In this document: positions 1 to 64,000 of the stretch, one piece after another
How positions within the stretch are numbered: the stretch's first letter is position 1
How the letters are laid out: each line of letters begins with the position of its first letter
Source: a bacterium
Lineage (GTDB): Bacteria; Patescibacteriota; CPR2; UBA1875; JAJYID01
Assembly: GCA_030647205.1 (NCBI GenBank)
Contig: JAUSJO010000005.1
Span: forward strand, 138,523 to 202,522
Direction: 5' to 3'
Length of the DNA stretch: 64,000 bases
Made by a program: the position numbers and the translations under genes
Notes under the pieces: generated by a model
The model's database searches: none
The model's input: the letters and a program-made list of their open reading frames with translations, nothing else
What the model was told of the DNA's origin: nothing

Positions 1-2
1 AT

Positions 3-266
3 GAGGGAGTTATTTTCGATACAATATTTGTCGATTATTTTGCCCAGAAGTTCCGGTTGCAGTTTTTTACAAAAAACAGAAAAAAGACAGTACATTTTTT
101 TCGTGAGATCAACAGACAGCTTATACTTCACAACCCGGCGAGCAGAAGAAGGGCGGCGAGTGAGGTTGTGGAAGAGCTGGAGAGTTTGGCGCAAGTTTTT
201 CACGAGAAGATTATCACGAAAGAAGAGTATGATCTTAAGAAAAAAGATTTGATGGATAAGCTTTAA
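3..266 (+). CDS. C-terminal fragment of a protein ending in a SHOCT-like motif; the 5' end is cut by the window edge
   Basis: Frame 3 is open from the window edge to the stop at 264-266. The C-terminus ...KIITKEEYDLKKKDLMDKL resembles the SHOCT short C-terminal domain. The overlapping frame-1 ORF 1..252 is low complexity. Confidence 0.4.
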   Translation, partial: EGVIFDTIFVDYFAQKFRLQFFTKNRKKTVHFFREINRQLILHNPASRRRAASEVVEELESLAQVFHEKIITKEEYDLKKKDLMDKL

Positions 267-271
267 GGCCG

Positions 272-545
272 CTCTTGTCATCCTGAGGTACGAAGGATCT
301 CAATTCCGTCATTCTGGCCTGACCAGAATAGATCATTGTTATAAATTATCCACTTTTTTAGAAAAAGTGGAGTAAAAATCGCGACTTATGGCGGCGACAA
401 AGTGTCGGATTTCAGTTCTCTCAGGTTTGAAAAAATGAACTCGCTAGAACGCTCAGACAACATTATTTTCAAATCTTCGTTCGCTTTATCCTCCCTTTGA
501 AAAAATCACGCCGGGCTAAAACAGAAGGGAGTTTTCTGTTTGACT
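272..545 (+). repeat. Copy 1 of a mosaic intergenic repeat: GTCATYC hairpin modules, a CCACTTTTTTAGAAAAAGTGG hairpin, and a tail sharing AAAATCACGCCG with copy 4
   Basis: Direct comparison with 2037-2455, 10318-10625, 16890-17222 and 46013-46310. Contains gtcatcctgaggtacgaaggatct, gtcattctggcctgaccagaat and ccacttttttagaaaaagtggagtaaaaatcgcgactta. Confidence 0.8.
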
Positions 546-562
546 GTGTTTGTGGTAAAATT

Positions 563-2029
563 ATGGCTATGCAAGAATATGAAACAACTATAGGCCTTGA
601 GATACATGTTCAACTGAAAACTAAGTCAAAAATGTTTTGCGGGTCGGATAATATGTCGGTCGACGCTAAGCCGAACACAAATGTCTGTCCTGTCTGTATG
701 GGATTCCCAGGAACTTTGCCGGTACCAAATGCTCAGGCAATTGAGTGGACAATACTGCTAGGTTTGGCGCTTGGCGCTGAAATTCCTGAAGAGTTTAATT
801 TTGAACGCAAAAACTACTTCTATCCCGATCTTCCAAAGGCATACCAGATAAGTTCAGCAACAAATCCGCCGGTTATCGGTGGGAGTTTGAAGGTATTTGC
901 CGGAGGAAAAGAAAAAGAGGTTCATCTGCATCATATACATCTAGAGGAAGATGCGGGGAAACTCGTTCATGATAAGAGCGATAATGCGCTTGTTGACTTG
1001 AACCGTGCCGGAACTCCCTTGGTCGAAATAGTTACTGAGCCGGATATGGCATCAGCCGAAGAAGCGAAGGTGTTTGCCCAGAGCTTGCGATCGTTAATCC
1101 GTCATCTTGGAATTTCTGATGCTAACATGGAGCAGGGGAATATGCGTTTTGATATCAATGTTTCCATCAGAAAAAATGGAGCAAAGGATTTGGGTACGAA
1201 GGTTGAAGTAAAAAATCTGAATTCATTTAAGATGCTTGAACGGGCGATTATTTTCGAAGAGCAAAGGCAAAAAGATTTGCTAGAAGATGGAAAGAAAATA
1301 TCCCAGGAAACACGTGGTTGGGACGACTCAAAAGGGAAAACCCTACCGCAGAGGAGCAAAGAAGAGGCAAATGATTACAGATATTTTCCTGAACCTGACA
1401 TCTCGTCTATCAGCACGCGAGAAATTGTAGAAAAGGTGAAAGATCAGCTTCCCGAACTCCCACAGGAAAAGGCAAAAAGATTTGAAGAAGAATACGGATT
1501 TGACAAAAGATTAGCCGAGAGTTTGTCTGATGATGTGGAAATGGCGGAATATTTTGAGAAAACCTTGGAACATATTGAAGCCTCGGCAAAGGATGATTAC
1601 GACAAAAAGAAATATGCCAAAAGGGTCGCAAACTGGATGACAACTGAGCTAATCGGAAAAGTCAATGAAACGGGGACAGAATTTTCTGAAATTAAAGTCG
1701 AGCCTGAGAATATGGCCGAGCTTACGGTCGCGATTGAAAACGGAGTCATCAGCGGCAAACAGGCAAAAGATGTTTTTGCCGAAATGTTTGAAACAGGTAA
1801 AAGCGCACTCGGGATTATTGAAGAAAAAGGCATGAAACAAATTACAGATACCGGCGCAATTGAACAGATTATTCAAGAAGTCTTAGACGCAAATCTGAAA
1901 GTAGTAGAGGATTATAAAGCAGGAAAAGAAAAAGCATTTGGATTTCTCATTGGACAAGTAATGGCAAAAACAAAGGGCCAAGCCAATCCAAAAGCAGTGA
2001 ATGAAGTTTTGAGAGAAAAACTAAAATAA
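563..2029 (+). CDS. gatB: Asp-tRNA(Asn)/Glu-tRNA(Gln) amidotransferase subunit B
   Basis: N-terminus MAMQEYETTIGLEIHVQL, a GatB-wide domain layout, and a C-terminal GatB/YqeY-like helical domain. The ORF-track start at 497 lies inside repeat copy 1, so the first ATG after the repeat (563) is preferred. Confidence 0.9.
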   Translation: MAMQEYETTIGLEIHVQLKTKSKMFCGSDNMSVDAKPNTNVCPVCMGFPGTLPVPNAQAIEWTILLGLALGAEIPEEFNFERKNYFYPDLPKAYQISSATNPPVIGGSLKVFAGGKEKEVHLHHIHLEEDAGKLVHDKSDNALVDLNRAGTPLVEIVTEPDMASAEEAKVFAQSLRSLIRHLGISDANMEQGNMRFDINVSIRKNGAKDLGTKVEVKNLNSFKMLERAIIFEEQRQKDLLEDGKKISQETRGWDDSKGKTLPQRSKEEANDYRYFPEPDISSISTREIVEKVKDQLPELPQEKAKRFEEEYGFDKRLAESLSDDVEMAEYFEKTLEHIEASAKDDYDKKKYAKRVANWMTTELIGKVNETGTEFSEIKVEPENMAELTVAIENGVISGKQAKDVFAEMFETGKSALGIIEEKGMKQITDTGAIEQIIQEVLDANLKVVEDYKAGKEKAFGFLIGQVMAKTKGQANPKAVNEVLREKLK

Positions 2030-2036
2030 CGTAGCT

Positions 2037-2455
2037 GTCATTCTGAGTTGTCTAGAATATACCTTAATGTCATCCTCGAGTGGAACGAAGGATCTATTTC
2101 TTTGTCATTCTGGACTTACTGCCCGACCTGAACGGTCGTTCGGGCGGGGATCCGGAATCCAGACTAATTAAATTTTCTAAAGCAGTCATATTTTTTATTT
2201 ATCCACTTTTTTAGAAAAAGTGGAGTAAAAATCGCGACTTAGACGGCTTCTCAAAAGTATCGTTCAAACATAATCTCAAATTTGAAAAATGACAACAAGC
2301 CGATTCCGGAAGCCATATTTTCAAAAGTTCACTTATGTTCTCACTCTCTTTTCGAACCGATAGTCGCAAGAGATCGTTTGCTTCCAAGCTTTCTTTATTA
2401 AAACCATGCCAGGAAGAAAGCTAAAAGTGAAGTTCTCCGTGATGTCGGGAATATT
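2037..2455 (+). repeat. Copy 2 of the mosaic intergenic repeat; the longest copy, with hairpin modules, CCACTTTTTTAGAAAAAGTGG and the tttgaaaaatgacaacaagccgattccggaag module
   Basis: Near-identical blocks to 10420-10600 (ccacttttttagaaaaagt.gag.aaaaatcgcg.cttagacgg..tctcaaag... tttgaaaaatgacaacaagccgattccggaag.cat.ttttcaaaagttc). It also shares ttctccgtgatgtcggga with copy 4. Confidence 0.85.
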
Positions 2456-2647
2456 CATTTTGATTTAAAATTAGCTTTCATCAAAAATAACAACAATTCA
2501 TAAAAAAACTCCAAGCTTTTTGGAAGTCTGCCAGAGGTAATACTCTGGTCTTTGTTTTATTGTGGGTTCAAGCAGCAGGAACTTTGGGTGAGACATTTGA
2601 AAGGATTGAGGGGAAAAATTCCATCTTGAGAAAGGAGGTGAGTTGTT

Positions 2648-3292
2648 ATGACAGATGATAAAGAAAAAAAAGTAGATAGTATCTCCGGGAAGGACGGCAA
2701 AACTTTCTATAGGTCCGTGGCAACGGGAACGATGAGTATGGATCTATCGGAGAGAGAAGCTATCGACAGAGGTTGGGGCTGGGCAGTCACTATGGGTATT
2801 GTAATGATAGTCCTTGGCGCGTTGGCTGTAGTCTATCCGATTGTAACATCAGTAGGTGTGACATTTCTTCTGGGTGTAGTCCTTGTGGTGGCAGGTGTGG
2901 CGCAGTTAGTACAGGCCTTTAGCGTTCGTGGATGGAGCGGCTTTTTCTGGCACACCTTGGTAGCTATAACTTATGCCGTCATCGGAGTGCTACTACTCAC
3001 ATATCCTCTGGGCGGACTTGTGACGCTTACATTTCTACTGGCTCTTTACCTCCTGATTTCCGGTGTTTTCAAGGTAGTAATTTCGCTCTCGTCAAGAGAA
3101 GTATCGGGTTGGGGATGGATGCTGACAAGCGGAATATTGTCGGTGATACTTGGAGTGCTAGTCTGGGCAAGCTGGCCGGTTGGGTCGCTATGGTTTATCG
3201 GCCTTTTGGTCGGTATCGATCTGGTGCTTGTAGGATTTTCGCTTTCTGCGATGGCGCTATCGGCGCATTCTCGTGAACAGGAGGAGATGTAA
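2648..3292 (+). CDS. HdeD/DUF308-like multi-pass membrane protein
   Basis: 214 aa with repeated GWGW...LGxLxxxxP transmembrane segments typical of the DUF308/HdeD family. The N-terminus is Lys-rich with GKDGKTFYR. The RBS is gaaaggaggtgag. Confidence 0.5.
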   Translation: MTDDKEKKVDSISGKDGKTFYRSVATGTMSMDLSEREAIDRGWGWAVTMGIVMIVLGALAVVYPIVTSVGVTFLLGVVLVVAGVAQLVQAFSVRGWSGFFWHTLVAITYAVIGVLLLTYPLGGLVTLTFLLALYLLISGVFKVVISLSSREVSGWGWMLTSGILSVILGVLVWASWPVGSLWFIGLLVGIDLVLVGFSLSAMALSAHSREQEEM

Positions 3293-3357
3293 AAAAAGTT
3301 AATTCGTAGTTAGCCTCGATAAAGCTCGGGGCTACCGCGGAGGGTAGAGGTGGAGAC

Positions 3358-3771
3358 ATGGAAGATAAAATTAAACGGGGAAATAACAAAAAGAAAAAGG
3401 GCGATACCTTCTATGAGGCAATACCTGCGACTGCAGTTGCGCCTCAGGAAATCCATTTGCCAAAGATTGGTGTAAAGACTGCAGATTTTCTAGAGAGTGT
3501 TGTAATATTTTTTGCCGGGACAGTAGAAGTGCTTCTTACGATAAGGGTTTTACTGATGCTTTTTGGTATAAACGGCGGGAACCTTCTGACATATCTCTTG
3601 TATGCAGCAAGCTATCCGTTTGTTCTACTCCTGAATTCTGGTCAGAGCCAAATACCGGAAATGACCAATAAGGTTTTGTATGAAAACATAGCACTTTTGT
3701 TCATTTACTTCGTAGTTTTCTACGGTCTGATAAAAGTAATCAACGCTTTTAGGGAAAGAAATAATAATTAA
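3358..3771 (+). CDS. Small membrane protein, paralog A (137 aa), unknown family
   Basis: Paralogous to 3827-4240: same length, N-terminal KKKKGDTFYE versus DGDIFYR, shared FG(I/A)NGGN and SYP(F/L)V motifs. The RBS is gaggtggagac. Confidence 0.55.
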   Translation: MEDKIKRGNNKKKKGDTFYEAIPATAVAPQEIHLPKIGVKTADFLESVVIFFAGTVEVLLTIRVLLMLFGINGGNLLTYLLYAASYPFVLLLNSGQSQIPEMTNKVLYENIALLFIYFVVFYGLIKVINAFRERNNN

Positions 3772-3826
3772 TTAAAGAAACTGCGTAAAAACGTGGTTCG
3801 CCCATGAGGGCGAGAGGTAGGGAAAA

Positions 3827-4240
3827 ATGGAAAAGGAAACAAAAAAGAAAAAGAAGAAAGAAGAAGAGGTAGATGGCGATATTTTCTATAGGGCTCATCC
3901 TATAGCTCAGCCGATAGCAAGGGTAGAACATCGTGAATCCACGCTTTCTCTTACTGTTGAGAGGGTTTTGTGGTGGGTACTTGGGATTTCTGAAGTTATC
4001 TTGCTTTTTAGAATGGTGTTTGCAGCGGTTGGTGCAAACGGTGGAAATATCATTACGTCATTCTTTTATGCAGTAAGCTATCCGCTGGTCTGGTTTTTCT
4101 TCTATCTTTTCAATACTTTGGGAAGAATACAGGTTTCGTCGCCGACATTTGAGATAGAAACGCTTGCAGCAATGGCATTCTACTACATTGTAGTCTACAT
4201 AGTTGTCGAGCTGATCAAAGGTTTTCGTAGTACAGACTAA
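3827..4240 (+). CDS. Small membrane protein, paralog B (137 aa), unknown family
   Basis: Tandem paralog of 3358-3771. The RBS is gaggtagggaaaa. Confidence 0.55.
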   Translation: MEKETKKKKKKEEEVDGDIFYRAHPIAQPIARVEHRESTLSLTVERVLWWVLGISEVILLFRMVFAAVGANGGNIITSFFYAVSYPLVWFFFYLFNTLGRIQVSSPTFEIETLAAMAFYYIVVYIVVELIKGFRSTD

Positions 4241-4278
4241 CTGTTTTTGTTATAATAATCCCGAAAGGGAGATTGTTT

Positions 4279-4887
4279 ATGGCGGACAAAAACAGTGATA
4301 TTTGGGCTGAAATAAACTCAGATTTAAAAGAGAAGACAGAGAGCGGCTATAAAATGGCTCTACTTGATAGCGACAAGCTTTTGCGCAATGTTTTGAAGGA
4401 AAAAGGCTATCCGGGGAAGGACCTCAAAAAACAGCTTTTTTGGGCAGGGATTAACTTAAGCGGTAGAGCTGATCTTAAAGATGCCATAAAGAAAAAAGAC
4501 GAAGTTTTAAATACTCAAGATTACAGGCTTTCTACATTTGAAATAGAAGATTTTTTAGCTGCTTACAAAAAAGCGATTGAATGGGTTTTGAGCGCCCAGA
4601 AACTTGGTTTTAAGCGCAAAATTGGACTATATTTTGAAAACTGTTTCTTTCTTAAAAATACATCTCTCACTAAGCTGATAGCTGCCATTTTGGTAGTATT
4701 TTTCGGTATTAAACTACTTTCCTCAACCGATACTGGGAAGAGTATAGTCACAAAGGTTGTAGACGTGGATAATTTGCTTTTTGACTGGCTAAAAGTTCTG
4801 ATTTTAATCGGACTAAGTGTGGCCGTAGTTGTGTTTATAAGTTTTCTTTATTTGGATAAGAAGAAAAAAATTAAGATTAAAGAATAA
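4279..4887 (+). CDS. Hypothetical protein with a C-terminal transmembrane anchor
   Basis: ORF with RBS aagggag placed 7 nt before the ATG at 4279. The ORF-track start at 4273 is a TTG two codons earlier. Soluble N-terminal domain and two C-terminal hydrophobic helices. Confidence 0.5.
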   Translation: MADKNSDIWAEINSDLKEKTESGYKMALLDSDKLLRNVLKEKGYPGKDLKKQLFWAGINLSGRADLKDAIKKKDEVLNTQDYRLSTFEIEDFLAAYKKAIEWVLSAQKLGFKRKIGLYFENCFFLKNTSLTKLIAAILVVFFGIKLLSSTDTGKSIVTKVVDVDNLLFDWLKVLILIGLSVAVVVFISFLYLDKKKKIKIKE

Positions 4888-4992
4888 TAATCGGCTTTCA
4901 AAGTCGATTTTACAATGCTAGAATAGTGACAAATAGTAGGAGGGGTTTGGCAACCCATTGTTTTGATTACTTAAAAAACGGAGTCTTAGACA

Positions 4993-7900
4993 TTGAGTAA
5001 AAAGTTTGTTCACTTACATGTTCATACGCAATATTCTCTTCTTGATGGGATGTGCAAGGTTCCTCAGCTTTTGGATAGGGCAAAAGAGTATGGGATGCCG
5101 GCTTGCGCGATTACCGATCATGGAGTGATGTATGGCATTGTTGACTTTTATAAGGAAGCGAAGGCAAGGGATATAAAGCCTTTGATCGGGTGCGAGGTAT
5201 ACGTAGCGCCGAGGAAGCTGACGGATAAAAGCGAAAAGGCAGACGGCAGGCCAAACCATCTCATCCTGATTGCCAAAAACAAAACCGGCTATCAAAACTT
5301 GATGAAGCTATCTACGATTGCTCATCTTGACGGATACTACTATAAACCGAGAATTGATAAGGAAATTTTGGCGAAATATGCGGAAGGTTTAATCGCATCA
5401 TCAGCTTGCTTTAAGGGTGAAATTGCCTCAAAACTCAGAGATGGCAATGAAAAGGGGGCGGAAGAAGCTTTGAAATTTTATAAAGGTCTCTTTGGCGATG
5501 ATTTCTACTTGGAGCTCCAATATTTGCCAGGATTCAAAGAACAAGAAGAGATGAACGAGCTCATAAAGGCATTTGCAAAAAAGCACAAGATGCCGATGGT
5601 GGTGACTAATGATGTCCACTATGTAGATAAAGAGGATCGTGAGGCGCATGATGCTCTTTTGTGCTTGCAAACAGGAAAGCTTGTGTCTGATGAGGATAGG
5701 ATGAAGATGAACTGCGACATATCGTTTACTTCCCCAGAGGAAATAATGGAAGCTTTTAAAGATGTACCTGAGGCGATAGAAAACACAGTAAAAATTGCCG
5801 AGAAATGTAACGTGGAGCTAGAGCTTGGCAAAATATTGATCCCGAACTTCGATGTGCCAGATGGAGAGACGGTGCAAAGTTATATGAGCAAGCTGGTTGA
5901 AGAAGGATTGAAGAAAAAATACGGGAAAATAACACCCGAGATACGCGAAAGAGTGGAATATGAAATGGGTGTTATAGAGAAAATGGGCTATGAATCATAC
6001 TTCCTGATTGTCTGGGATTTTGTGAACTGGGCGAAAGATCAGGGAATCATTGTCGGACCCGGTAGAGGTTCGGCGGCGGGATCAGTAGTATCGTATGCCC
6101 TAAATATTACAGAGCTTGAACCGATGCAGTTTGATCTTCTTTTTGAGCGTTTCCTAAATCCGGATCGTATCTCCATGCCTGATATAGATATGGACTTTGC
6201 TGATGACAGGCGTCATGAAGTGATTGAGTATGTAGCAGAGAAATATGGCAAAGATCATGTGGCGCAGATCATTACTTTTGGTACAATGGCAGCACGTAAT
6301 GCCATTCGTGATACCGGTAGGGTCTTGGGGATGACATATGGCGAAGTTGATAAAATAGCCAAAATGATACCCCAGTTTTCCGGTCTATCTGATGCTGTCC
6401 GGGACGTCCCGGAGTTAAGGGCGCTTTATAGCTCAGATGAAAAAGTAAAAAAACTGATCGATATCGCAAAGAGGCTTGAGGGAGTGTCGAGACATTCTTC
6501 TACTCATGCTGCAGGTGTGGTGATTTCAAAAGAGCCCCTCGTAAACTATACACCGCTCCAAAAAGCGACAAAGGGTGATATCGCAACGAACACGCAGTAT
6601 TCTATGTTTCCGCTTGAAGATCTCGGCATCCTGAAAATGGATTTCTTGGGACTTTCAAACCTTACTGTTTTAAAGAATGCTTTGAGGATTATTAAAAAAG
6701 TTTATGAAAAAGACATTAAGATAGAAGACATTAAACTGGATGACAAAAAAACTTTTGCGCTTTTAAAAAGGGCCGAAACAACAGGAGTGTTCCAGCTTGA
6801 GTCTGCCGGCATGAAAAGATATATCCGGGCGCTGAAACCGACTGTTTTTGAAGATATTGTGGCTATGGTGGCGCTATATAGACCCGGTCCTATGCAGTTT
6901 ATCGACGACTTTATTGCCCGAAAAGCCGGTAAGAAAAAGGTGACTTATACGCATCCTCTTATGGAAAATGCTCTCAAGAATACTTACGGCGTTATAGTTT
7001 ACCAGGAGCAAGTCATGCAGATTTCAAAGGAAATGGCAGGTTTTACGGGCGGTGAAGCTGATACTCTTCGTAAGGCAATGGGTAAAAAGATTGCCAAAAT
7101 GATGAAGAAAATGCGTGCGAAATTCATCGATGGCGCTGTTGAAAATGGGGTAAAGAAGGAAACGGCAGAAAAAGTCTTTGACGATTTTGAAAAGTTTGCG
7201 CAGTACGGTTTCGTGAAGGCTCATGCTGCCTGTTATGCGCTAATTGCATACTGGACGGCATATCTGAAAGCACACTATCCGGATGCCTTTATGGCGGCTC
7301 TCATGACAAGCGACTACTCAAATATGGACCGGATTGCGATAGAAATAGACGAGTGTAGAAAAATGGGTATCGAGGTTTTGCCACCGAGTGTAAATGAGTC
7401 CTATCAGGAGTTCGCAATAGTTAAGCAAACAGGCAATATCAGATTTGGACTACTTGCCGTGAAAAATGTTGGAACGGGTATCATCGAAGCGCTTGTAAAA
7501 GCGAGAAAAGAAGGCGGAGAGTTTAAGTCGGTAGAGGATTTTTGTAAAAGGGTAGATGCCCGTGAAATTAACAAAAAAGTGATGGAAGCTTTCATTAAAT
7601 CAGGTGCAATGGATGACTTTGGCGACCGCTCAACGTTGCTATTTAATCTAGAAAAAATTCTCGAGTTTGCCCAAAAAACGCAAAGAGATACGCTCAGCGG
7701 ACAAATAGATCTTTTTGGCGGACAGGGGATAGAAATGCCGGGGCTGAAGCTGGCAAAACCTGTTTTTGATGCTACATCAAAGGAAAAACTTGCATGGGAG
7801 AGAGAACTGCTCGGCATTTATATTTCTGAGCATCCGCTTGACGGCTATCAAGAGTATGTAGAAAAAGAAGGGCTTACTCAGCTTGCTCTTCTAGGCGAGA

Positions 7901-8409
7901 GCCAATCCTCACAAGAAGTTAGAGTAGCTTGTGTCGTTTCTACTATTCACAAAATCCTGACGAGGAAAAAGGAAAATATGATTTTTGTAAAAGTTGAGGA
8001 CAAAAGCGGAAGCGGCGAACTGGTAGTGTTCCCGAAAATCCTTGCTTCCTACAGCAGATTTTTTGAGGAAGGCAAACTCATACTAGTTAATGGTAAAGTT
8101 AATATGAAAGACGCTGACCCAAAGATACTTGTAGATAGTGTGAAGGATTTAGGGGAAATCGAAGATTTAAATATGGAAGAAGGCGGGGAAATAATCCGAT
8201 TTAGAGATAACTGTCTTGAAATATACGTGCCGAAATATACTGAAACGCAGAAGCTAGCAAAGTTAAAAAAGTCTCTGGCTGATGCGCCGGGGGAGAATGA
8301 TGTCATCATTCATCTTGAACTTAACGAGGTGAGCAAGAAAGTAAAAATGCCTCTAGGGGTAGATTTCTCTGAGGATTTGAAAAATGACATTGTATCCATT
8401 CTCGGCTAG
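4993..8409 (+). CDS. dnaE: DNA polymerase III alpha subunit
   Basis: 1138 aa. PHP domain N-terminus FVHLHVHTQYSLLDG, polymerase core, and a C-terminal OB fold. Apparent TTG start. Confidence 0.95.
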   Translation: MSKKFVHLHVHTQYSLLDGMCKVPQLLDRAKEYGMPACAITDHGVMYGIVDFYKEAKARDIKPLIGCEVYVAPRKLTDKSEKADGRPNHLILIAKNKTGYQNLMKLSTIAHLDGYYYKPRIDKEILAKYAEGLIASSACFKGEIASKLRDGNEKGAEEALKFYKGLFGDDFYLELQYLPGFKEQEEMNELIKAFAKKHKMPMVVTNDVHYVDKEDREAHDALLCLQTGKLVSDEDRMKMNCDISFTSPEEIMEAFKDVPEAIENTVKIAEKCNVELELGKILIPNFDVPDGETVQSYMSKLVEEGLKKKYGKITPEIRERVEYEMGVIEKMGYESYFLIVWDFVNWAKDQGIIVGPGRGSAAGSVVSYALNITELEPMQFDLLFERFLNPDRISMPDIDMDFADDRRHEVIEYVAEKYGKDHVAQIITFGTMAARNAIRDTGRVLGMTYGEVDKIAKMIPQFSGLSDAVRDVPELRALYSSDEKVKKLIDIAKRLEGVSRHSSTHAAGVVISKEPLVNYTPLQKATKGDIATNTQYSMFPLEDLGILKMDFLGLSNLTVLKNALRIIKKVYEKDIKIEDIKLDDKKTFALLKRAETTGVFQLESAGMKRYIRALKPTVFEDIVAMVALYRPGPMQFIDDFIARKAGKKKVTYTHPLMENALKNTYGVIVYQEQVMQISKEMAGFTGGEADTLRKAMGKKIAKMMKKMRAKFIDGAVENGVKKETAEKVFDDFEKFAQYGFVKAHAACYALIAYWTAYLKAHYPDAFMAALMTSDYSNMDRIAIEIDECRKMGIEVLPPSVNESYQEFAIVKQTGNIRFGLLAVKNVGTGIIEALVKARKEGGEFKSVEDFCKRVDAREINKKVMEAFIKSGAMDDFGDRSTLLFNLEKILEFAQKTQRDTLSGQIDLFGGQGIEMPGLKLAKPVFDATSKEKLAWERELLGIYISEHPLDGYQEYVEKEGLTQLALLGESQSSQEVRVACVVSTIHKILTRKKENMIFVKVEDKSGSGELVVFPKILASYSRFFEEGKLILVNGKVNMKDADPKILVDSVKDLGEIEDLNMEEGGEIIRFRDNCLEIYVPKYTETQKLAKLKKSLADAPGENDVIIHLELNEVSKKVKMPLGVDFSEDLKNDIVSILG

Positions 8410-8520
8410 CTTCTGATAAAGTTGCGATTATTTGATTTTTATGTTATGATTTAAACTTCAATTAAAGAACCTTGATAGATAAATTTTTTGACTAAAACCC
8501 AATTTGGAGGCTGAAATGCC

Positions 8521-8799
8521 ATGCAAATCGAGGTCTTGTATTACATAGATGAAAACGGTGATAAGAGGCTCAAAAGTGAGACTCTGAATGAATATGGTGA
8601 TATAGACGGGGCTGTAAAGTCTGTGGAAGATCGGATTTCTATGGGGCGTAAAATAGAGATTTTGGCAACGATAGTACATAATTCCAAGAAACATGAAAGT
8701 ATCTCTGACATTATAAAGAGGCTTTATGGCAACAACAAGCGTGCGCAAAAAAAAGCGCCGAGAATAGTGGAAGGGAGAAGCAAGGCTTACCGACACTAA
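8521..8799 (+). CDS. Small hypothetical protein (92 aa)
   Basis: RBS ggagg 10 nt upstream. Protein-like composition, whereas the overlapping minus-strand ORF 8458-8832 looks like junk. Confidence 0.4.
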   Translation: MQIEVLYYIDENGDKRLKSETLNEYGDIDGAVKSVEDRISMGRKIEILATIVHNSKKHESISDIIKRLYGNNKRAQKKAPRIVEGRSKAYRH

Positions 8800-8888
8800 A
8801 AACCTCGACAAAAGCAAGGAGGAGATTGGCAAAAGCTAGGTGTTTTGGGGAATGGGGGTTCCCGAGCTGGATGGATTCATGAGACATT

Positions 8889-9347
8889 ATGCCGGTTTCG
8901 AACAACAAGATTGGGGAAAACATGAGCAGGAAGATTAGCTTAGGGGATGGGAGATATAAAGTTTCCCATCGAGGCCTCGATTGTTCTGAAGCTCCCTCTC
9001 TGGATTCGATCAATGAGGACCTTCTGACGGCCGATGATGTAGTTCTTGGCTGTAATCTTTGTCATGAGCTTGGGCTGGCATTAAGAGCCCGACTTGCCAA
9101 AGAAAAAGGTATTCTCAAAAAGGTCTCTAGACTTGTTAGGGAACAAAGAAACATCTCTGACGACGAACTTTGTTGGTTCGTCGAGTGTACTGACGCTCAG
9201 ATTGAGTGCCAGGGATGTGGGCACAGCGCAGAGGCAATCACAGAAAGGATAGATGATATAGCAGATAATCGTGTAGTATATCCATCCTTTCGTCCGCCGG
9301 TTGTGGTGGGTGATGTTGGTTCCAGTTTCTGGAGCCCGGGGTCATAA
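8889..9347 (+). CDS. Cys-rich hypothetical protein (152 aa), GC-rich orphan
   Basis: CNLCHE, CWFVEC and CQGCGH motifs. Local GC is clearly above the neighbouring genes. Followed by the strong hairpin at 9393-9420. Confidence 0.45.
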   Translation: MPVSNNKIGENMSRKISLGDGRYKVSHRGLDCSEAPSLDSINEDLLTADDVVLGCNLCHELGLALRARLAKEKGILKKVSRLVREQRNISDDELCWFVECTDAQIECQGCGHSAEAITERIDDIADNRVVYPSFRPPVVVGDVGSSFWSPGS

Positions 9348-9392
9348 AGAGGAGTTAACTTCCTTGGGGGACGTTGAAGGTCAAAAGATTAA

Positions 9393-9420
9393 GTGGCTCG
9401 GGCAAGTCTGCCCGAGCCAC
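9393..9420 (+). terminator. GC-rich stem-loop downstream of the 8889 ORF (no clear U tract)
   Basis: gtggctcgggca agtc tgcccgagccac, a perfect 12-bp stem. Confidence 0.4.
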
Positions 9421-9505
9421 CTCAAAGCGGGATAAATATCTAAGATTACAGTTATAACATTTGAGAATTTTTATCTCGCTTTATTTATTTGTAATTAGAA
9501 TTCAA

Positions 9506-9534
9506 TTGACATTTATGAGATAATTTACTACAAT
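9506..9534 (+). promoter_or_regulatory. Consensus sigma70-type promoter for rplS
   Basis: ttgaca, 17 nt, tacaat. Confidence 0.55.
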
Positions 9535-9577
9535 CATAGAGTCGCTTTCGCGATTTTTTAAAATAATTAAACACATT

Positions 9578-10255
9578 ATGGATAGAATAAAAGATTTTGA
9601 CGTTAAAAATATGAAAAAAGTTCCCGATATAAAATCAGGGGATACTGTTCGTGTTCACACAAAAATTAAAGAAGGCAGCAAAGAGAGAATTCAAATTTTT
9701 GAAGGCGTTGTAATAAAGAAACAGGGTGGAAACAATGTCGGTGCTTCTATCACGGTTCGCAAAATGTCTTATGGCATTGGCGTAGAAAGAACATTTCTCA
9801 TGCACTCGCCATTACTTGAGAAAATTCAAGTTGTGAAAAGGGCAAGAGTACGAAGAGCAAACATCGGATACCTGCGGAATTTGACAGGTAAGTCAGCAAA
9901 ACTAAGAGAAAAGCAGTTTGATGCATTAGCCGTGAACGTGAAGGAAGAGGAACTTGCTCCTGCTGATCAGGCAGAGATAGATGAGCCGGTTGAAATCTCT
10001 GAAGATGTTTTAGCTCAGGCTGATACAGTGAGCGCGGAAGATGTTGCAAAAAGAGAAGAAAAAGAAGCCAAAGTTGAAGATACGGGTCCGGTTGCGGAGG
10101 ACGAGCAGGAAGCGCCCGAAGAAGAGATAGAAGAAGGCGTAGAGAAGGCAGAGAAAGACCTTGAGCATGGTAAAAGTACTGAAGGTGAACAGGCAGAGAA
10201 ATCTGAAGAAGATGCGGAGCCTGCAGAAAAAGAAGAAGAAACACCGGAAGCATAA
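9578..10255 (+). CDS. rplS: Ribosomal protein L19 with an acidic C-terminal extension
   Basis: GDTVRVH...[12 protein letters not shown]...[13 protein letters not shown] core, then about 100 aa of E/A-rich tail. Confidence 0.88.
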
Positions 10256-10278
10256 ATCTTAAAAATATAATTTATAAA

Positions 10279-10308
10279 AACCGACTCGTGATGAGTTGGT
10301 TTTTTGTT
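10279..10308 (+). terminator. Intrinsic terminator after rplS
   Basis: aaccgactc gtgat gagttggtt followed by ttttt. Confidence 0.6.
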
Positions 10309-10317
10309 GCTCTATCT

Positions 10318-10625
10318 GTCATTCCGACCGATACCACGTTAGTGGAAAGTGGAGGAATCCCTTTCCCTTGTCATTCCCGCGGAGGCGGGAATCCAGCCTT
10401 TCTTTAAATAATTTCCACTTTTTTAGAAAAAGTAGAGCAAAAATCGCGGCTTAGACGGCCTCTCAAAGTATAACTCAAAACTTCTCTCAAATTTGAAAAA
10501 TGACAACAAGCCGATTCCGGAAGTCATCTTTTCAAAAGTTCGTTCAGCTTTTCGTTCTCTTTTCGAGCCGATAGCCGCAAAGAGAGGCTTCTTTTCAAAA
10601 ACCATGCCAGAGGAGAGAGTGGAAA
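10318..10625 (+). repeat. Copy 3 of the mosaic intergenic repeat
   Basis: gtcattccgacc...ggaggaatccc, gtcattcccgcggaggcgggaatccag, ccacttttttagaaaaagtagagcaaaaatcgcggcttagacgg, tttgaaaaatgacaacaagccgattccggaag... The last 3 blocks match copy 2 and copy 5, and the first 2 blocks match copy 4. Confidence 0.85.
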
Positions 10626-10654
10626 AGTCCCGTGTTTTAGTTTACACTTGGTGC

Positions 10655-11257
10655 ATGAAACCGACACTCAAATATGAAAGAAAATACTGGGACGAGGGCA
10701 AAAATATTATTTGTGGTATTGATGAAGTTGGCAGAGGTTCGTGGGCAGGTCCGCTATATGTCGGAGCGGTTGTTTTTGATAAAAACCACAGGATGATAGA
10801 TGGTGTAAATGACTCGAAAAAGTTGACACCTCTAAAAAGGGAAACTCTCCATAAAGAAATTATAGAAAATGCGCTTGCTTACAGCATCGGAGCGGTTAAA
10901 TCATATGAAGTAGATAGCTACGGCCTAACTCTCGCAACAGAAATTGCCATCGAAAGGGCAATAGAAGGATTAGGGCTTACGGTTGATCTTCTTTTGATAG
11001 ATGCCATCAGCTATAAGAAACTTGATTGCCTGCCGATAATTAAAGGAGACCAAGTTTGCTATAGTATTTCTTGTGCTTCAATAATCGCCAAAGTAGAAAG
11101 AGACAAGTATATTTCAAGTATTCCGGAAGCTGAAGTCTATAGATTTGACAGAAATAAAGGCTATGGAACGATGGAACATGTGGAACTCATAAAAAAGCAT
11201 GGGATCTCCGATGTGCATCGTAAAAGTTTCAAACCCATAAGGATCCTTTGTGGTTAA
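10655..11257 (+). CDS. rnhB: Ribonuclease HII
   Basis: GIDEVGRGSWAGPLYVGAVV catalytic N-terminus, 200 aa from the ATG at 10655. The ORF-track start at 10493 would translate the repeat. Confidence 0.88.
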   Translation: MKPTLKYERKYWDEGKNIICGIDEVGRGSWAGPLYVGAVVFDKNHRMIDGVNDSKKLTPLKRETLHKEIIENALAYSIGAVKSYEVDSYGLTLATEIAIERAIEGLGLTVDLLLIDAISYKKLDCLPIIKGDQVCYSISCASIIAKVERDKYISSIPEAEVYRFDRNKGYGTMEHVELIKKHGISDVHRKSFKPIRILCG

Positions 11258-11612
11258 CACTCACATAATCGGTCAAACGGCCGAGGATATGGCGGCAGAA
11301 TATCTGATTGAAAACAAGCTCCGGATTATCGACCGGAACTATCGCACCAGATTTGGTGAGATTGACATTATCTCGAAAGAGAAAAAGAAATTTGTCTTTG
11401 TTGAGGTGAAGGCAAAAAATACTTCCAGATTCGGAAAACCTTATGAGATGGTAACGGCAAAGAAACAGAAAAAGCTTATTTCAACAGCAAAGGGATATCT
11501 AACTGAGATAGGTTTAGACATAGAAAAGATTGATTGGCGGATAGACGTTATCTCAATTGATTATGAAACAGGTACTATTGAATGGCTCAAAAACGCAGTC
11601 GAAGATATTTAA
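11250..11612 (+). CDS. yraN: YraN/UPF0102-family endonuclease
   Basis: GE(D)MAAEYL...GEIDIIS...VFVEVK motifs and the conserved position after rnhB. A GTG at 11250 or the ATG at 11289 could be the start. Confidence 0.75.
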   Translation: MVNTHIIGQTAEDMAAEYLIENKLRIIDRNYRTRFGEIDIISKEKKKFVFVEVKAKNTSRFGKPYEMVTAKKQKKLISTAKGYLTEIGLDIEKIDWRIDVISIDYETGTIEWLKNAVEDI

Positions 11613-11663
11613 ACTTTTATGCTATAATAAAGCCAATTAATAAAAAATAGCAGGGGTAAATAA

Positions 11664-12572
11664 ATGACAAAGATTGTTGTGTCGGAAGGATTAAGGTTGT
11701 CGCCAGAACAGGAGAAAAGGCTAAAGGCTCTTGGCAATTGTGCTATTTATAATGAAGCTGCAAAGTCAGACGAGGAAGCATTAAAAAGATTTAAAGAAGC
11801 TGATGTTATTTGTACCGAAAGTGCTCCGATAGAAAATGTCATTTATAGTTTGAAAGACAAACTTGTTTGCTTTCCGTTCGTCGGAATGGGTTGGCTAGAC
11901 CTAAAAAAACTCGATGCAAAAGGAGTAAAAGTTGCAAATGCTCCTGGGTGCAACAAATCGGCCGTGACAGAGTGGGTTATTTCTATGATGATAATGGCTG
12001 CAAGAGAACTGTATTCAGTTATAAATAAGCCCTCGGATTCATATGCTGGTTTTCCCATGGAAACCACAGGATTAGCATCTAAAAATGTGACTATTTTAGG
12101 TAAAGGGAATATTGGCAAGCAGGTTCACGGAGTATGTAACGCTTTGGGTATGAATGTTATGGTTTTTTCTCGAGGAGACGATATAAAAAAGAGCGTAGAA
12201 AATGCGGATTTTGTGATAAATTGTCTGGCTAGAAATAAAGAAACAGAAGGAATATTAGATGAGAATTTTTTTGGTGCCATGAAAGAAAGAGCGTATTTTA
12301 TAAGTGCTACAAGTTTGCAAATCTATGACATTGATGCGCTCAAAAAATCTTTAGATATAGGAAAGTTATCAGGTGCAGCTATTGATTTGGAAGGAGTGAA
12401 GGTTGGAGATAGCTCAGACCCTCTCTATAAAGGCTTGGCAAAACATCCGAAAATACTAGTTACCCCACATATAGCTTTTAACACCGATGTATCAATGAAG
12501 GTGGGTAATGACATTATGATAGATAATGCCGAAGCGTGGATAAATGGTAGGCCGATAAATATAGTTATCTAG
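11664..12572 (+). CDS. D-isomer-specific 2-hydroxyacid dehydrogenase family protein
   Basis: NAD-binding ILGKGNIGKQV and the catalytic C-terminal region with TPHIAF. Confidence 0.75.
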   Translation: MTKIVVSEGLRLSPEQEKRLKALGNCAIYNEAAKSDEEALKRFKEADVICTESAPIENVIYSLKDKLVCFPFVGMGWLDLKKLDAKGVKVANAPGCNKSAVTEWVISMMIMAARELYSVINKPSDSYAGFPMETTGLASKNVTILGKGNIGKQVHGVCNALGMNVMVFSRGDDIKKSVENADFVINCLARNKETEGILDENFFGAMKERAYFISATSLQIYDIDALKKSLDIGKLSGAAIDLEGVKVGDSSDPLYKGLAKHPKILVTPHIAFNTDVSMKVGNDIMIDNAEAWINGRPINIVI

Positions 12573-12583
12573 CAATTCCAGCT

Positions 12584-12611
12584 TGACATCCGTAAGGTAC
12601 ATAGCTATAAT
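12584..12611 (+). promoter_or_regulatory. Consensus promoter upstream of nusA
   Basis: ttgaca, 16 nt, tataat. It is followed by a leader hairpin gtcggaatttgttccggc plus a U run (see findings). Confidence 0.55.
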
Positions 12612-12771
12612 GAGAACGTAGTCGGAATTTGTTCCGGCTTTTATAGTCTTTTACGGCTGTTTTCAAGCAAAAGTATTATATTTATCTAAAATTAAGCATT
12701 ATTTTTGTTTGAATGCCAGATGTAAAAGAGAGCTATATGAGTTAAAAATTAAATAAGCCCAAAAGGGGGAG

Positions 12772-14301
12772 ATGGAGAATAAAATGCAAGCAAAGTTTAC
12801 ACAGGCGATCAACCAGATTTGCGACGAGAAAAACCTTTCTCGTGATGTTGTAATGGAAACAGTTAAGGCGGCACTGGCAAGCGCCTATAAAAAAGACTAC
12901 GGATCAAAAGATCAGGAAGTCAGAGTTGAAATAGATGAAGAAAGCGGAGCAATCCAAGTTTATGTTATAAAAGAAGTCGTCGATGAAGTTGAAGACAAAA
13001 TGCTTCAGATGAGCGTAGTTGACGCAAACAAAATCAAAAAAGGCGCAAAAGTTGGTGATACGGTTGAAATCCTGGATATTCCGGCAGATTTCGGCAGAAT
13101 TGCAGCTCAAACTGCAAAACAGGTGATAATCCAGAGAATTCGAGAAGCTGAACGTGATATGGTCTTTGAAGAGTTTAAAGATAAAGAAGGCGACATTATA
13201 AATGCGGTTGTTCAAAGAGTTGAGGGCGACACTGTAATCGTAGATCTTGGAAAAGCCACCGGAGTTTTATATAGAACCGAGCAAATGGCCGGAGAACATT
13301 ATTATACTGGTCAGAGACTGAAGGTTTTTGTTGTAAGAGTTGAAAGTGCCACAAGAGGTCCGCAGATAGTTCTTTCAAGGTCTCATCCGGATATGATTAG
13401 AAAACTTTTTGAAATGGAAGTACCGGAGATACTGGCAGGAACAATCGAGATCAAGTCAGTCGCTCGTGAAGGCGGCGAGAGAACAAAAATAGCCGTTTAT
13501 ACTGAAACAGCAGGCATCGATCCGGTTGGCGCGCTCGTTGGGCAAAGAGGCTCAAGGGTCCAGTCGGTTATGAGCGAAATTGGTGAAGAGAAAATTGATA
13601 TAATCCTTTGGGATCCTGATATTAAAACCTACATTATCAATGCTCTTTCACCGGCGAAAGTGATAGAAGTTGAGATAGACGAAAAAGAGAAGAAAGCAAC
13701 CGTGAAGGTTCCTGAGGATCAGCTATCTCTTGCAATCGGTAAAAAGGGTCAAAATGTCCGTCTTGCAGCTAAGCTTACTGGTTGGAACGTAGATATTGCA
13801 GGTACGGATGATGCAGGTATTGAGGGCATCCAAGCTGCGGCTGCTCCTGTAGAAACCAAGAAGGCGGCGGATCTAGAAGATGCGATTATCAAGAATATAG
13901 AGTCGCAAGAGTCGGCTGAGGTTGAGACGGAAGAAAAACCCGCTGATGATCAGCCAGCAGTCGAAGAGGAGCCTGTGAAAGAAGACAAGCCAGTCACAGA
14001 AGAAGCTAGTGCAGATTTAGACAGTAAACAAGAAACGGAAGATGATCTAGTTGCTGAGATTGGCGGAGAAGAAAAAGAAGTTGAGGCGCCAAAAATTATA
14101 AAAGATGAGAGAAAACAGATTGATGATGCACCAGAGACTCCTTATGCGGGAGAGTCGGTTGCCGGAAATGCACTAAAAGCTACAGAAGAAGAGAATAAAG
14201 AAGTTAAAGTTGAAAAAGCAGAAGAACCGGATGGTCCAAGCATTGAAGAGGTCTTAGAAGAAGAGGAAGAGGAAAACACAAAGGCGCAGCAAGCAAAGTA
14301 A
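12772..14301 (+). CDS. nusA: Transcription termination/antitermination factor NusA with an acidic C-terminal tail
   Basis: NusA N-terminal, S1 and KH1/KH2 regions (ILDIPADFGRIAAQTAKQVIIQRIREAERD; LAIGKKGQNVRLAAKLTGW). An alternative start is the ATG at 12784. Confidence 0.9.
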   Translation: MENKMQAKFTQAINQICDEKNLSRDVVMETVKAALASAYKKDYGSKDQEVRVEIDEESGAIQVYVIKEVVDEVEDKMLQMSVVDANKIKKGAKVGDTVEILDIPADFGRIAAQTAKQVIIQRIREAERDMVFEEFKDKEGDIINAVVQRVEGDTVIVDLGKATGVLYRTEQMAGEHYYTGQRLKVFVVRVESATRGPQIVLSRSHPDMIRKLFEMEVPEILAGTIEIKSVAREGGERTKIAVYTETAGIDPVGALVGQRGSRVQSVMSEIGEEKIDIILWDPDIKTYIINALSPAKVIEVEIDEKEKKATVKVPEDQLSLAIGKKGQNVRLAAKLTGWNVDIAGTDDAGIEGIQAAAAPVETKKAADLEDAIIKNIESQESAEVETEEKPADDQPAVEEEPVKEDKPVTEEASADLDSKQETEDDLVAEIGGEEKEVEAPKIIKDERKQIDDAPETPYAGESVAGNALKATEEENKEVKVEKAEEPDGPSIEEVLEEEEEENTKAQQAK

Positions 14302-14342
14302 GTATGTCCCGTAGAGACGGGATAAGCAAGGAAGGGGGAAAC

Positions 14343-16883
14343 ATGCAGGAATTTAATTTATTCGGCAGGTTTACAGGCAACGCCAAGCAATGTCTTTTGA
14401 ACGCGCAAAAGATTGCAAAGAAAAAGAACTCAGATATAGATACCGATGATATCTTGGTTGGGATATACCTGGTCACTGATTCTGTCGGTTCAAGACTTTT
14501 AAAAAGTGTTGGTTTTGAGAGTGATATTTCTGCTTATCCGTCAGTTCAGGAAAGTCTGGCAAATGCAAGGGAAGGCGGGAGTAATGTAGTTACGCTTACA
14601 GAATCTGCCAAAACATCTCTCGAAGTTGCCATGGGTCTCGGCAAAAGCTATCAGTCAAACTATATTGGCACTGAGCATATTTTAAGAGCGCTGCTTATGG
14701 GCAAGAAAACAAAGGCCTATGAAGTTTTGAAAAACGACAATATTCAGATCGTTTCGCTCACAAGCGAGCTTGATAAGTTTTTGCAGAGAGGCTCGGGCGA
14801 CAATATGGATATGTACAGCGATGATTTCGCTCAGGACAGTCCTATGGGTATACATAGGGATTTTGCACAAACGAGAGCAGGAAATGATAGTTCTAAAATA
14901 TTTGAAAGCTACAGCGTAGACTTTACCGAAAAAGCAAAGAAAAAAGAGTTCGATCCGATAATCGGCCGTGATAAGGAAATCGCGCGCGTTATATCTATTT
15001 TAAATCGAAGGACAAAAAATAATCCGGTCTTAATCGGCGAACCCGGCGTAGGGAAAACTGCTCTGGTTGAGGGTTTGGCTCAACGCATAGTTTCCGGAAA
15101 CGTGCCGGAGCAACTCTCTGGTAAAAAGATTTTGATGCTTGATATGGCAAATGTCATAGCCGGCACAAAATATCGAGGTGAGTTCGAGGAGCGTTTAAAG
15201 AAAATTGTTGAGGCGCTGAGAGAGAACAATAATATTATTCTGTTTATCGATGAGCTTCATACCATAGTTGGCGCCGGTGCTGCAGAAGGCGCGATAGATG
15301 CGGCAAATATCCTAAAGCCCACTCTTTCAAGGGGCGAAATCCAGGTTATAGGTGCAACGACATTTGATGATTACAGAAAATATATAGAAAAGGATGCTGC
15401 GCTTGAGAGGCGTTTCCAGCCGGTGACTTTAGCCGAGCCGACACCTGCAGAAACCATCGCGATACTCAAAGGCGTAAGGCCGAACTTTGAAGAGTATCAC
15501 AAGGTTAAAATTACTGATGAGTCGATAGAGGCAGCAGTAAAAATGTCGAAAAGATATATTTCAGATAGATTTTTACCTGATAAGGCTATTGACCTGATTG
15601 ACGAGGCAGCAAGTCTTTTGAAAATCAAAAAAGGTAAGAGTCCTTCAAAAACTTTGAAAGATTATGCAAAGGATCTCAAGAAAGTTATTCAAAAGAAAGA
15701 AGAGTCTGTGATAGCTGCGAAATATATCATGGCGGCTGAGTACAAACAGAAAGAAGAACTCCTTGAGGCAAAGATAAGAAATCTCAAGAAAATCACAAAA
15801 GACTACCACGAGCCGGAAATCACAGCGGAAAGCATTGCGGAAGTTATTTCTATTTCTACCGGTGTACCTGTAACTCGCTTGATCAAAAAAGAAAGCGAGA
15901 GCCTTCTAAATATGGAGAAAAACCTCAAAAAAAGAATTATAGGTCAAGATGAAGCGATCAATGAAATCTCCCGTGCGATAAGACGCTCAAGGACCGGTAT
16001 TTCAAACGAAAAAAGGCCCATTGGTACATTCATATTTCTTGGTCCGACCGGTGTCGGTAAAACAGAACTTGCCAAAGCTTTGGCTGCTGAAATGTTCAAC
16101 TCAGAAGATATGCTTGTGAAGCTTGATATGAGTGAGTTTATGGAAAAGCATAATGTGGCTCGGCTTGTTGGCGCGCCGGCAGGATATGTTGGATTTGAGG
16201 AAGGCGGACAACTAACCGAGATTGTCCGCAGAAAACCTTACTCTGTAATTCTTCTTGATGAGATAGAGAAGGCGCACTCTGATGTCTTCAATATGTTTTT
16301 GCAAATTTTGGAAGATGGTCATCTGACAGACGCAAAAGGCATAAAGGTAGACTTTAGAAATACGATTATCATTATGACTTCAAATATTGGTGCTGACAAA
16401 ATGTTTAAAACAGCGAAGCTCGGATTTAGCGCCGAAAATTCAACAGAAGAAAAAGAGTTTGAGTCTCTTCACAAGAAAATTTCAGAGGAAGTAATGGAAA
16501 ACGTGAAGACGCAGTTCAGACCCGAGTTTATAAACCGTGTTGATAAAATAATCGTCTTTAAGGCTCTGTCAAAGATTGACGTCAAAAAGATTGTAGGTCT
16601 TCAACTGAGAGAGTTACAGGATAGGTTAGATGAAAAGCATATCACCATCAAAGTGTCAGAAAGTGCCAAGAAGTTTCTCATGGAAAAGGGCTATGATATC
16701 GAAAACGGCGCAAGGCCGATGCGAAGAGCTATTGAAAACTATATCGAGTCGCCTTTGGCCGAAGGTATGCTCTCCGGTGAGTTTAACGAAGGTGATCTAA
16801 TATCTGTGATGAAAATGGAAGAAAATCTCCAGTTCTATGTTCTGCAAATAAAAGCGGATAAGAGGAAAATAAACAGTAAATAA
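14343..16883 (+). CDS. clpC: ClpC-like AAA+ chaperone ATPase (Clp_N, two AAA modules, short middle domain)
   Basis: Walker [10 protein letters not shown] and GPTGVGKTE, Clp N-domain repeats, an inter-domain linker of only about 80 aa (ClpC-like rather than ClpB-like), and RBS ggaaggggga before the ATG at 14343. Confidence 0.88.
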
Positions 16884-16889
16884 CTCTTT

Positions 16890-17222
16890 GTCATTCCGAC
16901 CGATTTCCTGAAAGGACGAGCGGAGGAATCCCTTTCCCCGTATGTCATTCCCGCGGAGGCGGGAATCCAGACTTTAAAATACTCTATCTACTTTTTTAGA
17001 AAAAGTAGAATCAAAAATCCCCGACTAGCACTATGAAATAGATAAAACTAATAAAAATTTATCATTCAAAACAGCAACCACTCCGTTTAATACTGCTTTT
17101 GTCCTTCGGAACATTCTAAATTTTTAAGTTTTATCCACTATTTCTCCGTGATGTCGGGAGAGAACAAAAATCACGCCGAGAAGAACCTCATTCCGTCATC
17201 CTGAGGCACGAAGGATCTCTCC
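16890..17222 (+). repeat. Copy 4 of the mosaic intergenic repeat
   Basis: gtcattccgaccgatttcctgaaaggacgagcggaggaatccc, gtcattcccgcggaggcgggaatccag, ctacttttttagaaaaagtagaatcaaaaatcc, and a tail ttctccgtgatgtcggga...aaaaatcacgccg...gtcatcctgaggcacgaaggatct that is shared with copies 1 and 2. Confidence 0.85.
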
Positions 17223-17291
17223 TTTTTCTTGCCCAAAAAAATAATTCAGTTTAAAATTGCTTAACTTTAGATATTCAACTAAACTTAATAG

Positions 17292-17564
17292 ATGGATAAG
17301 TTTCAAATTGTTGCGATGATTGCGGGGATAATGGTAGTTTTTAGTACCTTGCCGCAGGTTTCTAAGACCCTAAAAACAAAAAAAGTTGAGGAGCTGTCTC
17401 TAGCAATGTTTCTCCTGCTTCTAGGTGCTCAAACTATCTGGTTCTTCTACGGCTTTCATATCCACGATATAGCCATCATTCTGACGAATGGTATCTCGGC
17501 TCTGGTTGTGGCTACAAATGTCGGACTTATTTTAAAATATCGGAAAGTGCCGGTAAAAAAGTAA
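17292..17564 (+). CDS. SemiSWEET / PQ-loop sugar transporter (90 aa, 3 TM)
   Basis: Three predicted helices with the PQ motif (TLPQVSKTLKTKKVEELS) in helix 1. The size is typical of bacterial SemiSWEETs. Confidence 0.6.
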   Translation: MDKFQIVAMIAGIMVVFSTLPQVSKTLKTKKVEELSLAMFLLLLGAQTIWFFYGFHIHDIAIILTNGISALVVATNVGLILKYRKVPVKK

Positions 17565-17581
17565 TTTTGTCTACTTGTTTT
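17565..17581 (+). repeat. Left copy of a perfect 17-bp direct repeat TTTTGTCTACTTGTTTT
   Basis: Identical 17-mer at 18156-18172. A related copy lies at 38746-38762 (ttttgtatacttgtttt). Confidence 0.7.
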
Positions 17582-17665
17582 TCCTTTGGTGGTTATGATA
17601 ACATCTCTCTATCAATAAGCTATTCTATTCCAGTGTATTGACGCTCTTAAGGAGGTGATACTAAA

Positions 17666-18085
17666 ATGGCCAGAAAGTTAGCCGCTATTCTTGTTGCAGA
17701 TGTTTCGCCATGGCTTCAGACGAACAGTGCTGGAGGGGTTGAGGATAAGAAGGATTTTGCCGGTGAATTTGGCGTGGGAGAATACGTCGAGAAGTTCGGC
17801 CACTATGGTTTCTTTTGGCAGAACAAGGAATATGGGAAACATGTGCACCTAGTTATGTATTCCAAGACTGGCTTTACATCAAGGTTCTCAACGGATGTTA
17901 CTAGCGCTTTGATTGGTGATCTTCCTCATGCAACAGACAAGGTAATGGCACGGCTGGAACCTTGCTTCAAGAACGACGATGACGCAGTTCTTTTGGTGGA
18001 AGAAGGGGTACTTGAGCCTCTTCAGAAGCTATGCGAAAGAACCGGCGTTGACCTTGATTTGCTGGACGTTTCAGTCCACGCTTAA
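17666..18085 (+). CDS. Hypothetical protein (139 aa), GC-rich cassette ORF
   Basis: RBS aaggagg 7 nt upstream. GC is well above the neighbours. Followed by two hairpins at 18096-18152. Flanked by 17-bp direct repeats. Confidence 0.5.
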   Translation: MARKLAAILVADVSPWLQTNSAGGVEDKKDFAGEFGVGEYVEKFGHYGFFWQNKEYGKHVHLVMYSKTGFTSRFSTDVTSALIGDLPHATDKVMARLEPCFKNDDDAVLLVEEGVLEPLQKLCERTGVDLDLLDVSVHA

Positions 18086-18155
18086 TCAGAACAAAAGGGG
18101 GCTGGGCAAAGATGCCGCCCGGCCCTTTAGTGGACCTGAATTATCAGGTCCATAT

Positions 18156-18172
18156 TTTTGTCTACTTGTTTT
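18156..18172 (+). repeat. Right copy of the 17-bp direct repeat TTTTGTCTACTTGTTTT
   Basis: Perfect match to 17565-17581. Preceded by the hairpin tggacctga atta tcaggtcca (18131-18152). Confidence 0.7.
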
Positions 18173-18200
18173 AGGTTTTTGAATTATATATTCTTTAGAT

Positions 18201-19556
18201 ATGGCGAAAGTTAAAACACAATTCATATGCGGGAACTGCGGGGCATTTTATGACCGGTGGCAGGGGAAGTGTGTGCAATGCGGGGAATGGAATACTCTCA
18301 CAGAAACGCAGCTTAGCGTTGGCAAAAAATCCGGCACAAGAACTTCAAGCTCCTTGAGTAAGCCTGAGCCTCTTGGGAAAGCGGAGGATAATATCACAAG
18401 GCTAGCCACAGGTATTGGCGAGTTTGACAGGGTAGTCGGATCAGGGATAGTACCGGGTTCACTTATTCTTCTCGGCGGAGATCCGGGGATAGGAAAGTCG
18501 ACTTTAATACTCCAAGTTGCGGCAAAAGTTGCAAGCGGCAAAAAAGTTTTATATGTTAGCGGAGAGGAGTCGGCTCGGCAAGTATCTCTTAGAGCAAGCA
18601 GGCTAGAGCTACAGTCTGATAAATTGTTTGTTTTATCTGAAACAAATGTTGAGACGATTATCGACCAAATAAAGTCAGAAAAGCCATCATTCGTGGTTAT
18701 TGACTCTATCCAAACTGTCTACTCTGATGATGTGATGAGCACTTCAGGAAGTGTTGGGCAGGTGTCGCTGTGCGCGCAGAAACTGATGAATCTGGCAAAA
18801 AGCGAACACATCGCAATTGTACTTATTGGCCATGTTACAAAAGAAGGGAACTTGGCCGGTCCAAGACTTCTTGAGCATTTGGTGGATGTTGTCTTATATT
18901 TGGAAGGTGAGAGATACGGAGGATTTAGGGTTCTTCGCGGGATTAAAAACAGATTTGGTTCGACAAATGAAACGGGTATTTTTGATATGACGAAAGAGGG
19001 GATGACGGAGGTAGAGAATCCTTCGGAAATATTACTGTCAGAGAGGCTAAAGTCGGCCTCGGGAACGGCGATATTTGCGACCATGGAAGGAACAAGACCG
19101 CTGCTTGTCGAAATACAGGCGCTGACATCTATAACAAGCTTTGGTTATCCAAAAAGAACTGCCAGTGGGATGGACCTAAATAGATTGAATCTACTTATTG
19201 CGGTCCTTACAAAAAGAGCGGGTATCAATCTTACAAATCAGGATGTGTTTGTAAATATTGTTGGCGGGATGGCCATCCGTGAGCCGGCGGTTGATCTGGC
19301 TGTGGCGCTTGCGATTACATCCGCCTATAAAAATAAAGTTATACAAAACGACATGGCCGTTTTTGGAGAAATTGGTCTTGCAGGAGAGATAAGAAATGTG
19401 GATAATGTAGAGGAACGGATAAAGGAAATAGAGAAACTTGGTTTCAAGTCCGTTTTGATACCAAATGCCAGCAAGATTGGTGAAGTGAAGGGCGGAAAGA
19501 TAAAGTTAATCCGCGTTTCAAATATAAAAGAAGCCATAGACGCGGCGTTAATATAA
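18201..19556 (+). CDS. radA: DNA repair protein RadA/Sms
   Basis: N-terminal C4 zinc finger (CGNCGAFYDRWQGKCVQCGEW), RecA-like Walker A GGDPGIGKST, KNRFG motif, and a Lon-protease-like C-terminal domain. Confidence 0.92.
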   Translation: MAKVKTQFICGNCGAFYDRWQGKCVQCGEWNTLTETQLSVGKKSGTRTSSSLSKPEPLGKAEDNITRLATGIGEFDRVVGSGIVPGSLILLGGDPGIGKSTLILQVAAKVASGKKVLYVSGEESARQVSLRASRLELQSDKLFVLSETNVETIIDQIKSEKPSFVVIDSIQTVYSDDVMSTSGSVGQVSLCAQKLMNLAKSEHIAIVLIGHVTKEGNLAGPRLLEHLVDVVLYLEGERYGGFRVLRGIKNRFGSTNETGIFDMTKEGMTEVENPSEILLSERLKSASGTAIFATMEGTRPLLVEIQALTSITSFGYPKRTASGMDLNRLNLLIAVLTKRAGINLTNQDVFVNIVGGMAIREPAVDLAVALAITSAYKNKVIQNDMAVFGEIGLAGEIRNVDNVEERIKEIEKLGFKSVLIPNASKIGEVKGGKIKLIRVSNIKEAIDAALI

Positions 19557-19583
19557 AAGCACCTTTAAAAGAGGAAACAAAAG

Positions 19584-20543
19584 ATGACGACTAACACACT
19601 TTTGCTTTTGGTTTTAGTGGCCATATTTTTTGGAGGCATTTTTGCAACAAAACTTTTCCTAAAGTTACCTGCAAAAAGATTCTATATTGGTATACCAGCA
19701 ATTATTATTGGACTTATTATAGGGGCACTTATATCCCTACCTCTCCAAAAACTTCCGGGCGACTTTGCCATCTGGGTTCCGGTGACCGTTAGCGCTGTAT
19801 GCGTTGTTGCTTCTCTGTATCTTTTCTTCGCGAAAACTCAAGGAATAGAGAAGTTTTTCACCGATATCTTCAAACTTATCAGGCTACCGAAGCTGGAAGA
19901 CGCAGGCAAAAGCAAAGAAAAAAATAAAATAATCCTAGATACCTCGGCCATAATTGACGGGAGATTTTTGGATGTGGTCAAGACGGGTTTCATGACGGGT
20001 AATTTCCTGCTCTTCAGATTTGTTTTGCATGAACTTCAAAACATTGCAGACTCCAGCGAAAACCTAAGAAGAGAAAAGGGGAAAAAGGGTCTTGAGGTTT
20101 TGGATAAGCTGAAGAAAGAAAAAGGAGTGAAACTTGAAGTTTCAACTGAGGATGTTCCTGATATTCAGGAAGTTGATGCCAAGCTTGTGAAGCTTGCGAA
20201 ACAGAAGGGGGCAATCATCTTAACAACAGACTATAACCTGAACAAGGTAGCAAAGATTCAAGGCGTCAGGGTTTTAAATATCAACGAACTTTCCGAGGCA
20301 ATAAAGCCCATTATTATCCCGGGTGAAAAGATGACTCTTAAAATTATTCAAACCGGAAAAGACAAGACTCAAGGGGTGGCTTATCTGACTGACGGCACGA
20401 TGATAGTGGTGGAGCGAGGCGGAAAGTCCATCGGGAAGGAACTGGATGTAGTGATCACCAGAATACTCCAGACGCCGGCGGGGAAAATGTATTTTGCAAA
20501 AATAAACGGTTCTGATAATGGTGAAAATAGAAGAAAACATTGA
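19584..20543 (+). CDS. YacL-like PIN/TRAM-domain membrane protein
   Basis: N-terminal TM helices, a PIN-like core (ILDTSAIIDGRF...ILTTDYNL) and a C-terminal TRAM-like beta domain. It sits immediately after radA, as yacL does in Bacillus. Confidence 0.7.
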   Translation: MTTNTLLLLVLVAIFFGGIFATKLFLKLPAKRFYIGIPAIIIGLIIGALISLPLQKLPGDFAIWVPVTVSAVCVVASLYLFFAKTQGIEKFFTDIFKLIRLPKLEDAGKSKEKNKIILDTSAIIDGRFLDVVKTGFMTGNFLLFRFVLHELQNIADSSENLRREKGKKGLEVLDKLKKEKGVKLEVSTEDVPDIQEVDAKLVKLAKQKGAIILTTDYNLNKVAKIQGVRVLNINELSEAIKPIIIPGEKMTLKIIQTGKDKTQGVAYLTDGTMIVVERGGKSIGKELDVVITRILQTPAGKMYFAKINGSDNGENRRKH

Positions 20544-21423
20544 TCTAAAAAAATATAATACCTATGGTGTCGGCGGAAGCGCTAAGTATTTTGTATTGGC
20601 AAAAAGTGGGCAGGATTTGGTTGATGCTTTTAACTTTGCGAAAGAGAAACATATAAATTATTTGGTTCTTGGTGGTGGCAGCAATGTTTTGATTTCTGAT
20701 GACGGATATGACGGTATTGTGATAGTGAATAAGGCAAATGAAATTGAAAGAAGCGGAAACAAAGTCAAAGTATCATCCGGAGCAAGTTTGGCGAGAATTA
20801 TAAAATTATTGAGTGAAGAGGGATTAGCTGGAGGAGAGTTTTTGGCTGGGATCCCAGGGACTCTAGGCGGGGCAATTCTTGGAAATGCCGGAGCATGGGG
20901 AAAGTCAATTGAAAGTATTATCGAGTCGGTAGAGTTCCTGAATGAAACAGGCGTGCAAGAAATTCAGAGAAGTGAAATGGTCTTTAGCTACCGTGATAGC
21001 AGCTTCAAGAAAATGGAAGGGATTATTTTGAGTGCGACCATGGTTTTTTCTGAAGGTTCTAGTGAAAAAGTTGCCTCAGCCGTAAAAGAAATTTTATCAA
21101 AGAGAAGCGGGAAGCATCCGGCGGGGAAGTCTTGCGGGAGCTTTTTTAAAAATATTGAAACGGCAGATTTGTCTCCTGAAATTTATAATAAAATGCGCGA
21201 TTGGGAAGTTGGTGGTAAAGTTGCGGCAGGAAAGTTAATCGAAGAAGCAGGAGCCAAGGGCATGAAAGTTGGTGGGGCAGAAGTTTCGCAGATGCATGCG
21301 AATTTTCTGGTAAATATCAGCGATGCTACAGCGGGTGATATCAAGGAATTGGCCAAGCAAGTAAAGCAAAAAGTTTATGAAAAGTTTAGTGTAGAGCTGG
21401 AGCCGGAAGTAAGGTATCTTTAG
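20518..21423 (+). CDS. murB: UDP-N-acetylenolpyruvoylglucosamine reductase
   Basis: FAD-binding N-terminus (YNTYGVGGSAKYF...LVLGGGSNVLISD) and the MurB C-terminal domain. Overlaps the upstream gene by 26 nt. Confidence 0.88.
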   Translation: MVKIEENIDLKKYNTYGVGGSAKYFVLAKSGQDLVDAFNFAKEKHINYLVLGGGSNVLISDDGYDGIVIVNKANEIERSGNKVKVSSGASLARIIKLLSEEGLAGGEFLAGIPGTLGGAILGNAGAWGKSIESIIESVEFLNETGVQEIQRSEMVFSYRDSSFKKMEGIILSATMVFSEGSSEKVASAVKEILSKRSGKHPAGKSCGSFFKNIETADLSPEIYNKMRDWEVGGKVAAGKLIEEAGAKGMKVGGAEVSQMHANFLVNISDATAGDIKELAKQVKQKVYEKFSVELEPEVRYL

Positions 21424-21560
21424 CTTCCTGTCATCCTTGCAAAGGCAATAATTTCGTTTCCAAATAGTTGTTTACTTGTGGACTAATTTATTCTAATATT
21501 GTCTGGCGTTAGCACCTTGTTATTTTCCCATGCTTTAGAAAACCTAAGGAGGTTTGAGCA

Positions 21561-21761
21561 ATGTCCGAAGATAAGCCTTTGATATTGGCGAGGAATTCCA
21601 AAGGAACAATAGACGTTCGATTACCTGCCGCTTTTTATAAAAAGCTCTGGTCGGACGTAGCAACTGTAGAGGCAGAAGAACTAGTCCATAAAGGACTGAA
21701 AAGGAGGCGTCTCTCAGTCGGGCCGGACGGAAGGTTGATCCCAATTAACGAGGTGGTATAG
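21561..21761 (+). CDS. AbrB/MazE-like swapped-hairpin mini-protein, paralog 1 (66 aa)
   Basis: GTIDVRLPAAFYKKLW...GPDGRLIPI resembles the MazE/AbrB N-terminal fold (AVRIPATLMQAL...VDGKLIIEPV). Strong RBS aaggagg. Confidence 0.5.
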   Translation: MSEDKPLILARNSKGTIDVRLPAAFYKKLWSDVATVEAEELVHKGLKRRRLSVGPDGRLIPINEVV

Positions 21762-21764
21762 AAA

Positions 21765-21950
21765 ATGCCAAAACCTATCAAACTCGCAAAGCATTCAAGA
21801 GGGACAGTAGATGTTCGATTACCAGATGCTTTTTACAAAAAAATCTGGCATGATGTGGCGATGATTCAAGGTGAGGAAAGGACGTTCAGAGGACAGCGAA
21901 AGAAACGCCTATTTGCTGGACCGAACGGAGAATTCGTGGAGGTGATCTAA
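21765..21950 (+). CDS. AbrB/MazE-like mini-protein, paralog 2 (61 aa)
   Basis: GTVDVRLPDAFYKKIW...GPNGEFVEV. Clear paralog of 21561-21761, separated by 3 nt. Confidence 0.5.
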   Translation: MPKPIKLAKHSRGTVDVRLPDAFYKKIWHDVAMIQGEERTFRGQRKKRLFAGPNGEFVEVI

Positions 21951-22145
21951 ATGTGTGTACCAAAACCAAAAGAGCAGGTTGCTCTCAGGTATACAGTCAC
22001 ATTTAACCCGGATATTCCGACTGAACTTATCCAGAAAATCTGGGCTATGGTTGATGCGGTCGAAGGTAGGGAACGCGAACTGTTAGGGCGTAGAATGAGG
22101 AGATTCGAAATACTCCCCGACGGGAATTTCCACTACCTCAACTAG
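21951..22145 (+). CDS. AbrB/MazE-like mini-protein, paralog 3 (64 aa)
   Basis: VALRYTVTFNPDIPTELIQKIW...LPDGNFHYL. A divergent third paralog that starts immediately after the stop of paralog 2. Confidence 0.45.
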   Translation: MCVPKPKEQVALRYTVTFNPDIPTELIQKIWAMVDAVEGRERELLGRRMRRFEILPDGNFHYLN

Positions 22146-22153
22146 TACAGATC

Positions 22154-22190
22154 GGGGCGGGTTTCTAAAAGAAACCCGCCCCATTTCATT
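22154..22190. terminator. Bidirectional intrinsic terminator between the convergent paralog triplet and the 22206-23264 gene
   Basis: ggggcgggtttc taaaa gaaacccgcccc flanked by A/T runs on both sides. Confidence 0.7.
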
Positions 22191-22205
22191 TATACAATTA
22201 TTATT

Positions 22206-23264
22206 TTATTCTTTAGCAGACCCAGGTTCGTTAGTTGGTTCGGACTCTGGAGGAGTAGTCTCGGCTGGTTCGGACGCTTGAGGCTCGGGTATAGTTGTTG
22301 GCTCAGACGTTGGATAAGCGGTGGCAGCCGGATCGGTCTGAGGAGCCGGTGGTGTTGGTTGAGCCGGCTGTACAGGTGGCTGTGTATTTTGGATTGGTTG
22401 TTCGGGTTGTTGTGTCTGTGGGGTCTGTTGAGCAGGTGGGGCTGGTTGTGTTGGTGGTTGAGCTGTCGGATTTGTCATGGATGAGACCATACTTTCTAAA
22501 CCTCCTATGCCTCCCACGGCAGCGCCCATACCACCTCCAAAGTTAAAAACTTTCCCAATAAAGCCTTGTTTAATCTCATTGATCATTGTTTCGAGATTCG
22601 TGCCTTGCGGTAAAGTTTCTGCTAACTTCCGGCCGTCCTTTAAGATTTTCCAGCCATAAATAATACTAAGTAAACGAATAATAAAGGTTATAAGGCTAGA
22701 GATAATCATAAGTATGCCTATCCAAAAAAACGCTTGCAGAGCAATCCCAGTTGTTTTTGCATCCTTTGTCCAGGAAGCGGGGTTAGCCGGATCGTAATTG
22801 ATGGTAACGGTCTGTCCTTCTGACAATCCACAGTTACCCGACGAAGAGGTAGAGGCTTGTTTTGTGTATTCCTTACCATCAACTGTATAACGTGCTGTCA
22901 ACGAACAAGAAGGGCTGTTGTTTGATGATCTTGTACGACTTGTAGTATTTGTATTCGTATTTGTGTTCATGCCAACTGAAACAACCGTTGCTTGAGTTGT
23001 TGCCGTCATTTTGTTTATGCCGGACATATTTCCAAAAATTGTTGGGATAAAAAGAAAAAGGACTCCGAAAAGGACGCCCGCTACCGTACCAAATATCCCA
23101 GGGCGCTTTTTGCCGCCAAATGGGTTATCTATACCAATAAAACCATCTGTGATGAGAACGGCGCCGATTGCTTGTTCTGCGGCTGCATATGTTGCCGGTT
23201 CTTGTTGTTTATATGGTTCAAGAAAACTTTCCGCATGCTTTTTTAGGGTAGAAAAAATCTTCAT
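22206..23264 (-). CDS. DUF3592-like membrane protein with a long Pro/Gln/Thr-rich C-terminal tail
   Basis: Two TM helices flank a beta-rich domain with C...Y.VDG.EY...V.I.YDPANP (DUF3592 signature). About 110 aa of PTQPAPPAQQTPQTQQPEQP low-complexity tail. RBS aaaaggag before the ATG at 23264. The track start at 23291 is an upstream in-frame ATG. Confidence 0.55.
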   Translation of the reverse strand: MKIFSTLKKHAESFLEPYKQQEPATYAAAEQAIGAVLITDGFIGIDNPFGGKKRPGIFGTVAGVLFGVLFLFIPTIFGNMSGINKMTATTQATVVSVGMNTNTNTNTTSRTRSSNNSPSCSLTARYTVDGKEYTKQASTSSSGNCGLSEGQTVTINYDPANPASWTKDAKTTGIALQAFFWIGILMIISSLITFIIRLLSIIYGWKILKDGRKLAETLPQGTNLETMINEIKQGFIGKVFNFGGGMGAAVGGIGGLESMVSSMTNPTAQPPTQPAPPAQQTPQTQQPEQPIQNTQPPVQPAQPTPPAPQTDPAATAYPTSEPTTIPEPQASEPAETTPPESEPTNEPGSAKE

Positions 23265-23768
23265 TATCACTCCTTTTTCATTTGTTATCACTTATGTTTG
23301 ATTATATCAAAATAAAAAATAAAAGACCATCGAGCTCTAAACTAAAAAACAAGAAGCCGAGCGATCGGCCCTTCTAGAAGAACCTCACACCCGACCTCAG
23401 CTTCTCATCTAGGATTCGGATGCCTAAATTTTGGGCGGCTTCCGAAATAGAGAAACTTCTCCTTTGCATCGAACAGTAAGAATCGGATAGGGCTCGAACA
23501 ACCATTGAGTTTGTTCGGGTAGCGGTGCTTAAGTTTGATCAACTGATGCTCAAGTTCGTCTGACTTCTTTTTGTTCGCCAGAGCTCCCTCTCGCACTTTG
23601 CTGAAACTCCCTCTCACACTTCACCAAAACTCACTCTAGGTGAAGTCCTAACCATGGCATCTTCATCTCGCTGCCTAGCCGGGAGAATAAATATTACGAA
23701 TATTCATAAGATCAATCCCTCCGACTAAAATCTATTATTTCAAAAATAATGGGTTTTGACAAACAAAA

Positions 23769-26369
23769 CTAAGGCTTTACGGTAACATGAATTGTCTGTG
23801 ACTGTGTGCTTTTCGAAGCCTTGTCTTTCACTGTTGCATATAATGTGTGCTCGCCAACACTTCCAAGTGGCACATTTGCAGTATAACCATTGCCATTTGG
23901 CATAGCGGAAGCTTCATAACTTGTACCATTATCAACTGTTACTGTAACTTTATCGATACCGGCAGCAGCCTCGGCATTTATATTCACAACAACAGGAGTC
24001 TCAACATTATCACCTTCTGCCGGAGATGTGATACTGACTGTTGGCGCAGGTTTATTGATATCAGCGCAGTTGTCTTGTTCGGTTGGAATAGTTGTATCGC
24101 CAGCCACAAATCCATTGGCACTTGCCCATGCGGCTATTGGAGCGAACCATCTTGAGTAAGCTGGGTCTCCTTGAGGTATTTCAGCGGTGAGAGCATTTTT
24201 AGTAATGGTGGTAATTTGTGCCGGCGGGCAACTATCATTAACCAGTTTGCCTGTGGCCGGATTTACCTTGTATTCACTCCCGTCGGTGCCTAAAGGAATC
24301 TTGTACCAGCTTGGGAAAATATCAGTACGGGTTTGTTTGGAAGTAGCGGTAGGTTTTTTGCCTGTTACGGCGTCCAGTGTCACACTTTTGATACCGGAAG
24401 GCCGTGAAAACTGCTCAACTTTTGAGCCTGCAAGGGCACTCGTCATAAAGTCATGCCATATTGGAGCAGCAGCGATAGATCCGCCGGCGCTAGACATTGG
24501 TGTGCCGTCATTATTTCCGGCCCATACTCCGGCAACGAGCGATGGGGTATAGCCCATAGTCCATGCGTCTTTGTAGCTGTCGGTAGTACCGGTTTTTGCG
24601 GCAACGGGTCTGCCTTTTAGTGTCAGAGGTCCACCTGTACCAAATACCCTTGCTCTTGAAGCATCGTCCGAGAGTATGTTACTCATAATGTATGCCACCT
24701 GAGCATCCAAAACTCTTTTGCCAGGTTTTTCTTTGTATTCATCCAGAGTTTTACCGTTTGAGTCTTCAATTTTTGTAAACCAAGTTTGATCTTTTTTTAC
24801 TCCGCCATTTGCGAATACTCCGTAAGCTCCTGTCATATCCAGAAGTTTTACCTCGCCGGCACCCAGAACGAGTGATAGTCCATACTGGCTCGGGTCATTT
24901 AGTGTGGTTATACCCATATCATGGGCTGTTTTGATGGAGTTGCTCACGCCGCCTATATATAGAGCCTTAACCGCAGGTATGTTCTCTGATTGCTGAAGAG
25001 CCGATCTCATCGACATCGGTCCCTGGAATCCTCCGTTGTAGTTTCTGGGTACATAGCCGCCACCGAAGTCAGTTCGTACATCAAAGAAAGTGCTTCCAGC
25101 GCCCCAGTTTTCGCCTTTCAATATAGTAGAATATGCAAACGGTTTAAATGATGACCCCGGTTGTCGGTTGGCGATTGCCACATTCACATTTCCGTCAATA
25201 TTTTCATCAAAGAAGTCCCGGCTTCCGACCATGGCCAAGATTTGCCCTGTTTTCGGATCCATCGCAACCAGCGAGGCATTTGACGCTTTATATCTTCCTT
25301 TGTTTTTATCAACATTAGTTGCTACAGCTGCTTCTGCCATTTTCTGTTTTTCTATATCTAGTGTTGTGTAAACTTTAAGCCCGCCGGTATTCACGGTATT
25401 TTCGCCGTATTTTTCTATCAGCTGCTCTTTGACATACATGACAAAGTGGGGGGCAGTGATATTCCCATAAACATTTCCAGAGAAAGCAAGCTGCTCTTTC
25501 TTTGCGGCCTCAGCCTGGTCTTTTGTAATGTATTTCTGTTCGGCCATGAGATCTAGTATCATATCTTTTCGTTTCATCAACTCATCTTTGTGTTGACCGT
25601 ATGGAGAGTAGTATGTTGGTGCATTTGGGAGCGCAGCGAGTGTTGCCGCCTCCGCTAGGGTTAGATTTTTTGCGTCTTTGTTGAAATAAGTTTTTGAGGC
25701 TACTTGTATGCCGTAAGCGTTTGAGCCATAAGGTATTTCGTTCAAATACATCTTTAAAATGTCGTCTTTGGAGTACATTTGTTCAATCATCACGGAAAGC
25801 ATGAACTCTTTAATCTTTCTGGAAAATGATTTTTCATTAGTAAGAATTGCGTTCTTTACAAATTGCTGTGTGATGGTGCTGCCACCCTGACCTTTTTCAC
25901 GATGAACAACGTCATAAACTATACTTCCAACAATTCTCTTAAAGTCGAAACCATGATGTTTATAAAAACCCTTATCTTCGACTGCAACCGTGGCATCTTT
26001 GGCACTTTGTGGGATGTCTTTCATGTCGACAAGTATGCGGTTTTCATTTCCATGAACTTCATAGAGGATTTTACCGTTTCTATCAAATATCTGAGTTGAT
26101 TGAGCTGCAACTTTACTGTTTATTTTCGATGGAGAAGGTAGGTCTTTCGCATACCATGCGGCAAGAAGGATCATTAAACCCATGAAAACCCCAAAGGCAA
26201 TGCCGATCTTTTTCCAGCCGGATTTTGTAAAGAAAAGATTATGAAGAAACTCCTTTGAGCCGGCAACTAGGCCGTATTTCTTAAAGGGGTTTATCTTCTT
26301 TGATTTTCCGGATTTTCCTGAGTAGTTGCTTGCTGGCCGTCTTCTTTTTGTGTATCTTCGTTTAGCCAT
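23769..26369 (-). CDS. Class A penicillin-binding protein (bifunctional glycosyltransferase/transpeptidase) with a C-terminal Ig-like extension
   Basis: N-terminal TM, GT51 motifs (EDKGFYKHHGFD, GGSTITQQFVKN), transpeptidase SxxK/SxN/KTG (GSSFKP, KTGTTD), and about 120 extra C-terminal residues. Confidence 0.9.
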   Translation of the reverse strand: MAKRRYTKRRRPASNYSGKSGKSKKINPFKKYGLVAGSKEFLHNLFFTKSGWKKIGIAFGVFMGLMILLAAWYAKDLPSPSKINSKVAAQSTQIFDRNGKILYEVHGNENRILVDMKDIPQSAKDATVAVEDKGFYKHHGFDFKRIVGSIVYDVVHREKGQGGSTITQQFVKNAILTNEKSFSRKIKEFMLSVMIEQMYSKDDILKMYLNEIPYGSNAYGIQVASKTYFNKDAKNLTLAEAATLAALPNAPTYYSPYGQHKDELMKRKDMILDLMAEQKYITKDQAEAAKKEQLAFSGNVYGNITAPHFVMYVKEQLIEKYGENTVNTGGLKVYTTLDIEKQKMAEAAVATNVDKNKGRYKASNASLVAMDPKTGQILAMVGSRDFFDENIDGNVNVAIANRQPGSSFKPFAYSTILKGENWGAGSTFFDVRTDFGGGYVPRNYNGGFQGPMSMRSALQQSENIPAVKALYIGGVSNSIKTAHDMGITTLNDPSQYGLSLVLGAGEVKLLDMTGAYGVFANGGVKKDQTWFTKIEDSNGKTLDEYKEKPGKRVLDAQVAYIMSNILSDDASRARVFGTGGPLTLKGRPVAAKTGTTDSYKDAWTMGYTPSLVAGVWAGNNDGTPMSSAGGSIAAAPIWHDFMTSALAGSKVEQFSRPSGIKSVTLDAVTGKKPTATSKQTRTDIFPSWYKIPLGTDGSEYKVNPATGKLVNDSCPPAQITTITKNALTAEIPQGDPAYSRWFAPIAAWASANGFVAGDTTIPTEQDNCADINKPAPTVSITSPAEGDNVETPVVVNINAEAAAGIDKVTVTVDNGTSYEASAMPNGNGYTANVPLGSVGEHTLYATVKDKASKSTQSQTIHVTVKP

Positions 26370-26478
26370 ATATTTTGAAGTTGAAATTATTTTCCTATAG
26401 CGTTTGAATTATAGCAAAAAAGAAAGTATAATTGAACAGGTTTTTATTATCAACGATAACTGTTATCAAAAGGAAAAA

Positions 26479-27657
26479 ATGTCAAAAGCGATCGAAAAAC
26501 TTTTAAATAAAAATGTTGAAGAAGTTATTGTAAAGAAAGATTTAGAAAAGCTTCTTTTATCGGGCAAGAAACTTAGAATTTATATAGGGGTTGATCCGTC
26601 AAGTCCGGTTATCCATATTGGCCATGCGGTAGGCTTAAGGAAACTGAGGGAATTTCAGGATTTGGGGCATAAAGTCATTTTCTTAATAGGAGATTTCACT
26701 GGCAGAATCGGTGATCCATCGGGCAAGACCAATCAAAGGGTTCCTTTGACGGAAGAAGAAGTTCTGGAGAACGCTAAAACATATCTTGATCAAGCGTCTA
26801 AAATTATCGACATAAAAAAGGCGGAGATTCGTTACAACGCTGAGTGGCTGGACAAACTTACTTTCAAAGATGTCGTAATGCTTGCTTCAAACTTTACAGT
26901 TCAGCAAATGATTGAGCGTGACATGTTTAAGGAAAGATTAAAAACGAATAAACCAATCGGATTACACGAGTTTCTGTATCCTTTAATGGTGGGTTACGAC
27001 TCAGTTGCTTTAGATGTAGACATAGAAATGGGTGGCACCGACCAGACATTTAACATGCTGGCCGGCAGAACTCTGATGAAAACGATGAAAGGAAAAGAAA
27101 AACATGTCTTGAGCGTTCCGCTGCTTCTTGGTACTGATGGCCGGAAGATGAGCAAAAGTTACGGTAATGTCATAGGCGTAGATGATCCGGCCGATGATAT
27201 GTTTGGTAAGGTTATGAGTATAAAAGATGAGCTCATCATTCAATATTTTGAGCTTTGTACGGATAGAGATGATGAAGAGATAAAGGAAATTACCAAGAAG
27301 CTTAAAGGTGGAGAAAATCCTCGCAATCTAAAGTTTGAGTTAGCGAAAGATATTGTGACCACCTATCATAGTTCAAAAGCAGCAGAGACGGCAGGTCAAG
27401 AATTCGAGAAAATATTCAAAGACAAAGGCAAACCTACAGATATGCCGAAAGTCAGTTATTCAAAAGGCGACAAACTGGTTGATGTTTTGGTTGAGTCAAA
27501 GATAGTGGATTCAAAGTCAGAGGTTCGAAGATTGATCCAGCAAAATGGCGTGAAAGATAATGATGAAACAGTCACCGATATTGACTACACACTCGCAAAT
27601 GGAAAACATACGGTTCAAGTTGGGAAGAGACGGTTTGTAGAACTATCAGAAAAATAA
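26479..27657 (+). CDS. tyrS: Tyrosyl-tRNA synthetase
   Basis: Class I motifs (HIGHAVG, KMSKS), a TyrRS core and a C-terminal S4-like domain. RBS aaggaaaa before the ATG at 26479. The track start at 26404 lacks an RBS. Confidence 0.85.
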   Translation: MSKAIEKLLNKNVEEVIVKKDLEKLLLSGKKLRIYIGVDPSSPVIHIGHAVGLRKLREFQDLGHKVIFLIGDFTGRIGDPSGKTNQRVPLTEEEVLENAKTYLDQASKIIDIKKAEIRYNAEWLDKLTFKDVVMLASNFTVQQMIERDMFKERLKTNKPIGLHEFLYPLMVGYDSVALDVDIEMGGTDQTFNMLAGRTLMKTMKGKEKHVLSVPLLLGTDGRKMSKSYGNVIGVDDPADDMFGKVMSIKDELIIQYFELCTDRDDEEIKEITKKLKGGENPRNLKFELAKDIVTTYHSSKAAETAGQEFEKIFKDKGKPTDMPKVSYSKGDKLVDVLVESKIVDSKSEVRRLIQQNGVKDNDETVTDIDYTLANGKHTVQVGKRRFVELSEK

Positions 27658-27670
27658 TTTAATTTAAAAT

Positions 27671-29821
27671 ATGAATAGCCCTATAACGCTTAAAACTACA
27701 GTTTCGCAGCTTCAGGGGGTGGGCTCGGTATATCAAAAGAAACTGGAAAAACTTCACGTAGACACAGTTGAAGACTTGCTTTTGTATTTGCCGAGAACTT
27801 GGGAAGACTTTTCTAAGATTACGGAAATTGCCAAAGTCAGACCGCCGGGAACTTACTGTATACAGGGAAATATCTGGAGTATCGGTAACAAACGCTCGGT
27901 AAGAAGGCGGATGTCGATAACCGAGGCTATCATTGCCGATAAAACCGGAACCATGAAAGCAGTCTGGTTCAACCAGCCATTTCTCATAAAAAATATGAAG
28001 CAGGGTGATGAGATTTTACTTGCCGGAAGAGTAGAAAATGAATATGGCAAAATTCTCATGAAGTCGCCGGCGTATGAGAAAAAGTCCGATGAACAGACGC
28101 ATTTGGGAAAGATAGTCCCGACTTATAAAGAAACTGATGGCCTATCCTCTCGCTGGCTCAGATATCAGATAACTAAGCTGGTGAAGATCATTTACTCTTT
28201 CAAAGAGTACTTACCGGCTGATGTGATAAAAAACCAAAGTTTGATTAGCTACTCTGCCATGATTCGCCAGCTTCACTTCCCCGATAACTCATATCAGCTG
28301 GAAAAAGCGATAGATCGTCTAAACTTCGACGAGATGTTCCTCTTACAAGTTGCAGTCCAAAATCAGAGGAAGACACTCGATAAAAACCGAGCAATCTCAG
28401 TCCAGTTTAATGAGGAGTTGTCAAAAGAATTCGTCAAAAGCCTAGGATTTACGCTTACCACAGCTCAGAAAAAATCCATTTGGGAGATAATCAAAGATCT
28501 TGAAAAGCCCACTCCGATGAATAGACTTCTTGAGGGTGATGTTGGGTCAGGGAAAACCGTAGTGTCGGCAATGGCAACTTTGATGGTAGCTCGTAATGGA
28601 TTTCAAACGGTATTTTTGGCGCCCACAGAGATTCTCGCCAAACAGCACTATGAATCTTTGAAGAAAATGCTGGAACCATTTGGTGTAAGAGTTGCCTTAC
28701 TTACTGGCAAAAAAGCCCTCCTTCCTTCCGTCATTCCCGCCCCACCTTCTGTCATTCCCGCGGAGGCGGGAATCCAGTCATCACTGAAAGAGGAAAACGT
28801 GAAATCAAAAAAATCAGTGGAAGCCGAGGTTTTAAAACAGGCCAAAGAAGGGGAGATACAGGTTCTTGTCGGTACTCACGCAGTACTTAAAGAAGACATA
28901 GACTTTTGGAGCTTGGCATTCGTGATAGTTGATGAACAGCATAGATTTGGAGTAGGACAGCGCGCTAAATTACGCCAAAAATCAGGGTCAGATGGAACGA
29001 TGCCGCACTTCCTTTCAATGTCAGCAACACCAATCCCGCGGACTCTGACACTTTCGGTTTACGGTGATCTGGATATCTCGGTGATTGACGAGATGCCGCC
29101 GGGGAGGAAGAAAGTAGCGACATTCGTAATTCCACCAGAAAAGAAAGAAGATTCATATGAATTCATTCGCCAGACTGTGAAAAAGGGGAGACAGGTTTTT
29201 GTCATCTGTCCGCTGATAGATGACTCAGAAAATATGGAGCTTCGAAGCGTCACCGCAGAGTATGAGAGATTATCCAGAATGGTATTTACCGATCTCAAAA
29301 TCGCCATGATTCACGGGAAGATGAGACCGGAGGAAAAAGAAAGAATCATGAGCGACTTTGCGACCGGCAAGACAAACATCCTTGTTTCGACATCTTTGGT
29401 TGAGGTTGGTGTCGATGTGCCAAATGCGACTATCATGATTATCGAGGGCGCTGATAGATTTGGTTTGGCACAACTGCATCAGTTCCGCGGAAGAGTTGGT
29501 AGGGGAAAGTACCAGTCATATTGTTTCCTTTTCACCGACAACCAGTCTGAAACTGTTCAGAAAAGACTCGATGCGATAACTAAAACAAATGATGGGTTTA
29601 AAATTGCTGAGAAAGATCTGGAAATAAGAGGACCGGGTGAAGTTCTCGGCGAACGCCAGCACGGTCTGCCGGATATCAAGACTCAGAATCTAATGAATGT
29701 AGAGCTGATAAAAAGAACAAAAACCGAAGCCAAAAACTTCCTGAAGAAAAATGAAGTAAATGATTTCCCGTTACTCGCAGAGAAAATCTCTAAATATGAT
29801 GGGGTAGCAAATCTGGAGTAG
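27671..29821 (+). CDS. recG: ATP-dependent DNA helicase RecG, carrying an in-frame repeat insertion
   Basis: Wedge domain, helicase motifs (GDVGSGKT, DEQHRFG, SATPIPRT), and a C-terminal domain. About 25 extra residues (LLPSVIPAPPSVIPAEAGIQS...) are encoded by 28718-28780. Confidence 0.92.
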   Translation: MNSPITLKTTVSQLQGVGSVYQKKLEKLHVDTVEDLLLYLPRTWEDFSKITEIAKVRPPGTYCIQGNIWSIGNKRSVRRRMSITEAIIADKTGTMKAVWFNQPFLIKNMKQGDEILLAGRVENEYGKILMKSPAYEKKSDEQTHLGKIVPTYKETDGLSSRWLRYQITKLVKIIYSFKEYLPADVIKNQSLISYSAMIRQLHFPDNSYQLEKAIDRLNFDEMFLLQVAVQNQRKTLDKNRAISVQFNEELSKEFVKSLGFTLTTAQKKSIWEIIKDLEKPTPMNRLLEGDVGSGKTVVSAMATLMVARNGFQTVFLAPTEILAKQHYESLKKMLEPFGVRVALLTGKKALLPSVIPAPPSVIPAEAGIQSSLKEENVKSKKSVEAEVLKQAKEGEIQVLVGTHAVLKEDIDFWSLAFVIVDEQHRFGVGQRAKLRQKSGSDGTMPHFLSMSATPIPRTLTLSVYGDLDISVIDEMPPGRKKVATFVIPPEKKEDSYEFIRQTVKKGRQVFVICPLIDDSENMELRSVTAEYERLSRMVFTDLKIAMIHGKMRPEEKERIMSDFATGKTNILVSTSLVEVGVDVPNATIMIIEGADRFGLAQLHQFRGRVGRGKYQSYCFLFTDNQSETVQKRLDAITKTNDGFKIAEKDLEIRGPGEVLGERQHGLPDIKTQNLMNVELIKRTKTEAKNFLKKNEVNDFPLLAEKISKYDGVANLE
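28718..28780 (+). repeat. Fragment of the dispersed palindromic repeat inserted in frame within recG
   Basis: ccgtcattcccgccccaccttctgtcattcccgcggaggcgggaatccag. The 27-mer gtcattcccgcggaggcgggaatccag is identical to the intergenic copies at 10377-10403 and 16947-16973. Confidence 0.85.
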
Positions 29822-29834
29822 TTGCAAAAAACTC

Positions 29835-29864
29835 TTGTAACACGAACGAGACATATGTTATAAT
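29835..29864 (+). promoter_or_regulatory. Promoter for the HTH-doc operon
   Basis: ttgtaa, 18 nt, tataat. Confidence 0.5.
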
Positions 29865-29893
29865 CATTACATAAGTCAAAGGAATGTTATAAA

Positions 29894-30148
29894 ATGGAAA
29901 AATCAAAGTTCATTAGTGTCAAAGAGGCAATGGATATAACTGGATATTCTCGTGTTCATGTTATCCGGCTTATTAATGATGGGAAAATACAAGCAGAGAA
30001 AGTGGGCCATACCTATATGGTTGATAGGAATTCACTCGGCGGGATTTACAAGGAAATGACAGAAGCGGATAAGAAAAAAGTTACAGAGGCAGTAGATAGG
30101 ACTTTCAAGGAATATGGAGACGTTCTAAAAAGGTTGGGTAAAGAATAA
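29894..30148 (+). CDS. Helix-turn-helix (excisionase/MerR-like) putative antitoxin
   Basis: ISVKEAMDITGYSRVHVIRLINDGKI HTH motif. The stop overlaps the start of the Doc gene (ATGA). Confidence 0.6.
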   Translation: MEKSKFISVKEAMDITGYSRVHVIRLINDGKIQAEKVGHTYMVDRNSLGGIYKEMTEADKKKVTEAVDRTFKEYGDVLKRLGKE

Positions 30149-30564
30149 TGAAGCCGGTAACTATCCAGGAAGTAGAGCTGATAGCTCATAAGCTGGCCAA
30201 GAAAATGATGACTTGGAATGAACCGATTCCTGACTTTGGCACTCGCTATCCGGGTATCCTAGAAAGCTGTCTGGCAAATGCCTTTCAAACATATGCCAAA
30301 AAGGATCTATACCCGACGCTAGAAGATAAAGCGGCGATTATTTTCTATCAAATGATTAAAAACCATCCCTTTGTGAATGGCAACAAGCGCATTGCCGTAA
30401 CGACACTTTTTACCTTTTTGGTAATTAACGATAAGTGGCTAGACGTGCAAAGAGAGGATCTTTATCGTGTGGCGGTGTGGGTCGCAGAAAGCCCGGCGCC
30501 ACTTAAGGATGGGACACTCTTGGCGATAAAAGATTTAGTTAAGCTTACCATGGAGGATGCTTGA
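30148..30564 (+). CDS. doc: Doc (death-on-curing) / Fic-fold toxin
   Basis: Signature HPFVNGNKR (Doc motif HxFx(D/N)GNKR). 138 aa. Confidence 0.75.
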   Translation: MKPVTIQEVELIAHKLAKKMMTWNEPIPDFGTRYPGILESCLANAFQTYAKKDLYPTLEDKAAIIFYQMIKNHPFVNGNKRIAVTTLFTFLVINDKWLDVQREDLYRVAVWVAESPAPLKDGTLLAIKDLVKLTMEDA

Positions 30565-31682
30565 AAAATCAGGAAAATATAGAAGAAGAAAGCAACTCTA
30601 AGGGCATTACAATTGGTGTTGGAGGAATACCATTCCCTTATGTTGACTACCTTAAATCCTATCAGAGAAATATAGACCAAATATATGTCTCATCGGGAAT
30701 AAAGGCTATTAGCGATTTAAATAGGAGTATTTTACCCAATATCTCTAGTCCGCTGTATAAAGGTCTAAGGGATTCTTTGAGCATACAAGAGTCCTTAATT
30801 CAGGGGCTTCAAAGGGTGGGAAAGGACCTCACTCTGTCTTCGAATTTAATGCAGGAAACGTCAAAGAATCTAATTGTGCCTTTAGATAGGGCAATCAGTA
30901 ATTTGGGTGGGTTGGCAGATGCACTGGAGGGTACGCCGTATTTACGAGGCGTAAAATTGACCAGCTCTCTTGTTGGTTCTTTGGAAGTTCAGCAAAGTCA
31001 AATATTACATGGATTAAAAACTATTTCTACTAAGAATGACTTGACCAAGTTTACAAATGTAATAAATCCGGGTATTTCTTTATTTTCTTCAGGCATTTCT
31101 AAGATAGTGGACTCGACTTCCGTTTTTGAAAATACACTTGTAAAGGAAGAAAAATCAGAGAGAGCAGAAAGACCAGACAGCAAGGAACAACAGAAGCTTG
31201 ATGAAATATTGAACGGGATAAACACTAAATTTGTCGAACGAAGAAAGGCCTGTTGGGAGACATTTTCTAAAAAGGGCAACGATTATATAGGTCAGTCCGC
31301 AAGTTCAATGAGGAGACTAATAGATGGGTTACTTAGAGAACTGGCCCCAAGGGAAGCAGTCCAACAAACGGAATTTTACAAAAAAAGAATTCAAAATTAT
31401 AATGAAAAAACACTAGAAGAAAAATCGAAGGTTACGAGGAAAGATCGTATTTATTACATATTGGATTATGATAAGAATGAGAGAGACGATATTTTTAAGA
31501 GGGTTATCAAAGTTATTGAATCGATAGTGGAAACACTAGATCACCTAAATGCATGGGATCACGAACCCATTGATGAAGATGGGTTTGTGTGCGGAGTATT
31601 CATAACAATAGAAGGTCAGCTGCTTGCCTTATTATCGATGCGGGATAGTATTGCTATAGAAAAAGGGCAGAATAAGATATAA
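30561..31682 (+). CDS. Hypothetical 373-aa protein translationally coupled to doc
   Basis: A 4-nt overlap with the doc stop. Alpha-helical, with no membrane segments. The C-terminal half has ERRKACWETF...MRRLIDGLLRELAP. Confidence 0.5.
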   Translation: MKNQENIEEESNSKGITIGVGGIPFPYVDYLKSYQRNIDQIYVSSGIKAISDLNRSILPNISSPLYKGLRDSLSIQESLIQGLQRVGKDLTLSSNLMQETSKNLIVPLDRAISNLGGLADALEGTPYLRGVKLTSSLVGSLEVQQSQILHGLKTISTKNDLTKFTNVINPGISLFSSGISKIVDSTSVFENTLVKEEKSERAERPDSKEQQKLDEILNGINTKFVERRKACWETFSKKGNDYIGQSASSMRRLIDGLLRELAPREAVQQTEFYKKRIQNYNEKTLEEKSKVTRKDRIYYILDYDKNERDDIFKRVIKVIESIVETLDHLNAWDHEPIDEDGFVCGVFITIEGQLLALLSMRDSIAIEKGQNKI

Positions 31683-31713
31683 TAATTAATATAAGAATAA
31701 GAGGAGATAAAAA

Positions 31714-32001
31714 ATGAATCAACAACCACAACAACAAGTACAAATCAAGGCTGATGACCAGACGGCCAAAGGTGTATACACCAACAACTTAATCATTGGT
31801 CACACAAAAGAGGAGTTTGTGCTGGATTTTCTAAATGTGTTCCCACCACAGGGAGCACTGGTTTCTCGTGTATTCACAAGTCCGGGTCATGCAAAAAGAA
31901 TTGTAAAAGCGCTTGAAGAGAATGTAAAAAAATACGAAAAGCAGTTTGGTAAAATAGAAGAGTCGGAAGCTCCTGACGGCGATATCGGTTTTAAGGCCTA
32001 A
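31714..32001 (+). CDS. DUF3467-like small protein
   Basis: Q-rich N-terminus then GVYTNNLIIGHTKEEFVLDF, a pattern typical of DUF3467. RBS gaggag. Confidence 0.55.
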   Translation: MNQQPQQQVQIKADDQTAKGVYTNNLIIGHTKEEFVLDFLNVFPPQGALVSRVFTSPGHAKRIVKALEENVKKYEKQFGKIEESEAPDGDIGFKA

Positions 32002-32008
32002 TAAAAAG

Positions 32009-32035
32009 GCGCCCCTTGCGGGGGCGCCGAGTAGA
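32009..32035. terminator. Bidirectional terminator
   Basis: ggcgcccc ttgc ggggcgcc with flanking A/T runs, between convergent genes. Confidence 0.65.
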
Positions 32036-32048
32036 ACTCTGGAAATGG

Positions 32049-32447
32049 TTAGCAGGGGATAAAAGTGTAGATTCCTTCGCAGACCATTTCCGTTTGGTCA
32101 TACTTGTAAATCGTCACGTTTGCCCTGATACCGGTTGGGATATCCTTTGATTCTGAGAGAGACAGCGTTGTCCGAAGCTTATCTCCGGCAGAAATGAACT
32201 TGTAGAAATGGACGGATTCGATAGTTCCGAGCAGTAGTTTTTCTGCTTCCGTGGATGGGTCACTTTCGATAATGTGAGCTGCAATTCTTGCCATTAGTTC
32301 TACGAGAGGGAAAGCTCGCATTACCCCTTTTTCGGCATCAAGATAATGTGGATCTTCTCCTACAACCGTAAAAGCTTCTATACCACCATCATCAGTATGC
32401 ATGACAGTAGTAGTATCCATGAGATCCTGAATTCCTGTTACGTTCAT
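32049..32447 (-). CDS. Hotdog-fold (thioesterase/dehydratase-like) protein
   Basis: 132 aa. Secondary-structure pattern and size are consistent with a hotdog fold. The family assignment is uncertain. Confidence 0.4.
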   Translation of the reverse strand: MNVTGIQDLMDTTTVMHTDDGGIEAFTVVGEDPHYLDAEKGVMRAFPLVELMARIAAHIIESDPSTEAEKLLLGTIESVHFYKFISAGDKLRTTLSLSESKDIPTGIRANVTIYKYDQTEMVCEGIYTFIPC

Positions 32448-32571
32448 TAGGGGTCTCCTTATATAAGGTTACGTTGGCAGGGCCAAAATTTGAGATATTA
32501 TCTTACCATAAAAACGAGGTTTTATCAACATAATCCTTATAAAAAAAGGAATTTTAAGATATATTAAAATC

Positions 32572-33144
32572 ATGAGGCAAAAATACGGATATTATCATGG
32601 CAGATTCCAGCCGTTTCACAACGGTCACTTGGCGAATGTCAAAAAGATGCTAGAAAATCATGAAGAAATTATTATTGGTATTTCTAACCCATTTCGCTTG
32701 CCTGCAGTTTTTGAAGAAGGCGACTCGGCAGAACTGAGAGCAAGTGTGGAAAAAGGGAGAAAAAACGAGAATAATCCATACACATTTTGGCAGAGAATGA
32801 CCATGATCAGAAAGTCACTAGATAAAGAAGGAATAGACTTAGGCAGAGTCATGATCGTTCCAAATGCAACAAGGAATGGACTGCCTGCAGATGAGATGAT
32901 ACCTGCCAGAGATGACATGGTAATATACTCTGTCCCCAAGCAAGTTCACAACAAAGAAATTATAGAGAACCGCAAAAAGATGGGCTATGAAGTGGTAACT
33001 CTGGAAAAAGTTGATACGCCAACGGGAGGGAAGATAAGGGAAATGATAAAAGAGGGAGATGTAACCTGGAAAGAGTTTGTCCCTGAAGGAACAGTAGAAG
33101 TTGTAGAGTTGGCAGAGAAAAAGAGCTTAAGTAAAAATGGATAA
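32572..33144 (+). CDS. nadM: Nicotinamide-nucleotide adenylyltransferase, archaeal NadM type
   Basis: N-terminal GRFQPFHNGH (HxGH nucleotidyltransferase motif in the NadM arrangement). About 170-190 aa. Confidence 0.7.
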   Translation: MRQKYGYYHGRFQPFHNGHLANVKKMLENHEEIIIGISNPFRLPAVFEEGDSAELRASVEKGRKNENNPYTFWQRMTMIRKSLDKEGIDLGRVMIVPNATRNGLPADEMIPARDDMVIYSVPKQVHNKEIIENRKKMGYEVVTLEKVDTPTGGKIREMIKEGDVTWKEFVPEGTVEVVELAEKKSLSKNG

Positions 33145-33355
33145 TACTGATCTGTCATTCCGCTCGCCACTGCGCATAAGCCGGTCGAAATGACAAACTG
33201 TTGTATAATCTCAATTATGGAAAAGAAATGTAGTACTAGTTGCCCAGAGTAATGACTTGCAATATATAACCATTATGATATAATATAGTTATTCTAAAGC
33301 AGTGATGAGGGACTGCAAAGAGCGTTCTTTTTCAGTTTATCGACAGGAGGAGACT

Positions 33356-33964
33356 ATGATGGCTGACACAAAGGAACTTAAAGCAGAGGGAGACTACTGG
33401 TATGCCCTTCAGGGTTTAGGCGAAGAAGTGTACTCAATTCGTCATAGCGCTTATCATGCAGAGGTTGAAATTGGTACTGAGACGGAAGAGCACATTGATG
33501 ACATACGGGAGCTGAAACTCAAGCTTGTTAACGAGATAGTAGAAAAATTCAACGTTATATTCCCCGATCCAGGCGTGAAACGAGGAGAGGAAAAGCCTGC
33601 TCCTGAAGGAAAGGAACATTATTGGCACTGGTACGAAAGGGTGAAGGCACAGCTGAGCCGTGATGTTTTCAATGCGCTTGTTTGTTCTGGTTGCCCCTTT
33701 ACTAGCGGATATGAAGGCCATTATTTCCAAAGAGTTCCTTGCGGTATTTGCAGCGGCTATATCAACATTGATGTGGCCGAAGATGAGCCAAGGAGTAAAT
33801 GCCCAGCAGATAAGATGGGCGATGATGATAGTACATGGAGAGAGGTCGCTATATGCGAGAGGTCGGAAGAAACGCTGGATGACCAGATTCTAAGAGAGTT
33901 TGGTTTTGAGGAATATCTTGCTTTCAAGGACAAACAGGCCGAGATAGAAGCTAAGGCGGGGTAA
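33356..33964 (+). CDS. Cys-rich hypothetical protein, GC-rich orphan
   Basis: RBS aggagg 5 nt before the ATG at 33356. CSGCPF...CGICSGY...KCPADK cysteine cluster. Confidence 0.5.
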   Translation: MMADTKELKAEGDYWYALQGLGEEVYSIRHSAYHAEVEIGTETEEHIDDIRELKLKLVNEIVEKFNVIFPDPGVKRGEEKPAPEGKEHYWHWYERVKAQLSRDVFNALVCSGCPFTSGYEGHYFQRVPCGICSGYINIDVAEDEPRSKCPADKMGDDDSTWREVAICERSEETLDDQILREFGFEEYLAFKDKQAEIEAKAG

Positions 33965-34020
33965 CGTTAACATATGTCAGAAAGTGAGGAGGCGACATTG
34001 TATTCAAGGCAATTGTCCAC

Positions 34021-34179
34021 ATGCTTGGAGGCTTAATACTTGCCGTCGTAGCAACGATAGTACAAGGCCCAGTATTGATTTTCCTCGTTCCCGCTGCAAT
34101 ATTCTTCATCAAGGGAATACTCATGTTGTATTTCTCCAGAAGTGAAAGAAGAAAGGAAGTAGCAAAAAGCTATAGCTAA
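34021..34179 (+). CDS. Possible 52-aa single-pass membrane mini-protein
   Basis: Unlisted short ORF MLGGLILAVVATIVQGPVLIFLVPAAIFFIKGILMLYFSRSERRKEVAKSYS, followed by a hairpin plus T run at 34188-34240. The RBS is weak. Confidence 0.25.
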   Translation: MLGGLILAVVATIVQGPVLIFLVPAAIFFIKGILMLYFSRSERRKEVAKSYS

Positions 34180-34252
34180 ATTACAAACCCCTTTAGGGCG
34201 CTTTAAAAGAGAAGCCTCGAGAGGGGTTTTTCTTTTCTGCTATAATAAAGCC

Positions 34253-34636
34253 ATGGAAGATAAAGAAAACAAAAAACAGAAAATCTATAATCACATTGGC
34301 ATCCTCCTTGTCATTGGGATACTTGGCGGAGCGGGATTACTTTTAGTTAAGTATTCCGATGGGAAAAAAGAACCGATTAAGATTACTGAGCCGCCGAAAA
34401 CGCAGCAGGCGCAACCTGCAGAAGTGAAGGGCGAACAGGTCTCGGCGAAAGTGAATATCAACACTGCTAGCTTAGAAGACTTAGATAAATTAACAGGCAT
34501 CGGCCCGGCAACAGCTCAAAAAATTATCGACTACCGAACCCAAAACGGTCTATTTAAAACAATTGAAGACATTAAAAATGTTTCAGGTATTGGTGACTCT
34601 AAATTTGAAGCGATTAAAGATAGCATAAGTTTATAA
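34253..34636 (+). CDS. comEA: ComEA-like helix-hairpin-helix DNA-binding competence protein
   Basis: N-terminal TM, then VNINTASLEDLDKLTGIGPATAQKIIDYR...GIGDSKFEAIK (tandem HhH). Confidence 0.8.
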   Translation: MEDKENKKQKIYNHIGILLVIGILGGAGLLLVKYSDGKKEPIKITEPPKTQQAQPAEVKGEQVSAKVNINTASLEDLDKLTGIGPATAQKIIDYRTQNGLFKTIEDIKNVSGIGDSKFEAIKDSISL

Positions 34637-34644
34637 GGAGTGAA

Positions 34645-34986
34645 ATGTCATTTTATAAAAGCCACAGACAAGAGCCACACTTTTCTAATGTGAAGGAGGG
34701 AAAGAAAGTTATTGAAGTAAGGCTGAGAAAAGGAAAGTACGCGGAGGTTAAGGCTGGCGATATTTTTGAGGTTCAAAGGCCTGATGAGAGTGAAAGCTTT
34801 AGAGTGAAAGTTGTTGGAACGACCTACTATAATAGTTTCAAGAAAATGGCTGAGAATGAGAATTTCAAGGAAATTATTCCGGAGGCAAAAGATGTTAGCG
34901 ATGTAGTAAAGGCATGCAGGGAGTTTTACTCAGAAGAACAGGAAAAAGAGTTCGGAGTGGTCGCGTTAAGGGTGAAAGTTTTATGA
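34645..34986 (+). CDS. ASCH-domain protein
   Basis: 113 aa beta-barrel-type sequence with the ASCH-like motif positions (EVRLRKGKYAEVKAGDIFEV...). Confidence 0.6.
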   Translation: MSFYKSHRQEPHFSNVKEGKKVIEVRLRKGKYAEVKAGDIFEVQRPDESESFRVKVVGTTYYNSFKKMAENENFKEIIPEAKDVSDVVKACREFYSEEQEKEFGVVALRVKVL

Positions 34987-35423
34987 AATACTTTGCATAC
35001 GGTTCGAATATGAATTTCAAACAAATGGATGACCGATGTCCAGACGCTAAATTCTTGAAAAAAGTATATCTAGAGGATTATCGATTCATTTATGACAAGG
35101 GATGCGACTGGTGGAGAACTTGCGGGAATATCACTGAGTCAAAGGGCGATATTGTTTGGGGAGGGCTTTTTGAAATTAGCGATAATGATTTAAAAAATCT
35201 TGATGAGTATGAACAATATGACAAAGGCCTTTATGATAGGAAGATATTTGAGTTAAAAGACGAAGAAGGGGAGCTGACTAAGGCAATTTCTTATTTTCGA
35301 GAAACTGAGGTTGAAGCTGTTCCATGCGAAGAATATCAAAATATCGTAGTGCAGGGCGCAAAAGACTGTGGTTTACCGGAAGAGTACATCTCATTTTTAG
35401 CTAGCGAAAAGGTAAAAGTATAG
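34983..35423 (+). CDS. Gamma-glutamylcyclotransferase (AIG2/GGCT-like) family protein
   Basis: N-terminal YFAYGSNM motif. ATG at 34983 overlaps the upstream stop. Confidence 0.7.
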   Translation: MKYFAYGSNMNFKQMDDRCPDAKFLKKVYLEDYRFIYDKGCDWWRTCGNITESKGDIVWGGLFEISDNDLKNLDEYEQYDKGLYDRKIFELKDEEGELTKAISYFRETEVEAVPCEEYQNIVVQGAKDCGLPEEYISFLASEKVKV

Positions 35424-35532
35424 TTTTAAAATTCGTGATAATCTCCGATGTTTTTTAAACTTGTGGAGACTACTATTGTGCATAGCTGTACCTAATACGT
35501 TCGCCAAGTCTTCTTTCAAGGGGGAGATCGAA

Positions 35533-35892
35533 ATGACGCAAACAAAAACACCCAGGGAGTATGTCGAAAACTTTGTGAAGGTATCTCTGGGTATATGTGC
35601 AAAAGACATGGGTTTCCATGTCCATACAGAGAGAGAAGTAGAAGAAATAATGGATACGCTGGACGCACATCCATTCTTGAAGCTTTTCGGGGACAGGGAA
35701 ATCGTCTTTCGGGAATATCCGGACTCATCTAGATACGCCAAGAGGTTTGCTAATGACATATTGGCAGTTCGTTTGGGTAGAGGGGACGAAAAGACCATTG
35801 TTATTTTAGAAGCCTCTGCGCTTTTAGGACGTTGGTCGAAAGAGCTGGTTTCCCAGTTGAAAAATAGTGTTAGAGCCAAAGAGAATGCTTAG
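35533..35892 (+). CDS. Hypothetical protein (119 aa)
   Basis: RBS aagggggag before the ATG at 35533. The track start at 35461 lacks an RBS. Confidence 0.45.
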   Translation: MTQTKTPREYVENFVKVSLGICAKDMGFHVHTEREVEEIMDTLDAHPFLKLFGDREIVFREYPDSSRYAKRFANDILAVRLGRGDEKTIVILEASALLGRWSKELVSQLKNSVRAKENA

Positions 35893-35903
35893 GTGCGGTG
35901 GAA

Positions 35904-35948
35904 GCGGGAAACGGCCCATTAGGGCCGTTTCCCGCGAGGCTTTTTAAC
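35904..35948 (+). terminator. Intrinsic terminator
   Basis: gcgggaaacggccc atta gggccgtttcccgc followed by gaggcttttt. Confidence 0.7.
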
Positions 35949-35975
35949 TCTTATAACTTAATATATAATGAAAAT

Positions 35976-37703
35976 ATGCGCAAAATTATATTCACATTTT
36001 TTATAACCCTGTTCTTCATTCCATTTATTTCATTTGCCCAAAGTGAGAGAATTACTGATTTTACAGCCAGTATAGACATCCAAAAGGATGCCAGTTTTGA
36101 TGTGACTGAGGTGATAATGTATGATTTTGGAAGCCAAGAAAGGCATGGGATTTACAGAAATATACCGGTTAAATACAAAACAGAAGACGGGCGAACCCGT
36201 CTTATAAAAATCTCAGATATAAGGGTTCATGACGGCGGCTCATCCAATCCGAGCCTTAACAATTATCGATTTGAAAAAAGTAATGTAGGTAATGATCTTC
36301 AGATAAAAATAGGAGATCCGGACAAATATGTTACCGGTTTAAAAAAATACGTACTAAACTACACGGTTAAGGGGGCAATAAACAACTTTGATGATCATAC
36401 TGAGTTTTACTGGAACGTAACCGGTAATAACTGGAATGTACCTATAGAAAAGGCAAGAGCTTATATCGTTCTTCCCGGGGAAGTCGGAAAAGAAAGTTTA
36501 CAGGCAAGCTGTTATAAAGGTCCGGTTGGGGCAAACACCACTTGCGGTTCTTTAAAGATTGAAACGGAAATGGAAAAAACGTTTAACTATACTATTGCTG
36601 ATTCTCCAATAAATTCGCTAGGACCAAACGAGGGGCTAACCGTGGCACTGGGTTTCCCGAAAGGAGTAGTTGCTGAGAAAGAGTACTTATATGAAGTGCC
36701 GTTTTTAAGCACTTTTTGGGGCAAAGTTTGGTTGGTCGCAAATATTGTCTTGCCGATAGCCGCATTTATTATAATATTTGCTTTCTGGAGAAAAAAAGGC
36801 AGAGACCCTCGGGGGAGAGGGACCATCATTGCCGAGTATGACGCTCCGGATGGCGTAGATCCGGTGGCAGTCGGAACGCTGGTTGATGAAAAGGTTGATA
36901 AAAAAGATATATCTGCCGGCATCATAGATATGGCAGTGAAGGGATATCTGAAAATTAACAGGCTTGATGGCAAGGGAATATTCAAAACAAAAGATTATGA
37001 ATTAACAAAACTGAAGGGTTCTCAGGGGCTAGCTGACTATGAACGGAAAATATTTGACGCTCTTTTTGCAAGCGGGAATACAGTTAAACTAAAAGATCTG
37101 GATGCGAGCTTCGCTACAGATGTAAAAGAAGCGCAGAAGCTTGTGTTTGAGTCTCTGGTGGCCCAGGGGTACTTTGCAAAAAGTCCACAAAAGGTAAGAA
37201 ATATATACTTGGTAGTGGGATTTATTGTTCTGTTCGCAGGATTTGCAGCCATGATGCTCGCGCCATCTTTGATAGCTGTTGGAGTGATAATCCTGATTTT
37301 TAGCTTCTTTATGCCGGCAAGAACGCTAAAAGGCGTCTACGCGAAAGAGCATATTTTGGGGCTTAAAGAATACCTAAGTGTTGCTGAAAAAGACAGGATA
37401 AAGTTTCATAATGCGCCCGAGAAAAATCCGCAAACTTTTGAAAAATATCTGCCGTATGCTATGGCTCTTGGAGTAGAGAAAGAGTGGGCGAAACAGTTTG
37501 AAGGAATATTCAAAGAAAATCCAAGTTGGTATAACGATCCATCGATGAGTACGTTCTCGGCGGTGGCTTTTGCATCAAGTATGGATAACTTTTCTACCTC
37601 TGCCGGTGCTGTTTCTGTACCTGCTTCGAGCGGTGGAAGCGGTCTCGGGGGCGGCGGTTTCTCTGGAGGGGGTATGGGCGGTGGAGGCGGCGGAAGCTGG
37701 TAA
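35976..37703 (+). CDS. DUF2207-like membrane protein with a Gly-rich C-terminus
   Basis: Signal/TM at the N-terminus, a large extracytoplasmic domain, internal TM pairs, and a C-terminal GGSGLGGGGFSGGGMGGGGGGSW typical of the DUF2207 family. The track start at 35898 runs through the terminator hairpin. Confidence 0.65.
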   Translation: MRKIIFTFFITLFFIPFISFAQSERITDFTASIDIQKDASFDVTEVIMYDFGSQERHGIYRNIPVKYKTEDGRTRLIKISDIRVHDGGSSNPSLNNYRFEKSNVGNDLQIKIGDPDKYVTGLKKYVLNYTVKGAINNFDDHTEFYWNVTGNNWNVPIEKARAYIVLPGEVGKESLQASCYKGPVGANTTCGSLKIETEMEKTFNYTIADSPINSLGPNEGLTVALGFPKGVVAEKEYLYEVPFLSTFWGKVWLVANIVLPIAAFIIIFAFWRKKGRDPRGRGTIIAEYDAPDGVDPVAVGTLVDEKVDKKDISAGIIDMAVKGYLKINRLDGKGIFKTKDYELTKLKGSQGLADYERKIFDALFASGNTVKLKDLDASFATDVKEAQKLVFESLVAQGYFAKSPQKVRNIYLVVGFIVLFAGFAAMMLAPSLIAVGVIILIFSFFMPARTLKGVYAKEHILGLKEYLSVAEKDRIKFHNAPEKNPQTFEKYLPYAMALGVEKEWAKQFEGIFKENPSWYNDPSMSTFSAVAFASSMDNFSTSAGAVSVPASSGGSGLGGGGFSGGGMGGGGGGSW

Positions 37704-37768
37704 AAAAGACTATTTCATGATATAGTTTATCCCACTACGAGGGAGAACTTTAAATATAACTATCAATC

Positions 37769-38311
37769 ATGCATTCATGGAAGGATGTGATCTTTTTGTC
37801 ATCTTCAGATGCTCAAGGCAGTTCGAGGAAAGTGTTTGATGCGAAGACAGAAGCACGTTTAGTGGAATTTCAGCAAAAGCTCGATGAACATGGCTTTGCT
37901 GCCAAGGTCCCGAGGGTCGAATATTCGAACTTCACCCAAACTCTCTTTTTCTACGGCAAAGAGGATAGGTCTAAGTTCCTATGCGGCTCGATTCAACTCG
38001 AAGAGTTTCTTGAGGGGAACGTTCACTTCTCGGATGAAGAGGAAACCGAGATCAGGAGTTGGTACGAAGTCAGTCTGTACAAGCTATTTCGTGAAGGTGC
38101 CAAAATAGAGAGTAGGTTGAGGGATCCCGACATAAGTAAAGACGAAAGAGCGGCCTTGACGTCAAAACACGACGAGATGAAAGCCGTGATATCCGAAGAG
38201 GGATTAAAAGCAAAAAGGATGGATACTCTCGGCTACTATTTCGGAGAAACCGATCCTGTCCGGAAAGAGCTGCTGTACGAAATCCATCACAGTATTCTCC
38301 AAGAATCCTAG
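37769..38311 (+). CDS. Hypothetical protein (180 aa), GC-rich
   Basis: An ORF with elevated GC. No recognised motifs. Confidence 0.45.
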   Translation: MHSWKDVIFLSSSDAQGSSRKVFDAKTEARLVEFQQKLDEHGFAAKVPRVEYSNFTQTLFFYGKEDRSKFLCGSIQLEEFLEGNVHFSDEEETEIRSWYEVSLYKLFREGAKIESRLRDPDISKDERAALTSKHDEMKAVISEEGLKAKRMDTLGYYFGETDPVRKELLYEIHHSILQES

Positions 38312-38328
38312 AGCGAAGGAGGGATGAC

Positions 38329-38703
38329 ATGAATGATCTGACCGAAGATGACTTTATCTGTCCAAAGTGCAAAACGCCTCTGCTCCAGAAAAATCTGGAA
38401 AAAAGCGGCATCCTAAGCCAAGGATACAACAAGTGCGGGAAATGCGGCAAAGGGCAGGAAGAAAAGTATGTAACTCGGTCCATTGACCTTGAAGTCATGA
38501 TTAGACACTGGCTGTCTAGGCTTCTACACGGAGATGATGAAAAAGAGATCTGTCATTTCTGGGGACATGTTAATGGGGAAATGGTCTCGAGCAACAACTT
38601 CAAAACCGAGTGTATCAAGAATGATGTCGAGATAATGGGTGAGGCCTTTGTGGTCGAAAAGATCTTTCTCAACATTATTCGGGATCTTCATGGAGGTGAC
38701 TGA
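38329..38703 (+). CDS. Zinc-ribbon hypothetical protein, GC-rich
   Basis: CPKCKT...CGKCGKG tetracysteine ribbon. RBS gaaggaggg. Confidence 0.5.
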   Translation: MNDLTEDDFICPKCKTPLLQKNLEKSGILSQGYNKCGKCGKGQEEKYVTRSIDLEVMIRHWLSRLLHGDDEKEICHFWGHVNGEMVSSNNFKTECIKNDVEIMGEAFVVEKIFLNIIRDLHGGD

Positions 38704-38715
38704 AGTAAATAAATG

Positions 38716-38770
38716 TGGGCGCGCCAAAAGGCGCGCCCATTTACTTTTTGTATACTTGTTTTGGTTTTTT
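38716..38770 (+). terminator. Intrinsic terminator followed by the TTTTGTATACTTGTTTTGGTTTTTT motif
   Basis: tgggcgcgcc aaaa ggcgcgccca then tttactttttgtatacttgttttggtttttt. Confidence 0.75.
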
Positions 38771-38924
38771 AGATCCATTAGAATTGATATGTAACAAATA
38801 TCAGGCAGTGGAAAACATTTATCTTGAGCTTATCTTTTTATAAGCGGGCCAGCCACTGCCAAAGTGGAAAGACACGGCGACCCCGTGTCTTTTAAATTAT
38901 TTTAATTTAGGTTAATATATTTTC

Positions 38925-40289
38925 ATGAAAAGAAATCGCTATTTTCTCTTTATTACACTGTTCTTCTTACCATCCGTGTCATTTGCAGGGGAGGGAAACA
39001 TAGTTATTCTTGGACTTTTTAGCTTAATTTATTTTTTTGGCTCATTTTTGGCTCTTGTCGCTCTTTTTGCGGCAGCTATATTTTGGCATGTAAAAAATAA
39101 AGACAAACTAAGGTTTTCTTCCTTTTTCAAGTCGAGGATGTTTCTGATTCTTAGCGGTCTTTTTGTTGGCGGCATATTTCTGGAATTTGTAGGGCTTGGT
39201 ATTTTGTATAAAATACTAGTCTCCATTTATGGGAAGGACGAGCCAAGTATGTTGGTGATTCTGGGTATTTGGGCAGTTATGAATCTGTTAGTCTATGGGA
39301 TTTTAATTGTTCCGACTTTATATTTCAAAAGAAAAGAACCGGGTACCAAGGGAGCGGTGATGAAGGTTATAGCTATACCTTTTGTTATTATTGCAGCCTG
39401 GATTTTGCTGGTTAGTGCATTTAACTTATATTATCTTTTCCTAGGTAAAGCGGTTAAAGAAAAAAATGTTACAGAGTCATGTGAAAATTTGCTAGCAGAC
39501 GCTCAAGAAAAAATTTCCGGGATGATGAGTGATAATTTGGACTCGCCACAGAGAGTTGTGATCTACGGAGACTCAAGAACTGGGATAGATACTCATAAGA
39601 AAATTATTTCTTTGATCATGAAAGCCCGTCCGGAAGCTGTCTTTAATGTTGGCGATATCGTCGAGGACGGAAGAAAGCCGGAGGAGTGGCCCGTTTTCAA
39701 TGAAATCACCAAAGATTTACGGGCAAATACAAACTTCTACCCGGTTTTGGGCAATCATGAGGAAGATTCACCTCTTTTCTATAATAACTTCGAGTTACCC
39801 GGAAATGAGCAGTGGTACTCGATCAACTTTAACAAAATACATTTTACCGTATTAAACAGCAACAAGGATCTAAGCGTGGGATCCGAGCAGTATAAGTGGC
39901 TGGAAAATGATCTTGCAAATGTCGGGAAAGATATAAGGTTCAAAGTTGTGACCTTTCATCACCCGCCGTTTTCATCAGGAAAACATGGCGGGGATGAGAT
40001 TAGCTCGGATCTACAGAAGAGTGTAGTTCCGCTTTTCGAAAAATATAAGGTGAGCGCAGTTTTTAACGGACATGACCATGACTATGAAAGATCCGAAGTG
40101 AACGGAATTTCTTATTTTGTTACTGGTGGCGGTGGCGCACCCCTATATCCGCCGGTCAGGAAAAATGAGGTTAGTAAGAAATTTGAAATGGCTTATCATT
40201 ATAGCGTTCTTGAGCGGACAAAAAATGCGCTTAAGGTCAGCGTATATGATGTTGATGATAAGCTGATAGACGAAGCCTCTATTAAGTAG
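38925..40289 (+). CDS. Membrane-anchored calcineurin-like metallophosphoesterase
   Basis: About 5 N-terminal TM helices, then GDSR, GDIVEDG, GNHE, and GHDHDYER phosphoesterase motifs. Confidence 0.8.
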   Translation: MKRNRYFLFITLFFLPSVSFAGEGNIVILGLFSLIYFFGSFLALVALFAAAIFWHVKNKDKLRFSSFFKSRMFLILSGLFVGGIFLEFVGLGILYKILVSIYGKDEPSMLVILGIWAVMNLLVYGILIVPTLYFKRKEPGTKGAVMKVIAIPFVIIAAWILLVSAFNLYYLFLGKAVKEKNVTESCENLLADAQEKISGMMSDNLDSPQRVVIYGDSRTGIDTHKKIISLIMKARPEAVFNVGDIVEDGRKPEEWPVFNEITKDLRANTNFYPVLGNHEEDSPLFYNNFELPGNEQWYSINFNKIHFTVLNSNKDLSVGSEQYKWLENDLANVGKDIRFKVVTFHHPPFSSGKHGGDEISSDLQKSVVPLFEKYKVSAVFNGHDHDYERSEVNGISYFVTGGGGAPLYPPVRKNEVSKKFEMAYHYSVLERTKNALKVSVYDVDDKLIDEASIK

Positions 40290-40353
40290 AAGGAAACCGT
40301 TTATTGTTGAAAGACGGACCAAAAAATGATATAGTTTCCTGGTATTTGGTGGT

Positions 40354-40442
40354 GCGCCGCGGTGGCTGAATTGGTATACGCGCGAGTCTTATTAACTAGT
40401 TCCCTAACAGGATGTGGAGTTCGACTATCCCCCGCGGCCCCA
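40354..40442 (+). other. Degenerate tRNA-like element (acceptor stem, T-loop and encoded CCA present; D and anticodon arms defective)
   Basis: gccgcgg (40356-62) pairs with ccgcggc (40432-38). U8-like tg follows. ttcgact T-loop at 40420-26. Discriminator c plus cca at 40439-42. The internal arms do not fold canonically. Confidence 0.25.
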
Positions 40443-40482
40443 GATATAATTAAAAACTCGAATTAGTGTAAGAGGGTATAAT

Positions 40483-40971
40483 ATGAAAATTTTAGAAGGG
40501 AACGAGCTAAAAGAAGCGGCAAAGTATGTAAAGAAGGCTGCTGATGCTTCGAAGAAATCAATTTGTTCGGTTTCAAAAGTCGGAGTTGTTCTGGTCAAGG
40601 ACGGCAAGGTTATAGGAGAGGCAAATAATGGTCCTTCCAGGAAAGCATGCAACCCATGTCTCATGGAGCTACTTGACCGAGGAGTGAAAACGGAACTTTG
40701 CTTCGCTATGCATGCTGAAGAAAGAGCGGTTCTGGATGCTTTGGAAAAAGGCAATGATATAGAAGGTGCGACAATTTATTCTGCGAAGGTAGTTGGCGGG
40801 GAAATGATACCGTATAAAAATGGTTTTTGCGCCGCTTGCGCCAGAGTTTTCTTGGAGGCCGGACTAGACAAGGTAGTTATTCCAAAAGAAGATGGACTTA
40901 CGCAGTACGATCCGGAAGAATACTATGACGTAAGCTTTGACAGATTTGTACAAAAAAAGTTCATAATGTAG
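40483..40971 (+). CDS. CMP/dCMP-type cytidine/deoxycytidylate deaminase family protein
   Basis: Zinc motifs HAEE (CFAMHAEERAV) and C..C (GFCAACARV) in the canonical order and spacing. Confidence 0.65.
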   Translation: MKILEGNELKEAAKYVKKAADASKKSICSVSKVGVVLVKDGKVIGEANNGPSRKACNPCLMELLDRGVKTELCFAMHAEERAVLDALEKGNDIEGATIYSAKVVGGEMIPYKNGFCAACARVFLEAGLDKVVIPKEDGLTQYDPEEYYDVSFDRFVQKKFIM

Positions 40972-41090
40972 GTATTCAAATTTTGATTGCTTGATGTTTC
41001 GTTTTGATATAAAATCGTGACTAGTAAGATAAAGGCCAACTGGAGAGGGTTGGTCTTTACTTTTGCACTTAAAATTCAACTGAAGAGAGG

Positions 41091-41840
41091 ATGGGTGAGG
41101 TGATGCAGATTTATCCGGGTGATCCGCTCAAAACGCTAGCATCAGTGAATGGGTATTATGAATGTCCGAAGGATGAGAGCGGGAGGCGTCTCGGTCCGCT
41201 TGTCGGATACGCAGGCACTTATAAGGATGAAAGTGGCATAAAGAGGCAAAAGGTCGGCGAGATATACTGTAACTTTGCAAAGGCAGATAACTATCCGCGG
41301 ATGCTTGATCAGTTCGCGCGCGACTTGCAACTTAACGGCTATATAGGAGGAACCATCCAAGCGTTTTGCGGTGCTCCCCTTGGCGGCTACTCCTTCTCGA
41401 CTGTTCTCGGGCTTGTTTACGATATTCCCGTGATAAAGGCCGAGAAAAAGGTGGTCGCACTGGCGACCCAAGGGTCTCGCGAGATGACGGATCTGGTTTT
41501 TGCTCGCGATCAAGTGGAGCCGGGAGTCAACTATGCGATCGTCGAGGATGTCTGTAACAACTTCTCTACAGTCGAGAAACTAGTTCCGTTGATATTTGAC
41601 GCGGGTGCATCTGTGAGCCAGATCATCTGTTTGCTTAATCGTTCAGCATTGGTGGATGACTACTACCAGATGAAAAATATGAACTTAAGTATTGCAGTGA
41701 ATAATCTTGTTCGTATAAAGATGCGGGACTTCCGTCAGGACGATCCTTATGTGCGGGAAGACATCGAGGTTGGTAATGTGGTCTGGAAACCGAAGGACGA
41801 TTGGGGCCGCCTCGAGAAAGCTATGGCGGAAGTGGCGTAA
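41091..41840 (+). CDS. Phosphoribosyltransferase-fold protein, GC-rich
   Basis: PRT-type nucleotide-binding motif YAIVEDVCNNFSTVEK (hydrophobic stretch, acidic pair, then small residues). The start is ambiguous between 41091 and 41103. Confidence 0.4.
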   Translation: MGEVMQIYPGDPLKTLASVNGYYECPKDESGRRLGPLVGYAGTYKDESGIKRQKVGEIYCNFAKADNYPRMLDQFARDLQLNGYIGGTIQAFCGAPLGGYSFSTVLGLVYDIPVIKAEKKVVALATQGSREMTDLVFARDQVEPGVNYAIVEDVCNNFSTVEKLVPLIFDAGASVSQIICLLNRSALVDDYYQMKNMNLSIAVNNLVRIKMRDFRQDDPYVREDIEVGNVVWKPKDDWGRLEKAMAEVA

Positions 41841-42010
41841 AACCCTCAAAATGAACAGTTAAAAATCAGGGCTCGGGATCCGAAAGGAACCCGAGCCCTT
41901 AAACATTGAAAGTAGAATTGACAGTAAGAGCGTTTTGAGGTAAAATCCATTCACCGAAAGTTCACTACTGAAAGCTACTCGGAGTACTCTAAGGAGGTGA
42001 AGTCTTTAAA

Positions 42011-42358
42011 ATGTGCGGTGAAACCCAGAAAATCAGTATGCCCGGTGCAGCCAGAAAGGTGACTCTTAGTAACATCAAGGAGTCACAACTTAAGGACCCC
42101 CGTTTTGGGATCTATAAAGTTGAGGCCGGTAGGCACGAAGGTGACTATGTCGTAGCCGACTCTGATGGTAATATGGTCGTCCTGGATCGCAAGAAGTATA
42201 ACAAGGAAAGACCGTTTGCCGTTGTGAAGGAAAACGGGTTCTATGTTCTCGAGGACCAGGAAAGCGGCAAAGTTTGGCTCACTCAAAGCGAGTGGGAGAT
42301 GCTAAACATGACGTCAAGAGGCAGTAAACGCAAGCGGCAGGCAGCCGTGCACAACTAA
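42011..42358 (+). CDS. Hypothetical protein (115 aa), GC-rich
   Basis: RBS aaggaggtg. Followed by the terminator at 42385-42420. Confidence 0.45.
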   Translation: MCGETQKISMPGAARKVTLSNIKESQLKDPRFGIYKVEAGRHEGDYVVADSDGNMVVLDRKKYNKERPFAVVKENGFYVLEDQESGKVWLTQSEWEMLNMTSRGSKRKRQAAVHN

Positions 42359-42384
42359 AAGTCTCATATTTTCGTTCTTTTGAA

Positions 42385-42420
42385 GCGCCCCGAGCACTTA
42401 TCTACCGGGGCGCTTTTTCA
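42385..42420 (+). terminator. Intrinsic terminator
   Basis: gcgccccg agcacttatctac cggggcgc tttttc. Confidence 0.7.
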
Positions 42421-42530
42421 TTGTTTAAGGTATATTTAAGTATAAAGATATTGACAAATGCATCATGATATGGTATTATGTCAGAGTTATTTTTTTGATA
42501 AAATAAAGCAACTTGAGAGGATGATGATTT

Positions 42531-43031
42531 ATGATTATTGCAATTATTTTGGCGGCAGTTGCTCTCTTTGTTATTCCCCAGGTTTTTCGGGAAAAAGAAA
42601 AAGATGATGGACTGAATGTCGCCGCCGGCATTTTTGCTGCCGCTGTGATTGTAGTCATCGGTGCGTTGGTAGGTGACGTGGTTAAAGATCACTTGTCAAG
42701 TGAAGTGGTTGTCAGCGAAATAAACATTGCTTCTGACCCAGGTAACCCAAACAACTTTATTCTCGACAAGTATTATGTTCCGGGCAAGCGCGGTAGTGGT
42801 AGAACTTATTACACATTGCTGACTGCTGAGGGTGATGGCTCCTACAAGCCAACATCTTTTGACTCTTCCCATTTCGCTGTCATTCCGGAAGATAGGCAGG
42901 ACGCAGTACTTCTTGTAAAAACACGGAGTTGTACGGCTGGTCCTTGGGCGAGTTTCATTTCCACCTGTTTCCATGATGAAAAACCAGATTTCGAGTTGCA
43001 TCAGCCAGCCAGTTCTTCAGGAGAGGCATGA
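42531..43031 (+). CDS. Hypothetical membrane protein
   Basis: Two N-terminal TM helices. A consensus promoter (ttgaca, 17 nt, tattat) lies at 42455-42483. Terminator at 43063-43089. Confidence 0.5.
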   Translation: MIIAIILAAVALFVIPQVFREKEKDDGLNVAAGIFAAAVIVVIGALVGDVVKDHLSSEVVVSEINIASDPGNPNNFILDKYYVPGKRGSGRTYYTLLTAEGDGSYKPTSFDSSHFAVIPEDRQDAVLLVKTRSCTAGPWASFISTCFHDEKPDFELHQPASSSGEA

Positions 43032-43153
43032 AATAATTCATCTTTTGTTATTGGCACCTAAAAGCCCGGATATACTCCGGGCTTTTTCATTGATAAAAAT
43101 CGAAATTTGCGGTATAGTTTTATGACTGTTTATATATTTAAGAAAGGGAATAA

Positions 43154-44437
43154 ATGCAAGTAAAAAGGGAAGATTTATCTAAGGTAAAAGTAAAACTAAC
43201 TATTGATTTGGCTGAGGCAGAACTAAAACCTCACATCGAGAAAGTCTATAAGGAACTGGCGAAGAATTTAAAGATTGCGGGTTTTCGTCCCGGGAAAGCT
43301 CCTCAGTTCGTTGTGGAAAAAGAAGTCGGTCAGGAAAAGTTCTATGCTGAAGTTCTGGATGCCGTTTTGCCGGACGCATACTATAACGCAATCACCCAAG
43401 AGAAGTTAGTTACTGTTAGCCGACCTGACATAAAAGTTGTAAAATATGCACCGACTGGAGGATTAACTTTCGAAGCGGAAATAGAAATCCTGCCGGAGTT
43501 CACATTGCCTGACTTCAAAAAGATAAAAGTTTCTAAAAAAGAAGCGAAAGTTACAGACAAAGATATCCAGGATGAAATCAAGGGTTTGCAGGAGAGCTAC
43601 GTCGAGTTTAAGCCGGTTGAGAGAAAAGCTAAGAAAGAGGATAGGGTAGAAATAAACTTTGAGGGAACGCGAAAAGGCTTGCCGGTTGAAGGTGCGAAAG
43701 GTGAGAAACACCAGATTGTGATCGGTGGTGGCATGTTTATCCCCGGTTTTGAAGAAAACCTGATCGGCATGAGCAAAGGAGAAGAGAAAACATTTGATGT
43801 TACGTTCCCAAAGGATTATCACGAACAGAGGTTACAAAGCGAGAAAGTGACATTTAAAGTAAATATAATCTCTATTTCTGAAAAAGTTTTGCCCGAGATT
43901 AACGATGAGTTTGCAAAGAAATTTGGGATATTTAAAAATGTCGAGGAACTCAAAAAGGGTGTAGAAAAAAATCTAGGCGAAGTTAAGGAAGCGGAAGAGA
44001 AACGAAGATTGGAAGAAGAGATAATGACAAAAATAGCAGATCATACTAAAGTTGAACTGCCTGAAGCGCTTGTGCATCAGGAAATCCACCGCATGTGGCA
44101 TGACGCTGAGGCAAACCTTGCCCAGTCCGGCGTAACCATGGAAAAATACCTGGAAATGACGAAAAAGACGCGCGAAGAGCTTGAGAAAGAAATGGAACCT
44201 GACGCAGAAAAAAGAGTTAAGTATGGTTTGATCCTGTCAAAAATCGCTGAAACTGAAAAAGTAAAAGCGACAGAAAAAGAGATTGAGACAGAAAAAGCGG
44301 TGATTTTGATACGAGCCGGAGAACATGCCGAGGAAATGAAGAAAAGGCTTAATGATCATGAAGCCTTACACCAGATTGAAAATGGAATTATTTCCAAAAA
44401 GACAATCGAGAAACTTTTCGAATATTGCGTAAAATAA
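43154..44437 (+). CDS. tig: Trigger factor
   Basis: Ribosome-binding N-terminal domain (GFRPGKAP), a PPIase-like middle domain and a C-terminal arm. 427 aa. Confidence 0.92.
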
Positions 44438-44447
44438 AGGAGGCAAT

Positions 44448-45056
44448 ATGAATCCAAAAAACCAAATTTTAATCCCGACGGTTATAGAAAAAACTCACAT
44501 GGGTGAGCGGGCTTATGATATTTACTCAAGGCTTTTAAAAGACAGGATCGTATTCCTGGGAACGGCCATTGATGATACGGTGGCAAACATTATTATTGCT
44601 CAGCTCTTGTTTCTGGAAAGTGAAGATCCAAAAAAAGACATCCATCTCTACATAAACTCACCGGGTGGGTCTGTCTACTCGGGTCTAGCTATTTATGACA
44701 CGATGCAGTATATCAAACCAAATGTTGTTACAACTTGCGTGGGTATAGCGATGAGTATGGGAGCTTTGATCTTGGCAGGAGGCGCGAAAGGCAAAAGACA
44801 CTCCTTACCAAACTCAAGGATTATGATCCATCAGCTTTCAGGCGGATTTCAGGGGCCGGCTGCGGATATCGAAATCCAAGCTAAAGAAGCCCTATCACTC
44901 CGAAGCAGACTGGATGAAATTCTCGCAAAACATACCGGACAAAGCCTAAAAAAAGTATCAGCCGATACGGACCGCGACTACTTTATGACGGCAAAAGAAG
45001 CTAAGGCTTATGGCATAATTGATAAGATAATAGAAGAAAGAAAGCAGGAAAAATGA
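44448..45056 (+). CDS. clpP: ATP-dependent Clp protease proteolytic subunit
   Basis: Catalytic-triad context [14 protein letters not shown], and DTDRDYFM. 202 aa. Confidence 0.95.
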
Positions 45057-46006
45057 AACTAGGCGAAATATATGATCTTTTTGTAAAGAAGGGGATAGAT
45101 GCTGATCCGCGCGGCAGAAAAGAAATTGAAAAAAATCTAAAGAAAGCAAAAGAAAAGTACGACAAACTGGATAAGAAAAAGAAAGACGAGTTTGATGCAG
45201 AGAAGCTATCAAATCCTTTTGCTGATACCCGGGTTTTGTTTGGCGGCTTAAAGACAGAGGTGAAAACGGTGCTGGTTGGCATCGATATGGAGGTGCCGGA
45301 AATTTTACTTGCGGATAGATTGAATGAAAAAGGGCAGAAAATTGATCTTGTTATAGCGCATCATCCAGAAGGAAAGGCTTTGGCAGGTTTGGGAGGTGTA
45401 ATGAATGTTCAGGCTGATATTTTTTATCATTACGGTGTGCCAATAAATGTTGCCGAAGGGGTTATGGCAGGAAGAATCGGAGAAATCTCAAGAGCAGTAG
45501 CACCGGCAAATCATGATAGGGCTGTTGATGCAGCAAGGATTCTCGACATTCCGTTTATGTGTACTCATACAGTCGCAGATAATCATGTTCATACTTTCGT
45601 TGAAAAATTTTTAGAGAAAAAGAAGCCGGAAACAGTTGGGGATGTTATAGAAGCTCTAAAAGAGATTCCAGAGTACAAAGCCGCGGCGAAGATTGGTGCT
45701 GGTCCTAAAATATTCGCAGGAAGTTCGAGCAAGAGAGCGGGAAGAGTTGCTGTCACGGGTATGACAGGCGGCACGGAGGGTGGCAAAGGGATTTATGCAA
45801 AGATGGCACAGGCCGGTGTCGGAACTATCATCGTTATGCATATATCTGAAGACCATAAAAAAGAGGCAGAGAAGTGTCACGTGAATGTTGTAGTTGCGGG
45901 GCATATGGCCTCTGACTCTTTGGGTATGAATTTGCTTCTTGATGAGATAGAGAAAAAAGGCGTGAAAGTTATCCCGACATCAGGACTTATTCGGGTAAAA
46001 AGGTAA
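45053..46006 (+). CDS. Nif3-family dinuclear metal-centre protein
   Basis: LVIAHHP and later HxxSE/GH metal-ligand motifs. Overlaps the clpP stop (ATGA). Confidence 0.7.
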
Positions 46007-46012
46007 TATTTC

Positions 46013-46310
46013 GTCATTCTGGTTTGGTCAGAATCGTATTTGTCATCCTGATGTACGAAGGATCTCATCCTCTCATTCCCACTTTCATCTGTCATTCCCG
46101 CGGAGACGGGAACCCAGTTTTGAATTATTTCCACTTTTTTAGAAAAAGTGGAGCAAAAATCGCGGCTTAGACGGTCTCTCAAAGTATCGTCTGGTTCGCT
46201 CTCTCATCTTTAAAAAAATTAACTCGCTTCTCTCAAACAAAATTCTTTTTAAAGGTTCGTTCACTCCCAGACTTTCTTTTCGAGCCGATAGCCGCAAGAG
46301 ATGCCCTAGA
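46013..46310 (+). repeat. Copy 5 of the mosaic intergenic repeat
   Basis: gtcattctggtttggtcagaat, gtcatcctgatgtacgaaggatct, gtcattcccgcggagacgggaacccag, ccacttttttagaaaaagtggagcaaaaatcgcggcttagacgg, and a module ending ttttcgagccgatagccgcaagag as in copy 3. Confidence 0.85.
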
Positions 46311-46359
46311 CCCAATGAATATTTGAAATGAGGATTATTAGTTGTATTATTGGTGTAAT

Positions 46360-46662
46360 ATGATTTTAGTTTACATAACAAACCCCACAAAAGAAGAGGC
46401 GAAAAAGATAGCGGAGCATTTAATCGAAAAGAAGCTAATCGCCTGTGCTAATATTTTTCCGATGGAGAGCCTTTGTATGTGGGAAGGCAAACTAGCCGAT
46501 GAAGAAGAATTTGTTCTTTTGGGAAAAACTAAAGAAGAAAATTATAAGAAGATTGCAGATGAGGTAGAAAAGATACACTCTTATGATGTTCCGTGTATTC
46601 TGAAAATCTCAATGGAAGCAAACGGGAAATATCAGAACTGGCTGGAATCCGAGCTGAGTTAG
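46360..46662 (+). CDS. cutA: Divalent-cation tolerance protein CutA
   Basis: 100 aa from MILVYITNPTKEEAKKIA. A CutA1-like pattern with a conserved C-terminal half. Confidence 0.7.
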   Translation: MILVYITNPTKEEAKKIAEHLIEKKLIACANIFPMESLCMWEGKLADEEEFVLLGKTKEENYKKIADEVEKIHSYDVPCILKISMEANGKYQNWLESELS

Positions 46663-46751
46663 CGCCGAGTTCTCAAAAAAGTATTGTCAGAAATAGTCTT
46701 TTGTGATATAGTATTTATCGACATTATTCAATCGACCCATGGGAGGGACAC

Positions 46752-47342
46752 ATGCGTTTTCCGGGTTTTAACCTGTACAAGGAAATGGGTGTCCCACAGG
46801 GGGCATCGAATGATGAGATTAAGAGGACATACAGACAGCTCGTAAAGAAGTACCATCCCGATGTAAACAATACGGTTGACGGCGAGGAACGTTTCAAGAG
46901 GATATCGACTGCCTATGAGATACTTGGCAACTCAGAGAAAAGATCTGCGTATGATTCTTTTTTGATAATGAGTGGGGGAGTTTCTCCAAATTACTCACCG
47001 CGGACAACACAATCACGACCGATGCCATTTAGTTTTAATCTCGAGGAGCTAGAGGAGCTCCTTGAGAAAATGTGTCGTGATAAGTTTGGGGATAACTGGC
47101 GGGAGGAGCTTAAAAAACAAGGAGTAGACCCGGAAGATATACCTCGGGAGCCTCGCACTTCTAGTAGCAGGACATCCACTGATGAACCTACTGCTAACAG
47201 AACTGCTTATCGTAGCGGATTTCCTCGTAGTAAAGCTACCCCCAGCAAGGTCAAGTACTATAGGTATCCGAGGGTTAGTATGCCTCCAGGTTTGTACCTT
47301 ATAGCTGTGGCCCTAATCCTCCTGTACCTCTATCAGTCGTAA
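46752..47342 (+). CDS. J-domain (DnaJ-like) protein with a C-terminal membrane anchor
   Basis: J domain NLYKEMGV...YRQLVKKYHPDVN (HPD motif), a Pro/Ser-rich linker, and a terminal hydrophobic helix. Confidence 0.7.
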   Translation: MRFPGFNLYKEMGVPQGASNDEIKRTYRQLVKKYHPDVNNTVDGEERFKRISTAYEILGNSEKRSAYDSFLIMSGGVSPNYSPRTTQSRPMPFSFNLEELEELLEKMCRDKFGDNWREELKKQGVDPEDIPREPRTSSSRTSTDEPTANRTAYRSGFPRSKATPSKVKYYRYPRVSMPPGLYLIAVALILLYLYQS

Positions 47343-47351
47343 GACAAAAAA

Positions 47352-47421
47352 GCTGGCTCAAAAAGCCAGCCGGACGAAAGTCCCAGAGCCCCGCTTTAGT
47401 TAAGCGGGGCTTTATTTTTTA
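47352..47421 (+). terminator. Tandem hairpin terminator
   Basis: gctggct caaaaa gccagc, then agccccgct ttagtt aagcggggct plus tttatttttt. Confidence 0.7.
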
Positions 47422-47429
47422 AAAAACTG

Positions 47430-47459
47430 TTGACAGTTTTTGCCAAAAAGAGTATATTG
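47430..47459 (+). promoter_or_regulatory. Promoter upstream of rpoB
   Basis: ttgaca, 18 nt, tatatt. Confidence 0.5.
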
Positions 47460-47591
47460 TTTTTTACAGTCTTTATTTATACGAAAAGGGAATAAATTGA
47501 CCAAGACTAATTCCCAACAATAATGGAAAAAAAGAAAACTCCTACTCGAAGAGAGAAGTTGATTTAATTTATTTAAGGAGCAAGTGTTTTT

Positions 47592-50500
47592 ATGTCAAAA
47601 AACGATTCTTCGCCCGCGCTGAAACAAAGGAAGTATTTTAACAAAACTCAGGAGGTATTGCCTTTACCGGACCTTTTAGAGATTCAAGCAAGAAGCTATA
47701 AATGGTTTGTCAAAGAGGGTATAGCCGAAATCTTTGAAGAACTTTCCCCGATAGAGGATTTTACAAAACAAAATTTGGAACTATCTTTTAAAGACTACTA
47801 TTTAGAAGAAGAGAAACATTCAGAAAAGACCGCCAAAGAAAAGAAGATGACCTATGAAGCTCCTATTAGGGTCAATGTAGAGCTTAAAAATAAAATTACA
47901 GGGAAAACCAAGTCTCAAGAGATATTCTTGGGTGACCTTCCCCTTATGACAGATAGAGGCACTTTTATTATCAATGGTGTCGAAAGAGTAATAATCAGTC
48001 AGCTTATGCGCTCCCCGGGTGCGTTTTTTACTAATGAAATAAATGCCGGCCGGAAGCTTTTCGGGGCAAAAATGATACCGGTATATGGCGCTTGGCTTGA
48101 GATGGAGACATCTTTGCAAGATGTCATTTACGTAAAAATAGATCGAAAGAGAAAATTCCCGGTAACAACATTGCTTAGGGCATTTGGGTATGACAGTGAT
48201 GAAGATATAAAGAAAGCATTTTCTTCTATCAACACAGATAAAGAACATGACTATATAGGCGCAACACTTGAGAAAGACCCGTCTTCAAACAGACAAGAAG
48301 CATACATTGAAACATATAAAAGAATTCGTCCTGGTGACTTAGCAACTGCAGACAACTCGAAATCTTTAATTGATGGGATGTTTTTTGATCATAGAAAATA
48401 TGATCTTTCCAAGGTCGGCCGATATAAAATCAACCAGAGATTAGGATTAAATCTTCCGGAAACAAGAGAAAATAGAATTTTCAGACTAGAAGATTTAGTA
48501 GAAGTTATAAAAGAAATTATCAAGCTCAACAACGAACAGGGTGAGGCAGATGATATAGACCATCTTGGAAACAGGCGCTTAAGAACTATGGGTGAGCTTT
48601 TGCAACAGAGATTTAGAGTCGGGATGCTTCGAACTGAGAGAATTATCAAAGACAGAATGAGTACAAATGAACCTGAAACTGTTACGCCGAGTCAACTTGT
48701 AAATGTTCGACCGGTTGTTGCGGCTATCAAAGAGTTTTTTGCCTCATCCCAGCTTTCTCAGTTTATGGATCAGACAAATCCGCTAGCTGAACTTGCAAAC
48801 AAAAGAAGATTATCAGCTCTTGGGCCCGGAGGTTTAACCCGTGAAAGAGCCGGCTTTGAAGTTCGTGACGTTCACAGAACTCATTATGGAAGAATTTGTC
48901 CTATTGAAACCCCTGAAGGTCCAAATATCGGACTTGTAAACGCACTTGCATCATATGCGTCAGTAAATGAATATGGATTTTTAGAAGCACCATATAGAAA
49001 AGTGCTTAAAGAAGTTAAAAATGACGGTAAGTCTGCGATTGGCGAAATAGCAAATGACACATACAAAGATGGCAGCAAAAAAATAGTCGCAATTGGAGAA
49101 GAAATTAAAGCACCGGCCGCAAAAGCACTAATGAAGGTTGACGCGAAAACTATCAAGGTAAAGCCAAAAGTAACAAAAGAAATAGTTTATCTTGATGCTC
49201 TGGAAGAAGATAAGTCAGTTATTGCTCAGGCAAAGGTAAAGATGGACGAAAAAGGATATTTTACCGATAGAATAATGTCTGTCAGACGAAATATGGAAGC
49301 TGATGAAGCAACGGCAGATGAGATCGATTATGTAGACGTTTCGAGTAAACAGGCGGTCAGTGTTTCGACAGCCCTTATACCATTTTTAGAGCATGACGCG
49401 GCAAACCGTGCACTTATGGGTGCAAACATGCAGCGTCAGGCAGTCTCGCTTGTAAAACCGGAGTCACCTGTTGTAGGAACCGGTGTAGAAGCTAACGCAG
49501 CTGAAGCTTCCGGCCAGACAATTAGGGCTAAGGCAAGCGGTGAAGTGACTTCAGCGACCTCAGATTCCGTCACAATAAAGTATGCCGGCGGAAAAGAAGA
49601 AATTTATGTATTAGAGAAATTTAGAATGTCCAACCAGGGAACTTGTATCAACCAGAAGACGGTTGTTGAAAAAGGCCAGAAAGTTAACAAGGGTGACCTT
49701 ATTATCGATGGTACGGCTACTCAAGATGGAGAAATCGCTTTAGGCCAAAATGTTCTTGTCGCTTATATGAACTGGCAGGGTGGTAACTATGAAGATGCCA
49801 TCATTATTTCAGAAAGGCTTGTTCAGGATGATAGATACACCTCAATCCATTTGGAAGAGTTCCCCATAGATATCCGTGATACAAAACTTGGCCCAGAAGT
49901 GATAACCCGTGATATTCCAAACGTTGGAGAAGAAGCTCTAAGAGATTTGGATGAAGACGGTATTATTAGAGTCGGTGCTGAAGTAACATCAGGCGATATC
50001 TTGGTTGGTAAGATTACAGCAAAGGGCGAAACAGAGCTTACTGCAGAAGAAAGACTGCTTCGGGCAATCTTTGGTGAGAAAGCCAGAGATGTAAAAGATT
50101 CCTCGCTAAAACTTCCGCCAAGAGGTCACGGAAAAGTTACAGATATTCGGATTAAATCCAGAGATAAAGGTGACGAGCTACCGGTTGGAGTTATAAAACA
50201 AGTATTTGTGACTGTCGCGCAGATGAGAAAAGTTTCCGTTGGAGACAAAATGGCAGGACGCCATGGTAACAAGGGTGTTATTGCCAAAATTCTTCCTGTA
50301 GAGGACTTACCTCATTTGGAAGATGGCACGCCGGTTGATATTGTTTTAAATCCGCTCGGTGTTATCTCTCGTTTGAATATCGGTCAGGTTTTGGAAACCC
50401 ATCTTGGATGGGCGGCAAAAGCGCTTGGTTATAAGGTTGCATCGCCGGTTTTTGAAGGAGTTAAGATTGAGAAAATAGAAGAAGAACTCGGGAAAGCCGG

Positions 50501-51083
50501 ACTTCCAAAGAGTGGAACCGTAAGACTTTATGATGGACGAACCGGTGAACAGTTTGACCACGAAACTACAGTTGGTATTAACTACATGTTAAAACTTTTA
50601 CACTTAGTTGACGATAAGGTTCATGCACGTTCTATCGGACCATACGCTATGGTTACACAGCAGCCGCTTGGAGGAAAAGCTCAAAATGGTGGACAGAGAT
50701 TTGGTGAGATGGAAGTTTGGGCGCTTGAAGCTTATGGCGCAGCGCATACATTGCAAGAAATGCTTACTGTTAAGTCAGATGATGTTATCGGCAGAAGCAA
50801 GGTTTATGAGTCAACCATTAAAGGTGAAGAGATAAAAGAACCGGGCATACCTGAGTCATTCAATGTTTTGACTAAAGAGCTTCAAGGATTGGGGCTTAAT
50901 GTAGAACTTCTGCAGAAAGACTCTCATGATAGGATCAAAAAAGAAGTAGATGCTGAAGAAGTTATTGAAAGCGAATATGAAGAAGATATAGAAGAACTGA
51001 AGGACGCAAAGATAATAGAAGGAAAAGGCGTTGATCTTCCTGAAGTAGACGTAACTTCAGACGCAGAGACAGAAGAAGAATAA
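47592..51083 (+). CDS. rpoB: DNA-directed RNA polymerase beta subunit
   Basis: 1163 aa with conserved beta-subunit blocks throughout ([18 protein letters not shown] etc.). Confidence 0.97.
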
Positions 51084-51129
51084 ATTTATAGATTATTTAA
51101 GTAGATAACTTGAATGTAAGGAAAACCAA

Positions 51130-54100
51130 ATGATAAAGACTGACGATAAAAATCAAATATTCAACGCCGTAAAGATTTCCGTGGCTTCACCGGAGCAGAT
51201 TTTAAAATGGTCTCATGGAGAAGTGACAAAACCGGAAACTATAAACTACAGAACTCAGAAACCGGAAAAAGACGGTCTTTTCTGCGAGAAGATTTTCGGT
51301 CCGACAAAAGACTGGGAATGCTACTGCGGAAAATATAAAAAGATCAGATACAAGGGCATCATCTGTGACAAGTGTGGTGTTGAAGTCACAAGAAGCTTGG
51401 TCCGAAGAGAAAGAATGGGTCATATCAAACTTGCTGTTCCCGTTGCTCACATTTGGTTTTTGAAAGGTATCCCAAGTTCAGTTGGTCTCCTTCTTGAAAT
51501 AGGGGTTAAGGATCTTGAAAGAATAGTCTACTTCGCAAACTACGTAGTCACTGAAGTGGATGAGAGCGCAAAGAAGGGAATGATAGCTTCACTCGATGAT
51601 GAGCTAAAATCAAAAAAGAAAGTTATTCTCTCAGATGAAAAAGATGCAAAAGTGGCACAAAAAGAAATAGAAGATCTTGAGAACTCCAGAAACTCAGCTA
51701 AAAAAGAGATTGAAGAACTGAAAGAGAAAACTATCCTTACGGAGATGAAATACCGTGAATATTCTATGAAATACGGTCATCTTTTCAAGGCCGGTATCGG
51801 AGCTGAAGCAGTTTTGGAATTACTCAAAAAAATTGACATTGATAAACTTGTAAAAGAGTTGAGAGCTGAAGTTGACTCTGCTCATGGTCAGAAAAGAAAG
51901 AAATCTCTAAAGAGGTTGAAATGGGCTGAAGGATTTAAAATGGCCGGCCTCAAACCTGAGTGGATGATCTTTAGTGCGCTTCCTGTCATACCGCCGGATC
52001 TTCGTCCGATGGTTCAACTTGATGGTGGAAGGTTTGCCGCAAGTGACTTAAATGACCTTTATCGAAGGGTTATTAACCGAAACAATCGTTTAAAGAAACT
52101 TCTAGCTATGGATGCACCTGGCGTTATCTGCAGAAATGAAAAAAGAATGCTTCAGGAAGCAGTTGACTCTTTGATTGATTCAAGTTCAAAAAGAGAAAAA
52201 GTTTCTCAAGGTGCCGGGCAGAAGAAAAAACTTAGATCTTTGGCTGATATGTTAAAAGGGAAACACGGTCGTTTCAGACAGAACCTTCTTGGTAAACGTG
52301 TTGACTACTCCGGTCGTTCAGTAATCGTTGTCGGGCCTGACCTAAAGCTTCATCAGTGCGGTCTTCCAAAGATGATGGCTCTTGAACTTTTCAAACCTTT
52401 TGTAATCAGTAAGCTTATAATCGGCGGATTTGCTCATAATATTAAGAATGCTTCCAAGATGATAGAAATGGGAACAAGCGAAGTTTGGGACGCACTTGAT
52501 GAGATTATTAAGAACAAGTATGTTCTTTTAAACCGTGCACCGACCCTTCACCGTTTGGGTATTCAAGCATTCCAACCGGTTCTAATTGAGGGTAAAGCTA
52601 TCCAGATACATCCTTTAGTTTGTACGGCTTTCAACGCCGACTTTGACGGAGACCAAATGGCGGTTCATGTTCCTCTTTCGGCAAAAGCTCAGGAAGAAGC
52701 ACGGGATATCATGCTTTCTACGAAAAACATTCTAAAACCTGCAGCTGGTGAGCCCGTGATGAATCCGAGCCAAGATATTGTTTTGGGATGTTACTTCATG
52801 ACTTCTATCCGTGAAGGAGAAAAAGGCGAAGGCAAAATATTCGCTGATAATGACGAGGCTGTCTATGCATATCAAATGGGAGAAGTTGGACTGCTTGCTA
52901 AGATAAAAGTGAAAATCAATGGCGATGTATACGAAACAAGCGTTGGCCGTTTGAAGTTCAACGACATAATGCCAAAGGGTACTCCTTTTATCAACGAAGT
53001 GTTGAACAAAAAGAGGCTAGGAGAGATCATCAAGTCTGTGTTTGACGGCTTTGGTCAGGAAGAAACAGCAAAACTTGTAAACAACATTAAAGATGTAGGT
53101 TTCCACTTCGCGACTTTATCCGGCATATCCTTTGCCATGGGAGATCTTCAGACACCTAAAGCTAAAGCAGCGATTATCCTTGAGGCTGAGGAAAGAGTTG
53201 ATAAACTTAGTACGATGGCAGCTCAGGGTCTGATTACTGAAAATGAAAAATATGTAAAAAGTTTGGATCTTTGGGATAAAACTAAGACAAAAATCCAAGA
53301 AGAAATGATGAACGAAATAGACAAAAGCAGTCCTTTGTATATGATGATGGACTCCGGTGCCAGAGGTGAGGTCGGTCAGCTTACTCAGCTTTCAGGAATG
53401 AAGGGAAATGTGGTAAACGCAACCGGTAGAACTATTGAACTGCCTATTAAATCCAACTATAAAGAAGGATTTGACTCACTTGAATACTTCATCTCTACGC
53501 ATGGTGCTAGAAAAGGTCTTTCTGATACGGCTATCAAAACTGCAGATGCAGGGTATCTAACAAGAAGACTTGTTGATGTCTCACAAGATGTGATTGTTAC
53601 CGAGCAAGACTGTAAAGATACTGAAGGGATGGTTATATCAAGAGAGGAGAGCCAGGAAATTGGTGAGGACTTCTCAGCTAGAATTATCGGACGTGTGCTG
53701 GCTGAAAATGCAGTAAACACAAAAACCGGTGAAATAGTTGTCAAGAAAGGTGCGCTCGTAACGGAAGATGATTTTAGCAAAATTGAAGAAGCAGATATCA
53801 ATGAGTTAAAAATCCGTTCTATTCTAACATGTAAAGTTCACTGGGGAGTTTGCCAAAAGTGCTATGGTACAGATCTGGCAAGAGGCGGAATCATAAAAAT
53901 GGGTGAAGCTATCGGTATTATTGCAGCTCAAAGTATTGGTGAGCCGGGCACACAGCTTACTATGAGAACTTTCAAATCAGGTGGTGTTGCCGGAGCTGAT
54001 ATTACTCAAGGTTTGCCTCGAGTTGAGGAAATCTTTGAGGCTAGACCTCCAAAAGGTCAGGCATTCTTGGCCGAGATTGCAGGGAAAGTAGCTGTGACTA

Positions 54101-54867
54101 CCGAAGGTAACAATAAAGTTGTCAGGGTTGCATCTATGGTTCTTGAAAAAGATGAGTATGAGATGCAAGGATGTGAAATTATCGCAAAGCACAACAGCGT
54201 TGTCGAGGCTAAAGACGTGATTGCTAAAAATGCCAAAGGCAAAGCCATCAGAGCTAAAAATAGCGGTATTATCAAGATCTCAAAAGATAAAAACACGATG
54301 GATATAGTTAAGGAAGCTGAAGTCAAAGAGTATACAGTGCCGAAGAATGTTGGAGTTTTGGTACAAGATGGAGAAGAGGTCGTACTTGGCCAGCAGCTCA
54401 CAGAAGGTTCTTGGAATCTTCAAGATGCGCTTGCTCTCTTGGGTGAAAATGCAGTACAGAGATATATCACCACAGAAGTTCAACAGATTTATGCTTCACA
54501 AGGGCAGACTATCAATGATAAGCACATCGAGGTTATCATTAGACAGATGTTCTCAAGGCTTAAAGTGGAAGAACCCGGCGATACAACATTTGTTTCAGGA
54601 AACATAGTGTCACGTACAAGCTTCTTGGTAGAGAACAAAAGAGTCAAGAAACAAGGCGGCAAGATTGCAACAGCAACAAACCTTCTGCTTTCTATCACAA
54701 AAGTTTCACTTTCAACCGACAGCTTCCTTTCTGCAGCTTCATTTATGGAGACAAACAGAATTCTAATAGATGCTGCTACAAAGGGTAAAGTTGACAACCT
54801 TCGTGGTCTTAAAGAAAATGTAATTATCGGTAAACTTGTACCGGTAGGAACAGGATTCAAGGGGTAG
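51130..54867 (+). CDS. rpoC: DNA-directed RNA polymerase beta-prime subunit
   Basis: 1245 aa. Zn-binding CxxC...CxxC N-terminus and NADFDGD catalytic motif. Confidence 0.97.
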
Positions 54868-54944
54868 TAAAAGAGAAAGCATTGATTTTTCACCTCCAAA
54901 ATGATAAAATCAGAAAGTTGCAAATAAATTAAAGAAAATAAAAA

Positions 54945-55352
54945 ATGCCAACAATAAACCAGTTAGTTAAAAACCCAAGAAAGAGTAAGATTAGAAAGAC
55001 AAAGTCACCAGCTTTGGCTAGATCTTATAATGCCCTGAAGTCAAGGAACGTGAACGCGAACTCTCCACAAAAAAGAGGGGTTTGTATCAAAGTTTCTACG
55101 ACTACACCAAAAAAGCCAAACTCAGCTCTTCGAAAGATCGCAAGAGTAAGGCTCACTAACGGTATGGAAGTCACAGCTTATATTCCGGGGATTGGTCACA
55201 ATCTTCAGGAGCATAGTGTGGTTATGATTCGTGGCGGCAGAGTAAAAGACTTACCTGGTGTCAGATATCATATTGTTCGAGGGGCGCTGGATACTGCCGG
55301 GGTTCAGAACAGAAAACAAGGCAGAAGTAAGTATGGTGCCAAGAAAAGTTAA
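54945..55352 (+). CDS. rpsL: Ribosomal protein S12 (with a roughly 13-aa N-proximal insertion)
   Basis: [10 protein letters not shown] and [10 protein letters not shown]...[14 protein letters not shown] motifs. 135 aa versus about 124 aa typically. Confidence 0.95.
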
Positions 55353-55365
55353 TTAGGAATTTAAA

Positions 55366-55842
55366 ATGCCAAGAGATCCAAGAAAAGTAGAGAAGAGAAT
55401 TATAGAGCCTGATGCACGTTATAACAGTGTATTGGTTTCGCAGTTTATAAACAAAACTATGTTAAATGGTAAAAAATCTGTTTCGACAAAGCTAGTTTAT
55501 GGAGCATTCGATATTATGCAGGAAACATTGAAGACTGATCCTTTGGAAGTTTTTGAAACTGCCATAAAAAATGTATCGCCTCAAGTTCAGATTAAATCAA
55601 GAAGAATCGGTGGCGCCACATATCAAGTCCCGATCGAAGTTAAAGGAAACAGAAAAACCCACTATGCATTTGCATGGATCAGAGATGCCGCACGGGCTCG
55701 CAAAGGCAAGCCATACGATAAATGTTTGGCTGAGGAAATCATGGATGCATATAACGCAACAGGAACTGCAATAAAGAAAAAAGAAGATACTCACAGGATG
55801 GCCGAAGCGAACAAAGCATTTGCTCACTTCGCCAGATACTAG
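55366..55842 (+). CDS. rpsG: Ribosomal protein S7
   Basis: Conserved S7 sequence ([10 protein letters not shown]...[10 protein letters not shown]). Confidence 0.95.
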
Positions 55843-55928
55843 TTTAAAGTCATGAGACCCGTTAACTAGGAATTGGAGAGTTAATAAAATTCGTAGACTA
55901 ATTTGATTTTATAAGAAAGGGAAATATC

Positions 55929-58016
55929 GTGCCAAGGAAATATTCACTGGAGAAAATGAGAAATATCGGGATTATCGCCCACATTGACGCAGGGAAAACC
56001 ACTGTTACTGAGGGTATTTTGTATACCACTGGCCGAACCCACAAAATCGGTGAAGTTCACGAAGGTGAAGCGACTATGGACTGGATGGAGCAGGAAAAAG
56101 AACGTGGTATTACTATTACCTCTGCTGCCACAACTTGTTTCTGGAGAGATCATAACATAAACATTATTGATACTCCGGGCCATGTAGACTTTACGGTTGA
56201 GGTTGAGAGATCTCTGCGTGTTCTAGACGGCGCGGTTGTTATTTTTGATGGAAAAATGGGTGTAGAACCTCAGAGTGAAACTGTTTGGAGGCAAGCCGAT
56301 AAATACAACGTTCCGAGAATTTGCTTCATTAACAAGATCAATCAAACTGGTGGTGATTTCTATAAAAGTCTTGATTCTATTAAAGAGAGATTAAACAGAA
56401 ACGCTTATCCGGTTCAGCTCCCAATCGGTTTTGAACAGGCGATAAACGGTATCATCGATCTTGTAACCATGAAAGCTTACTCATACAAAGACTATACCGA
56501 CAAGACACTCACAGAGATAGAAGTGCCGGCAGACATGAAAGAGAAATGCGATAAATACAGAGAAGAGCTTCTCGAGAAAGTTGTCGAAGCAGATGATGCG
56601 CTAATGGAGAAATACCTTGGCGGAGAAGAGCTAACAGAAAAAGAGTTTATTCTAGCTATAAGAAAGAGTGTTTTGGCGGGAGGATTTTTCCCGGTATTCG
56701 GTGGAGACGGAAGAGGTGTTATCGTTCGATCTCTCCTCGATGCAGTTGTTGACTATTTGCCATCACCGCTCGAAGTTCCTCAAGCGCAAGGTGAAGATCC
56801 AAAGACCGGTGAAAAGATAGAAATTCAGTCAAACGACGAAGAGCCGTTAGCTGCTTTAGTTTTCAAAATTGCTACAGATCCATTTGTTGGTAAGCTTGCA
56901 TTTTTCCGTGTTTATAGAGGCAAACTTACAAGTGGAAGTTATGTCTATAACTCAATAACGAATTCAAAAGAAAGAATCGGCCGAATCCTAAAGATGCATG
57001 CAAACTCCCGTGAAGAAGTGAAGGAAGTTTATGCCGGCGAAATCGCTGCTGCAGTTGGCCTAAAGGGGACAACGACAGGTGATACTATTTGTGATGTTGC
57101 AAAACCGGTAATCCTTGAAAGAATTACATTCCCAGAGCCTGTTATCCAGGTTGCTATCGAGCCAAAGACAAAAGCAGACCAAGAGAAAATGGGTATCGCA
57201 TTATCCAGGCTTGGTGAGGAAGACCCAACCTTTAGGATTAAAACTAACGAAGAAACCGGTCAGACTTTGATTGAAGGTATGGGCGAGCTTCATCTTGAAA
57301 TTATCGTTGATAGGATGAAACGTGAGTTCAAGGTTGAGGCAAATGTTGGTAAGCCCCAAGTTGCATACAAAGAAACTATTAAATCAACTGCGAAGGTTGA
57401 AGGTAAATTCATCCGTCAGTCAGGTGGTAGGGGTCAGTATGGTCATGTTTGGCTTGAACTTGAACCGCTTGAGAGTGGTACAGGATTTGAGTTCGTAAAC
57501 AAGATTGTTGGTGGTTCCATTCCAAAAGAGTATATCAACCCGGTTGAAAATGGTGTGAAAGAAGCGATGACAAATGGTGTTGTCGCCGGATATCCGGTAG
57601 TTGATATGAAAGTAACTCTTTATGATGGTTCTTTCCACGAAGTTGACTCATCTGAAATGGCGTTTAAAATCGCCGGTTCTATGGCTCTTCAAGAAGGTGT
57701 TCGAAAAGCAACTCCTATTATTCTCGAACCTATTATGAAGATAGAAGTTATCACTCCGGAAGACTTTATGGGTGATGTCATGGGTGACATCAACTCCAAA
57801 CGCGGAAGAATTCAGAAAATGGAAGACAAATTCGGTTCAAAAGTCATCGATGCTCATGTACCGCTTGCCGAGATGTTCGGTTATGCTACAACTCTTCGTT
57901 CAATGTCACAGGGGAGAGCTTCATACTCAATGGAATTTGACCATTATGAAGAAGTACCTGGGAATGTTGCTGAGGAGATTAAGTCGAAAAGGGGCAAAGC
58001 AACACCAGAAAGCTAA
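55929..58016 (+). CDS. fusA: Elongation factor G
   Basis: G domain [17 protein letters not shown], and NKID. 695 aa. GTG start. Confidence 0.95.
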
Positions 58017-58123
58017 AAAGCCACTTGCAAATAAATCTAAATTCAAGTAAAATAGTTCGGTAACAAAAAATTTAAAATCTAAAAAAATAAACACAGCCAA
58101 AGGCTAAAAAAAGGAGAAGAAAT

Positions 58124-59305
58124 ATGGCAGAAAAATTTGACAGAACAAAACCGCATATCAATGTAGGTACCATCGGACACGTTGATCATGGTAAAACTAC
58201 TTTGACAGCAGCAATAACTTCAGTTCTTGCTAAAGAAGGTAAAGCAGAGGCAAGAAAGTTTGATCAGATAGACAATGCCCCAGAAGAAAGAGATCGTGGT
58301 ATTACTATCGCGACTTCTCATGTTGAGTATGAAACAGACAAAAGGCACTATGCTCACGTTGACTGTCCTGGACATGCTGACTATGTAAAGAACATGATTA
58401 CCGGTGCCGCTCAGATGGACGGAGCTATTTTGGTAGTTTCAGCTGCTGACGGACCAATGCCACAAACCAGAGAGCACATCTTGCTCGCAAGACAGGTTGG
58501 TGTTCCTTATATCGTTGTTTTCATGAACAAAACTGATCAGGTTGATGACGCTGACATGCTTGATCTTGTTGAAGAGGAAATCAGAGAACTTCTTACAAAA
58601 TATGAATTCCCTGGAAAAGACACACCTATCATCAGAGGTTCAGCACTTAAGGCGCTTGAAGGTGATGCAGACGCAGAAAAGGCAATTGGCGAACTTATGG
58701 ACGCTCTTGACTCATACATCCCTGAACCAAAAAGAGACATCGACAAACCTTTCCTAATGCCTGTTGAAGACGTTTTCTCTATCAAAGGAAGAGGAACTGT
58801 TGCAACCGGTAGAATCGAAAGAGGTTCAGTAAAAGTTGGTGACGAAATAGAAATCGTTGGTATTAAACCAACCAAGAAAACAGTTGTTACAGGTATTGAA
58901 ATGTTCAAGAAATCACTTGACTCTGGTCAAGCTGGTGACAATGCCGGTGTACTTCTTCGAGGTATTGAAAAGACTGGTATTGAAAGAGGACAAGTCTTGG
59001 CGAAACCAGGAACTATCACACCTCATACAGAGTTTGAAGCTGAAGCATACATTTTAAACAAAGAAGAGGGCGGACGACACACACCATTCTTCAAGGGATA
59101 TAAACCTCAGTTCTACATCAGAACAACTGACGTTACAGGTGAGGTAATCCTTCCTGATAAGGTAGAGATGGTTATGCCTGGTGACAAAATCGACATGAAC
59201 GTTAAACTTATCCAACCGGTTGCTTGCGAAGAAGGTTTGAGATTCGCTATCCGTGAGGGTGGACGAACAGTTGGTGCAGGAGTTGTTACAAAAATTACAA
59301 AATAA
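58124..59305 (+). CDS. tuf: Elongation factor Tu
   Basis: [18 protein letters not shown], and NKTD. 393 aa. Confidence 0.97.
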
Positions 59306-59331
59306 ACTAACAGATAAAGCACATTAAAAAC

Positions 59332-59652
59332 ATGGCAGAAGAAAAACCAAAGCAAAGAATACGAATCAAGCTAAAATCATACGACCACAAGCTAATCGAT
59401 CAGTCGGCAAAGCAGATTATAGAAACGGCTGAGAGAAGCGGTGCGAATGTGTGCGGGCCCATCCCGCTTCCTACAGAGCGAAAGTCAATGACGGTTATCC
59501 GTGCATCAAACATCGACAAAAACTCAAGGGAGCAGTTTGAGATGAGAACACACAAGAGATTGATTGATATTACAGAGCCGACTCCAAAGACGATTGATAC
59601 TCTTATGGAGCTTTCACTGCCATCGTGTGTGAACATCGAAATCAAAATGTAG
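59332..59652 (+). CDS. rpsJ: Ribosomal protein S10
   Basis: [25 protein letters not shown]...GPIPLPT is canonical S10. Confidence 0.95.
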
Positions 59653-59673
59653 TTAGATCCAACTTATAAAATA

Positions 59674-59705
59674 AAGAACCCACAGAAATGTGGGTTCTTT
59701 TGTGC
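59674..59705 (+). terminator. Intrinsic terminator immediately after rpsJ
   Basis: aagaacccaca gaaa tgtgggttctt ttgtg. Confidence 0.7.
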
Positions 59706-59726
59706 TTAGGAAATACAAGAAAACCA

Positions 59727-59755
59727 TTGACAAAATATATAACTTATGATAGAAT
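59727..59755 (+). promoter_or_regulatory. Consensus promoter of the inserted 59816 gene
   Basis: ttgaca, 17 nt, tagaat, then the leader hairpin ggttatc aaaag ggtaacc and RBS aggagg. Confidence 0.55.
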
Positions 59756-59815
59756 ATCACATTCGGTTATCAAAAGGGTAACCGTGTTCGTCAAAATCGA
59801 CAATAGGAGGTTGCT

Positions 59816-60508
59816 ATGAGCAACAGCACAAAAAACACAACAGATCGCCACGTGAAAACGCGTGGGTTCACTATTCCCGCAGCCGGTTTCGCCCTCGGTG
59901 ACAGGAAAACCGGGATCGTATACATAAGGAATCACTCGGGAGAGGTCATCAAGCCCAAGACCAGGATTCTGGTCCGAGTCAGCGGTCCGAGTGCGATAGA
60001 TGTGGTAGTTTTCAAGCAGGAGAGCGGCCAGAAGAAAGGCGGCTGCGTAGTCGTCAACACGGTCGAGGATCTGTGTGCGCTTATGGGTATCAAACCCACT
60101 AAGCCGAGTGCTCCGAAGAGGCAGAGCAGCAGCAGGCCGAAAAGTATCAAAACGGCCTTCATGAATCTGTCCATAGACCACCAGTCACCCAGTGGAGCTA
60201 TCATGGGTATGGCTGTGGTTGACTGCGGCGAAGCAGGAGAGACCCCGATTTACTTCGTTTCTCACACGAACGAAGAGATCAAAAAGGGAACTTCGGTTGA
60301 GGTGACCTGGCTTAGCGGCAAGACTTTTGTCGTGAAGCCGGTGGATGAGGAAGTAGACAGTGTTACCACTGATGCTTCCACGATCCCGTCACTTCTTGGT
60401 GTGAATGTCGCCAAGTATGCGACCCCCAAGACCCTTCCCGTTTCTACCGAAAGATTGGCCACGAAGTATGGCGCTCGCAGGGGCGATAAGGTCGAGGTTT
60501 CGGCGTAG
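59816..60508 (+). CDS. Hypothetical protein (230 aa), strongly GC-rich, with AbrB/SpoVT-like motifs at both ends
   Basis: GC is far above the flanking ribosomal genes. N-terminal RGFTIPAAGFALGD and C-terminal TLPVSTERLATKYGARRGDKVEV resemble swapped-hairpin DNA-binding segments. Confidence 0.55.
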   Translation: MSNSTKNTTDRHVKTRGFTIPAAGFALGDRKTGIVYIRNHSGEVIKPKTRILVRVSGPSAIDVVVFKQESGQKKGGCVVVNTVEDLCALMGIKPTKPSAPKRQSSSRPKSIKTAFMNLSIDHQSPSGAIMGMAVVDCGEAGETPIYFVSHTNEEIKKGTSVEVTWLSGKTFVVKPVDEEVDSVTTDASTIPSLLGVNVAKYATPKTLPVSTERLATKYGARRGDKVEVSA

Positions 60509-60532
60509 TTCGGGGATATCCCCCAAGAAGAG

Positions 60533-60563
60533 GGCCGGCGCAAATGCGCGCTGGCCCTTTTTT
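60533..60563 (+). terminator. Intrinsic terminator
   Basis: gggccggcgc aaat gcgcgctggccc tttttt. Confidence 0.75.
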
Positions 60564-60657
60564 CTATGGTAATTTTTTAATAATAAATTGATTGACATGG
60601 TATTTTTTATGCTATACATTGAGGGAAACAAAAACATAAGCGTAAAAAGGAGTAAAA

Positions 60658-61137
60658 ATGAAAAAAGAAAATATATTTGGAATTTTAAGGATAGTAATGG
60701 GGTGGATATTCTTGTGGCCGTTTTTGGATAAACTTTTCGGTCTGGGATATTCTACGAAATCCGGAAAAGCATGGCTTGATGGTGTTTCGCCAACGGCAGG
60801 CTTTCTAAAAAGCGCTCAAGGACCATTTGGAAATTTCTTCCATAGTTTGGCGGGAAATACGGCAGTTGACTGGCTTTTTATGCTCGGTCTGCTTCTAGTC
60901 GGTTCTGCACTAATTCTTGGAATCGGAGTAAGGATTGCGGCATATTCAGGATCAGTAATGGTGATCTTAATGTGGCTAGCTTCAATGCCGATAAAAACGA
61001 ACCCTATTATAGACGATCATATAGTTTATCTTCTAGTTTTCTTAATGCTTGCAAGTGTTGGTGCCGGCCAATATCTTGGTCTTGGCAACTGGTGGAAGAA
61101 ACAAAAGATAGTAAAAAAGAACTCAATCTTAGAATAA
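60658..61137 (+). CDS. DoxX-family membrane protein
   Basis: Four predicted TM helices. N-terminus ...GILRIVMGWIFLWPFLDKL is typical of DoxX. RBS aaaaggag. Confidence 0.5.
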   Translation: MKKENIFGILRIVMGWIFLWPFLDKLFGLGYSTKSGKAWLDGVSPTAGFLKSAQGPFGNFFHSLAGNTAVDWLFMLGLLLVGSALILGIGVRIAAYSGSVMVILMWLASMPIKTNPIIDDHIVYLLVFLMLASVGAGQYLGLGNWWKKQKIVKKNSILE

Positions 61138-61271
61138 AAAATTATTTGACCGGTAATCTTGGTTGTGTTAGATTGAGATTACAAACAATTTGACAAGGGG
61201 GAGGGGTGATCCTTCCTTTTTGTGTGTACTTTTTACAAATTTCCCAATTTTCTTAGAGAAAGGCGGACAAA

Positions 61272-61628
61272 ATGGAGAATCAAGCAGAAGCCGTAGATGT
61301 GGCTGGTAAGGTAGAGATATCCGAATTCTACTGTCCTAGCTGTGGCGCTGATCTGGCAAAATCAATAAGGTTTGCTTATATAGTTGAGGAGGCCGGATCT
61401 ATCATTATGGTTGATGGACAACCTAGGGTTGTGCCCAAAAAGTTCCCATTTCAAAACCAGACAGGAAATCACATTGTTCATCGAGTAAACTGTGCTCGCT
61501 GCGGCCACTCTGTTTCTGACTTAATAAGAAACAGAAAATTCTACATATCCAGTGTTGAAGAGCCGCCTCTCGATGATGAATCTGACCAGGAATCGTCGTT
61601 CGATTTTTTGACAAAAAATAAGCACTGA
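61272..61628 (+). CDS. Zinc-ribbon hypothetical protein, GC-rich
   Basis: CPSCGADL...CARCGHS tetracysteine ribbon. Terminator at 61643-61680. Confidence 0.5.
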   Translation: MENQAEAVDVAGKVEISEFYCPSCGADLAKSIRFAYIVEEAGSIIMVDGQPRVVPKKFPFQNQTGNHIVHRVNCARCGHSVSDLIRNRKFYISSVEEPPLDDESDQESSFDFLTKNKH

Positions 61629-61642
61629 TCTTTCCTAGTAAT

Positions 61643-61680
61643 GCCCCGGGACTAACGTTGTCCCGGGGCACAACATTTTA
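61643..61680 (+). terminator. Hairpin terminator
   Basis: gccccgggac taacgtt gtcccggggc followed by an A/T-rich stretch. Confidence 0.6.
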
Positions 61681-61693
61681 GCTTAAAAATTTG

Positions 61694-61722
61694 TTGACTT
61701 TAGCTCACATTTAGCTTATAAT
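61694..61722 (+). promoter_or_regulatory. Consensus promoter that re-initiates the rplC-rplD-rplW-rplB operon
   Basis: ttgact, 17 nt, tataat. Confidence 0.6.
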
Positions 61723-61832
61723 CTTTTAAGTTATTTAAATATAACGGAATAATAACTAAAATCAACGGGGTACAGGTAAGTCCTTAAGGAAACTATTTGT
61801 ATGTCGGAAAAGTTTTTTTTGCGCCAAAAAAT

Positions 61833-62432
61833 ATGAAAGCAATATTAGCCAAAAAAATAGGTATGACCAACTATTTCAACGATAAGGGTGAGATGGTTCC
61901 TGTTACATTGGTTGAGGCCGGTCCATGCGTAATTACACAGATTAAAACCAAAGAAAAAGACGGTTATGAGGCAGTCCAGATTGGATTTGGCGAAAAAAAG
62001 AAGCTTGGTAAAGCTCTAGCGGGACATCTCGGTAAAGCAAAATCAAGGCACCTAAAAGAAGTAGAAATGGATGTAACGGACGTAAAAGTTGGTGGCACCA
62101 TAACATGTGAAGTTTTTGCAGAAGGCGAAAAGGTACATGTTACAGGTCTCAGCAAAGGTAAAGGTTTCGCCGGGACAATAAAAAGGCATAATTTCCATCG
62201 TGGTCCCATGACTCATGGTTCTCGCAACCACAGAGCGCCTGGTTCTATCGGAGCGATGTATCCTCAGCATGTTTTCAAAGGAAGAAAGCTTCCGGGACAG
62301 ATGGGTCATGCTCAAGTTACGGTAAAAAATCTGAAGATTGAAAAAGTTGATGCCGGTAAAAACATTTTAGCGGTTAAGGGTGCTATACCGGGACCTAGAA
62401 AATCATTAATTCTAATTAAAAGCGTAGGATAA
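61833..62432 (+). CDS. rplC: Ribosomal protein L3
   Basis: MKAILAKKIGMTNYF start and a conserved L3 core. The track start at 61797 is an in-frame upstream ATG with no support. Confidence 0.93.
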   Translation: MKAILAKKIGMTNYFNDKGEMVPVTLVEAGPCVITQIKTKEKDGYEAVQIGFGEKKKLGKALAGHLGKAKSRHLKEVEMDVTDVKVGGTITCEVFAEGEKVHVTGLSKGKGFAGTIKRHNFHRGPMTHGSRNHRAPGSIGAMYPQHVFKGRKLPGQMGHAQVTVKNLKIEKVDAGKNILAVKGAIPGPRKSLILIKSVG

Positions 62433-62435
62433 AAG

Positions 62436-63053
62436 ATGAAAGTAGCAGTTTACGACAAAGCGGGTAAAAAAGCGGAGACTTCAGTTACGACGAAGCTTTT
62501 TGACGGAAAGGCAAACGAAGCATTGCTTGCTGAAGCTATTTATATTTTATCTTCAAATAAACGGCAAGCACCGGCAAGTACGCTTGATAGATCAGAAGTT
62601 TCGGGTGGGGGCAAAAAGCCATGGAGACAAAAAGGTACAGGACGAGCAAGAGCCGGATCTTCAAGATCACCAATCTGGAGAAGTGGTGGCGTGACATTTG
62701 GTCCAAGACAGGAGCAGAACTTCAAGCTTGATATGCCAAAGAAGAAGAGACAAGCAGCTCTTAAGGCTGCGCTTACAACCAAAAAGGAAGAAGATGTCAT
62801 TGTTTTAAAAGATTTAAAACTCGAAAAACCAAGTACAAAGTTGTTTGCAGGTCTTTTTAAAAAACTGGATTTAAACAGAAACGTGTTGGTTGTGACAGAA
62901 AAGCCGGATGTAAATGTTTATAAAAGCGTAAGAAACTTAAGCTGTGGTGTGAAAATATACAGCTACAAAGAAATGAATGCATATGATGTTCTTTGGGCAA
63001 AGAAGCTTGTATTTTTAGGTGACAGCTTGAAGCTGGCCGGAGGAGATAAATAA
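62436..63053 (+). CDS. rplD: Ribosomal protein L4
   Basis: GGGKKPWRQKGTGRAR and an L4 core. Confidence 0.93.
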   Translation: MKVAVYDKAGKKAETSVTTKLFDGKANEALLAEAIYILSSNKRQAPASTLDRSEVSGGGKKPWRQKGTGRARAGSSRSPIWRSGGVTFGPRQEQNFKLDMPKKKRQAALKAALTTKKEEDVIVLKDLKLEKPSTKLFAGLFKKLDLNRNVLVVTEKPDVNVYKSVRNLSCGVKIYSYKEMNAYDVLWAKKLVFLGDSLKLAGGDK

Positions 63054-63337
63054 TGGAAATGCTTAAGATCCTAAAAAGGCCGGTAATAAGCGAGAAAAGT
63101 TTTGCCCATGCAGAAAATGGGAAATATGTTTTTGTTGTTTCGACTGAGTCAAACAAGATCGAAATCAAAAAAGCGATAGAGAAACTTTTCAAGGTCACAG
63201 TTTTGGAAGTCAGAACGGTTGTAATGAAGGGAAAAGTCAAAAGAGTAGGGCGAAAATTCGGTAAGAGAAGCGACTTCAAAAAAGCCTATGTAACGCTTAA
63301 AGAAGGCGACAAAATAGAGGAGTTCAAAGGGATTTAA
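63053..63337 (+). CDS. rplW: Ribosomal protein L23
   Basis: ILKRPVISEKS...KKAIEKLFKVTVLEVRT. Confidence 0.93.
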   Translation: MEMLKILKRPVISEKSFAHAENGKYVFVVSTESNKIEIKKAIEKLFKVTVLEVRTVVMKGKVKRVGRKFGKRSDFKKAYVTLKEGDKIEEFKGI

Positions 63338-64000
63338 ATGGCAGTAAAACTAGTAAAACCAACATCAAACGCACGTCGCAAGATGAGTATGGACGATTTT
63401 CTTGATATTACAAAGAAAAAGCCAGAGAAGTCTTTGACTGTTCCTTTGAAGAAAAAAGCGGGCCGAAACGCTCAAGGAAAGATCACGGTTCGTCACAGAG
63501 GCGGTGGAGCAAAAAGAATGTACCGTATTATCGACTTTCGAATGGCCGGTAATGTTGAAGGAACTATCACTGCTATTGAGTACGATCCAAACAGAAATGC
63601 ACGAATTGCGCTAGTTCAGAAAAAAGAAGGCGGTAAATTTTATATGATAGCTCCAAAGGGCGCGCGAGTTGGCAAAAAAATCATTGCCGGCGAAAAAGCA
63701 GACCCAAGAAGCGGAAACAGGATGATATTAAAAGATATTCCTGTTGGAACAGTAATTTACAATGTTGAGTTGACACCGGGCAAGGGCGGACAGATAGCTC
63801 GAGGTGCCGGAACAAAAGCGCAGCTTATGGCAAAAGAAGGAAAATATGTACAGGTTAAGCTTCCTTCCGGAGAACAAAGATTAGTCGATGAAAACTGTCT
63901 GGCATCAATCGGAGAAGTTTCAAATTCAGAGCATAAGAATATAAAAGTTGGTAAAGCCGGAAGAAAAAGACACATGGGTATAAGACCGACCGTTCGAGGT
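63338..64000 (+). CDS. rplB: Ribosomal protein L2 (3' end cut by the window)
   Basis: MAVKLVKPTSNARR...RHRGGGAKR...GAGTKAQL, open to the window edge. Confidence 0.93.
   Translation, partial: MAVKLVKPTSNARRKMSMDDFLDITKKKPEKSLTVPLKKKAGRNAQGKITVRHRGGGAKRMYRIIDFRMAGNVEGTITAIEYDPNRNARIALVQKKEGGKFYMIAPKGARVGKKIIAGEKADPRSGNRMILKDIPVGTVIYNVELTPGKGGQIARGAGTKAQLMAKEGKYVQVKLPSGEQRLVDENCLASIGEVSNSEHKNIKVGKAGRKRHMGIRPTVRG

Follow-up and report, generated by a model that had tools for sequence, protein, structure and literature searches.

What fills the largest gaps between genes in this 64-kb stretch of DNA (hereafter the window), and does it belong to any described kind of repeat? Five hairpin-rich arrays, at 272-545, 2037-2455, 10318-10625, 16890-17222 and 46013-46310, had been proposed as copies of one dispersed family in a sequence-only reading. 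All five are real, each on the + strand, and they lie, without exception (5 of 5), between co-directional + strand genes in a single orientation. They account for five of the six largest intergenic regions in the window. We identified five occurrences of the hairpin CCACTTTTTTAGAAAAAGTGGAG at 0-3 mismatches, where shuffles predict 0.01, three of GTCATYC-N12-GRATC (0.02 expected) and 31 of GTCATYC (13.9 +/- 3.8 expected). The arrays begin 6-7 nt past a stop codon in three cases and 24 nt past it in a fourth, and the order of recognisable rods and hairpins is shuffled between them.

The genes beside the arrays (gatB, a DUF308 gene, rnhB, a SemiSWEET gene and cutA) are unrelated, and array copies are present or absent at the orthologous sites of a relative; the arrays are thus true dispersed repeats, and the conserved leaders of particular genes that had been named as the refuting alternative find no support. 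The earlier description of a dispersed, mosaic, hairpin-rich family of the REP/BIME/RPE kind stands, and an in-frame insertion in recG adds an RPE-like member. The arrays combine two separable elements, GTCATYC hairpins of the Ssn-related motif (SRM) type and a structured element of ~171 nt, here called the H1-rod.

GTCATYC hairpins of the Ssn-related type

The dRS3, NTS and SRM hairpins of Neisseria are single-stranded DNA targets of the small GIY-YIG nuclease Ssn, for which a role in natural transformation has been proposed; the flanks of the hairpin (5' GTC, 3' C) govern cutting and binding (Nat Commun 2025, PMC11893778). The dRS3 palindrome quoted there, ATTCCC-N8-GGGAAT, occurs in the window three times exactly and once with one mismatch, against 0.13 expected. 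The best three copies differ from the 28-nt NTS consensus by 2 mismatches (5' C>T and M>G), and shuffles yielded 0 such copies. The search rule of the same paper, CGTCATTCCCGCGMAVGCGGGAATCYRG with <=1 mismatch, is satisfied by no window copy, and the printed degenerate SRM pattern has 0 window matches; in a hand check this pattern fails on the NTS consensus itself, and we judged it to be mis-transcribed. In a perfect-stem scan, all 14 + strand hairpins carry GTC followed by a stem, and the 3' base is C in 12 and A in 2. At least three stem classes are represented (ATTCCCGC, ATTCTGG and ATCCT), and there is also an ATTCC type with a long loop. The strand bias is near-exclusive: 14 SRM-type hairpins on the + strand and one diverged copy on the - strand (33157-33200, not picked up by the perfect-stem scan).

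Judged by these motifs, the GTCATYC hairpins have the form of dRS3/NTS/SRM hairpins. The earlier statement that the arrays match no family is therefore incorrect for the hairpins (three exact dRS3 matches; NTS at 2 mismatches); for the H1-rod, neither Rfam nor the literature searched gave a match. Since the hairpins fit dRS3/NTS and, as described below, the ssn gene of relatives lies between such hairpins, the arrays go halfway to being the already described repeat that the sequence-only reading had named as counting against it.

All hairpins of the arrays lie on the + strand. Array 1 contains SRM-like hairpins at 277-300 (GTC ATCCT...AGGAT C; hairpin families D7/D10) and 308-330 (GTC ATTCTGG cctga CCAGAAT, with A rather than C as the next base; DNA fold z = -4.2). 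Array 2, which starts 7 nt past the gatB stop codon, opens with three (2037-2162), at 2037-2059, 2069-2094 and a long one at 2104-2162 (DNA fold z = -3.0). Array 3 begins with a long-type hairpin at 10318-10360 (GTC ATTCC ... GGAAT CCC), the type that flanks ssn in relatives, followed by the NTS/dRS3-like hairpin TGTCATTCCCGCGGAGGCGGGAATCCAG at 10369-10396 (DNA fold z = -3.25). Array 4 starts 6 nt past the clpB stop codon with a long-type SRM (16890-16932) and an NTS/dRS3-like hairpin (16943-16970), together spanning 16890-16970, and has an SRM-like hairpin of the ATCCT type 3' of its rod, at 17195-17218. Array 5, starting 6 nt past the stop codon of the upstream gene, holds three within 46013-46117, at 46013-46035, 46042-46065 and, in degenerate NTS-like form, 46090-46117. 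The dRS3-type palindrome thus bounds other repeat units in these intergenic mosaics.

In three relatives (L005, L059 and L060), a gene for a 93-96-aa single-domain GIY-YIG protein lies between forward and reverse long-type hairpins and adjoins comEA or comEC. The PDB relatives of this small protein are UPF0213 proteins. The DUF3467-comEA interval of relatives reads SRM-ssn-SRM; in the window, no ssn was found across the 64 kb, including this syntenic site, which is occupied by other genes. The hairpin at 33158-33205, previously regarded as solitary, does exist, but it is really a diverged long-type SRM in reverse orientation (33157-33200, - strand) within that interval. The Ssn/hairpin system would hence extend to an uncultivated small-genome lineage, and the position of ssn beside DNA-uptake genes fits a role in natural transformation.

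A hairpin unit inside recG

One unit lies within a gene. An in-frame segment of ~99 nt in recG (28714-28812, + strand, ends approximate) encodes ...LLPSVIPAPPSVIPAEAGIQSS... and holds a partial and a full NTS-like hairpin (28730-28777); this GTCATTCCC unit was overlooked in the sequence-only reading. The RecG of the window has 31 residues more than that of T. maritima. The RecG proteins most similar to it (683 aa, 87-92% identity) lack the insert, and four further, scattered sequences carry it at the identical position. It is, as in RPEs, a palindromic insert in frame in a conserved protein and absent from orthologues. In a DNA-level comparison of filled and empty genes, the unit varies among close relatives, with an apparently seamless loss that suggests SRM mobility. 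The recG insert would thus provide sequence-level evidence that hairpin units enter and leave genes seamlessly.

The H1-rod, a second structured element

The H1-rod is modelled as an element of ~171 nt that consists of a 9-bp hairpin (H1), the linker AGYAAAAATCG and a long imperfect stem. The 9-bp hairpin and a longer module had been listed as separate modules; both are real, but they are two parts of this one folded element. Likewise, the piece CTCCGTGATGTCGGGA is genuine but represents the 3' arm of H1-rod subfamily IV, found as a stray fragment in array 2.

We used 16 related copies to build a covariance model; it identified exactly five H1-rods in the window, all on the + strand, and its E-values reach 1e-39. 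Array 1 has a diverged copy at 350-516 (H1 hairpin 350-370; 78.6 bits, E = 2.7e-16). Full copies of subfamily I are found in array 2 (2203-2374; 172 bits) and in array 3 (10415-10585; 181 bits), the latter being the copy flagged in the earlier reading, with H1 at 10415-10435, the linker AGCAAAAATCG and, in the consensus structure, a long stem closed by GCGGCT/AGCCGC. The array 4 copy (16988-17165; 48 bits, E = 2e-9) belongs to subfamily IV, is closed by TCCCCGAC/GTCGGGA and is 91% identical to L004; array 5 carries a full copy of subfamily III (46131-46302; 179 bits; RNA fold z = -2.98). For copy 3, the RNA fold z-score is only -1.3. Downstream of the rods, trailing modules are present in array 3 (AAAACCATGCCAGAG, 10598-10612, +) and array 2 (AAAACCATGCCAGGA together with the stray subfamily IV fragment, 2400-2450, +). 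We rejected a small-ORF reading of the trailing ATG module, as its reading frames and lengths differ between copies.

Pairing in the H1-rod is extensive: 95.9% of cells are paired, compared with 43-58% when the partners are slid, and compensatory (double) changes are found in 13 of 41 pairs, compared with 0-6 in the slid controls. Among the pairs, 94% are Watson-Crick, and G.T and A.C mispairs are equally frequent (12 each), so that the G.U excess typical of structured RNA is lacking. H1 and the rod covary as a single unit, and within one genome the second stem position of H1 has changed from C-G to T-A on both sides. The copies fall into four subfamilies plus nested fragments.

The H1-rods also turn over. 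Three sites can be compared between the window and the H41 relative, and all of them differ; in the relative L056, the site orthologous to the array 1 rod is empty and that of array 2 holds the hairpins without the H1-rod. (An H1-like match upstream of gatB in L056 turned out to be coding sequence.) Copies are 92% identical between genomes with flanking genes at 73-79%. The junction GGGAATCCAG-yyTTTAAATAATTT-H1 is present in about 6 of 17 copies, which come from several genomes and belong to three subfamilies; a conserved junction of 18 nt thus often ties the H1-rod to an NTS-like hairpin, and both could spread as one composite. All five rods sit in the five (of 63) intergenic regions with + strand SRM arrays, for which a hypergeometric estimate gives ~3e-6; two further intergenic regions, with only a reverse or a degenerate hairpin, are not counted among these five. 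Orientation matches that of the genes and GC skew in 19 of 20 distinct copies, and all five window copies are co-oriented with genes; given that gene and replication direction coincide in these genomes, this strand bias fits transcription equally well. All copies outside the window were retrieved by the exact H1 pattern, so that the invariance of H1 across taxa is partly by construction and the copy numbers in relatives are lower bounds.

The label MITE, suggested earlier, does not fit: the 17 H1-rod copies have no consistent flanking direct repeat or target-site duplication, H1 lies outside the long stem, and the inverted repeat stops short of the element ends. No exact filled/empty pair defining these ends and no transposase near the H1-rods were found, and a search for an autonomous master copy, with head and tail parted by an ORF, yielded none. 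Clustering of ORFs within 2.5 kb of heads at 47 loci returned syntenic neighbours only, with no partner gene, and a promoter/terminator scan gave nothing decisive. Rfam 15 produced 0 matches at the gathering threshold (window and 18 loci) and only chance-level ones at a permissive E of up to 10; taken together, the Rfam searches covered the window and 28 loci. BLAST of the candidate-phyla (CPR), Bacteroidota and Sulfurovum forms and of the viral region against plasmid and phage collections gave no match or one chance match. Literature searches with the H1 and linker sequences found no paper, and those for Patescibacteria repeats nothing relevant. By these Rfam and literature searches, the H1-rod appears to be undescribed.

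The H1 head outside the lineage

The H1 head was also found, with a shorter stem, in Sulfurovum, in Bacteroidota and in three viral contigs. The linker and a T-rich leader, which are not part of the search pattern, are conserved across phyla too. In Sulfurovum, the element is an 82-nt short form in which H1 and AGCAAAAAUCG are followed by a stem-loop, its ~30-nt loop conserved, and then by a U-rich tail. Four species share it in the purL-purH spacer and four in the hemN spacer, and its stem has undergone compensatory changes there; such retention at orthologous sites looks more like function than parasitism. A Chitinophagaceae contig and the viral contigs carry the units in tandem, and the ORF map suggests two diverging genes around the viral copies.

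The H1-rod is a second, undescribed structured element beside the Ssn hairpins, with strong compensatory evidence and a head that recurs across phyla. We tentatively suggest, while thinking it rather less probable than the opposite, that the H1 head (T-rich leader, CYACTTTTT-TAG-AAAAAGTRG, AGYAAAAATCG) with a covarying stem of 20-170 nt is a hitherto undescribed element common to candidate-phyla bacteria, Bacteroidota, Campylobacterota (Sulfurovum) and a giant-virus-like contig. A hairpin-specific single-strand DNA enzyme might use it as recognition module, in a second Ssn-like system; equally, it could be a new widespread structured RNA. Should the head be the handle of such an enzyme, it would be a lead for new site-specific ssDNA tools; as RNA, it would define a new widespread RNA family.

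Comparison with known repeat systems

The closest counterpart of the hairpins is the NTS/SRM-SsnA system (PMC11893778), with which they share the design of GTC, ATTCCCGC-loop-GCGGGAAT and C, with flanks that give orientation, the many copies around genes, the ~95-aa GIY-YIG gene flanked by hairpins (in relatives) and the link to natural transformation, here through the comEA/comEC neighbour. Unlike in that system, the copies have 2 mismatches to the Neisseria consensus and comprise at least three stem classes plus the long-loop ATTCC type; ssn is missing from the window, the strand bias is near-exclusive and one unit lies in frame in recG. The host, an uncultivated lineage labelled WS5/Patescibacteria, is not named in the main text of that paper.

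REP/BIME/REPIN elements with RAYT resemble the arrays in that their short imperfect palindromes bear a conserved 5' tag, in forming mosaics behind genes, in an enzyme gene flanked by its own repeats and in long hairpin doublets that need single-strand folding. However, the tag here is GTC(A)/GTCA rather than GTAG and the enzyme is GIY-YIG rather than HUH/Y1; a scan of ~55 ORFs found no RAYT/Y1_Tnp domain. The NIMEs of Neisseria are, as reportedly described by Parkhill et al. in 2000, RS units bounded by dRS3. Like these, the arrays are intergenic mosaics in which exact dRS3-type hairpins alternate with other modules in shuffled order, whereas the non-dRS3 module here is a single 171-nt structured element with a conserved hairpin head, the comparison being one of layout. 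RPEs are likewise similar in architecture, as palindromic repeats in frame in a housekeeping protein gene that add a surface peptide, although here there is one coding case and the others are intergenic.

With Correia (CREE), ERIC and MITE-like elements the H1-rod shares a length of 100-170 nt, an intergenic location, the ability to form long hairpins and possible effects on transcript ends; it differs in lacking a target-site duplication and in having an inverted repeat that excludes the 5' head, and no related insertion sequence is known. IS200/IS605-derived elements also lack terminal inverted repeats and target-site duplications, have end hairpins and a one-strand orientation, and are matched by the apparently seamless loss in recG, but the arrays show no fixed 4-5-nt 5' target, only a T-rich one; there was no TnpA or TnpB nearby, and TnpA is absent from the window.

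Possible mechanism and competing explanations

From the observed motif identity, structure, strand bias, presence or absence between relatives and ssn-hairpin architecture in relatives, we infer cleavage, a route of mobilisation and a host function as follows. The arrays would be a BIME/NIME-like mosaic of two kinds of hairpin DNA, both handled as single strands, an interpretation to which we give an even chance. The GTC-ATYC...GRAT-C hairpins would be strand-specific ssDNA binding and cutting sites of the ~95-aa GIY-YIG nuclease Ssn, with the single-stranded state probably arising on the lagging-strand template or in incoming transforming DNA. Hairpin units would insert and be lost, being tolerated right behind stop codons and, in one instance, within the reading frame of recG. 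The H1-rod would be non-autonomous, would have to fold as a single strand and may spread with an NTS-like hairpin as a composite. Both would depend on hairpin-specific enzymes acting in trans, presumably Ssn on the SRM hairpins and a separate one on the H1-rod. Against this reading, there is no ssn in the 64-kb window and its syntenic site holds other genes, no enzyme is linked to the H1-rod, no exact filled/empty pair bounds it, and the Sulfurovum short form is kept at the purL-purH and hemN spacers.

This retention of the short form at orthologous spacers, with compensatory changes, would agree with the H1-rod being a co-transcribed RNA acting in cis as a transcript end or insulator (bidirectional terminator, 5'/3' stabiliser or RNase III target), with spread being secondary. 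Correia and REP elements act on transcript ends and stability as RNA. Orientation agrees with gene direction for all five copies of the window and for 19 of 20 in relatives, the SRM arrays 6-7 nt (three) or 24 nt (the fourth) past a stop codon resemble REPs in 3' UTRs, and the reverse strand of every form is a stem followed by GATTTTTGC, resembling an intrinsic terminator; in Sulfurovum, most copies have a gene running into this side. In the window, however, the terminator-like side faces away from any gene, the + strand has no U-tract after the rod, and array 3 is downstream of rplS's own terminator. The mispairs, with no excess of G.U over A.C, and the fold z-score of copy 3 also speak against RNA, and in the viral contigs no gene would end between the apparently diverging genes. 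We consider a cis-acting RNA unlikely, though a serious contender. If instead the element, chiefly its 82-nt short form, were an independently transcribed sRNA family (5' hairpin, A-rich single-stranded linker, terminal stem-loop), the sRNA-like layout in Sulfurovum, the strong compensatory changes and the tandem units in the Chitinophagaceae and viral contigs would be explained. No conserved promoter was found upstream of H1-rod copies, the CPR rods lack a + strand terminator, no Rfam family matches and the equal numbers of G.T and A.C mispairs lend RNA no support, which makes this reading very doubtful.

It also seems improbable that H1, as a perfect 9-3-9 palindrome, is a selected and immobile binding site for a dimeric nucleoid, replication or uptake protein, with the rods as passengers. 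The palindrome itself, the conservation of linker and T-rich leader beyond the search pattern and the operator-like tandem viral copies between apparently diverging genes agree with such a site, but a fixed half-site accounts less well than a hairpin for the paired C-G to T-A change, H1 and the rod covary, and a single binding protein would have to be common to CPR, Bacteroidota, Campylobacterota and a virus, among which no shared neighbour gene was found. Finally, nothing beyond the intergenic location speaks for chance similarity or conserved leaders of particular genes; the shuffle controls, the covariance-model E-values down to 1e-39, the unrelated flanking genes and the location of relatives' copies at other loci rule this reading out and leave it practically no chance.

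Elsewhere in the window, a weak match at 21430-21452 (+ strand; GTCATCCTTGCAAAGGCAAT), 6 nt past the murB stop codon, is a possible degenerate SRM remnant. Short-read contigs reaching past the window ends break within repeats.

Arrays of hairpin repeats in a compact genome

The five intergenic repeat clusters proposed in the sequence-only reading were confirmed in the window, all on the plus strand, at 272-545, 2037-2455, 10318-10625, 16890-17222 and 46013-46310 (arrays 1 to 5, respectively). The arrays are real and non-random: a 23-nt hairpin block occurs five times in the window versus 0.01 expected, GTCATYC-N12-GRATC three times versus 0.02, and GTCATYC 31 times versus 13.9 ± 3.8. They take up five of the six biggest intergenic regions of the window, which has a G+C content of ~41%, a GC skew above zero almost everywhere, nearly all genes on the plus strand and numerous housekeeping genes (gatB, dnaE, rplS, rnhB, nusA, clpB, radA, murB, tyrS, recG, comEA, tig, clpP, rpoBC and a ribosomal protein cluster). 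The ~55 ORFs scanned yielded no transposase or integrase domain, and no tRNA genes or Rfam family matches were found in the 64 kb despite the presence of the rpoBC-rpsL-fusA-tuf-S10 region.

According to public records, the closest relatives are a ‘Patescibacteria group bacterium’ (H41-bin225_1, hereafter the H41 relative), which is syntenic with the window at 73-79% nucleotide identity, and a ‘candidate division WS5 bacterium’ (the WS5 relative). Two short-read contigs from the same sample (run SRR13727527), L048, starting at window position 17076, and L062, covering about 2283-10397, are 100% identical to the window and end inside the arrays, which independently supports a multi-copy state of the repeats in this genome.

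GTCATYC hairpins belong to the Ssn-related motif family

A full-text literature search with GTCATTCCCGC led to a description of the Neisseria palindrome dRS3 (ATTCCC-N8-GGGAAT), its longer, oriented form NTS (CGTCATTCCCGCGMAVGCGGGAATCYRG) and the general class around them, the Ssn-related motifs (SRM) (PMC11893778). The 94-aa GIY-YIG nuclease SsnA binds and cuts such motifs solely as single-stranded DNA and on one strand only, with cutting governed by the three bases 5' of the palindrome and binding by a C 3' of it, and copies of the motif typically lie on either side of ssnA itself (PMC11893778). The sequence TGTCATTCCCGCGGAGGCGGGAATCCAG, present three times in the window and absent from shuffled sequences, matches dRS3 exactly and NTS at two mismatches. 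Thus, the earlier statement that the repeats match no family does not hold for the GTCATYC hairpins (component A), which extend a known family by a new member; it stands for the second component, the H1-rod, within Rfam 15 and the literature searched.

A structural scan of the window identified 14 plus-strand hairpins of the form GTC + ATYC-stem + GRAT(+C), in four stem classes; a diverged long-type hairpin on the minus strand (33157-33200) was not found by the perfect-stem scan. The hairpins start 6 to 24 nt past the upstream stop codon in four arrays, and those of array 3 lie downstream of the terminator of rplS itself. The rplS gene (9578-10255) encodes 225 aa, comprising an L19 domain (residues 4-112) and an acidic C-terminal tail of ~110 residues.

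We found no ssn gene anywhere in the 64-kb window. In three contigs from relatives (L005, L059 and L060), a single-domain GIY-YIG ORF of 93-96 aa (PF01541, E = 4e-16) is preceded by a forward long-type hairpin and followed by a reverse one; the family is large, with 1207 matches, several of them on contigs of this clade. The gene lies directly upstream of comEA in L059 (3001-3824) and of comEC in L060 (3001-4794), consistent with the connection to natural transformation published for Ssn. The gene order in L059 is recG, fabA-like, DUF3467, SRM-ssn-SRM, comEA and DUF2207, and recG, DUF3467, comEA and DUF2207 keep this order in the window, where 2.26 kb of other genes (31998-34256: a minus-strand ORF without assignment, a cytidylyltransferase-like ORF and a 220-aa ORF) occupy the position of SRM-ssn-SRM. 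The only hairpin in this segment, the reverse copy at 33157-33200, is similar to the hairpin in reverse orientation beside ssn in L059. Separately, between recG and DUF3467 (29894-31682), the window carries HTH_17, Fic/DOC and a protein with a pPIWI-associated nuclease domain at the place of a fabA-like gene in the WS5 relative; the segment resembles a variable island that may hold toxin-antitoxin or defence genes.

The H1-rod is a second, structurally conserved element

The 9-bp hairpin with the block following it and the ‘longer module’, earlier listed as two shared modules, are parts of one folded element of ~171 nt (component B). The H1-rod consists of a T-rich leader, the hairpin H1 (CYACTTTTT-TAG-AAAAAGTRG), the linker AGYAAAAATCG and a long imperfect stem closed by GCGRCT...AGYCGC-A. 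In an alignment (171-182 nt) of 16 complete copies taken from the window and from related MAGs, the consensus structure has 41 predicted pairs; 95.9% of cells are paired (43-58% in slid controls), 13 pairs are changed on both sides (0-6 in slid controls), and none of 500 shuffles equalled the covariation score. The closing pair changes from G-C to A-T in 7 of the 16 copies, and the apical stem types TGAC/GTCA, CCAC/GTGG and AATT/AATT define subfamilies I-III; a fourth, comprising copy 4 and the retrieved locus L004, is closed by TCCCCGAC/GTCGGGA. Watson-Crick pairs account for 94%, and G.T and A.C mispairs are equally frequent (12 each), so the pairs bear no G.U signature of the RNA type and do not reveal the functional strand. 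The H1-rod is a structurally well-supported element undescribed in Rfam 15 and the literature searched. A covariance model recovered exactly five H1-rods in the window, as well as the copies in relatives.

Of 63 intergenic regions, five contain plus-strand hairpin arrays, and all five rods lie in these (hypergeometric estimate about 3e-6); two more regions hold solely a reverse hairpin copy or a degenerate remnant. The junction GGGAATCCAG-yyTTTAAATAATTT-H1 is shared by copies from several genomes and three subfamilies (about 6 of 17), indicating that an NTS-like hairpin and the H1-rod often form one composite. The arrays are best described as a BIME/NIME-like mosaic of Ssn-related hairpins and a second, undescribed hairpin element, which accumulate together, on one strand, in the small number of gaps that such a compact genome leaves open to them.

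All three window sites comparable with the H41 relative differ in H1-rod state. Upstream of gatB, array 1 corresponds to a 70-nt spacer; downstream of gatB, at array 2, the relative has hairpins and no H1-rod; and between the orthologues of the ORFs at 4273-4887 and dnaE, the relative carries an H1-rod where the window has 105 nt. H1-rod copies are 92% identical between the two genomes versus 73-79% for the flanking genes, and a 3' arm of subfamily IV lies isolated in array 2. Target-site duplications and terminal inverted repeats, suggested earlier as a check, are not borne out: the copies examined show no duplication, no inverted repeats spanning the whole element and no fixed 5' target. We found neither a master copy containing an ORF nor a recurrent neighbouring gene.

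The H1 head outside the lineage

Scanning species-representative genomes for exact H1 matches yielded 47 loci; all outside copies were retrieved in this way, so the invariance of H1 is partly by construction. The loci include CPR-like MAGs (among them Saccharibacteria and Wolfebacteria records), beyond which the same head and linker, the latter outside the search pattern, precede a shorter stem. Such forms occur in Sulfurovum (about 18 loci, 82-84 nt), Flavobacteriales and Chryseobacterium (about 220 nt), Cytophagales, one MAG labelled Clostridia and a Chitinophagaceae contig (L022, 3289-3482) with three tandem 77-nt units of head and short stem between convergent genes. Three IMG/VR contigs, L049, L050 (770-851) and L051 (1605-1686), each carry two tandem 53-nt units, at which the ORF map suggests that the flanking genes diverge; encoding DUF7197, GDP-mannose dehydratase, DHFR and lipase, they look like giant virus sequences. 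The distribution of the head is unexpectedly wide.

The Sulfurovum form was aligned end to end by the covariance model (head, closing stem, ...CAU) and recurs at two spacers, purL-purH and hemN, each occupied in four species, with compensatory stem changes in place (GTTACGGC/GCCGTAAC versus GTCACTAC/GTAGTGAC). The stem-GATTTTTGC side looks like an intrinsic terminator, and in the majority of copies a gene is directed towards it. These data show that the short form, at least, can be a stably retained site.

Possible nature of the two components

We favour component B as a non-autonomous DNA element, necessarily folding as a single strand and moved in trans, given its presence or absence between relatives, its subfamilies and nested fragments, conservation above the level of neighbouring genes, the composite junction with the NTS-like hairpin, the symmetric mispairs, and the lack of element-spanning terminal inverted repeats, target-site duplication or a transposase. 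An RNA role in cis, at transcript ends or as an insulator, or else a role in binding protein, remains a serious rival because of the stable retention of the short form in Sulfurovum. For component A, the mechanism is taken over from the published Ssn system on the basis of the ssn-hairpin architecture and ssn-com adjacency in relatives, and the hairpins would presumably be cut likewise.

A hairpin insert in recG and other repeats

Within recG (27671-29821), we identified a hairpin-encoded in-frame insert (28714-28812). At this point RecG has 39 residues, compared with 8 in T. maritima RecG (1GM5), and the additional stretch ...LLPSVIPAPPSVIPAEAGIQSS... is the hairpin in translation. The insert is missing from the closest relatives (87-92% identity, 683 aa), and a homologous insert occurs at the same point in 4 of 13 sequences, scattered among relatives. 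The empty allele reads GGTAAAACA|AAGAAATCAG at the DNA level, where the window has 99 nt and the WS5 relative 102 nt. This patchy distribution requires repeated seamless loss or allele exchange; under either route, this is an RPE-type insertion, discrete and dispensable. Elsewhere in RecG, the relatives P0013 and P0014 carry an unrelated insert of ~20 aa (QRVAPSAG...HPL; alignment A2, columns ~577-596), which may be another repeat-encoded coding insertion.

At 21561-22145, three small ORFs (61-66 aa) are called in tandem, the first without a Pfam match, and at least two share an 89-nt direct repeat with 72% identity (21573/21771). The 13-mer (G/A)TTTTAGTTTACA is found immediately 5' of rnhB (10630-10645) and at the start of cutA (46362-46375, coding for MILVYI), probably by coincidence.

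Follow-up and report, generated by a model that had tools for sequence, protein, structure and literature searches.

An orphan gene unit inserted between two copies of a putative promoter module upstream of radA in a clade of Patescibacteria

Minimal mobile elements of Neisseria are reportedly sites between conserved backbone genes which, depending on the lineage, contain different whole-gene cassettes or none; they carry no mobility genes and are exchanged through homologous recombination in flanking DNA. The locus analyzed here lies within a 64-kb stretch of patescibacterial DNA (referred to below, at its full length, as the window). As far as these elements (Saunders and Snyder 2002) are described in the paper citing that work (PMC1538595), the locus resembles them in its conserved flanks, in a variable cassette that is either absent or present as divergent alleles between the same flanks, and in its lack of mobility genes; the mosaic pattern of identity and dS also fits exchange by homologous recombination of this kind. 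It differs in that a putative promoter element, perfectly duplicated, stands on either side of the insert.

Families of putative mobile promoters are defined as 50–100 nt at ≥80% identity (Matus-Garcia, Nijveen and van Passel 2012, PMC3488235). As in those families, one promoter sequence would precede unrelated genes, within and across related genomes, and could plausibly supply expression to newly acquired genes (PMC3488235). Here, however, only 13–17 nt are shared (identity stops at 17 nt, or at 20 nt if 95% is accepted) and the rest differs, which points to a shared module and not to a propagated whole promoter.

Integron cassettes, like the unit described below, are single-gene units occupying a fixed chromosomal site, bounded by short repeats and varying in content between relatives. 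In contrast to them, no IntI-like integrase gene beside an attI site was found among the 40 ORFs of the window that were scanned, and the repeats do not form an imperfect-palindrome attC, the hairpins preceding the right repeat being common GC-rich terminators; the unit has its own predicted promoter module and terminators, and its repeat is a host element older than the cassette. The features of a transposon (a transposase together with terminal inverted repeats, several copies or sites) were not found around the insert, nor were those of a prophage or integrative element with att sites: the insert is 574 bp long with one orphan ORF, which has no PHROG match, and the window contains no tRNA gene. 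In Campbell-type or homology-facilitated illegitimate recombination a short homology is left as direct repeats around the insert, as observed here, although in the present case such a mechanism is proposed from the arrangement of the repeats and RecA-dependent exchange would normally call for a homology longer than 17 bp. The repeat also resembles class II-type regulator-dependent sigma-70 promoters, in which an operator overlaps the -35 box, since a conserved element of 13–17 bp is located at approximately -45 to -29 of the predicted start and is accompanied by weak -10 boxes (TATTCT, TAACAT, TAGAAT). It is not a palindrome, and its internal direct repeat, TTGTYT, has a period of 8 bp instead of the usual 10–11 bp.

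The ORF139 unit and its flanking repeats

As shown in Table 1, two exact copies of the 17-mer TTTTGTCTACTTGTTTT bracket an ORF encoding a protein of 139 aa (ORF139), and the left copy directly follows the stop codon of a SemiSWEET gene (PF03083), in agreement with the original prediction. The ribosome-binding site and the double hairpin that had been ascribed to this ORF were also identified. A terminator scan listed the second hairpin as terminator-like, and direct reading of the stems revealed that the changes found in the related sequences L119 and L120 preserve pairing. The GC content of ORF139 is indeed elevated (47.4%, compared to a gene mean of 42.5% with an sd of 3.6), but only mildly so (z = 1.36, sixth in the window), and its earlier description as GC-rich was overstated.

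Table 1. Features of the ORF139 locus and of the third copy of the repeat (positions within the 64-kb window; promoter elements are predicted)
Feature	Position	Strand	Remarks
SemiSWEET gene	17292..17564	+	PF03083 MtN3_slv, E = 2.6e-14; conserved left flank; stop codon abuts the left 17-mer
Left 17-mer	17565..17581	+	Exact match; putative promoter module of ORF139; -35-like TTGTTT at 17575-17580
Extended -10-like TGaTAACAT	17596..17604	+	Putative ORF139 promoter; 18 nt past TTGTTT
ORF139	17666..18085	+	139 aa; orphan protein-coding gene, cargo of the insertion; Shine-Dalgarno GGAGG at 17651-17655
Two tandem terminator hairpins	18096..18153	+	18096-18128 and 18130-18153; MFE -41 kcal/mol, z = -5.1
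Right 17-mer	18156..18172	+	Putative ancestral promoter module of the (pentapeptide-)radA unit; -35-like TTGTTT at 18166-18171
-10-like TATTCT	18189..18194	+	Putative radA promoter; 17 nt past TTGTTT, 6 nt ahead of the radA ATG
radA	18201..19556	+	Assigned by Pfam; DNA-repair gene; conserved right flank
Third copy, TTTTGTATACTTGTTTT	38746..38762	+	Putative promoter module; TTGTTT, 17-nt spacer, TAGAAT at 38779-38784
Conserved region of ~100 nt	38789..38895	+	Terminator-ended; alignment of 3 genomes; candidate small or leader RNA that the third promoter would drive

When up to three mismatches were allowed, the 64-kb window was found to contain three matches to the 17-mer, namely the two exact copies and a third copy with one mismatch. 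Shuffled sequence gave a mean of 0.88 matches and reached three matches in 4 of 100 shuffles; thus the count by itself is just mildly unusual, and the pair was judged non-random because two perfect copies are located 591 bp apart and are kept in relatives. The DNA sequences 3′ of the left and right copies are unrelated. The 17-mer is not self-complementary. A scan of a genome collection yielded at least 117 single matches in unrelated phyla, most of them due to chance, with one true relative (L090) included, and a scan of viral contigs yielded 91 stretches, each with a single match, which are presumably chance occurrences.

A comparison of the window with L120 gave dN/dS values of 0.04/0.42 for ORF139, indicating that it is a real gene, and one under purifying selection. 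No family was assigned to it in Pfam, PHROG, PADLOC or NCBIfam, and a PDB sequence profile was also empty. Homologs outside the clade of carriers were found neither in a word search of 5.8 billion proteins nor in an exhaustive HMMER run against 1.8 billion representatives, and a scan of JGI metagenomes with a profile of three ORF139 sequences returned nothing beyond the clade's own copies. In all the data searched, homologs of ORF139 are thus confined to one site, in the carrier clade. Two marginal matches (P0122 and P0123, E about 3e-4) appeared in these searches. An AF2 model, built from a single sequence and of low confidence, weakly matched RNase H-like folds, among them RuvC domains of the IS110 type.

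Empty and filled sites and the mosaic history of the cassette

The original prediction proposed a search for relatives in which the SemiSWEET gene is followed by a single copy of the 17-mer. Comparative analysis identified filled sites in the window, L119 and L120/121/122, each with two perfect copies of the 17-mer, and empty sites in L123, L124, L125 and L222. The clearest of the latter is that of L125, in which the SemiSWEET stop codon (TAG) is followed by one 17-mer, 28 nt and the ATG of a gene encoding a pentapeptide-repeat protein; the SemiSWEET gene and the junction between its stop codon and the 17-mer are the same in L119, L120 and L125. The L124 site has the order SemiSWEET, hairpin, 17-mer, 29 nt, ATG remnant and radA, while in L123 and L222 clpC is followed by a 16/17-mer, a -10 box and radA. 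In relatives, radA is preceded by a pentapeptide-repeat gene encoding 188–191 aa, which is absent from the window; as a result of this deletion, radA is directly fused to the predicted promoter.

The genomes with empty sites are the more distant ones (RadA 72–81% identical), with a single 17-mer before the radA unit and no ORF139. In a RadA neighbor-joining tree all carriers fall into a single clade, which branches from among the empty lineages; this corresponds to one gain of ORF139 as against at least four losses. Since the carriers are monophyletic and nested among genomes with empty sites, ORF139 is a lineage-specific insertion that arrived together with the duplicated 17-mer. The earlier view of the ORF139 unit as inserted DNA, whose insertion coincides with the doubling of the repeat, was thereby borne out by the empty sites of L123, L124, L125 and L222, by the nested position of the carrier clade and by the separate history of the cassette.

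This separate history is evident from nucleotide identities. Between the window and L120 they amount to 0.66 for the SemiSWEET gene, 0.90 for ORF139 and 0.79 for radA, and between the window and L119 to 0.84, 0.63 and 0.89, respectively; two deeply divergent ORF139 alleles sit between the same flanks. The dS of ORF139 is 0.42 in the comparison with L120 (flanks 1.1–2.0), indicating allelic exchange by recombination, and is saturated in the comparison with L119 (flanks 0.46–0.61). Identity switches at the left 17-mer and at approximately 18110–18130, in the terminator region, so that the right breakpoint of the exchange lies about 30–45 nt outside the right 17-mer. Natural transformation can only be presumed for the clade; a ComEA-like gene is present.

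The 17-mer as a putative promoter module

The 17-mer is older than the ORF139 insertion and is invariant across genomes in which synonymous sites are saturated. In six genomes, with RadA identity down to 72%, 16 of the 17 positions of the right copy do not vary; TTTGTCTACTTGTTTT is invariant in all six, although the dS of the flanking genes there ranges from 0.5 to >1.5. All three lineages with the cassette have kept both copies intact, including L119, whose leader next to the left copy can no longer be aligned. The core of the shared module is TGTMTACTTGTTT.

The position of the module agrees with a sigma-70-type promoter, with -35-like and -10-like hexamers 16–18 nt apart upstream of a gene start. 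In a motif search covering approximately 170 kb of sequence from the clade, all 15 instances, at six independent sites, had the arrangement TTGTTT, 16–18 nt, TAnnnT, while the background frequency of TTGTTT with such a -10 box in the window is 9.4%. Upstream of ORF139 the equivalents aligned with the -10-like element are TGaTAATAT in L120 and TGtTAACCT in L119, and in the alignment of the radA site of six genomes the TATT.T and TATG columns are invariant. The distances from the module to the ATG are conserved across relatives. We therefore read the 17-mer as the putative -35/upstream module of a reused promoter, one copy of which would serve ORF139 and the other radA. The -10 box lies 6 nt ahead of the radA ATG and no Shine-Dalgarno sequence was seen before position 18201, which suggests a leaderless radA mRNA in this genome; by contrast, ORF139 has a strong Shine-Dalgarno sequence, whereas the neighboring genes are predicted to be leaderless or lack one. 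A generic promoter scan of the window did not list the promoters containing the 17-mer, because TTGTTT combined with a weak -10 box scores below the 9/12 threshold.

The number of invariant bases, 16, greatly exceeds what a -35 hexamer would require, which points to a further reader of the sequence, be it a regulator, a sigma contact of an unusual kind or a recombinase. The strict invariance suggests that the 17-mer is also contacted by a specific regulator. Several known elements were considered and rejected: a DNA uptake sequence (the 17-mer, with 3 copies per 64 kb, is far too rare), a CtsR operator or LexA box (neither consensus was matched convincingly) and the general promoter consensus of the genome (its other promoters have an extended -10 element, TGcTATAAT, and do not contain the motif).

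The copy at 38746, which the original prediction had placed after the terminator of another GC-rich gene pair, is present with its single mismatch, but it is not the end of a cassette: it opens a conserved transcription unit, and what varies is the DNA upstream of it. It occupies the corresponding position in L128 and L126, at the start of a block conserved in the three genomes, and the genes upstream of it, including directly adjoining variable orphan genes, are unrelated or variable among them. The description of the gene pair in question (37769–38703) as GC-rich was likewise overstated (z = 0.9 and 0.4), and the search of the window revealed no 17-mer between or upstream of these orphan genes. 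The conserved region of approximately 100 nt behind the third copy has its terminator at 38867–38893, and a metallophosphoesterase gene starts downstream, at 38925. No Rfam family was detected in the window or for this region, and RNAalifold analysis of its three sequences revealed no covariation.

The relative L090 contains three direct copies of the 17-mer, each heading a successive module of a restriction island and followed by a -10 box (TGgTATAAT, TATAAT and TAAAAT). This locus has no coding homology with any other locus compared. Overall, three of the six independent sites of the 17-mer border lineage-specific DNA.

Proposed course of events and alternative explanations

We consider it probable (with a probability of about 0.6) that a promoter-module 17-mer was reused in the clade, that the ORF139 unit was inserted at one such module, and that allele swaps and the loss of the pentapeptide-repeat gene followed. 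A promoter type would have been reused at several transcription units in the WS5-like group of Patescibacteria, the ancestral order at this locus probably being clpC, SemiSWEET stop codon, 17-mer, -10 box, a leaderless pentapeptide-repeat gene and radA. In the ancestor shared by the lineages of the window, L119 and L120, an expression unit complete in itself (ORF139, preceded by a leader with its strong Shine-Dalgarno sequence and followed by two terminators) would then have been inserted exactly at the module, so that one copy may drive ORF139 while the other still drives the radA unit. The likeliest mechanism may be single-crossover (Campbell-type) or homology-facilitated recombination, with the promoter module as the short homology. 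Both copies may have been kept by selection because both would be working promoters. Afterwards, lineages would have traded cassette alleles through homologous recombination, with the left 17-mer and the terminator region as conserved anchors, and in the window lineage the pentapeptide-repeat gene would have been deleted between two start-codon regions, fusing the promoter to radA.

The original prediction had taken the 17-mer for a target-site duplication or an att-like site marking site-specific cassette insertion. This view was not supported, since the 17-mer is invariant in cassette-free genomes at a fixed distance from the -10 box and the start codon, heads unrelated transcription units and does not contain the right exchange breakpoint; moreover, no integrase or transposase domain was detected in the 40 ORFs of the window that were scanned. 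It is unlikely that the 17-mer is the att-like core for a recombinase encoded elsewhere, acting on integron-like cassettes with a recombination site that doubles as a promoter. Such an arrangement would agree with the perfect 17-bp duplication exactly at the insertion and with the junction of stop codon and 17-mer, whose identity in empty and filled sites is the product expected if a crossover, site-specific or based on short homology, took place within the 17-mer, as well as with the left exchange breakpoint, the L090 copies separating modules of a restriction/defence island and the variable orphan genes immediately upstream of the third copy. However, promoter function alone explains the invariance and the fixed spacing, the 17-mer has neither a palindrome nor an attC-like structure, it is missing around the orphan genes at 37769–38703, and ORF139 occupies only one site. 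Transposition, with ORF139 as the cargo or as a minimal RNase H-like transposase, is a very improbable source of the repeats: direct repeats around a discrete insert and the weak RNase H-like matches of the AF2 model would fit, but what was duplicated is a conserved element of the host and not an arbitrary target, target-site duplications are usually shorter than 17 bp, terminal inverted repeats were not found around the insert, and there is one site per genome, with no other copy in any collection.

The same single-copy sites would also result if ORF139 and both 17-mers were ancestral, as recombination between the 17-bp repeats would excise exactly the cassette, and the locus has clearly lost other genes several times. 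We regard this as quite unlikely, given that the RadA tree would require at least four independent precise losses in place of one gain, that neither the searches of 1.8–5.8 billion proteins nor the scan of JGI metagenomes yielded a homolog outside the carrier clade, and that the Shine-Dalgarno sequence of ORF139 differs from the habit of its neighbors. That the 17-mer is a mere U-rich terminator tail, the outcome which the original prediction had named as speaking against it, or a chance repeat is hardly credible. The right, third and L124 copies do lie 0–6 nt past GC-rich hairpins, and their first Ts are probably a U-tract, but about half of the instances (the left copies, those of L125, L123 and L222, and copies A and C of L090) are not preceded by a hairpin, the invariant part consists not of T runs alone but also contains GTMTAC and TTG, and conservation across saturated divergence excludes chance.

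A further idea, which we put forward only as a doubtful one, is that the 13–17-mer, besides being a promoter module, is the site of crossover in a system, as yet undescribed, by which WS5-like Patescibacteria shuffle cassettes. In such a system, self-expressing units (promoter, one or more genes, terminator) would excise and integrate at any copy, by means of a recombinase or short-homology recombination, which would build arrays like the L090 restriction island and seed orphans like ORF139 beside core genes. If the motif were also a recombination site, it would represent a new way to assemble gene cassettes.

On the reading preferred here, with an inserted unit and a reused promoter module, the locus is a well-documented but ordinary gene insertion in one branch of an uncultured groundwater group. 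The promoters, regulation and gene gain of the reduced genomes of Patescibacteria (CPR) are little known, and these bacteria are not yet routinely grown or manipulated. The locus offers a conserved candidate promoter module with predicted leaderless starts, and it indicates that recombination in these genomes acts on very short conserved anchors. ORF139, an orphan under purifying selection, appears to share its promoter type with radA and with a restriction-modification module, a hint of a small regulon for DNA transactions. The locus also offers a resolved case of gene gain, with empty and filled sites, later allelic exchange and the loss of a neighboring gene. Among the lineages compared, the pentapeptide-repeat gene was lost in the window, L124 and L222, and the SemiSWEET gene in L123 and L222.

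Distribution of the ORF139 cassette

A search of the window confirmed that a single ORF (ORF139) is bracketed by direct repeats, as stated in the original prediction: two exact 17-mers surround it, and a near copy is located further downstream (see the table). No further matches were found in the window at up to 3 mismatches. The identity of the left and right copies ends at 17 nt, or at 20 nt if 95% identity is accepted. The SemiSWEET stop codon directly adjoins the first base of the left copy, and the radA ATG lies 28 nt downstream of the right copy. The label "GC-rich" proved weak: ORF139 has a GC content of 47.4%, versus 42.5±3.6% for the window genes (z = 1.36), and the gene pair upstream of the third copy, described in the same way, has z values of only 0.9 and 0.4.

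Positions of the features discussed (window coordinates, unless a locus of a related genome is named)
Feature	Window	Relatives	Remarks
Left 17-mer, TTTTGTCTACTTGTTTT	17565-17581		exact
Shine-Dalgarno sequence in the leader of ORF139	17651-17655		GGAGG
ORF139	17666-18085		139 codons
Two tandem GC-rich hairpins	18096-18128, 18130-18153		-41 kcal/mol, z = -5.1
Right 17-mer, TTTTGTCTACTTGTTTT	18156-18172		exact
Pentapeptide-repeat gene	missing from 18172-18201	L119:1690-2310, L120:5388-6010, L125:5397-6003	188-191 aa
Third copy, TTTTGTATACTTGTTTT	38746-38762		near copy
Variable spot before third copy	37769-38703	L128:5771-6820, L126:5597-6820	orphan ORFs
Conserved ~100-nt region	38789-38895	L128:6866-6975, L126:6866-6975	strong terminator, 38867-38893
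Metallophosphoesterase ORF	38925-40289		454 aa
Shared promoter-like sequence, CTTTTnTGCTATAATAAAGCCA	11614-11646, 34232-34264		extended -10 type
Short ORFs after murB	21561-22145	L119:5704-6625	66, 61 and 64 aa; in L119 168, 73 and 63 aa
Islet	29894-31682		three genes
Palindromic repeats	16884-17291, 275-406, 2191-2259, 10312-10471, 28750-28782, 46040-46187		several families

The radA neighbourhoods were compared across relatives of graded RadA identity to the window: L119 (98%), L120, L121 and L122 (89%), L220 (82%), L123 (81%), L222 (80%), L124 (76%) and L125 (72%). Among named relatives, those closest in RadA are "Patescibacteria group" and "candidate division WS5". In L119 and L120-L122, the SemiSWEET stop is followed by a 17-mer, a leader, an ORF of 139 or 141 aa, two hairpins and a second 17-mer, and then by approx. 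28 nt, the ATG of a 191-aa pentapeptide-repeat gene and radA; both 17-mers are perfect in every one of these filled sites. The more distant L125, L124, L123 and L222 contain a single copy and no ORF139. The empty site that had been sought, a SemiSWEET stop followed by one 17-mer, was found in L125, where the TAG codon precedes TTTTGTCTACTTGTTTT, 28 nt and the ATG of a pentapeptide gene (63% identical to that of L119). The order in L124 is SemiSWEET, hairpin, 17-mer, 29 nt, a 12-codon remnant, palindromic repeats and radA, and in L123 and L222 it is clpC, 16/17-mer, -10-like box and radA.

In a neighbour-joining tree of RadA, the genomes with ORF139 group in a single clade, nested within those with empty sites, and one gain therefore explains the distribution. 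The opposite reading, loss of ORF139 from the other lineages, requires at least four precise events on the same tree. No homologues outside the carrier clade were found in protein collections or in a JGI metagenome scan. From these comparisons it was concluded that ORF139 is a lineage-specific insertion coinciding with a duplicated 17-mer; the insertion originally proposed is thereby borne out.

ORF139 is a real gene: dN/dS relative to L120 is 0.04/0.42, and the alignment of the three alleles contains 75 invariant columns. Searches of Pfam, PHROGs, PADLOC, NCBIfam and PDB sequences gave no family match for ORF139. The AlphaFold model, built from a single sequence (pLDDT 68, pTM 0.62), has a beta-beta-beta-alpha-beta-alpha-beta core, and the best Foldseek matches, none of them significant, are RNase H-like (PPX, DEDD exonucleases and IS110-type RuvC domains). 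A possible RNase H-like fold is thus a lead and not a finding.

The repeat as a putative promoter module

As revealed by an alignment of the radA site from six genomes, TTTGTCTACTTGTTTT is invariant despite a synonymous divergence of 0.5 to >1.5 in the flanking genes, which indicates strong constraint, also in genomes that never held the cassette. The 17-mer is older than the ORF139 insertion. The same alignment contains invariant TATT.T columns 17 nt after the TTGTTT that ends the 17-mer, and an invariant TATG six bases past them, with no Shine-Dalgarno sequence ahead of it. This arrangement is a predicted sigma-70-type promoter layout for a leaderless mRNA. The leaderless layout recurs at other genes of the window, e.g. 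as TATAAT-6 nt-ATG at 34253 and as TAATAT-6 nt-ATG at 38925.

The copies on the ORF139 side are followed at 17-18 nt by TGaTAACAT, TGaTAATAT or TGtTAACCT; these -10-like boxes align with one another, and the remainder of the L119 leader is unalignable. The third copy, with TAGAAT at 17 nt, occupies the same position in the two relatives compared at that site (L128 and L126), where it opens a conserved block running through a terminator-ended region of ~100 nt to a leaderless metallophosphoesterase gene; the upstream DNA is unrelated in all three. Among the matches listed in a scan of a genome collection for the 17-mer was, by chance, a further relative, Patescibacteria MAG H41-bin225_1 (L090), in which the core TGTATACTTGTTT occurs three times in direct orientation after uvrA (L090:80-5524, minus strand), each time with TATAAT or TAAAAT 16-17 nt on. 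These copies precede consecutive modules of a restriction island; the first comprises Dcm methylase, ThaI endonuclease and Vsr, the second a small ORF with an Mrr-like endonuclease, and the third is the next unit. Altogether, TAnnnT is present 16-18 nt after TTGTTT in 15 of 15 instances from six independent sites, against a background of 9.4% of all TTGTTT in the window.

The 17-mer is not simply a terminator tail, since a preceding hairpin is missing in about half of the instances. It was also rejected as the general promoter consensus of this genome, whose other promoters are of the TGcTATAAT type. We read it as the putative -35/upstream module of a special promoter class. Because the -10 boxes are weak and 13-16 bases are invariant, a dedicated regulator or an unusual sigma contact reading the 17-mer is suggested.

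A pentapeptide-repeat gene separates the right promoter from radA in L119, L120, L125 and L220, and in the window the promoter is joined directly to the radA ATG. The start regions of the pentapeptide gene and radA are both TATGGCGAA in L120 and both AGATATGG in L125; microhomology-mediated deletion therefore explains the fusion, as a result of which this genome is the only one for which a leaderless radA is predicted.

Insertion and exchange of the cassette

The nucleotide identity of the window to L119 is 0.84 for SemiSWEET, 0.63 for ORF139 and 0.89 for radA; the corresponding values for L120 are 0.66, 0.90 and 0.79. Relative to L120, dS is 0.42 in ORF139, 2.0 in SemiSWEET, 1.6 in radA, 1.9 in clpC and 1.1 in the PIN gene, and relative to L119 it is saturated in ORF139 and 0.46-0.61 in the flanks. 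A sliding-window comparison placed the identity switches at the left 17-mer and at ~18110-18130, the latter inside the first terminator hairpin, 30-45 nt ahead of the right 17-mer. This mosaic indicates that the cassette was exchanged between lineages at least twice, apparently by recombination anchored on short conserved islands. Since the right breakpoint lies outside the 17-mer, the exchanges look homologous and not site-specific.

Empty and filled sites have the same SemiSWEET stop/17-mer junction, which places the insertion crossover inside the 17-mer or at its edge. In the simplest model, the chromosome and a donor containing the module, ORF139 and the terminators would have recombined by one crossover in the promoter module common to both. 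The donor could have been a circle excised from an array like that of L090, or else a relative's DNA that entered the cell and was integrated via homology-facilitated recombination. The earlier interpretation of the repeat (target-site duplication or att site) is probably incorrect. Several results speak against both a transposon and a dedicated integration system: ORF139 occupies one site only in all data searched, no integrase or transposase domains were detected in the 40 window ORFs scanned, and terminal inverted repeats, a tRNA and phage-family matches were likewise not found. That an att-like, site-specific system is encoded elsewhere in the genome seems rather unlikely. The repeat is best read as an old, presumably functional promoter module common to the inserted gene and radA.

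An integron cassette, a transposon with target-site duplication and a prophage att site all fail on the defining features tested. One promoter element reused before unrelated genes recalls putative mobile promoters (PMC3488235), but only 13-17 nt are common here, compared to 50-100 nt there, and the locus therefore falls outside that definition. The locus resembles neisserial minimal mobile elements (MMEs; cited in PMC1538595) in that the cassette is present, absent or replaced by another allele between conserved flanks, in the missing mobility genes and in the recombination mosaic. Both processes, the insertion of a gene with reuse of a promoter and an MME-like exchange, are of known kinds; this example comes from a poorly studied phylum.

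Other variable and repeated DNA

The spot before the third 17-mer contains mutually unrelated orphan ORFs downstream of conserved genes in the window, L128 and L126 (in the window, a 180-aa ORF and a 124-aa zinc-ribbon-like ORF). It represents a second case of variable DNA immediately ahead of a 17-mer promoter. The conserved region between this promoter and the terminator, just upstream of the metallophosphoesterase gene, may be a small RNA or cis-regulatory leader; it has no Rfam match, and covariation is absent among the three sequences. The metallophosphoesterases of all close relatives (307-308 aa) match ~67% of the window copy, which has ~150 extra residues.

The second copy of CTTTTnTGCTATAATAAAGCCA ends 6 nt ahead of the ATG of a ComEA-like (HHH_3) gene at 34253, which suggests another leaderless mRNA. 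The islet contains genes for HTH_17 and Fic/DOC proteins and for a third protein in which a pPIWI-associated nuclease domain is predicted; it may be a toxin-antitoxin or defence module. The three short ORFs after murB have strong Shine-Dalgarno sequences and no family; since the ORF sizes differ in L119 and L120 has none, this may be another variable spot.

Short palindromic intergenic repeats (e.g. TGTCATTCCCGCGGAGGCGGGAATCCAG, TTGTCATCCTGAGGTACGAAGGATCTCA and TATCCACTTTTTTAGAAAAAGTGGAG) are also present in L090, L120, L124 and L222. The whole clpC-SemiSWEET spacer, which is missing from L119, consists of such elements. The ATTCCC-N8-GGGAAT core resembles the neisserial dRS3 repeats.

Follow-up and report, generated by a model that had tools for sequence, protein, structure and literature searches.

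The recG Gene and Its Inserted Segment

The window analyzed here (the whole 64-kb stretch of DNA) carries on its + strand an intact recG CDS (27671..29821 in the ORF list, 716 aa) that contains a repeat-derived insertion in its reading frame. The product matches the Pfam families RecG_wedge (2.7e-27), DEAD, Helicase_C, and RecG_dom3_C as well as the RecG equivalogs of NCBIfam (NF008168 at 843 bits), and every helicase motif is still intact. Codon-register comparison with four recG alleles that have an empty site (P0002, P0004, P0011, and P0017) delimited the inserted segment as 28715..28807 (+), that is, 93 nt or 31 codons, corresponding to residues 349-379 (ALLPSVIPAPPSVIPAEAGIQSSLKEENVKS). 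Because both junctions fall in A-rich lysine codons, its ends can be placed only to within a few bases. An earlier note on this DNA had located the insert between ALLTGKK and IQVLVGTHAVL, and the translation of the insert (LLPSVIPAPPSVIPAEAGIQS) is indeed flanked by these two segments.

The insert has several parts. A pyrimidine-rich leader, CTCCTTCCTTCC (28718..28729, +), of the same kind as those at the intergenic copies of the repeat and at the copy in P0064, stands ahead of a partial unit, GTCATTCCCGC (28730..28740, +), which has only the tag and left arm of the hairpin and which, with the C on its 5′ side, forms the tag CGTC (28729-28732). A second leader, CCACCTTCT (28742-28750, +), is followed by a full CGTC-1 REP/NTS unit (28751..28777, +) that contains the 27-mer GTCATTCCCGCGGAGGCGGGAATCCAG, an exact match to intergenic copies. 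In this full unit the tag is (T)GTC, the 8-bp stem is formed by ATTCCCGC (28754-28761) and GCGGGAAT (28766-28773) around the loop GGAG, the tail is CCAG, and the translation is VIPAEAGIQ. Both the 27-mer lying within recG without a break of frame and the partial second unit had been recognized in the earlier note, and both were confirmed. The partial unit sits 21 nt upstream of the full one and belongs to a direct repeat of 21 nt (ccttcYgtcattcccgc), of which it is one copy; an alternative 9-bp stem is possible between it and the right arm (28765-28773). The 3′ part of the insert, SSLKEENVKS (28778..28807, +), is unconserved among the alleles that are filled. Five of the six frames of the repeat unit are open, having no stop codon.

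The DNA hairpin of the full unit has a predicted energy of -10.3 kcal/mol (z = -4.5). The whole 93-nt insert folds no better than shuffles (z = -1.8), and a MITE-like fold of the entire segment was rejected; the internal 8-bp stem is the sole inverted repeat, and the terminal inverted repeats that characterize MITEs are absent from the insert. A search for a target-site duplication at the A-rich junctions of all four filled alleles gave no unambiguous one. Runs of CAAAAAA do flank the recG insert; their spacing of 98 nt is not divisible by three. Since the junction repeats are not only short but also imperfect and out of register, we claim no target-site duplication.

Copies of the Repeat in the Window and in Other Genomes

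The 27-mer is present in four copies in the window, all on the + strand and three of them intergenic, and no chance match was obtained in 100 shuffles. Two intergenic copies are identical to that in recG, as previously noted, with their positions corrected from 10377 and 16947 to 10370..10396 (+) and 16944..16970 (+). The first of these lies after a second type of hairpin (10318-10360), which begins 63 nt past the stop of the ORF 9578..10255, and before a terminator-like hairpin; the other lies after a hairpin (16890-16930) that begins 7 nt past the stop of the ORF 14304..16883. The hairpin clusters of intergenic copies begin 7-63 nt after stop codons. The remaining copy (46091..46117, +) has 2 mismatches; ahead of it, at 46072, stands a partial unit in degenerate form, CTCATTCCCAC, which gives the partial-plus-full layout also seen in recG. 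The earlier note had proposed a scan for further in-frame copies, and besides recG no 27-mer or other recognized GTCAT-hairpin unit was found within any CDS of the window; there was also no match to an Rfam family across its whole length. A scan for GTCWY plus a hairpin was noisy (20 and 11 matches per strand vs. ~6 and 8 in shuffles), and tight hairpins alone were used.

The repeat is not a local family but a pan-bacterial element, the exact 27-mer being present in at least 12 phyla. The same 27 bases, unchanged, are in frame in unrelated enzymes, namely in the exonuclease domain of a Pol I (locus L023) and in a carboxyltransferase (locus L029). Of 133 exact copies, drawn from many phyla, 54% have a C and 41% a T directly ahead of GTC. 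C or T thus occupies position -1 in 95% of them, and positions -8 to -1 are G-poor. The tag of the full unit in recG and of the intergenic copies is TGTC and not the canonical CGTC, which is that of the partial unit.

Relationship to Known Repeat Families

Members of the CGTC-1 REP family have an 8-bp stem starting with AT, a 4-nt loop, and a short unpaired CCA tail (Di Nocera, 2013; PMC3733652). All of these are found in the recG unit, and the repeat is, as expected for the family, multi-copy, chiefly intergenic, and near the 3′ ends of upstream ORFs. The CGTC-1 family comprises Neisseria dRS3 and R. conorii RPE-6, and RPE-4 has been equated with the CGTC-4 REPs (Di Nocera, 2013; PMC3733652). 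By that published assignment the recG unit would belong to the same family as RPE-6. The comparison with Rickettsia palindromic elements made in the earlier note was therefore apt, and closer than its author knew. In both cases a hairpin repeat is in frame in conserved genes, is translated, and is placed where the fold tolerates it. As with RPEs, the recG insertion is in frame in the gene of a conserved protein, is missing from orthologs, and occupies what the structural comparisons below indicate to be a surface position that the fold can accommodate. The hosts differ, Rickettsia in the one case and a Patescibacteria/WS5-type organism in the other. Classical elements of the RPE-1 type measure ~100-150 bp and have a conserved peptide, whereas the conserved unit here is ~27-45 nt inside a 93-nt insert, and a search of NCBIfam, including its RPE models, with the insert peptide (35 aa) gave no match at E ≤ 1.

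Compared with the NTS consensus CGTCATTCCCGCGMAVGCGGGAATCYRG (Chenal et al., 2025; PMC11893778), the full unit agrees at 26 of 28 positions. The two exceptions are position 1, where it has T and the consensus has C, and the M position, in its loop, where it has G and NTS defines A or C. As the NTS search in that study tolerated one mismatch, the recG unit is one mismatch beyond it. The oriented flanks of NTS are present (GTC-ATTCCCGC...GCGGGAAT-C-CAG), with one orientation for all copies in the window. With Neisseria dRS3/NTS the repeat shares the oriented GTCAT flank, the C after the palindrome, and the clusters downstream of genes, but only 2% of N. meningitidis NTS are intragenic and their in-frame translation is not discussed (PMC11893778); Patescibacteria are not mentioned in the text of that paper. 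The REP/BIME elements are alike in having a short GC-rich hairpin with an orienting tag, multiple copies downstream of genes, and a proposed partner protein acting at the ssDNA level. However, their tag is GTAG and not (C/T)GTC, and their partners are RAYT transposases, whereas the partner proposed for CGTC hairpins is a GIY-YIG nuclease. We know of no association of CGTC REPs with a RAYT (IS200/IS605 Y1).

GTAG and CGTC REPs within genes have been described in uvrA/B, uvrD, polA, recBCD, and dnaE, where they encode 20-30 residues and are often dimers or grouped units, and in the recB of two Xanthomonas species a REP is at about the same site (Di Nocera, 2013; PMC3733652). The same pattern is seen in recG here and in the Pol I of L023. 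The gene list of that survey, which drew on 5 phyla, none of them a candidate phylum, has 0 occurrences of recG, and the survey did not extend to allele polymorphism or recombination mosaics (PMC3733652). The recG case is a clean new example of an already known event, not a new phenomenon, and it extends the record of CGTC/NTS hairpins translated as protein to one more gene, recG, and to a host lineage of the Patescibacteria/WS5 type.

Position of the Insert in RecG

The solved structure of T. maritima RecG (1GM5) matches the 716-aa protein with E = 9.5e-158, and the alignment is interrupted from query residues 347 to 387. At this site T. maritima RecG has 8 residues, which form a strand-to-helix connection, vs. 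39 in the insert-bearing protein. The statement that RecG homologs have a short loop here holds, as does that of the extra length of this RecG, although the excess is 31 residues relative to orthologs with an empty site and not about 25. In an AlphaFold2 model the insert is an unstructured, low-confidence loop at a strand/helix junction of the first RecA-like domain, the domain in which it had been expected, while the flanking fold is confident; pLDDT is <50 at residues 357-377 (the mean for the model is 85.5), and the insert has no secondary structure. The insert is thus predicted to be a disordered surface loop of 31 residues, and the protein is probably still functional, with the added peptide presumably having no role of its own.

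Filled and Empty Alleles of recG

Of the 16 closest RecG orthologs (76-88% identical), 13 have an empty site that reads LTG-KTKKSE..., as do the distant P0019 and P0023. A homologous insert occupies this site in three relatives (P0006, P0012, and P0013). The alignment of orthologs that the earlier note had suggested therefore shows an insert that most close relatives lack but that is not private to this lineage. The four filled alleles, with that of the window (WIN) included, are spread over three or four sub-clades. They can be aligned across the leader, partial unit, and core; the leader codons GCC-ATY-CTY-CCY-TCY are in register and common to all four, and the unusual partial left unit is common to WIN, P0013, and P0006, decayed in the latter two and absent in P0012. 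A single origin is favored because the four alleles align through all three of these parts. Extra residues at the insert site occur in 18 of 120 RecG proteins; 14 of these, apart from the filled alleles, have other residues there, and none of the other relatives among the 120 has an NTS-type segment at the site. Further CGTC hairpins were found in the same and other RecG loops; P0050, for instance, has two different CGTC hairpins in the same loop in opposite orientations.

Among the filled alleles the 3′ part of the insert differs at 40-69% of nucleotides vs. 3-5% for the hairpin core, and 8-9 of 9 core codons are identical vs. a gene-wide fraction of 0.39-0.43 (P = 2e-4 to 6e-3). Judged from these alignments, DNA-level conservation of the hairpin core exceeds the neutral expectation.

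Elsewhere in the gene, the nearest relative of each filled allele is an empty allele. The amino-acid distance between the two is 5-8%, and it rises to 24-28% over the 50 columns flanking the site. For the pair P0012 and P0017 the nucleotide difference is 0% over ~45 codons; it then climbs to 42-49% immediately before the insert, reaches up to 67% immediately behind it, and drops back to 2-4%, a sequence pattern that clearly points to a recombination mosaic. This pair has a second divergent tract, at columns 415-440, without a hairpin. For the pair of WIN and P0002, faster local evolution after insertion may be an alternative to recombination. The flanks of the filled alleles are no closer to each other than background, and the donors in these recombination events would for this reason be unsampled. 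The idea that the filled alleles have imported flanks in common was rejected, as they do not cluster in the flanks.

SsnA-Type Nucleases

The NTS/SRM motif is recognized as ssDNA, and cleaved on one strand only, by the GIY-YIG nuclease SsnA, which is encoded by a gene that is often motif-flanked and whose product is a single-domain protein of ~94 aa (cd10448); in Neisseria, NTS and SsnA modulate the integration of transforming DNA, and genes adjacent to dRS3 are more diverse (Chenal et al., 2025; PMC11893778). We identified a 93-aa single-domain GIY-YIG protein (Pfam 8e-17) in a relative (locus L003), with Y17 and E64 at positions mutated in Nm SsnA. Its gene has GTCAT-hairpins on either side in inverted orientation, an arrangement that is the NTS-ssnA-NTS layout of Neisseria. 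SsnA-like GIY-YIG proteins are common in Patescibacteria, many of their genes being on very short contigs. No ssnA-like gene was found in the 64-kb window by tblastn, and an SsnA-like ORF was within 8 kb of only 1 of 120 loci that hold the 27-mer, a co-location that is uninformative.

Origin of the Insert

We consider it very probable that 28715-28807 is a repetitive CGTC-1/NTS element that became part of the recG frame by one old insertion and whose alleles have been exchanged by recombination. The element would be a CGTC-1-type repetitive extragenic palindrome (NTS, Ssn-related motif), a short piece of selfish or repetitive DNA whose leader is rich in pyrimidines, whose left half is duplicated, and whose tail varies. 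In helicase domain 1 it landed in the loop that follows the VALLTG strand and, because it did so in frame and five of its six frames are open, it is read through and adds 31 residues. The insertion probably occurred once, in an ancestor of this WS5-like Patescibacteria clade, with filled and empty alleles since exchanged among lineages by homologous recombination, and the partial unit at a distance of 21 nt may have arisen by slippage at the hairpin. More tentatively, the core might be constant at the DNA level as the ssDNA recognition site of an SsnA-type GIY-YIG nuclease, and such a nuclease, or its ssDNA processes, might spread or maintain the repeats.

It is also conceivable that the same RecG loop was struck separately in four lineages, either through sequence targeting or as the sole tolerant loop. 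At greater distance this loop has been struck more than once, as evidenced by P0050 and by the 18 of 120 RecG proteins with extra residues; a recent arrival would account for a near-perfect 27-mer beside an otherwise saturated insert; and the sequences AGT AAA ACA GC at the 5′ junction and AGT AAG TCA GC near the 3′ end in P0013 are readable as a lineage-specific duplication. However, separate events are difficult to reconcile with the partial left unit that WIN, P0013, and P0006 have in common and with the leader codons being in register in all four alleles, and the P0012/P0017 mosaic shows recombination moving the segment, leading us to regard repeated insertion as unlikely. We think it quite unlikely that the hairpin has been kept in recG for a role in DNA or RNA, such as an mRNA structure or an SsnA site limiting or directing the recombination of incoming recG DNA. 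Such a role would be in keeping with the conservation of the core, the peak of divergence around the insert, the effect of NTS and SsnA on transforming DNA in Neisseria (PMC11893778), and the reported enrichment of intragenic REPs in DNA repair genes (PMC3733652). Yet most close relatives do without the hairpin, the second left arm has decayed in P0006, and a family-wide constraint on the element explains the conserved core equally well; moreover, the tract at columns 415-440 in P0012/P0017 is divergent without a hairpin, and there is no terminator-like T-run 3′ of the recG hairpin.

A further alternative is an ancient loop of RecG that most relatives have since lost and whose likeness to the repeat is secondary. 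That four alleles over three or four sub-clades carry the segment is compatible with such a loop, but the outgroup comparison contradicts it, the segment being missing in P0019, P0023, and T. maritima RecG. In addition, all 27 of 27 core positions agree with intergenic copies of its own genome and with those from at least 12 phyla, and the conservation extends to synonymous positions, for which selection on the protein cannot account; we consider an ancestral protein feature very improbable. As the source is a MAG, and repeats break or confuse assemblies, a misjoining of the repeat into recG by the metagenome assembler has to be weighed as well. This is barely credible given that the reading frame is kept, that homologous inserts come from three independent samples and assemblers (JGI 3300007351, ENA ERZ27233564, and ERZ27236914), and that an identical protein is available at NCBI from a 279,812-bp contig.

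Wider Significance

A far-reaching reading is that the intragenic NTS hairpin, more than a passenger, is a kept SsnA recognition site, at which single-stranded recG DNA, whether incoming or at forks, is cut and the end-points of recombination are thereby set, and that CGTC/NTS repeats with SsnA are the long-missing system that mobilizes or maintains RPE-type in-frame insertions across bacteria, candidate phyla included. We put this forward as speculation that is more probably wrong than right by a wide measure. If true, it would explain both the hyper-divergent tract centered on the insert and the conservation of the core at the DNA level.

The recG insert links three literatures that are seldom connected, those on Rickettsia RPEs, reportedly described in 2000, on CGTC REPs (2013), and on the ssDNA nuclease SsnA (2025). 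Filled and empty recG alleles on near-identical backbones offer a natural system in which to study the spread of the hairpin, the role of SsnA, and the tolerance of a RecA-like domain loop. Our search for papers containing peptide signatures of the repeat found none, and VIPAEAGIQ, SFPRRRES, LDSRLRGND, and WIPASAGMT could serve as annotation flags for repeat-derived segments. The tryptic peptide from the recG insert itself is ALLPSVIPAPPSVIPAEAGIQSSLK.

An In-Frame Hairpin Insertion in recG

The recG ORF of the window (27671..29821, 716 residues), whose product has the Pfam domains RecG_wedge, DEAD (in two separate stretches), Helicase_C and RecG_dom3_C and scores above the NCBIfam RecG equivalog cut-offs, contains the 27-mer GTCATTCCCGCGGAGGCGGGAATCCAG at 28751-28777 (+ strand). 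Identical copies lie between genes at 10370-10396 and 16944-16970, and an intergenic copy with two mismatches at 46091-46117; by chance, no 27-mer matches are expected (100 dinucleotide-preserving shuffles). As DNA, the recG hairpin folds at -10.3 kcal/mol (z = -4.5). An earlier note had claimed an in-frame, RPE-like insertion of a palindromic repeat in recG at 28718-28780, and direct checking found the sequence there as described, including a partial second unit, the 11-mer GTCATTCCCGC, which recurs at 28730-28740, 21 nt upstream of its occurrence in the full unit. The identity of the copies elsewhere also held, although the positions given for them (10377 and 16947) were a few bases off.

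Searching 5.8 billion proteins gave a graded series of RecG relatives, as well as a protein identical to the window RecG from an NCBI MAG (279,812-bp contig). Thirteen of the 16 closest relatives (76-88% identical) have no residues at the insertion site, and these empty alleles, together with the more distant P0019 and P0023, read LTG-KTKKSERNEIL there. In codon register the window recG has 31 codons more than the empty alleles (28715-28807, residues 349-379, ALLPSVIPAPPSVIPAEAGIQSSLKEENVKS), rather than the approximately 25 residues suggested earlier. The alignment to the solved Thermotoga maritima RecG (1GM5) splits at the insert, with query residues 348-386 (39 residues) opposite residues 455-462 (8 residues), a stretch bounded by the VALLIGA strand and the helix leading to VVIGTHAL. 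An AlphaFold2 model (119 sequences in the alignment) was confident overall (mean pLDDT 85.5, pTM 0.77), with residues 345-379 lacking secondary structure between a strand (341-344) and a helix (380-393), and with pLDDT below 50 at residues 357-377. Based on the empty orthologs, the 1GM5 split and the model, we therefore conclude that the segment is an in-frame insertion in the strand-to-helix connection of the first RecA-like domain, where it is predicted to form a disordered loop, and we infer that RecG with the insert stays active. The earlier reading of a tolerated, RPE-like repeat insertion in a surface loop, as opposed to a standard RecG feature, is supported. The scan for further in-frame copies proposed with it found neither the 27-mer nor any other recognised GTCAT-hairpin unit inside other genes of the 64-kb window.

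Identity and Distribution of the Repeat

A full-text literature search with the 11-mer led to the Neisseria Transformation Sequence (NTS), defined as CGTCATTCCCGCGMAVGCGGGAATCYRG (Chenal et al., 2025, PMC11893778), with which the window unit agrees at 26 of 28 positions. NTS and the wider "Ssn-related motifs" are present in many bacteria, and only 2% of NTS in N. meningitidis are intragenic (PMC11893778); a search of the text of that paper gave no mention of in-frame or intragenic copies, of Patescibacteria or of "candidate." Such hairpins had already been classed as "CGTC-tagged REPs" (Di Nocera et al., 2013, PMC3733652), and the window unit has exactly the anatomy described there for CGTC-1, i.e., an 8-bp stem starting AT, a 4-nt loop and a CCA tail. 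As these authors also equate CGTC-1 with Neisseria dRS3 and R. conorii RPE-6 (and CGTC-4 with RPE-4), the RPE-likeness of the recG insert exceeds analogy: by published assignment, the repeat belongs to the same element superfamily as Rickettsia RPE. In-frame intragenic CGTC REPs were reported in several species, notably in DNA synthesis/repair genes (uvrA/B, uvrD, polA, recBCD, dnaE); recG is absent from the genes listed (PMC3733652). The recG insert is a further instance of documented CGTC/NTS hairpin behavior and not lineage-private, with the gene and the host group being new.

An exact scan for the 27-mer, using one genome per species, matched at least 120 stretches. The matches listed come from at least a dozen phyla, including Patescibacteria (Paceibacterota, Roizman-, Morani-, Nomura- and Taylorbacteria), Pseudomonadota, Planctomycetota, Chloroflexota, Cloacimonadota, Omnitrophota and Bdellovibrionota. 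Immediately before GTC, 54% of 133 copies have C and 41% have T, and the 8 bases upstream of the unit are G-poor; the window copies are preceded by the same pyrimidine leader. The unit is open in five of six frames (VIPAEAGIQ, SFPRRRES, HSRGGGNP, LDSRLRGND, WIPASAGM). Among the loci retrieved, exact copies occur in frame in the 3'-5' exonuclease domain of DNA polymerase I of another Patescibacterium (locus L023, 324-350, SFPRRRES frame), a carboxyltransferase domain in Usitatibacter (L029, 5689-5715, antisense WIPASAGMT frame), a transglutaminase-like protein (L084, 1301-1327) and an O-antigen-ligase-like protein (L015, 1503-1529). Within RecG itself, hairpin-derived peptides were found at three or four recurrent sites among 120 relatives; at the DNA level, the loop that holds the window insert is occupied in relative P0050 by two different, oppositely oriented CGTC hairpins, and an NTS-type unit, with leader CCCTCCTCT, lies elsewhere in the P0064 gene.

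Relatives P0013 and P0014 have a different, non-GTCAT insertion of 19-20 residues (GAQRVAPSAGEKERRGTHPL / GVQRVAPSAGRAGGGCHPL) in the C-terminal helicase domain, after "MNDFA" (approximately residue 564 of the window RecG), which looks repeat-derived. Multiple copies were also seen: three exact 27-mers in tandem, ~45 nt apart, at L093 (2760-2877), and pairs of oppositely oriented copies separated by 20-70 nt at L045, L064, L072 and L078, resembling the described CGTC REP dimers.

History of the recG Insert

The site is also filled in three relatives: P0006 ("candidate division WS5 bacterium," 33 extra codons, with the partial unit but with different sequence in place of the second left arm), P0012 (ENA ERZ27233564, 25 extra codons, a single unit) and P0013 (ENA ERZ27236914, 33 extra codons, with a decayed partial unit). 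That the four inserts can be aligned through leader codons, partial unit and core favors a single origin. Outside the site each filled allele is nearest to an empty one (amino acid distances of 6% for the window RecG and P0002, 5% for P0012 and P0017, and 8% for P0006 and P0011); over the 50 columns around the site, these pairs reach 24-28%. Compared codon by codon, P0012 and P0017 are identical in nucleotide sequence for ~45 codons. Their divergence climbs to 42-49% just upstream of the insert, is as high as 67% in the first comparison interval beyond it and is back at 2-4% by columns 395-400, with synonymous and non-synonymous changes both raised in the divergent tract. Across the two recG loci (L004 and L006), 0% stretches alternate with 40-50% stretches at columns ~320-390 and 415-440. 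recG in this pair is clearly a recombination mosaic, from which we conclude that lineages have exchanged the filled/empty state. Filled alleles show no particular similarity to one another in their flanks, and therefore the donors are unsampled. For the window recG and P0002, background divergence is too high to tell import from local acceleration.

Comparison of the filled alleles shows saturation (40-69% difference) in the 3' part of the insert and a near-invariant 27-mer, in which 8-9 of 9 codons are identical; over the whole gene the proportion of identical codons is 0.39-0.43 (P = 2e-4 to 6e-3). The conserved synonymous sites rule out selection on the protein as the cause. Either the constraint acts on the DNA (or RNA) element or the core is repeatedly homogenized. 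This DNA-level conservation and the filled/empty polymorphism within the mosaic are the two additions of value to the documented behavior.

SsnA-Like GIY-YIG Proteins

SsnA is a 94-residue single-domain GIY-YIG nuclease that binds the motif as ssDNA, on one strand only, and cleaves a few bases upstream of it; the motif is often found on both sides of ssnA genes, and SsnA involvement in hairpin spread was raised only as a hypothesis (PMC11893778). In the WS5 relative (L003), a 93-residue single-domain GIY-YIG protein (Pfam 8.4e-17), with Y17 and E64 at the positions mutated in SsnA by Chenal et al. (PMC11893778), is encoded ~1.1 kb downstream of recG. Its gene is bracketed (13234-13640) by two GTCAT-hairpins, a forward GTCATTCCGATTGA... 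hairpin immediately upstream and an inverted GTCATTTCGACCGA... hairpin immediately downstream, an IS-like layout. Patescibacteria have an abundance of SsnA-like homologs, most of them 91-99 residues long. For one (P0130), the listed longest contig equals that of RecG relative P0016 in length (635,771 bp), and the two may be on one contig. Many are on contigs of only 0.4-2 kb, which suggests that their loci are repeat-flanked or multi-copy, breaking assemblies. The 64-kb window itself has no SsnA-like gene. A further reading, to which we give a low probability, is that the recG copy serves SsnA as a functional site and so shapes recombination at recG, with SsnA being the partner so far missing for RPE-type insertions.

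Intergenic Spacers of the Window

The intergenic 27-mers lie within composite spacers that start 7-63 nt past the upstream stop codon and contain several different GTCAT-starting hairpins (GTCATTCCGACCGAT...GGAGGAATCCC, GTCATCCTGAGGTACGAAGGATCT and GTCATTCTGG...CCAGAAT), then a terminator-like hairpin. GTCAT-tagged hairpins of at least three further families, all intergenic and on the + strand, were noted (GTCATCCTGAGGYACGAAGGATCT and the GTCATTCTGG...CCAGAAT and GTCATTCCGACCGAT...GGAGGAATCCC types), with hairpins at 278-329, 10318-10360, 16890-16930, 17196-17218 and 46013-46065. Usually directly 3' of such hairpins is a ~170-nt intergenic module, present in four copies upstream of unrelated genes (338-520, 2191-2369, 10403-10580 and 46119-46297) and ordered as CCACTTTTTTAGAAAAAGTGGAG (a terminator-like hairpin), AAAAATCGCGRCTTAGACGG..CTCTCAAAGTAT, TCTCTCAAATTTGAAAAA and TCTTTTCGARCCGATAGCCGCAA. 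The module, which has no Rfam match, could represent either a terminator/promoter cassette that these genes share or a small mobile element in its own right. No Rfam family scored at its gathering threshold or above over the window (1-64000), so that neither a tRNA nor an rRNA or riboswitch was detected. Almost every long ORF is on the + strand, which is G-rich, GC skew being positive in 31 of 32 2-kb windows (the exception being 24001-26000).

Follow-up and report, generated by a model that had tools for sequence, protein, structure and literature searches.

The closest described counterparts of the locus presented here are Phd-Doc of phage P1 and the chromosomal Doc pairs (TIGR01550). In both, as in this locus, a small single-domain Doc with H-x-F-x-N-G-N-K-R motif is preceded by a small partner gene overlapping the toxin start, and a palindromic site lies over the promoter. 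In kinase-type Doc proteins the motif reads H-x-F-x-(D/N)-(A/G)-N-K-R, lysine replacing the glycine of AMPylating Fic proteins. Abortive-infection nucleases are also known that are embedded in type I restriction-modification (R-M) loci, namely PrrC and RloC. Truncated MerR-like helix-turn-helix (HTH) antitoxins pair with PIN toxins (Makarova et al. 2009, PMC2701414).

A related organization was analysed in a Patescibacteria-like genome, in a stretch of 64,000 nucleotides that is referred to as the window. Four open reading frames, coding for an HTH protein, Doc, a 373-aa protein and a DUF3467 protein, were confirmed on the forward strand in the order and places predicted earlier. The first three had been proposed to form a dedicated system, in which the third gene is a partner of Doc. 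According to our comparisons, the locus is probably an autoregulated HTH-Doc module beside a stand-alone defence-island gene, the two being co-transcribed here by accident of insertion. Both units are located between recG and the DUF3467 gene.

The HTH-Doc pair

The HTH gene (29894-30148, + strand) codes for 84 aa and represents a predicted antitoxin and autorepressor of the MerR/excisionase type (PF12728 HTH_17, E = 7e-7). No PhdYeFM match was obtained for it in the Pfam scan, and the pair is thus not Phd-Doc in strict sense. The doc gene (30148-30564, + strand) codes for 138 aa. Its product matches PF02661 (E = 1.4e-12, 48.7 bits, cut-off 24) and TIGR01550 DOC_P1 (E = 3e-14, 53.2 bits, cut-off 38.65) and carries the predicted HPFVNGNKR motif at residues 73-81, which is invariant across 30 aligned Doc homologues. 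The two genes overlap by one nucleotide (TAATG, 30146-30150), not by ATGA as had been described.

The subfamily of this Doc comprises more than 2,196 proteins, to which it is 60-72% identical and which some sources name death-on-curing toxins. Each of the five independent homologue loci sampled for context has an HTH_17 gene, 83-88 aa in length, immediately before doc; the two genes either share one nucleotide or are separated by 1-2 nt. The HTH protein of the window is 44-50% identical to partners of homologous Docs. An HTH antitoxin, regarded as atypical in the original prediction, is therefore the rule, since an HTH_17 partner accompanies every sampled member of this large subfamily. The domain matches, the pairing in five of five loci and a shared upstream palindrome (see below) bear out the proposal of a toxin-antitoxin pair. 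HTH_17-Doc represents a very large and well-conserved toxin-antitoxin subfamily with a recognisable operator-like site; no experimental description of such a pair was found in the literature searched.

Judged by its family, Doc would act as a kinase-type toxin of Fic fold that phosphorylates EF-Tu and stops translation, and the C-terminal part of the HTH protein (about 35 residues) would neutralise it. In contrast to Phd-Doc, the putative antitoxin has a MerR/excisionase-type HTH (PF12728) instead of the Phd/YefM fold. Short HTH proteins of this MerR-superfamily class also serve as type II antitoxins in the HTH-PIN pairs, where the toxin is PIN and not Doc, an example of how antitoxin and toxin families are known to be shuffled.

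Promoter-like and operator-like sites

Upstream of the HTH gene, a promoter-like site (29835-29864, + strand) was recognised by match to consensus. It consists of TTGTAA (-35), 18-nt spacer and TG-TATAAT (extended -10). A promoter-like site precedes the array as predicted, although it agrees with the consensus at 10 of 12 positions only. A putative operator (29851-29892, + strand) contains the palindromic core ACATATGT (29851-29858), lying over the -10, and two copies of the direct repeat ATGTTATAA (29855-29863 and 29884-29892). In homologous HTH-Doc loci, GTTAACATATGTTAAC-type palindromes occupy the same position (three copies in L019; also in L020, L022 and L023). From such a GTTAACATATGTTAAC-like palindrome the window retains just the ACATATGT core and the two ATGTTATAA repeats. 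Comparison of the loci shows conservation of the HTH-Doc pairing, of the overlap between the genes and of the operator-like site, and a palindromic site over the promoter suggests that the pair is autoregulated. We infer that the N-terminal MerR/excisionase-type HTH of the 84-aa protein would bind the putative operator that covers the -10.

The 84-aa HTH protein had been predicted to be of excisionase type. Its match to TIGR01764 "excise" (E = 8.5e-6) scores 26 bits, below the cut-off of 28.8. Excisionase families are nevertheless its best matches in both NCBIfam and PHROG, and housekeeping genes flank the region. It might be argued that the protein serves a mobile element as excisionase and is no antitoxin, and that the region is what remains of an integrated element. 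We regard this as highly improbable. The protein is strictly paired with Doc, with contiguous start and stop, in five of five other loci, and the operator-like palindrome is common to them. No direct repeats or target-site duplications were detected around the unit, and its GC content (0.36-0.42, surroundings about 0.40) displays no marked anomaly. Moreover, a search of 2.9 million viral contigs retrieved a single weak match of the Doc family, so the HTH-Doc pair is not notably phage-borne. No strain free of the insert was found by comparison with the only other contig encoding the exact DUF3467 protein, as that contig is 100% identical to the window.

Junction of doc and the 373-aa gene

The third gene (30561-31682, + strand) codes for a protein of 373 aa with pP_pnuc_1 domain. 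Its start overlaps the doc stop by 4 nt (TTGA) as predicted, provided that TTG is the true start codon. A GGAGG Shine-Dalgarno sequence, read from the sequence at 30552-30556 (+ strand), is situated within the end of doc, 4 nt before the TTG; no other in-frame start occurs within about 70 further codons, and a second, independent gene caller chose the same TTG. Homologues align from about residue 45. In the interval from the HTH promoter to the 373-aa gene, the promoter scan gave a single weak match (9 of 12 positions), overlapping the HTH start, and no + strand terminator was found by the scan. These observations, together with the Shine-Dalgarno sequence at the junction, make it likely that the HTH gene, doc and the 373-aa gene are co-transcribed in this genome.

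Overlap by itself is weak evidence of functional link between Doc and the 373-aa protein, since overlaps occur in 6 of the 52 pairs of co-directional neighbours in the window (longest-ORF starts) and a homologous Doc elsewhere shares 4 nt with a PAP2 gene to which it is unrelated.

Distribution of the three genes

Relatives of the 373-aa protein were followed in 21 independent loci, whose neighbourhoods were compared. None of them contains Doc or HTH_17. Reciprocally, no pP_pnuc_1 gene occurs in the five independent loci of Doc relatives, where the genes behind doc are unrelated to each other (Methyltransf_21, PAP2 and genes of no assigned family) or the contig ends. Recurrent HTH-Doc-X triplets are accordingly absent from these samples, 373-aa homologues being found beside Doc in none of the 21 loci, and the proposal of a dedicated triplet is not upheld; such a result had been named with the original prediction as speaking against it. 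In addition, both Doc and the HTH protein of the window have the same lengths as in pairs free of a third gene and thus bear no sign of co-adaptation to it.

A true three-component system would require that HTH-Doc acts as regulator or sensor for the pP_pnuc_1 protein, or that the 373-aa protein modulates Doc. In one variant, infection would cause loss of the labile antitoxin and de-repression of the operon, with release of Doc and the effector. The single promoter, the overlaps of 1 and 4 nt and the Shine-Dalgarno sequence inside doc speak for it, as physically the three genes form one operon here. Further, the PADLOC defence candidates PDC-S23 are matched in their C-terminal part by the Doc domain, and in one other lineage (L018 group) a gene of the Fic superfamily is found two genes upstream of a pP_pnuc_1 gene. 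The latter Fic is, however, a different protein, long (309 aa) and AMPylase-type (HPFNDGNGR), the pP_pnuc_1 copy is truncated, and an SNF2 gene fragment lies between them, so that the arrangement looks like a decaying island. With co-occurrence in 0 of 21 and 0 of 5 loci, unchanged protein sizes and the comparable PAP2 overlap, we consider a three-component system doubtful, at somewhat under one chance in seven. In a more elaborate scenario, to which we assign the same low probability, HTH-Doc would have been co-opted in this lineage as switch of a three-gene abortive-infection unit (antitoxin loss on infection de-repressing the operon, releasing Doc and boosting pP_pnuc_1). Separately, the pP_pnuc_1 subfamily of Patescibacteria would represent a new anti-phage effector encoded by a single gene, with a fold for which our searches gave no solved match.

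We thus prefer the reading of two independent units. The 373-aa gene would have landed directly behind doc in this genome; it is probably read from the toxin-antitoxin promoter and may be translationally coupled to doc. Within the sampled loci, such coupling is lineage-specific and not a conserved mechanism. As the claim of a tripartite Doc system fails, the arrangement as such is of limited importance.

The pP_pnuc_1 protein and its relatives

The 373-aa protein was predicted to be all-helical and of unknown function. The structural model agrees with the former. As to the latter, the protein is not wholly without assignment, since it contains PF18165 pP_pnuc_1 ("predicted pPIWI-associating nuclease"; E = 4.4e-13, 49.5 bits, cut-off 26.3; residues 221-334). 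Residues 1-41 are disordered, residues ~43-185 form a bundle of four long helices, and the C-terminal 165 aa (residues ~205-367; 31173-31661, + strand) constitute the domain, modelled with pLDDT of 93.7. A partial match (64 of 267 profile positions, E = 3.5e-7) was obtained with PADLOC PDLC02413 "Aga_Nuclease". The invariant or near-invariant columns of the domain are W232, D241, Q245, S249, R251, R293, H334 and E351. The protein hence resembles the family in the above-cut-off domain match and in its conserved residues, and differs in having the four-helix bundle at the N-terminus, where a winged HTH is common among other members of the family.

Word-indexed search of 5.8 billion proteins retrieved 9-10 relatives, and profile search of the same set only one more. 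Exhaustive search of 1.84 billion entries yielded 533 matches at domain level; 40 cluster representatives, mostly full-length, were obtained at E <= 1e-30. All 110 aligned relatives match PF18165. Their pP_pnuc_1 domain is C-terminal behind variable N-termini, with winged HTH in about 18 of the 110. In assembled genomes, eight of eight matches belong to Patescibacteria. By these comparisons the 373-aa protein is a stand-alone member of a rare subfamily.

R-M or restriction genes were detected in 10 of the 21 pP_pnuc_1 loci; four more contain Pycsar, HEPN, Panacea or long Fic, which brings loci with defence neighbours to 14. The neighbours include type I R-M, Mrr, Pycsar, EcoO109I R-M, HEPN_Swt1, a helicase-REase protein and Eco57I-type genes, as well as AAA_21/RloB, accompanied by DpnI in one context and by a Type ISP gene and HTH-Panacea in another. 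In two lineages the relatives are found within type I hsd operons or at their end. The sole gene families common to neighbourhoods of different lineages are hsdM, the methyltransferase gene of type I R-M, and the AAA_21/RloB pair, each in two lineages. Six to seven loci display no recognisable defence neighbour, several of them lying on short contigs. Comparison of the loci shows the relatives as single genes scattered among R-M operons and other anti-phage genes. The position in hsd operons recalls PrrC and RloC, from which the 373-aa protein differs by lacking an ABC-ATPase domain and any sequence relation; the copy in the window adjoins no R-M gene.

The predicted-nuclease domain and these R-M and other defence neighbourhoods render the earlier suggestion of a defence component plausible. 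The 373-aa protein would most likely serve in defence or abortive infection as an effector that acts on nucleic acid via conserved D/Q/S-x-R/R/H/E residues. Both the nuclease label and the defence role are predictions, drawn from a family name and from genomic neighbourhood.

Alternatively, the protein might be neither nuclease nor defence effector but a regulatory, scaffolding or nucleic-acid-binding helical protein, its relatives residing in defence islands because accessory genes accumulate there in general. Several results fit such a role. Foldseek, the structural check suggested along with the original prediction, gave no fold match at E <= 0.001 for the full and domain models against PDB and also BFVD, returning generic helical bundles only; no nuclease fold was thus recognised. 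Profile searches of PDB sequences produced coiled-coil noise and no solved or characterised relative, and PHROG contains no match. The HEPN R-x(4-6)-H motif is absent from pP_pnuc_1, where the invariant H334 falls in L-N-A-W-D-H; HEPN structures 2q00 and 2hsb were retrieved by Foldseek non-significantly (E = 4-6). Moreover, the domain is often fused to winged-HTH DNA-binding domains. On the other hand, D241, Q245, S249, R251, H334 and E351 stay invariant among proteins that share about 20-30% identity, a pattern typical of active sites, and location within R-M operons in two lineages and next to defence genes in 14 of the 21 loci argues against a role outside defence. We therefore hold the regulatory or structural alternative to be unlikely, at roughly one chance in seven, and retain the effector reading.

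Literature searches for PF18165, pP_pnuc_1 and "pPIWI-associating nuclease" retrieved nothing. Contrary to the family name, no PIWI/Argonaute gene was seen beside the 21 relatives or the window gene, among neighbours with precomputed Pfam matches or scanned here. EcbAgaN, the nuclease partner of long-B Argonaute, has an alpha-helical domain of unknown ancestry (PMC10620215, PMC13535254) and was considered as a relative and possible source of the "Aga" and "pPIWI-associated" names. In its sequence (supplement of PMC10620215) Pfam finds only REase_DpnII-MboI and no PF18165, and alignment to the pP_pnuc_1 profile gives an hhalign probability of 0.1%; the two are unrelated. Agap-HEPN, with its canonical R262-x4-H267 motif (PMC11162769), is set apart by this motif, which pP_pnuc_1 lacks, and is an unlikely relative.

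pP_pnuc_1 is an uncharacterised domain with a confident model and, by Foldseek, no structural relative in PDB. It recurs within R-M operons of Patescibacteria, whose anti-phage repertoire is poorly known, and is a reasonable candidate for defence-gene screens.

Downstream end of the array

The DUF3467 gene (31714-32001, + strand; domain E = 5.5e-24) follows the 373-aa gene as predicted, with a gap of 31 nt instead of 30. Its inclusion in the unit is not supported by the sampled loci, where DUF3467 recurs with neither Doc nor pP_pnuc_1 homologues. It is a neighbour unrelated to either module that probably shares their transcript. Behind it lies an 8-bp all-GC hairpin (32008-32028), previously taken for a bidirectional terminator. 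Its T-run is present on the - strand only, the + strand having no U-tract, and it represents a canonical terminator for the convergent gene only.

Organization of the gene array

Downstream of tyrS (26404-27657) and recG (27671-29821, 716-aa ORF), four consecutive genes are located on the + strand. The first one, an 84-aa ORF (29894-30148), contains an HTH_17 domain (PF12728, 7e-7); its excisionase-family score is slightly under the cut-off. It is followed by a 138-aa ORF (30148-30564) coding for Doc (PF02661, 1.4e-12; TIGR01550 DOC_P1, 3e-14, exceeding the cut-off) with the HPFVNGNKR motif, a 373-aa ORF (30561-31682) containing PF18165, and a 95-aa ORF (31714-32001) with a DUF3467 domain (5.5e-24). 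According to our analysis, an HTH_17-Doc module and a stand-alone gene of the defence-island type lie side by side in this array, and an unrelated DUF3467 gene comes next.

The HTH and Doc genes do not share ATGA, as originally predicted, but TAATG, i.e. a 1-nt overlap. The predicted 4-nt overlap of the Doc and 373-aa genes was confirmed (TTGA, with TTG as start). This TTG is preceded by GGAGG at a distance of 4 nt, no alternative in-frame start occurs over ~70 codons, and the same start was picked by an independent gene call on a contig identical to the window; homologue alignments begin at about residue 45. Translation of the 373-aa gene may be coupled to that of doc. Since overlaps occur in 6/52 co-directional gene pairs of the window, this one is weak evidence on its own.

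Motif scan revealed a promoter-like TTGTAA-18-TG-TATAAT upstream of the HTH gene (29835-29864), and the HTH, Doc and 373-aa genes are probably co-transcribed in this genome. Of the bidirectional terminator proposed to close the array, the all-GC hairpin is present (sequence scan, 32008-32028), but its T-run is found on the - strand only. The top promoter-like match of the region is TTTACA-17-TATAAT (11/12, 31375-31403). It falls within the last third of the 373-aa gene, with DUF3467 beginning ~310 nt further downstream, and a separate DUF3467 transcript could start from this site. Neither flanking repeats nor GC anomaly of the array were detected, and the search for a strain lacking the insert yielded none (an identical contig was examined).

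HTH_17-Doc pair

The Doc subfamily comprises >2,196 proteins, some of them termed death-on-curing toxin by their sources; the 120 matches listed have 59-94% identity to the window Doc. In all five independent contexts that could be retrieved, the Doc start is abutted by an 83-88-aa HTH_17 gene (44-50% identity of the protein to the window HTH). This partner is thus not atypical, as had been supposed; pairs of PIN toxins with short antitoxins of the MerR-type HTH class have been described before (PMC2701414), and such a swap of antitoxin class is therefore ordinary. Genes located 3' of homologous Docs vary (Methyltransf_21, PAP2, unknowns or contig end), the PAP2 gene likewise having a 4-nt overlap with Doc. 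In viral contigs the pair is essentially absent.

Upstream regions of HTH_17-Doc loci from unrelated metagenomes have a GTTAACATATGTTAAC-type palindrome in common (L019 three times, within 3137-3250 directly upstream of the antitoxin gene; L020, L022 and L023). In the window, a ACATATGT core lies over the -10, together with two ATGTTATAA repeats. The palindrome is a likely operator of a large HTH_17-Doc TA subfamily. HTH_17 pairing, variable downstream genes and the common upstream palindrome together represent the signature expected of a type II module that consists of two genes and regulates itself. The putative operator region GAGACATATGTT (29848-29859) has an inverted complement (11/12) in AATATATGTCTC (30680-30691), within the 5' part of the 373-aa gene, which may be a chance match.

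373-aa protein

Function of the 373-aa protein was originally regarded as unknown. Its residues 221-334 nevertheless match pP_pnuc_1 (PF18165, "predicted pPIWI-associating nuclease") above the cut-off (4.4e-13, 49.5 bits against 26.3), and the PADLOC model Aga_Nuclease matches a part of it (3.5e-7). No PHROG match was obtained. Among proteins at ~20-30% identity, W232, D241, Q245, S249, R251, R293, H334 and E351 are invariant or nearly so. The AlphaFold2 model (pLDDT 82.3, pTM 0.81, 50-sequence alignment) predicts disordered residues 1-41, four long helices (~64-185) and a C-terminal domain that is compact and helical; modelled alone, this domain reached pLDDT 93.7 (110 sequences). Foldseek search with these models gave no match at E <= 0.001 in PDB and BFVD, HEPN structures being among the non-significant matches only, and the HEPN Rx4-6H motif is not present. 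Nuclease function is therefore still a prediction tied to the family name. EcbAgaN, nuclease of a long-B Argonaute system, was ruled out as a pP_pnuc_1 protein by Pfam search and hhalign profile comparison.

Distribution and neighbourhoods of pP_pnuc_1 genes

Word-indexed search of 5.8 billion proteins retrieved 9 relatives, and use of a profile raised this number to 10. When 1.84 billion cluster representatives were searched exhaustively with HMMER, 40 matches at E <= 1e-30, mostly full length, and 533 at the domain level were obtained. The domain is nearly always C-terminal, preceded by variable N-termini (winged HTH domains in ~18/110). All eight matches in GTDB species genomes belong to Patescibacteria. 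These and 22 metagenome loci were collapsed at 90% nucleotide identity to 21 independent loci.

Restriction or R-M genes are present in ten of the 21 loci; another four contain other defence or TA genes. In type I R-M operons of two lineages, the gene is located between hsdM and hsdS or behind hsdR-hsdM/S. Mrr is also among its neighbours, and AAA_21/RloB stands beside it either with DpnI or with a Type ISP gene and HTH-Panacea. Further neighbours are a Pycsar pair (PycTM and cyclase), EcoO109I R-M with a weak PIN-like match; HEPN_Swt1; a C5-methylase/Eco57I fusion; a REase_MTES_1575-domain helicase, an M.Eco57I-type gene, N6/N4 methylase and GIY-YIG; and SocA_Panacea. All-against-all comparison of the first 14 loci revealed type I R-M methyltransferase and specificity genes as the only recurring neighbours, and no small recurring partner. 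Besides type I R-M genes, the sole recurring neighbour is an AAA_21 ATPase and RloB-like pair, directly upstream of pP_pnuc_1 in two independent loci (L015, 4022-5784; L041, 1729-3494).

The original prediction envisaged an HTH-Doc-373-aa triplet. Neither Doc nor HTH_17 was found beside pP_pnuc_1 genes at any sampled locus (tblastn with window Doc, HTH and DUF3467 against all loci; Fic/Doc motif scan), an outcome that the original prediction itself had named as refuting it. The one Fic-superfamily case concerns a single lineage (L018 and L042-L045, 99.6-100% identical). In L018 (4768-6492), from a Gribaldobacteria genome, two TPR genes flank an AMPylase-type Fic of 309 aa (HPFNDGNGR), which is followed by a fragment of an SNF2 helicase (92 aa) and by pP_pnuc_1 truncated to 151 aa; the arrangement resembles a defence island in decay rather than conserved pairing. 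A lineage-specific functional link of the 373-aa gene with HTH-Doc is improbable.

Palindromic repeat in the window

The small palindromic repeat GTCATTCCCGCGGAGGCGGGAATCCA occurs four times in the window (10370-10395, 16944-16969, 28751-28776 and 46091-46113; 0.13 expected by chance), three of the copies being intergenic. The copy at 28751, accompanied by a half-copy at 28730-28741, lies in frame within recG, where it contributes ...PSVIPAPPSVIPAEAGIQSS... and leaves the ORF unbroken. In-frame insertion of miniature palindromic elements has been described for Rickettsia palindromic elements, and the recG copy resembles such an insertion.
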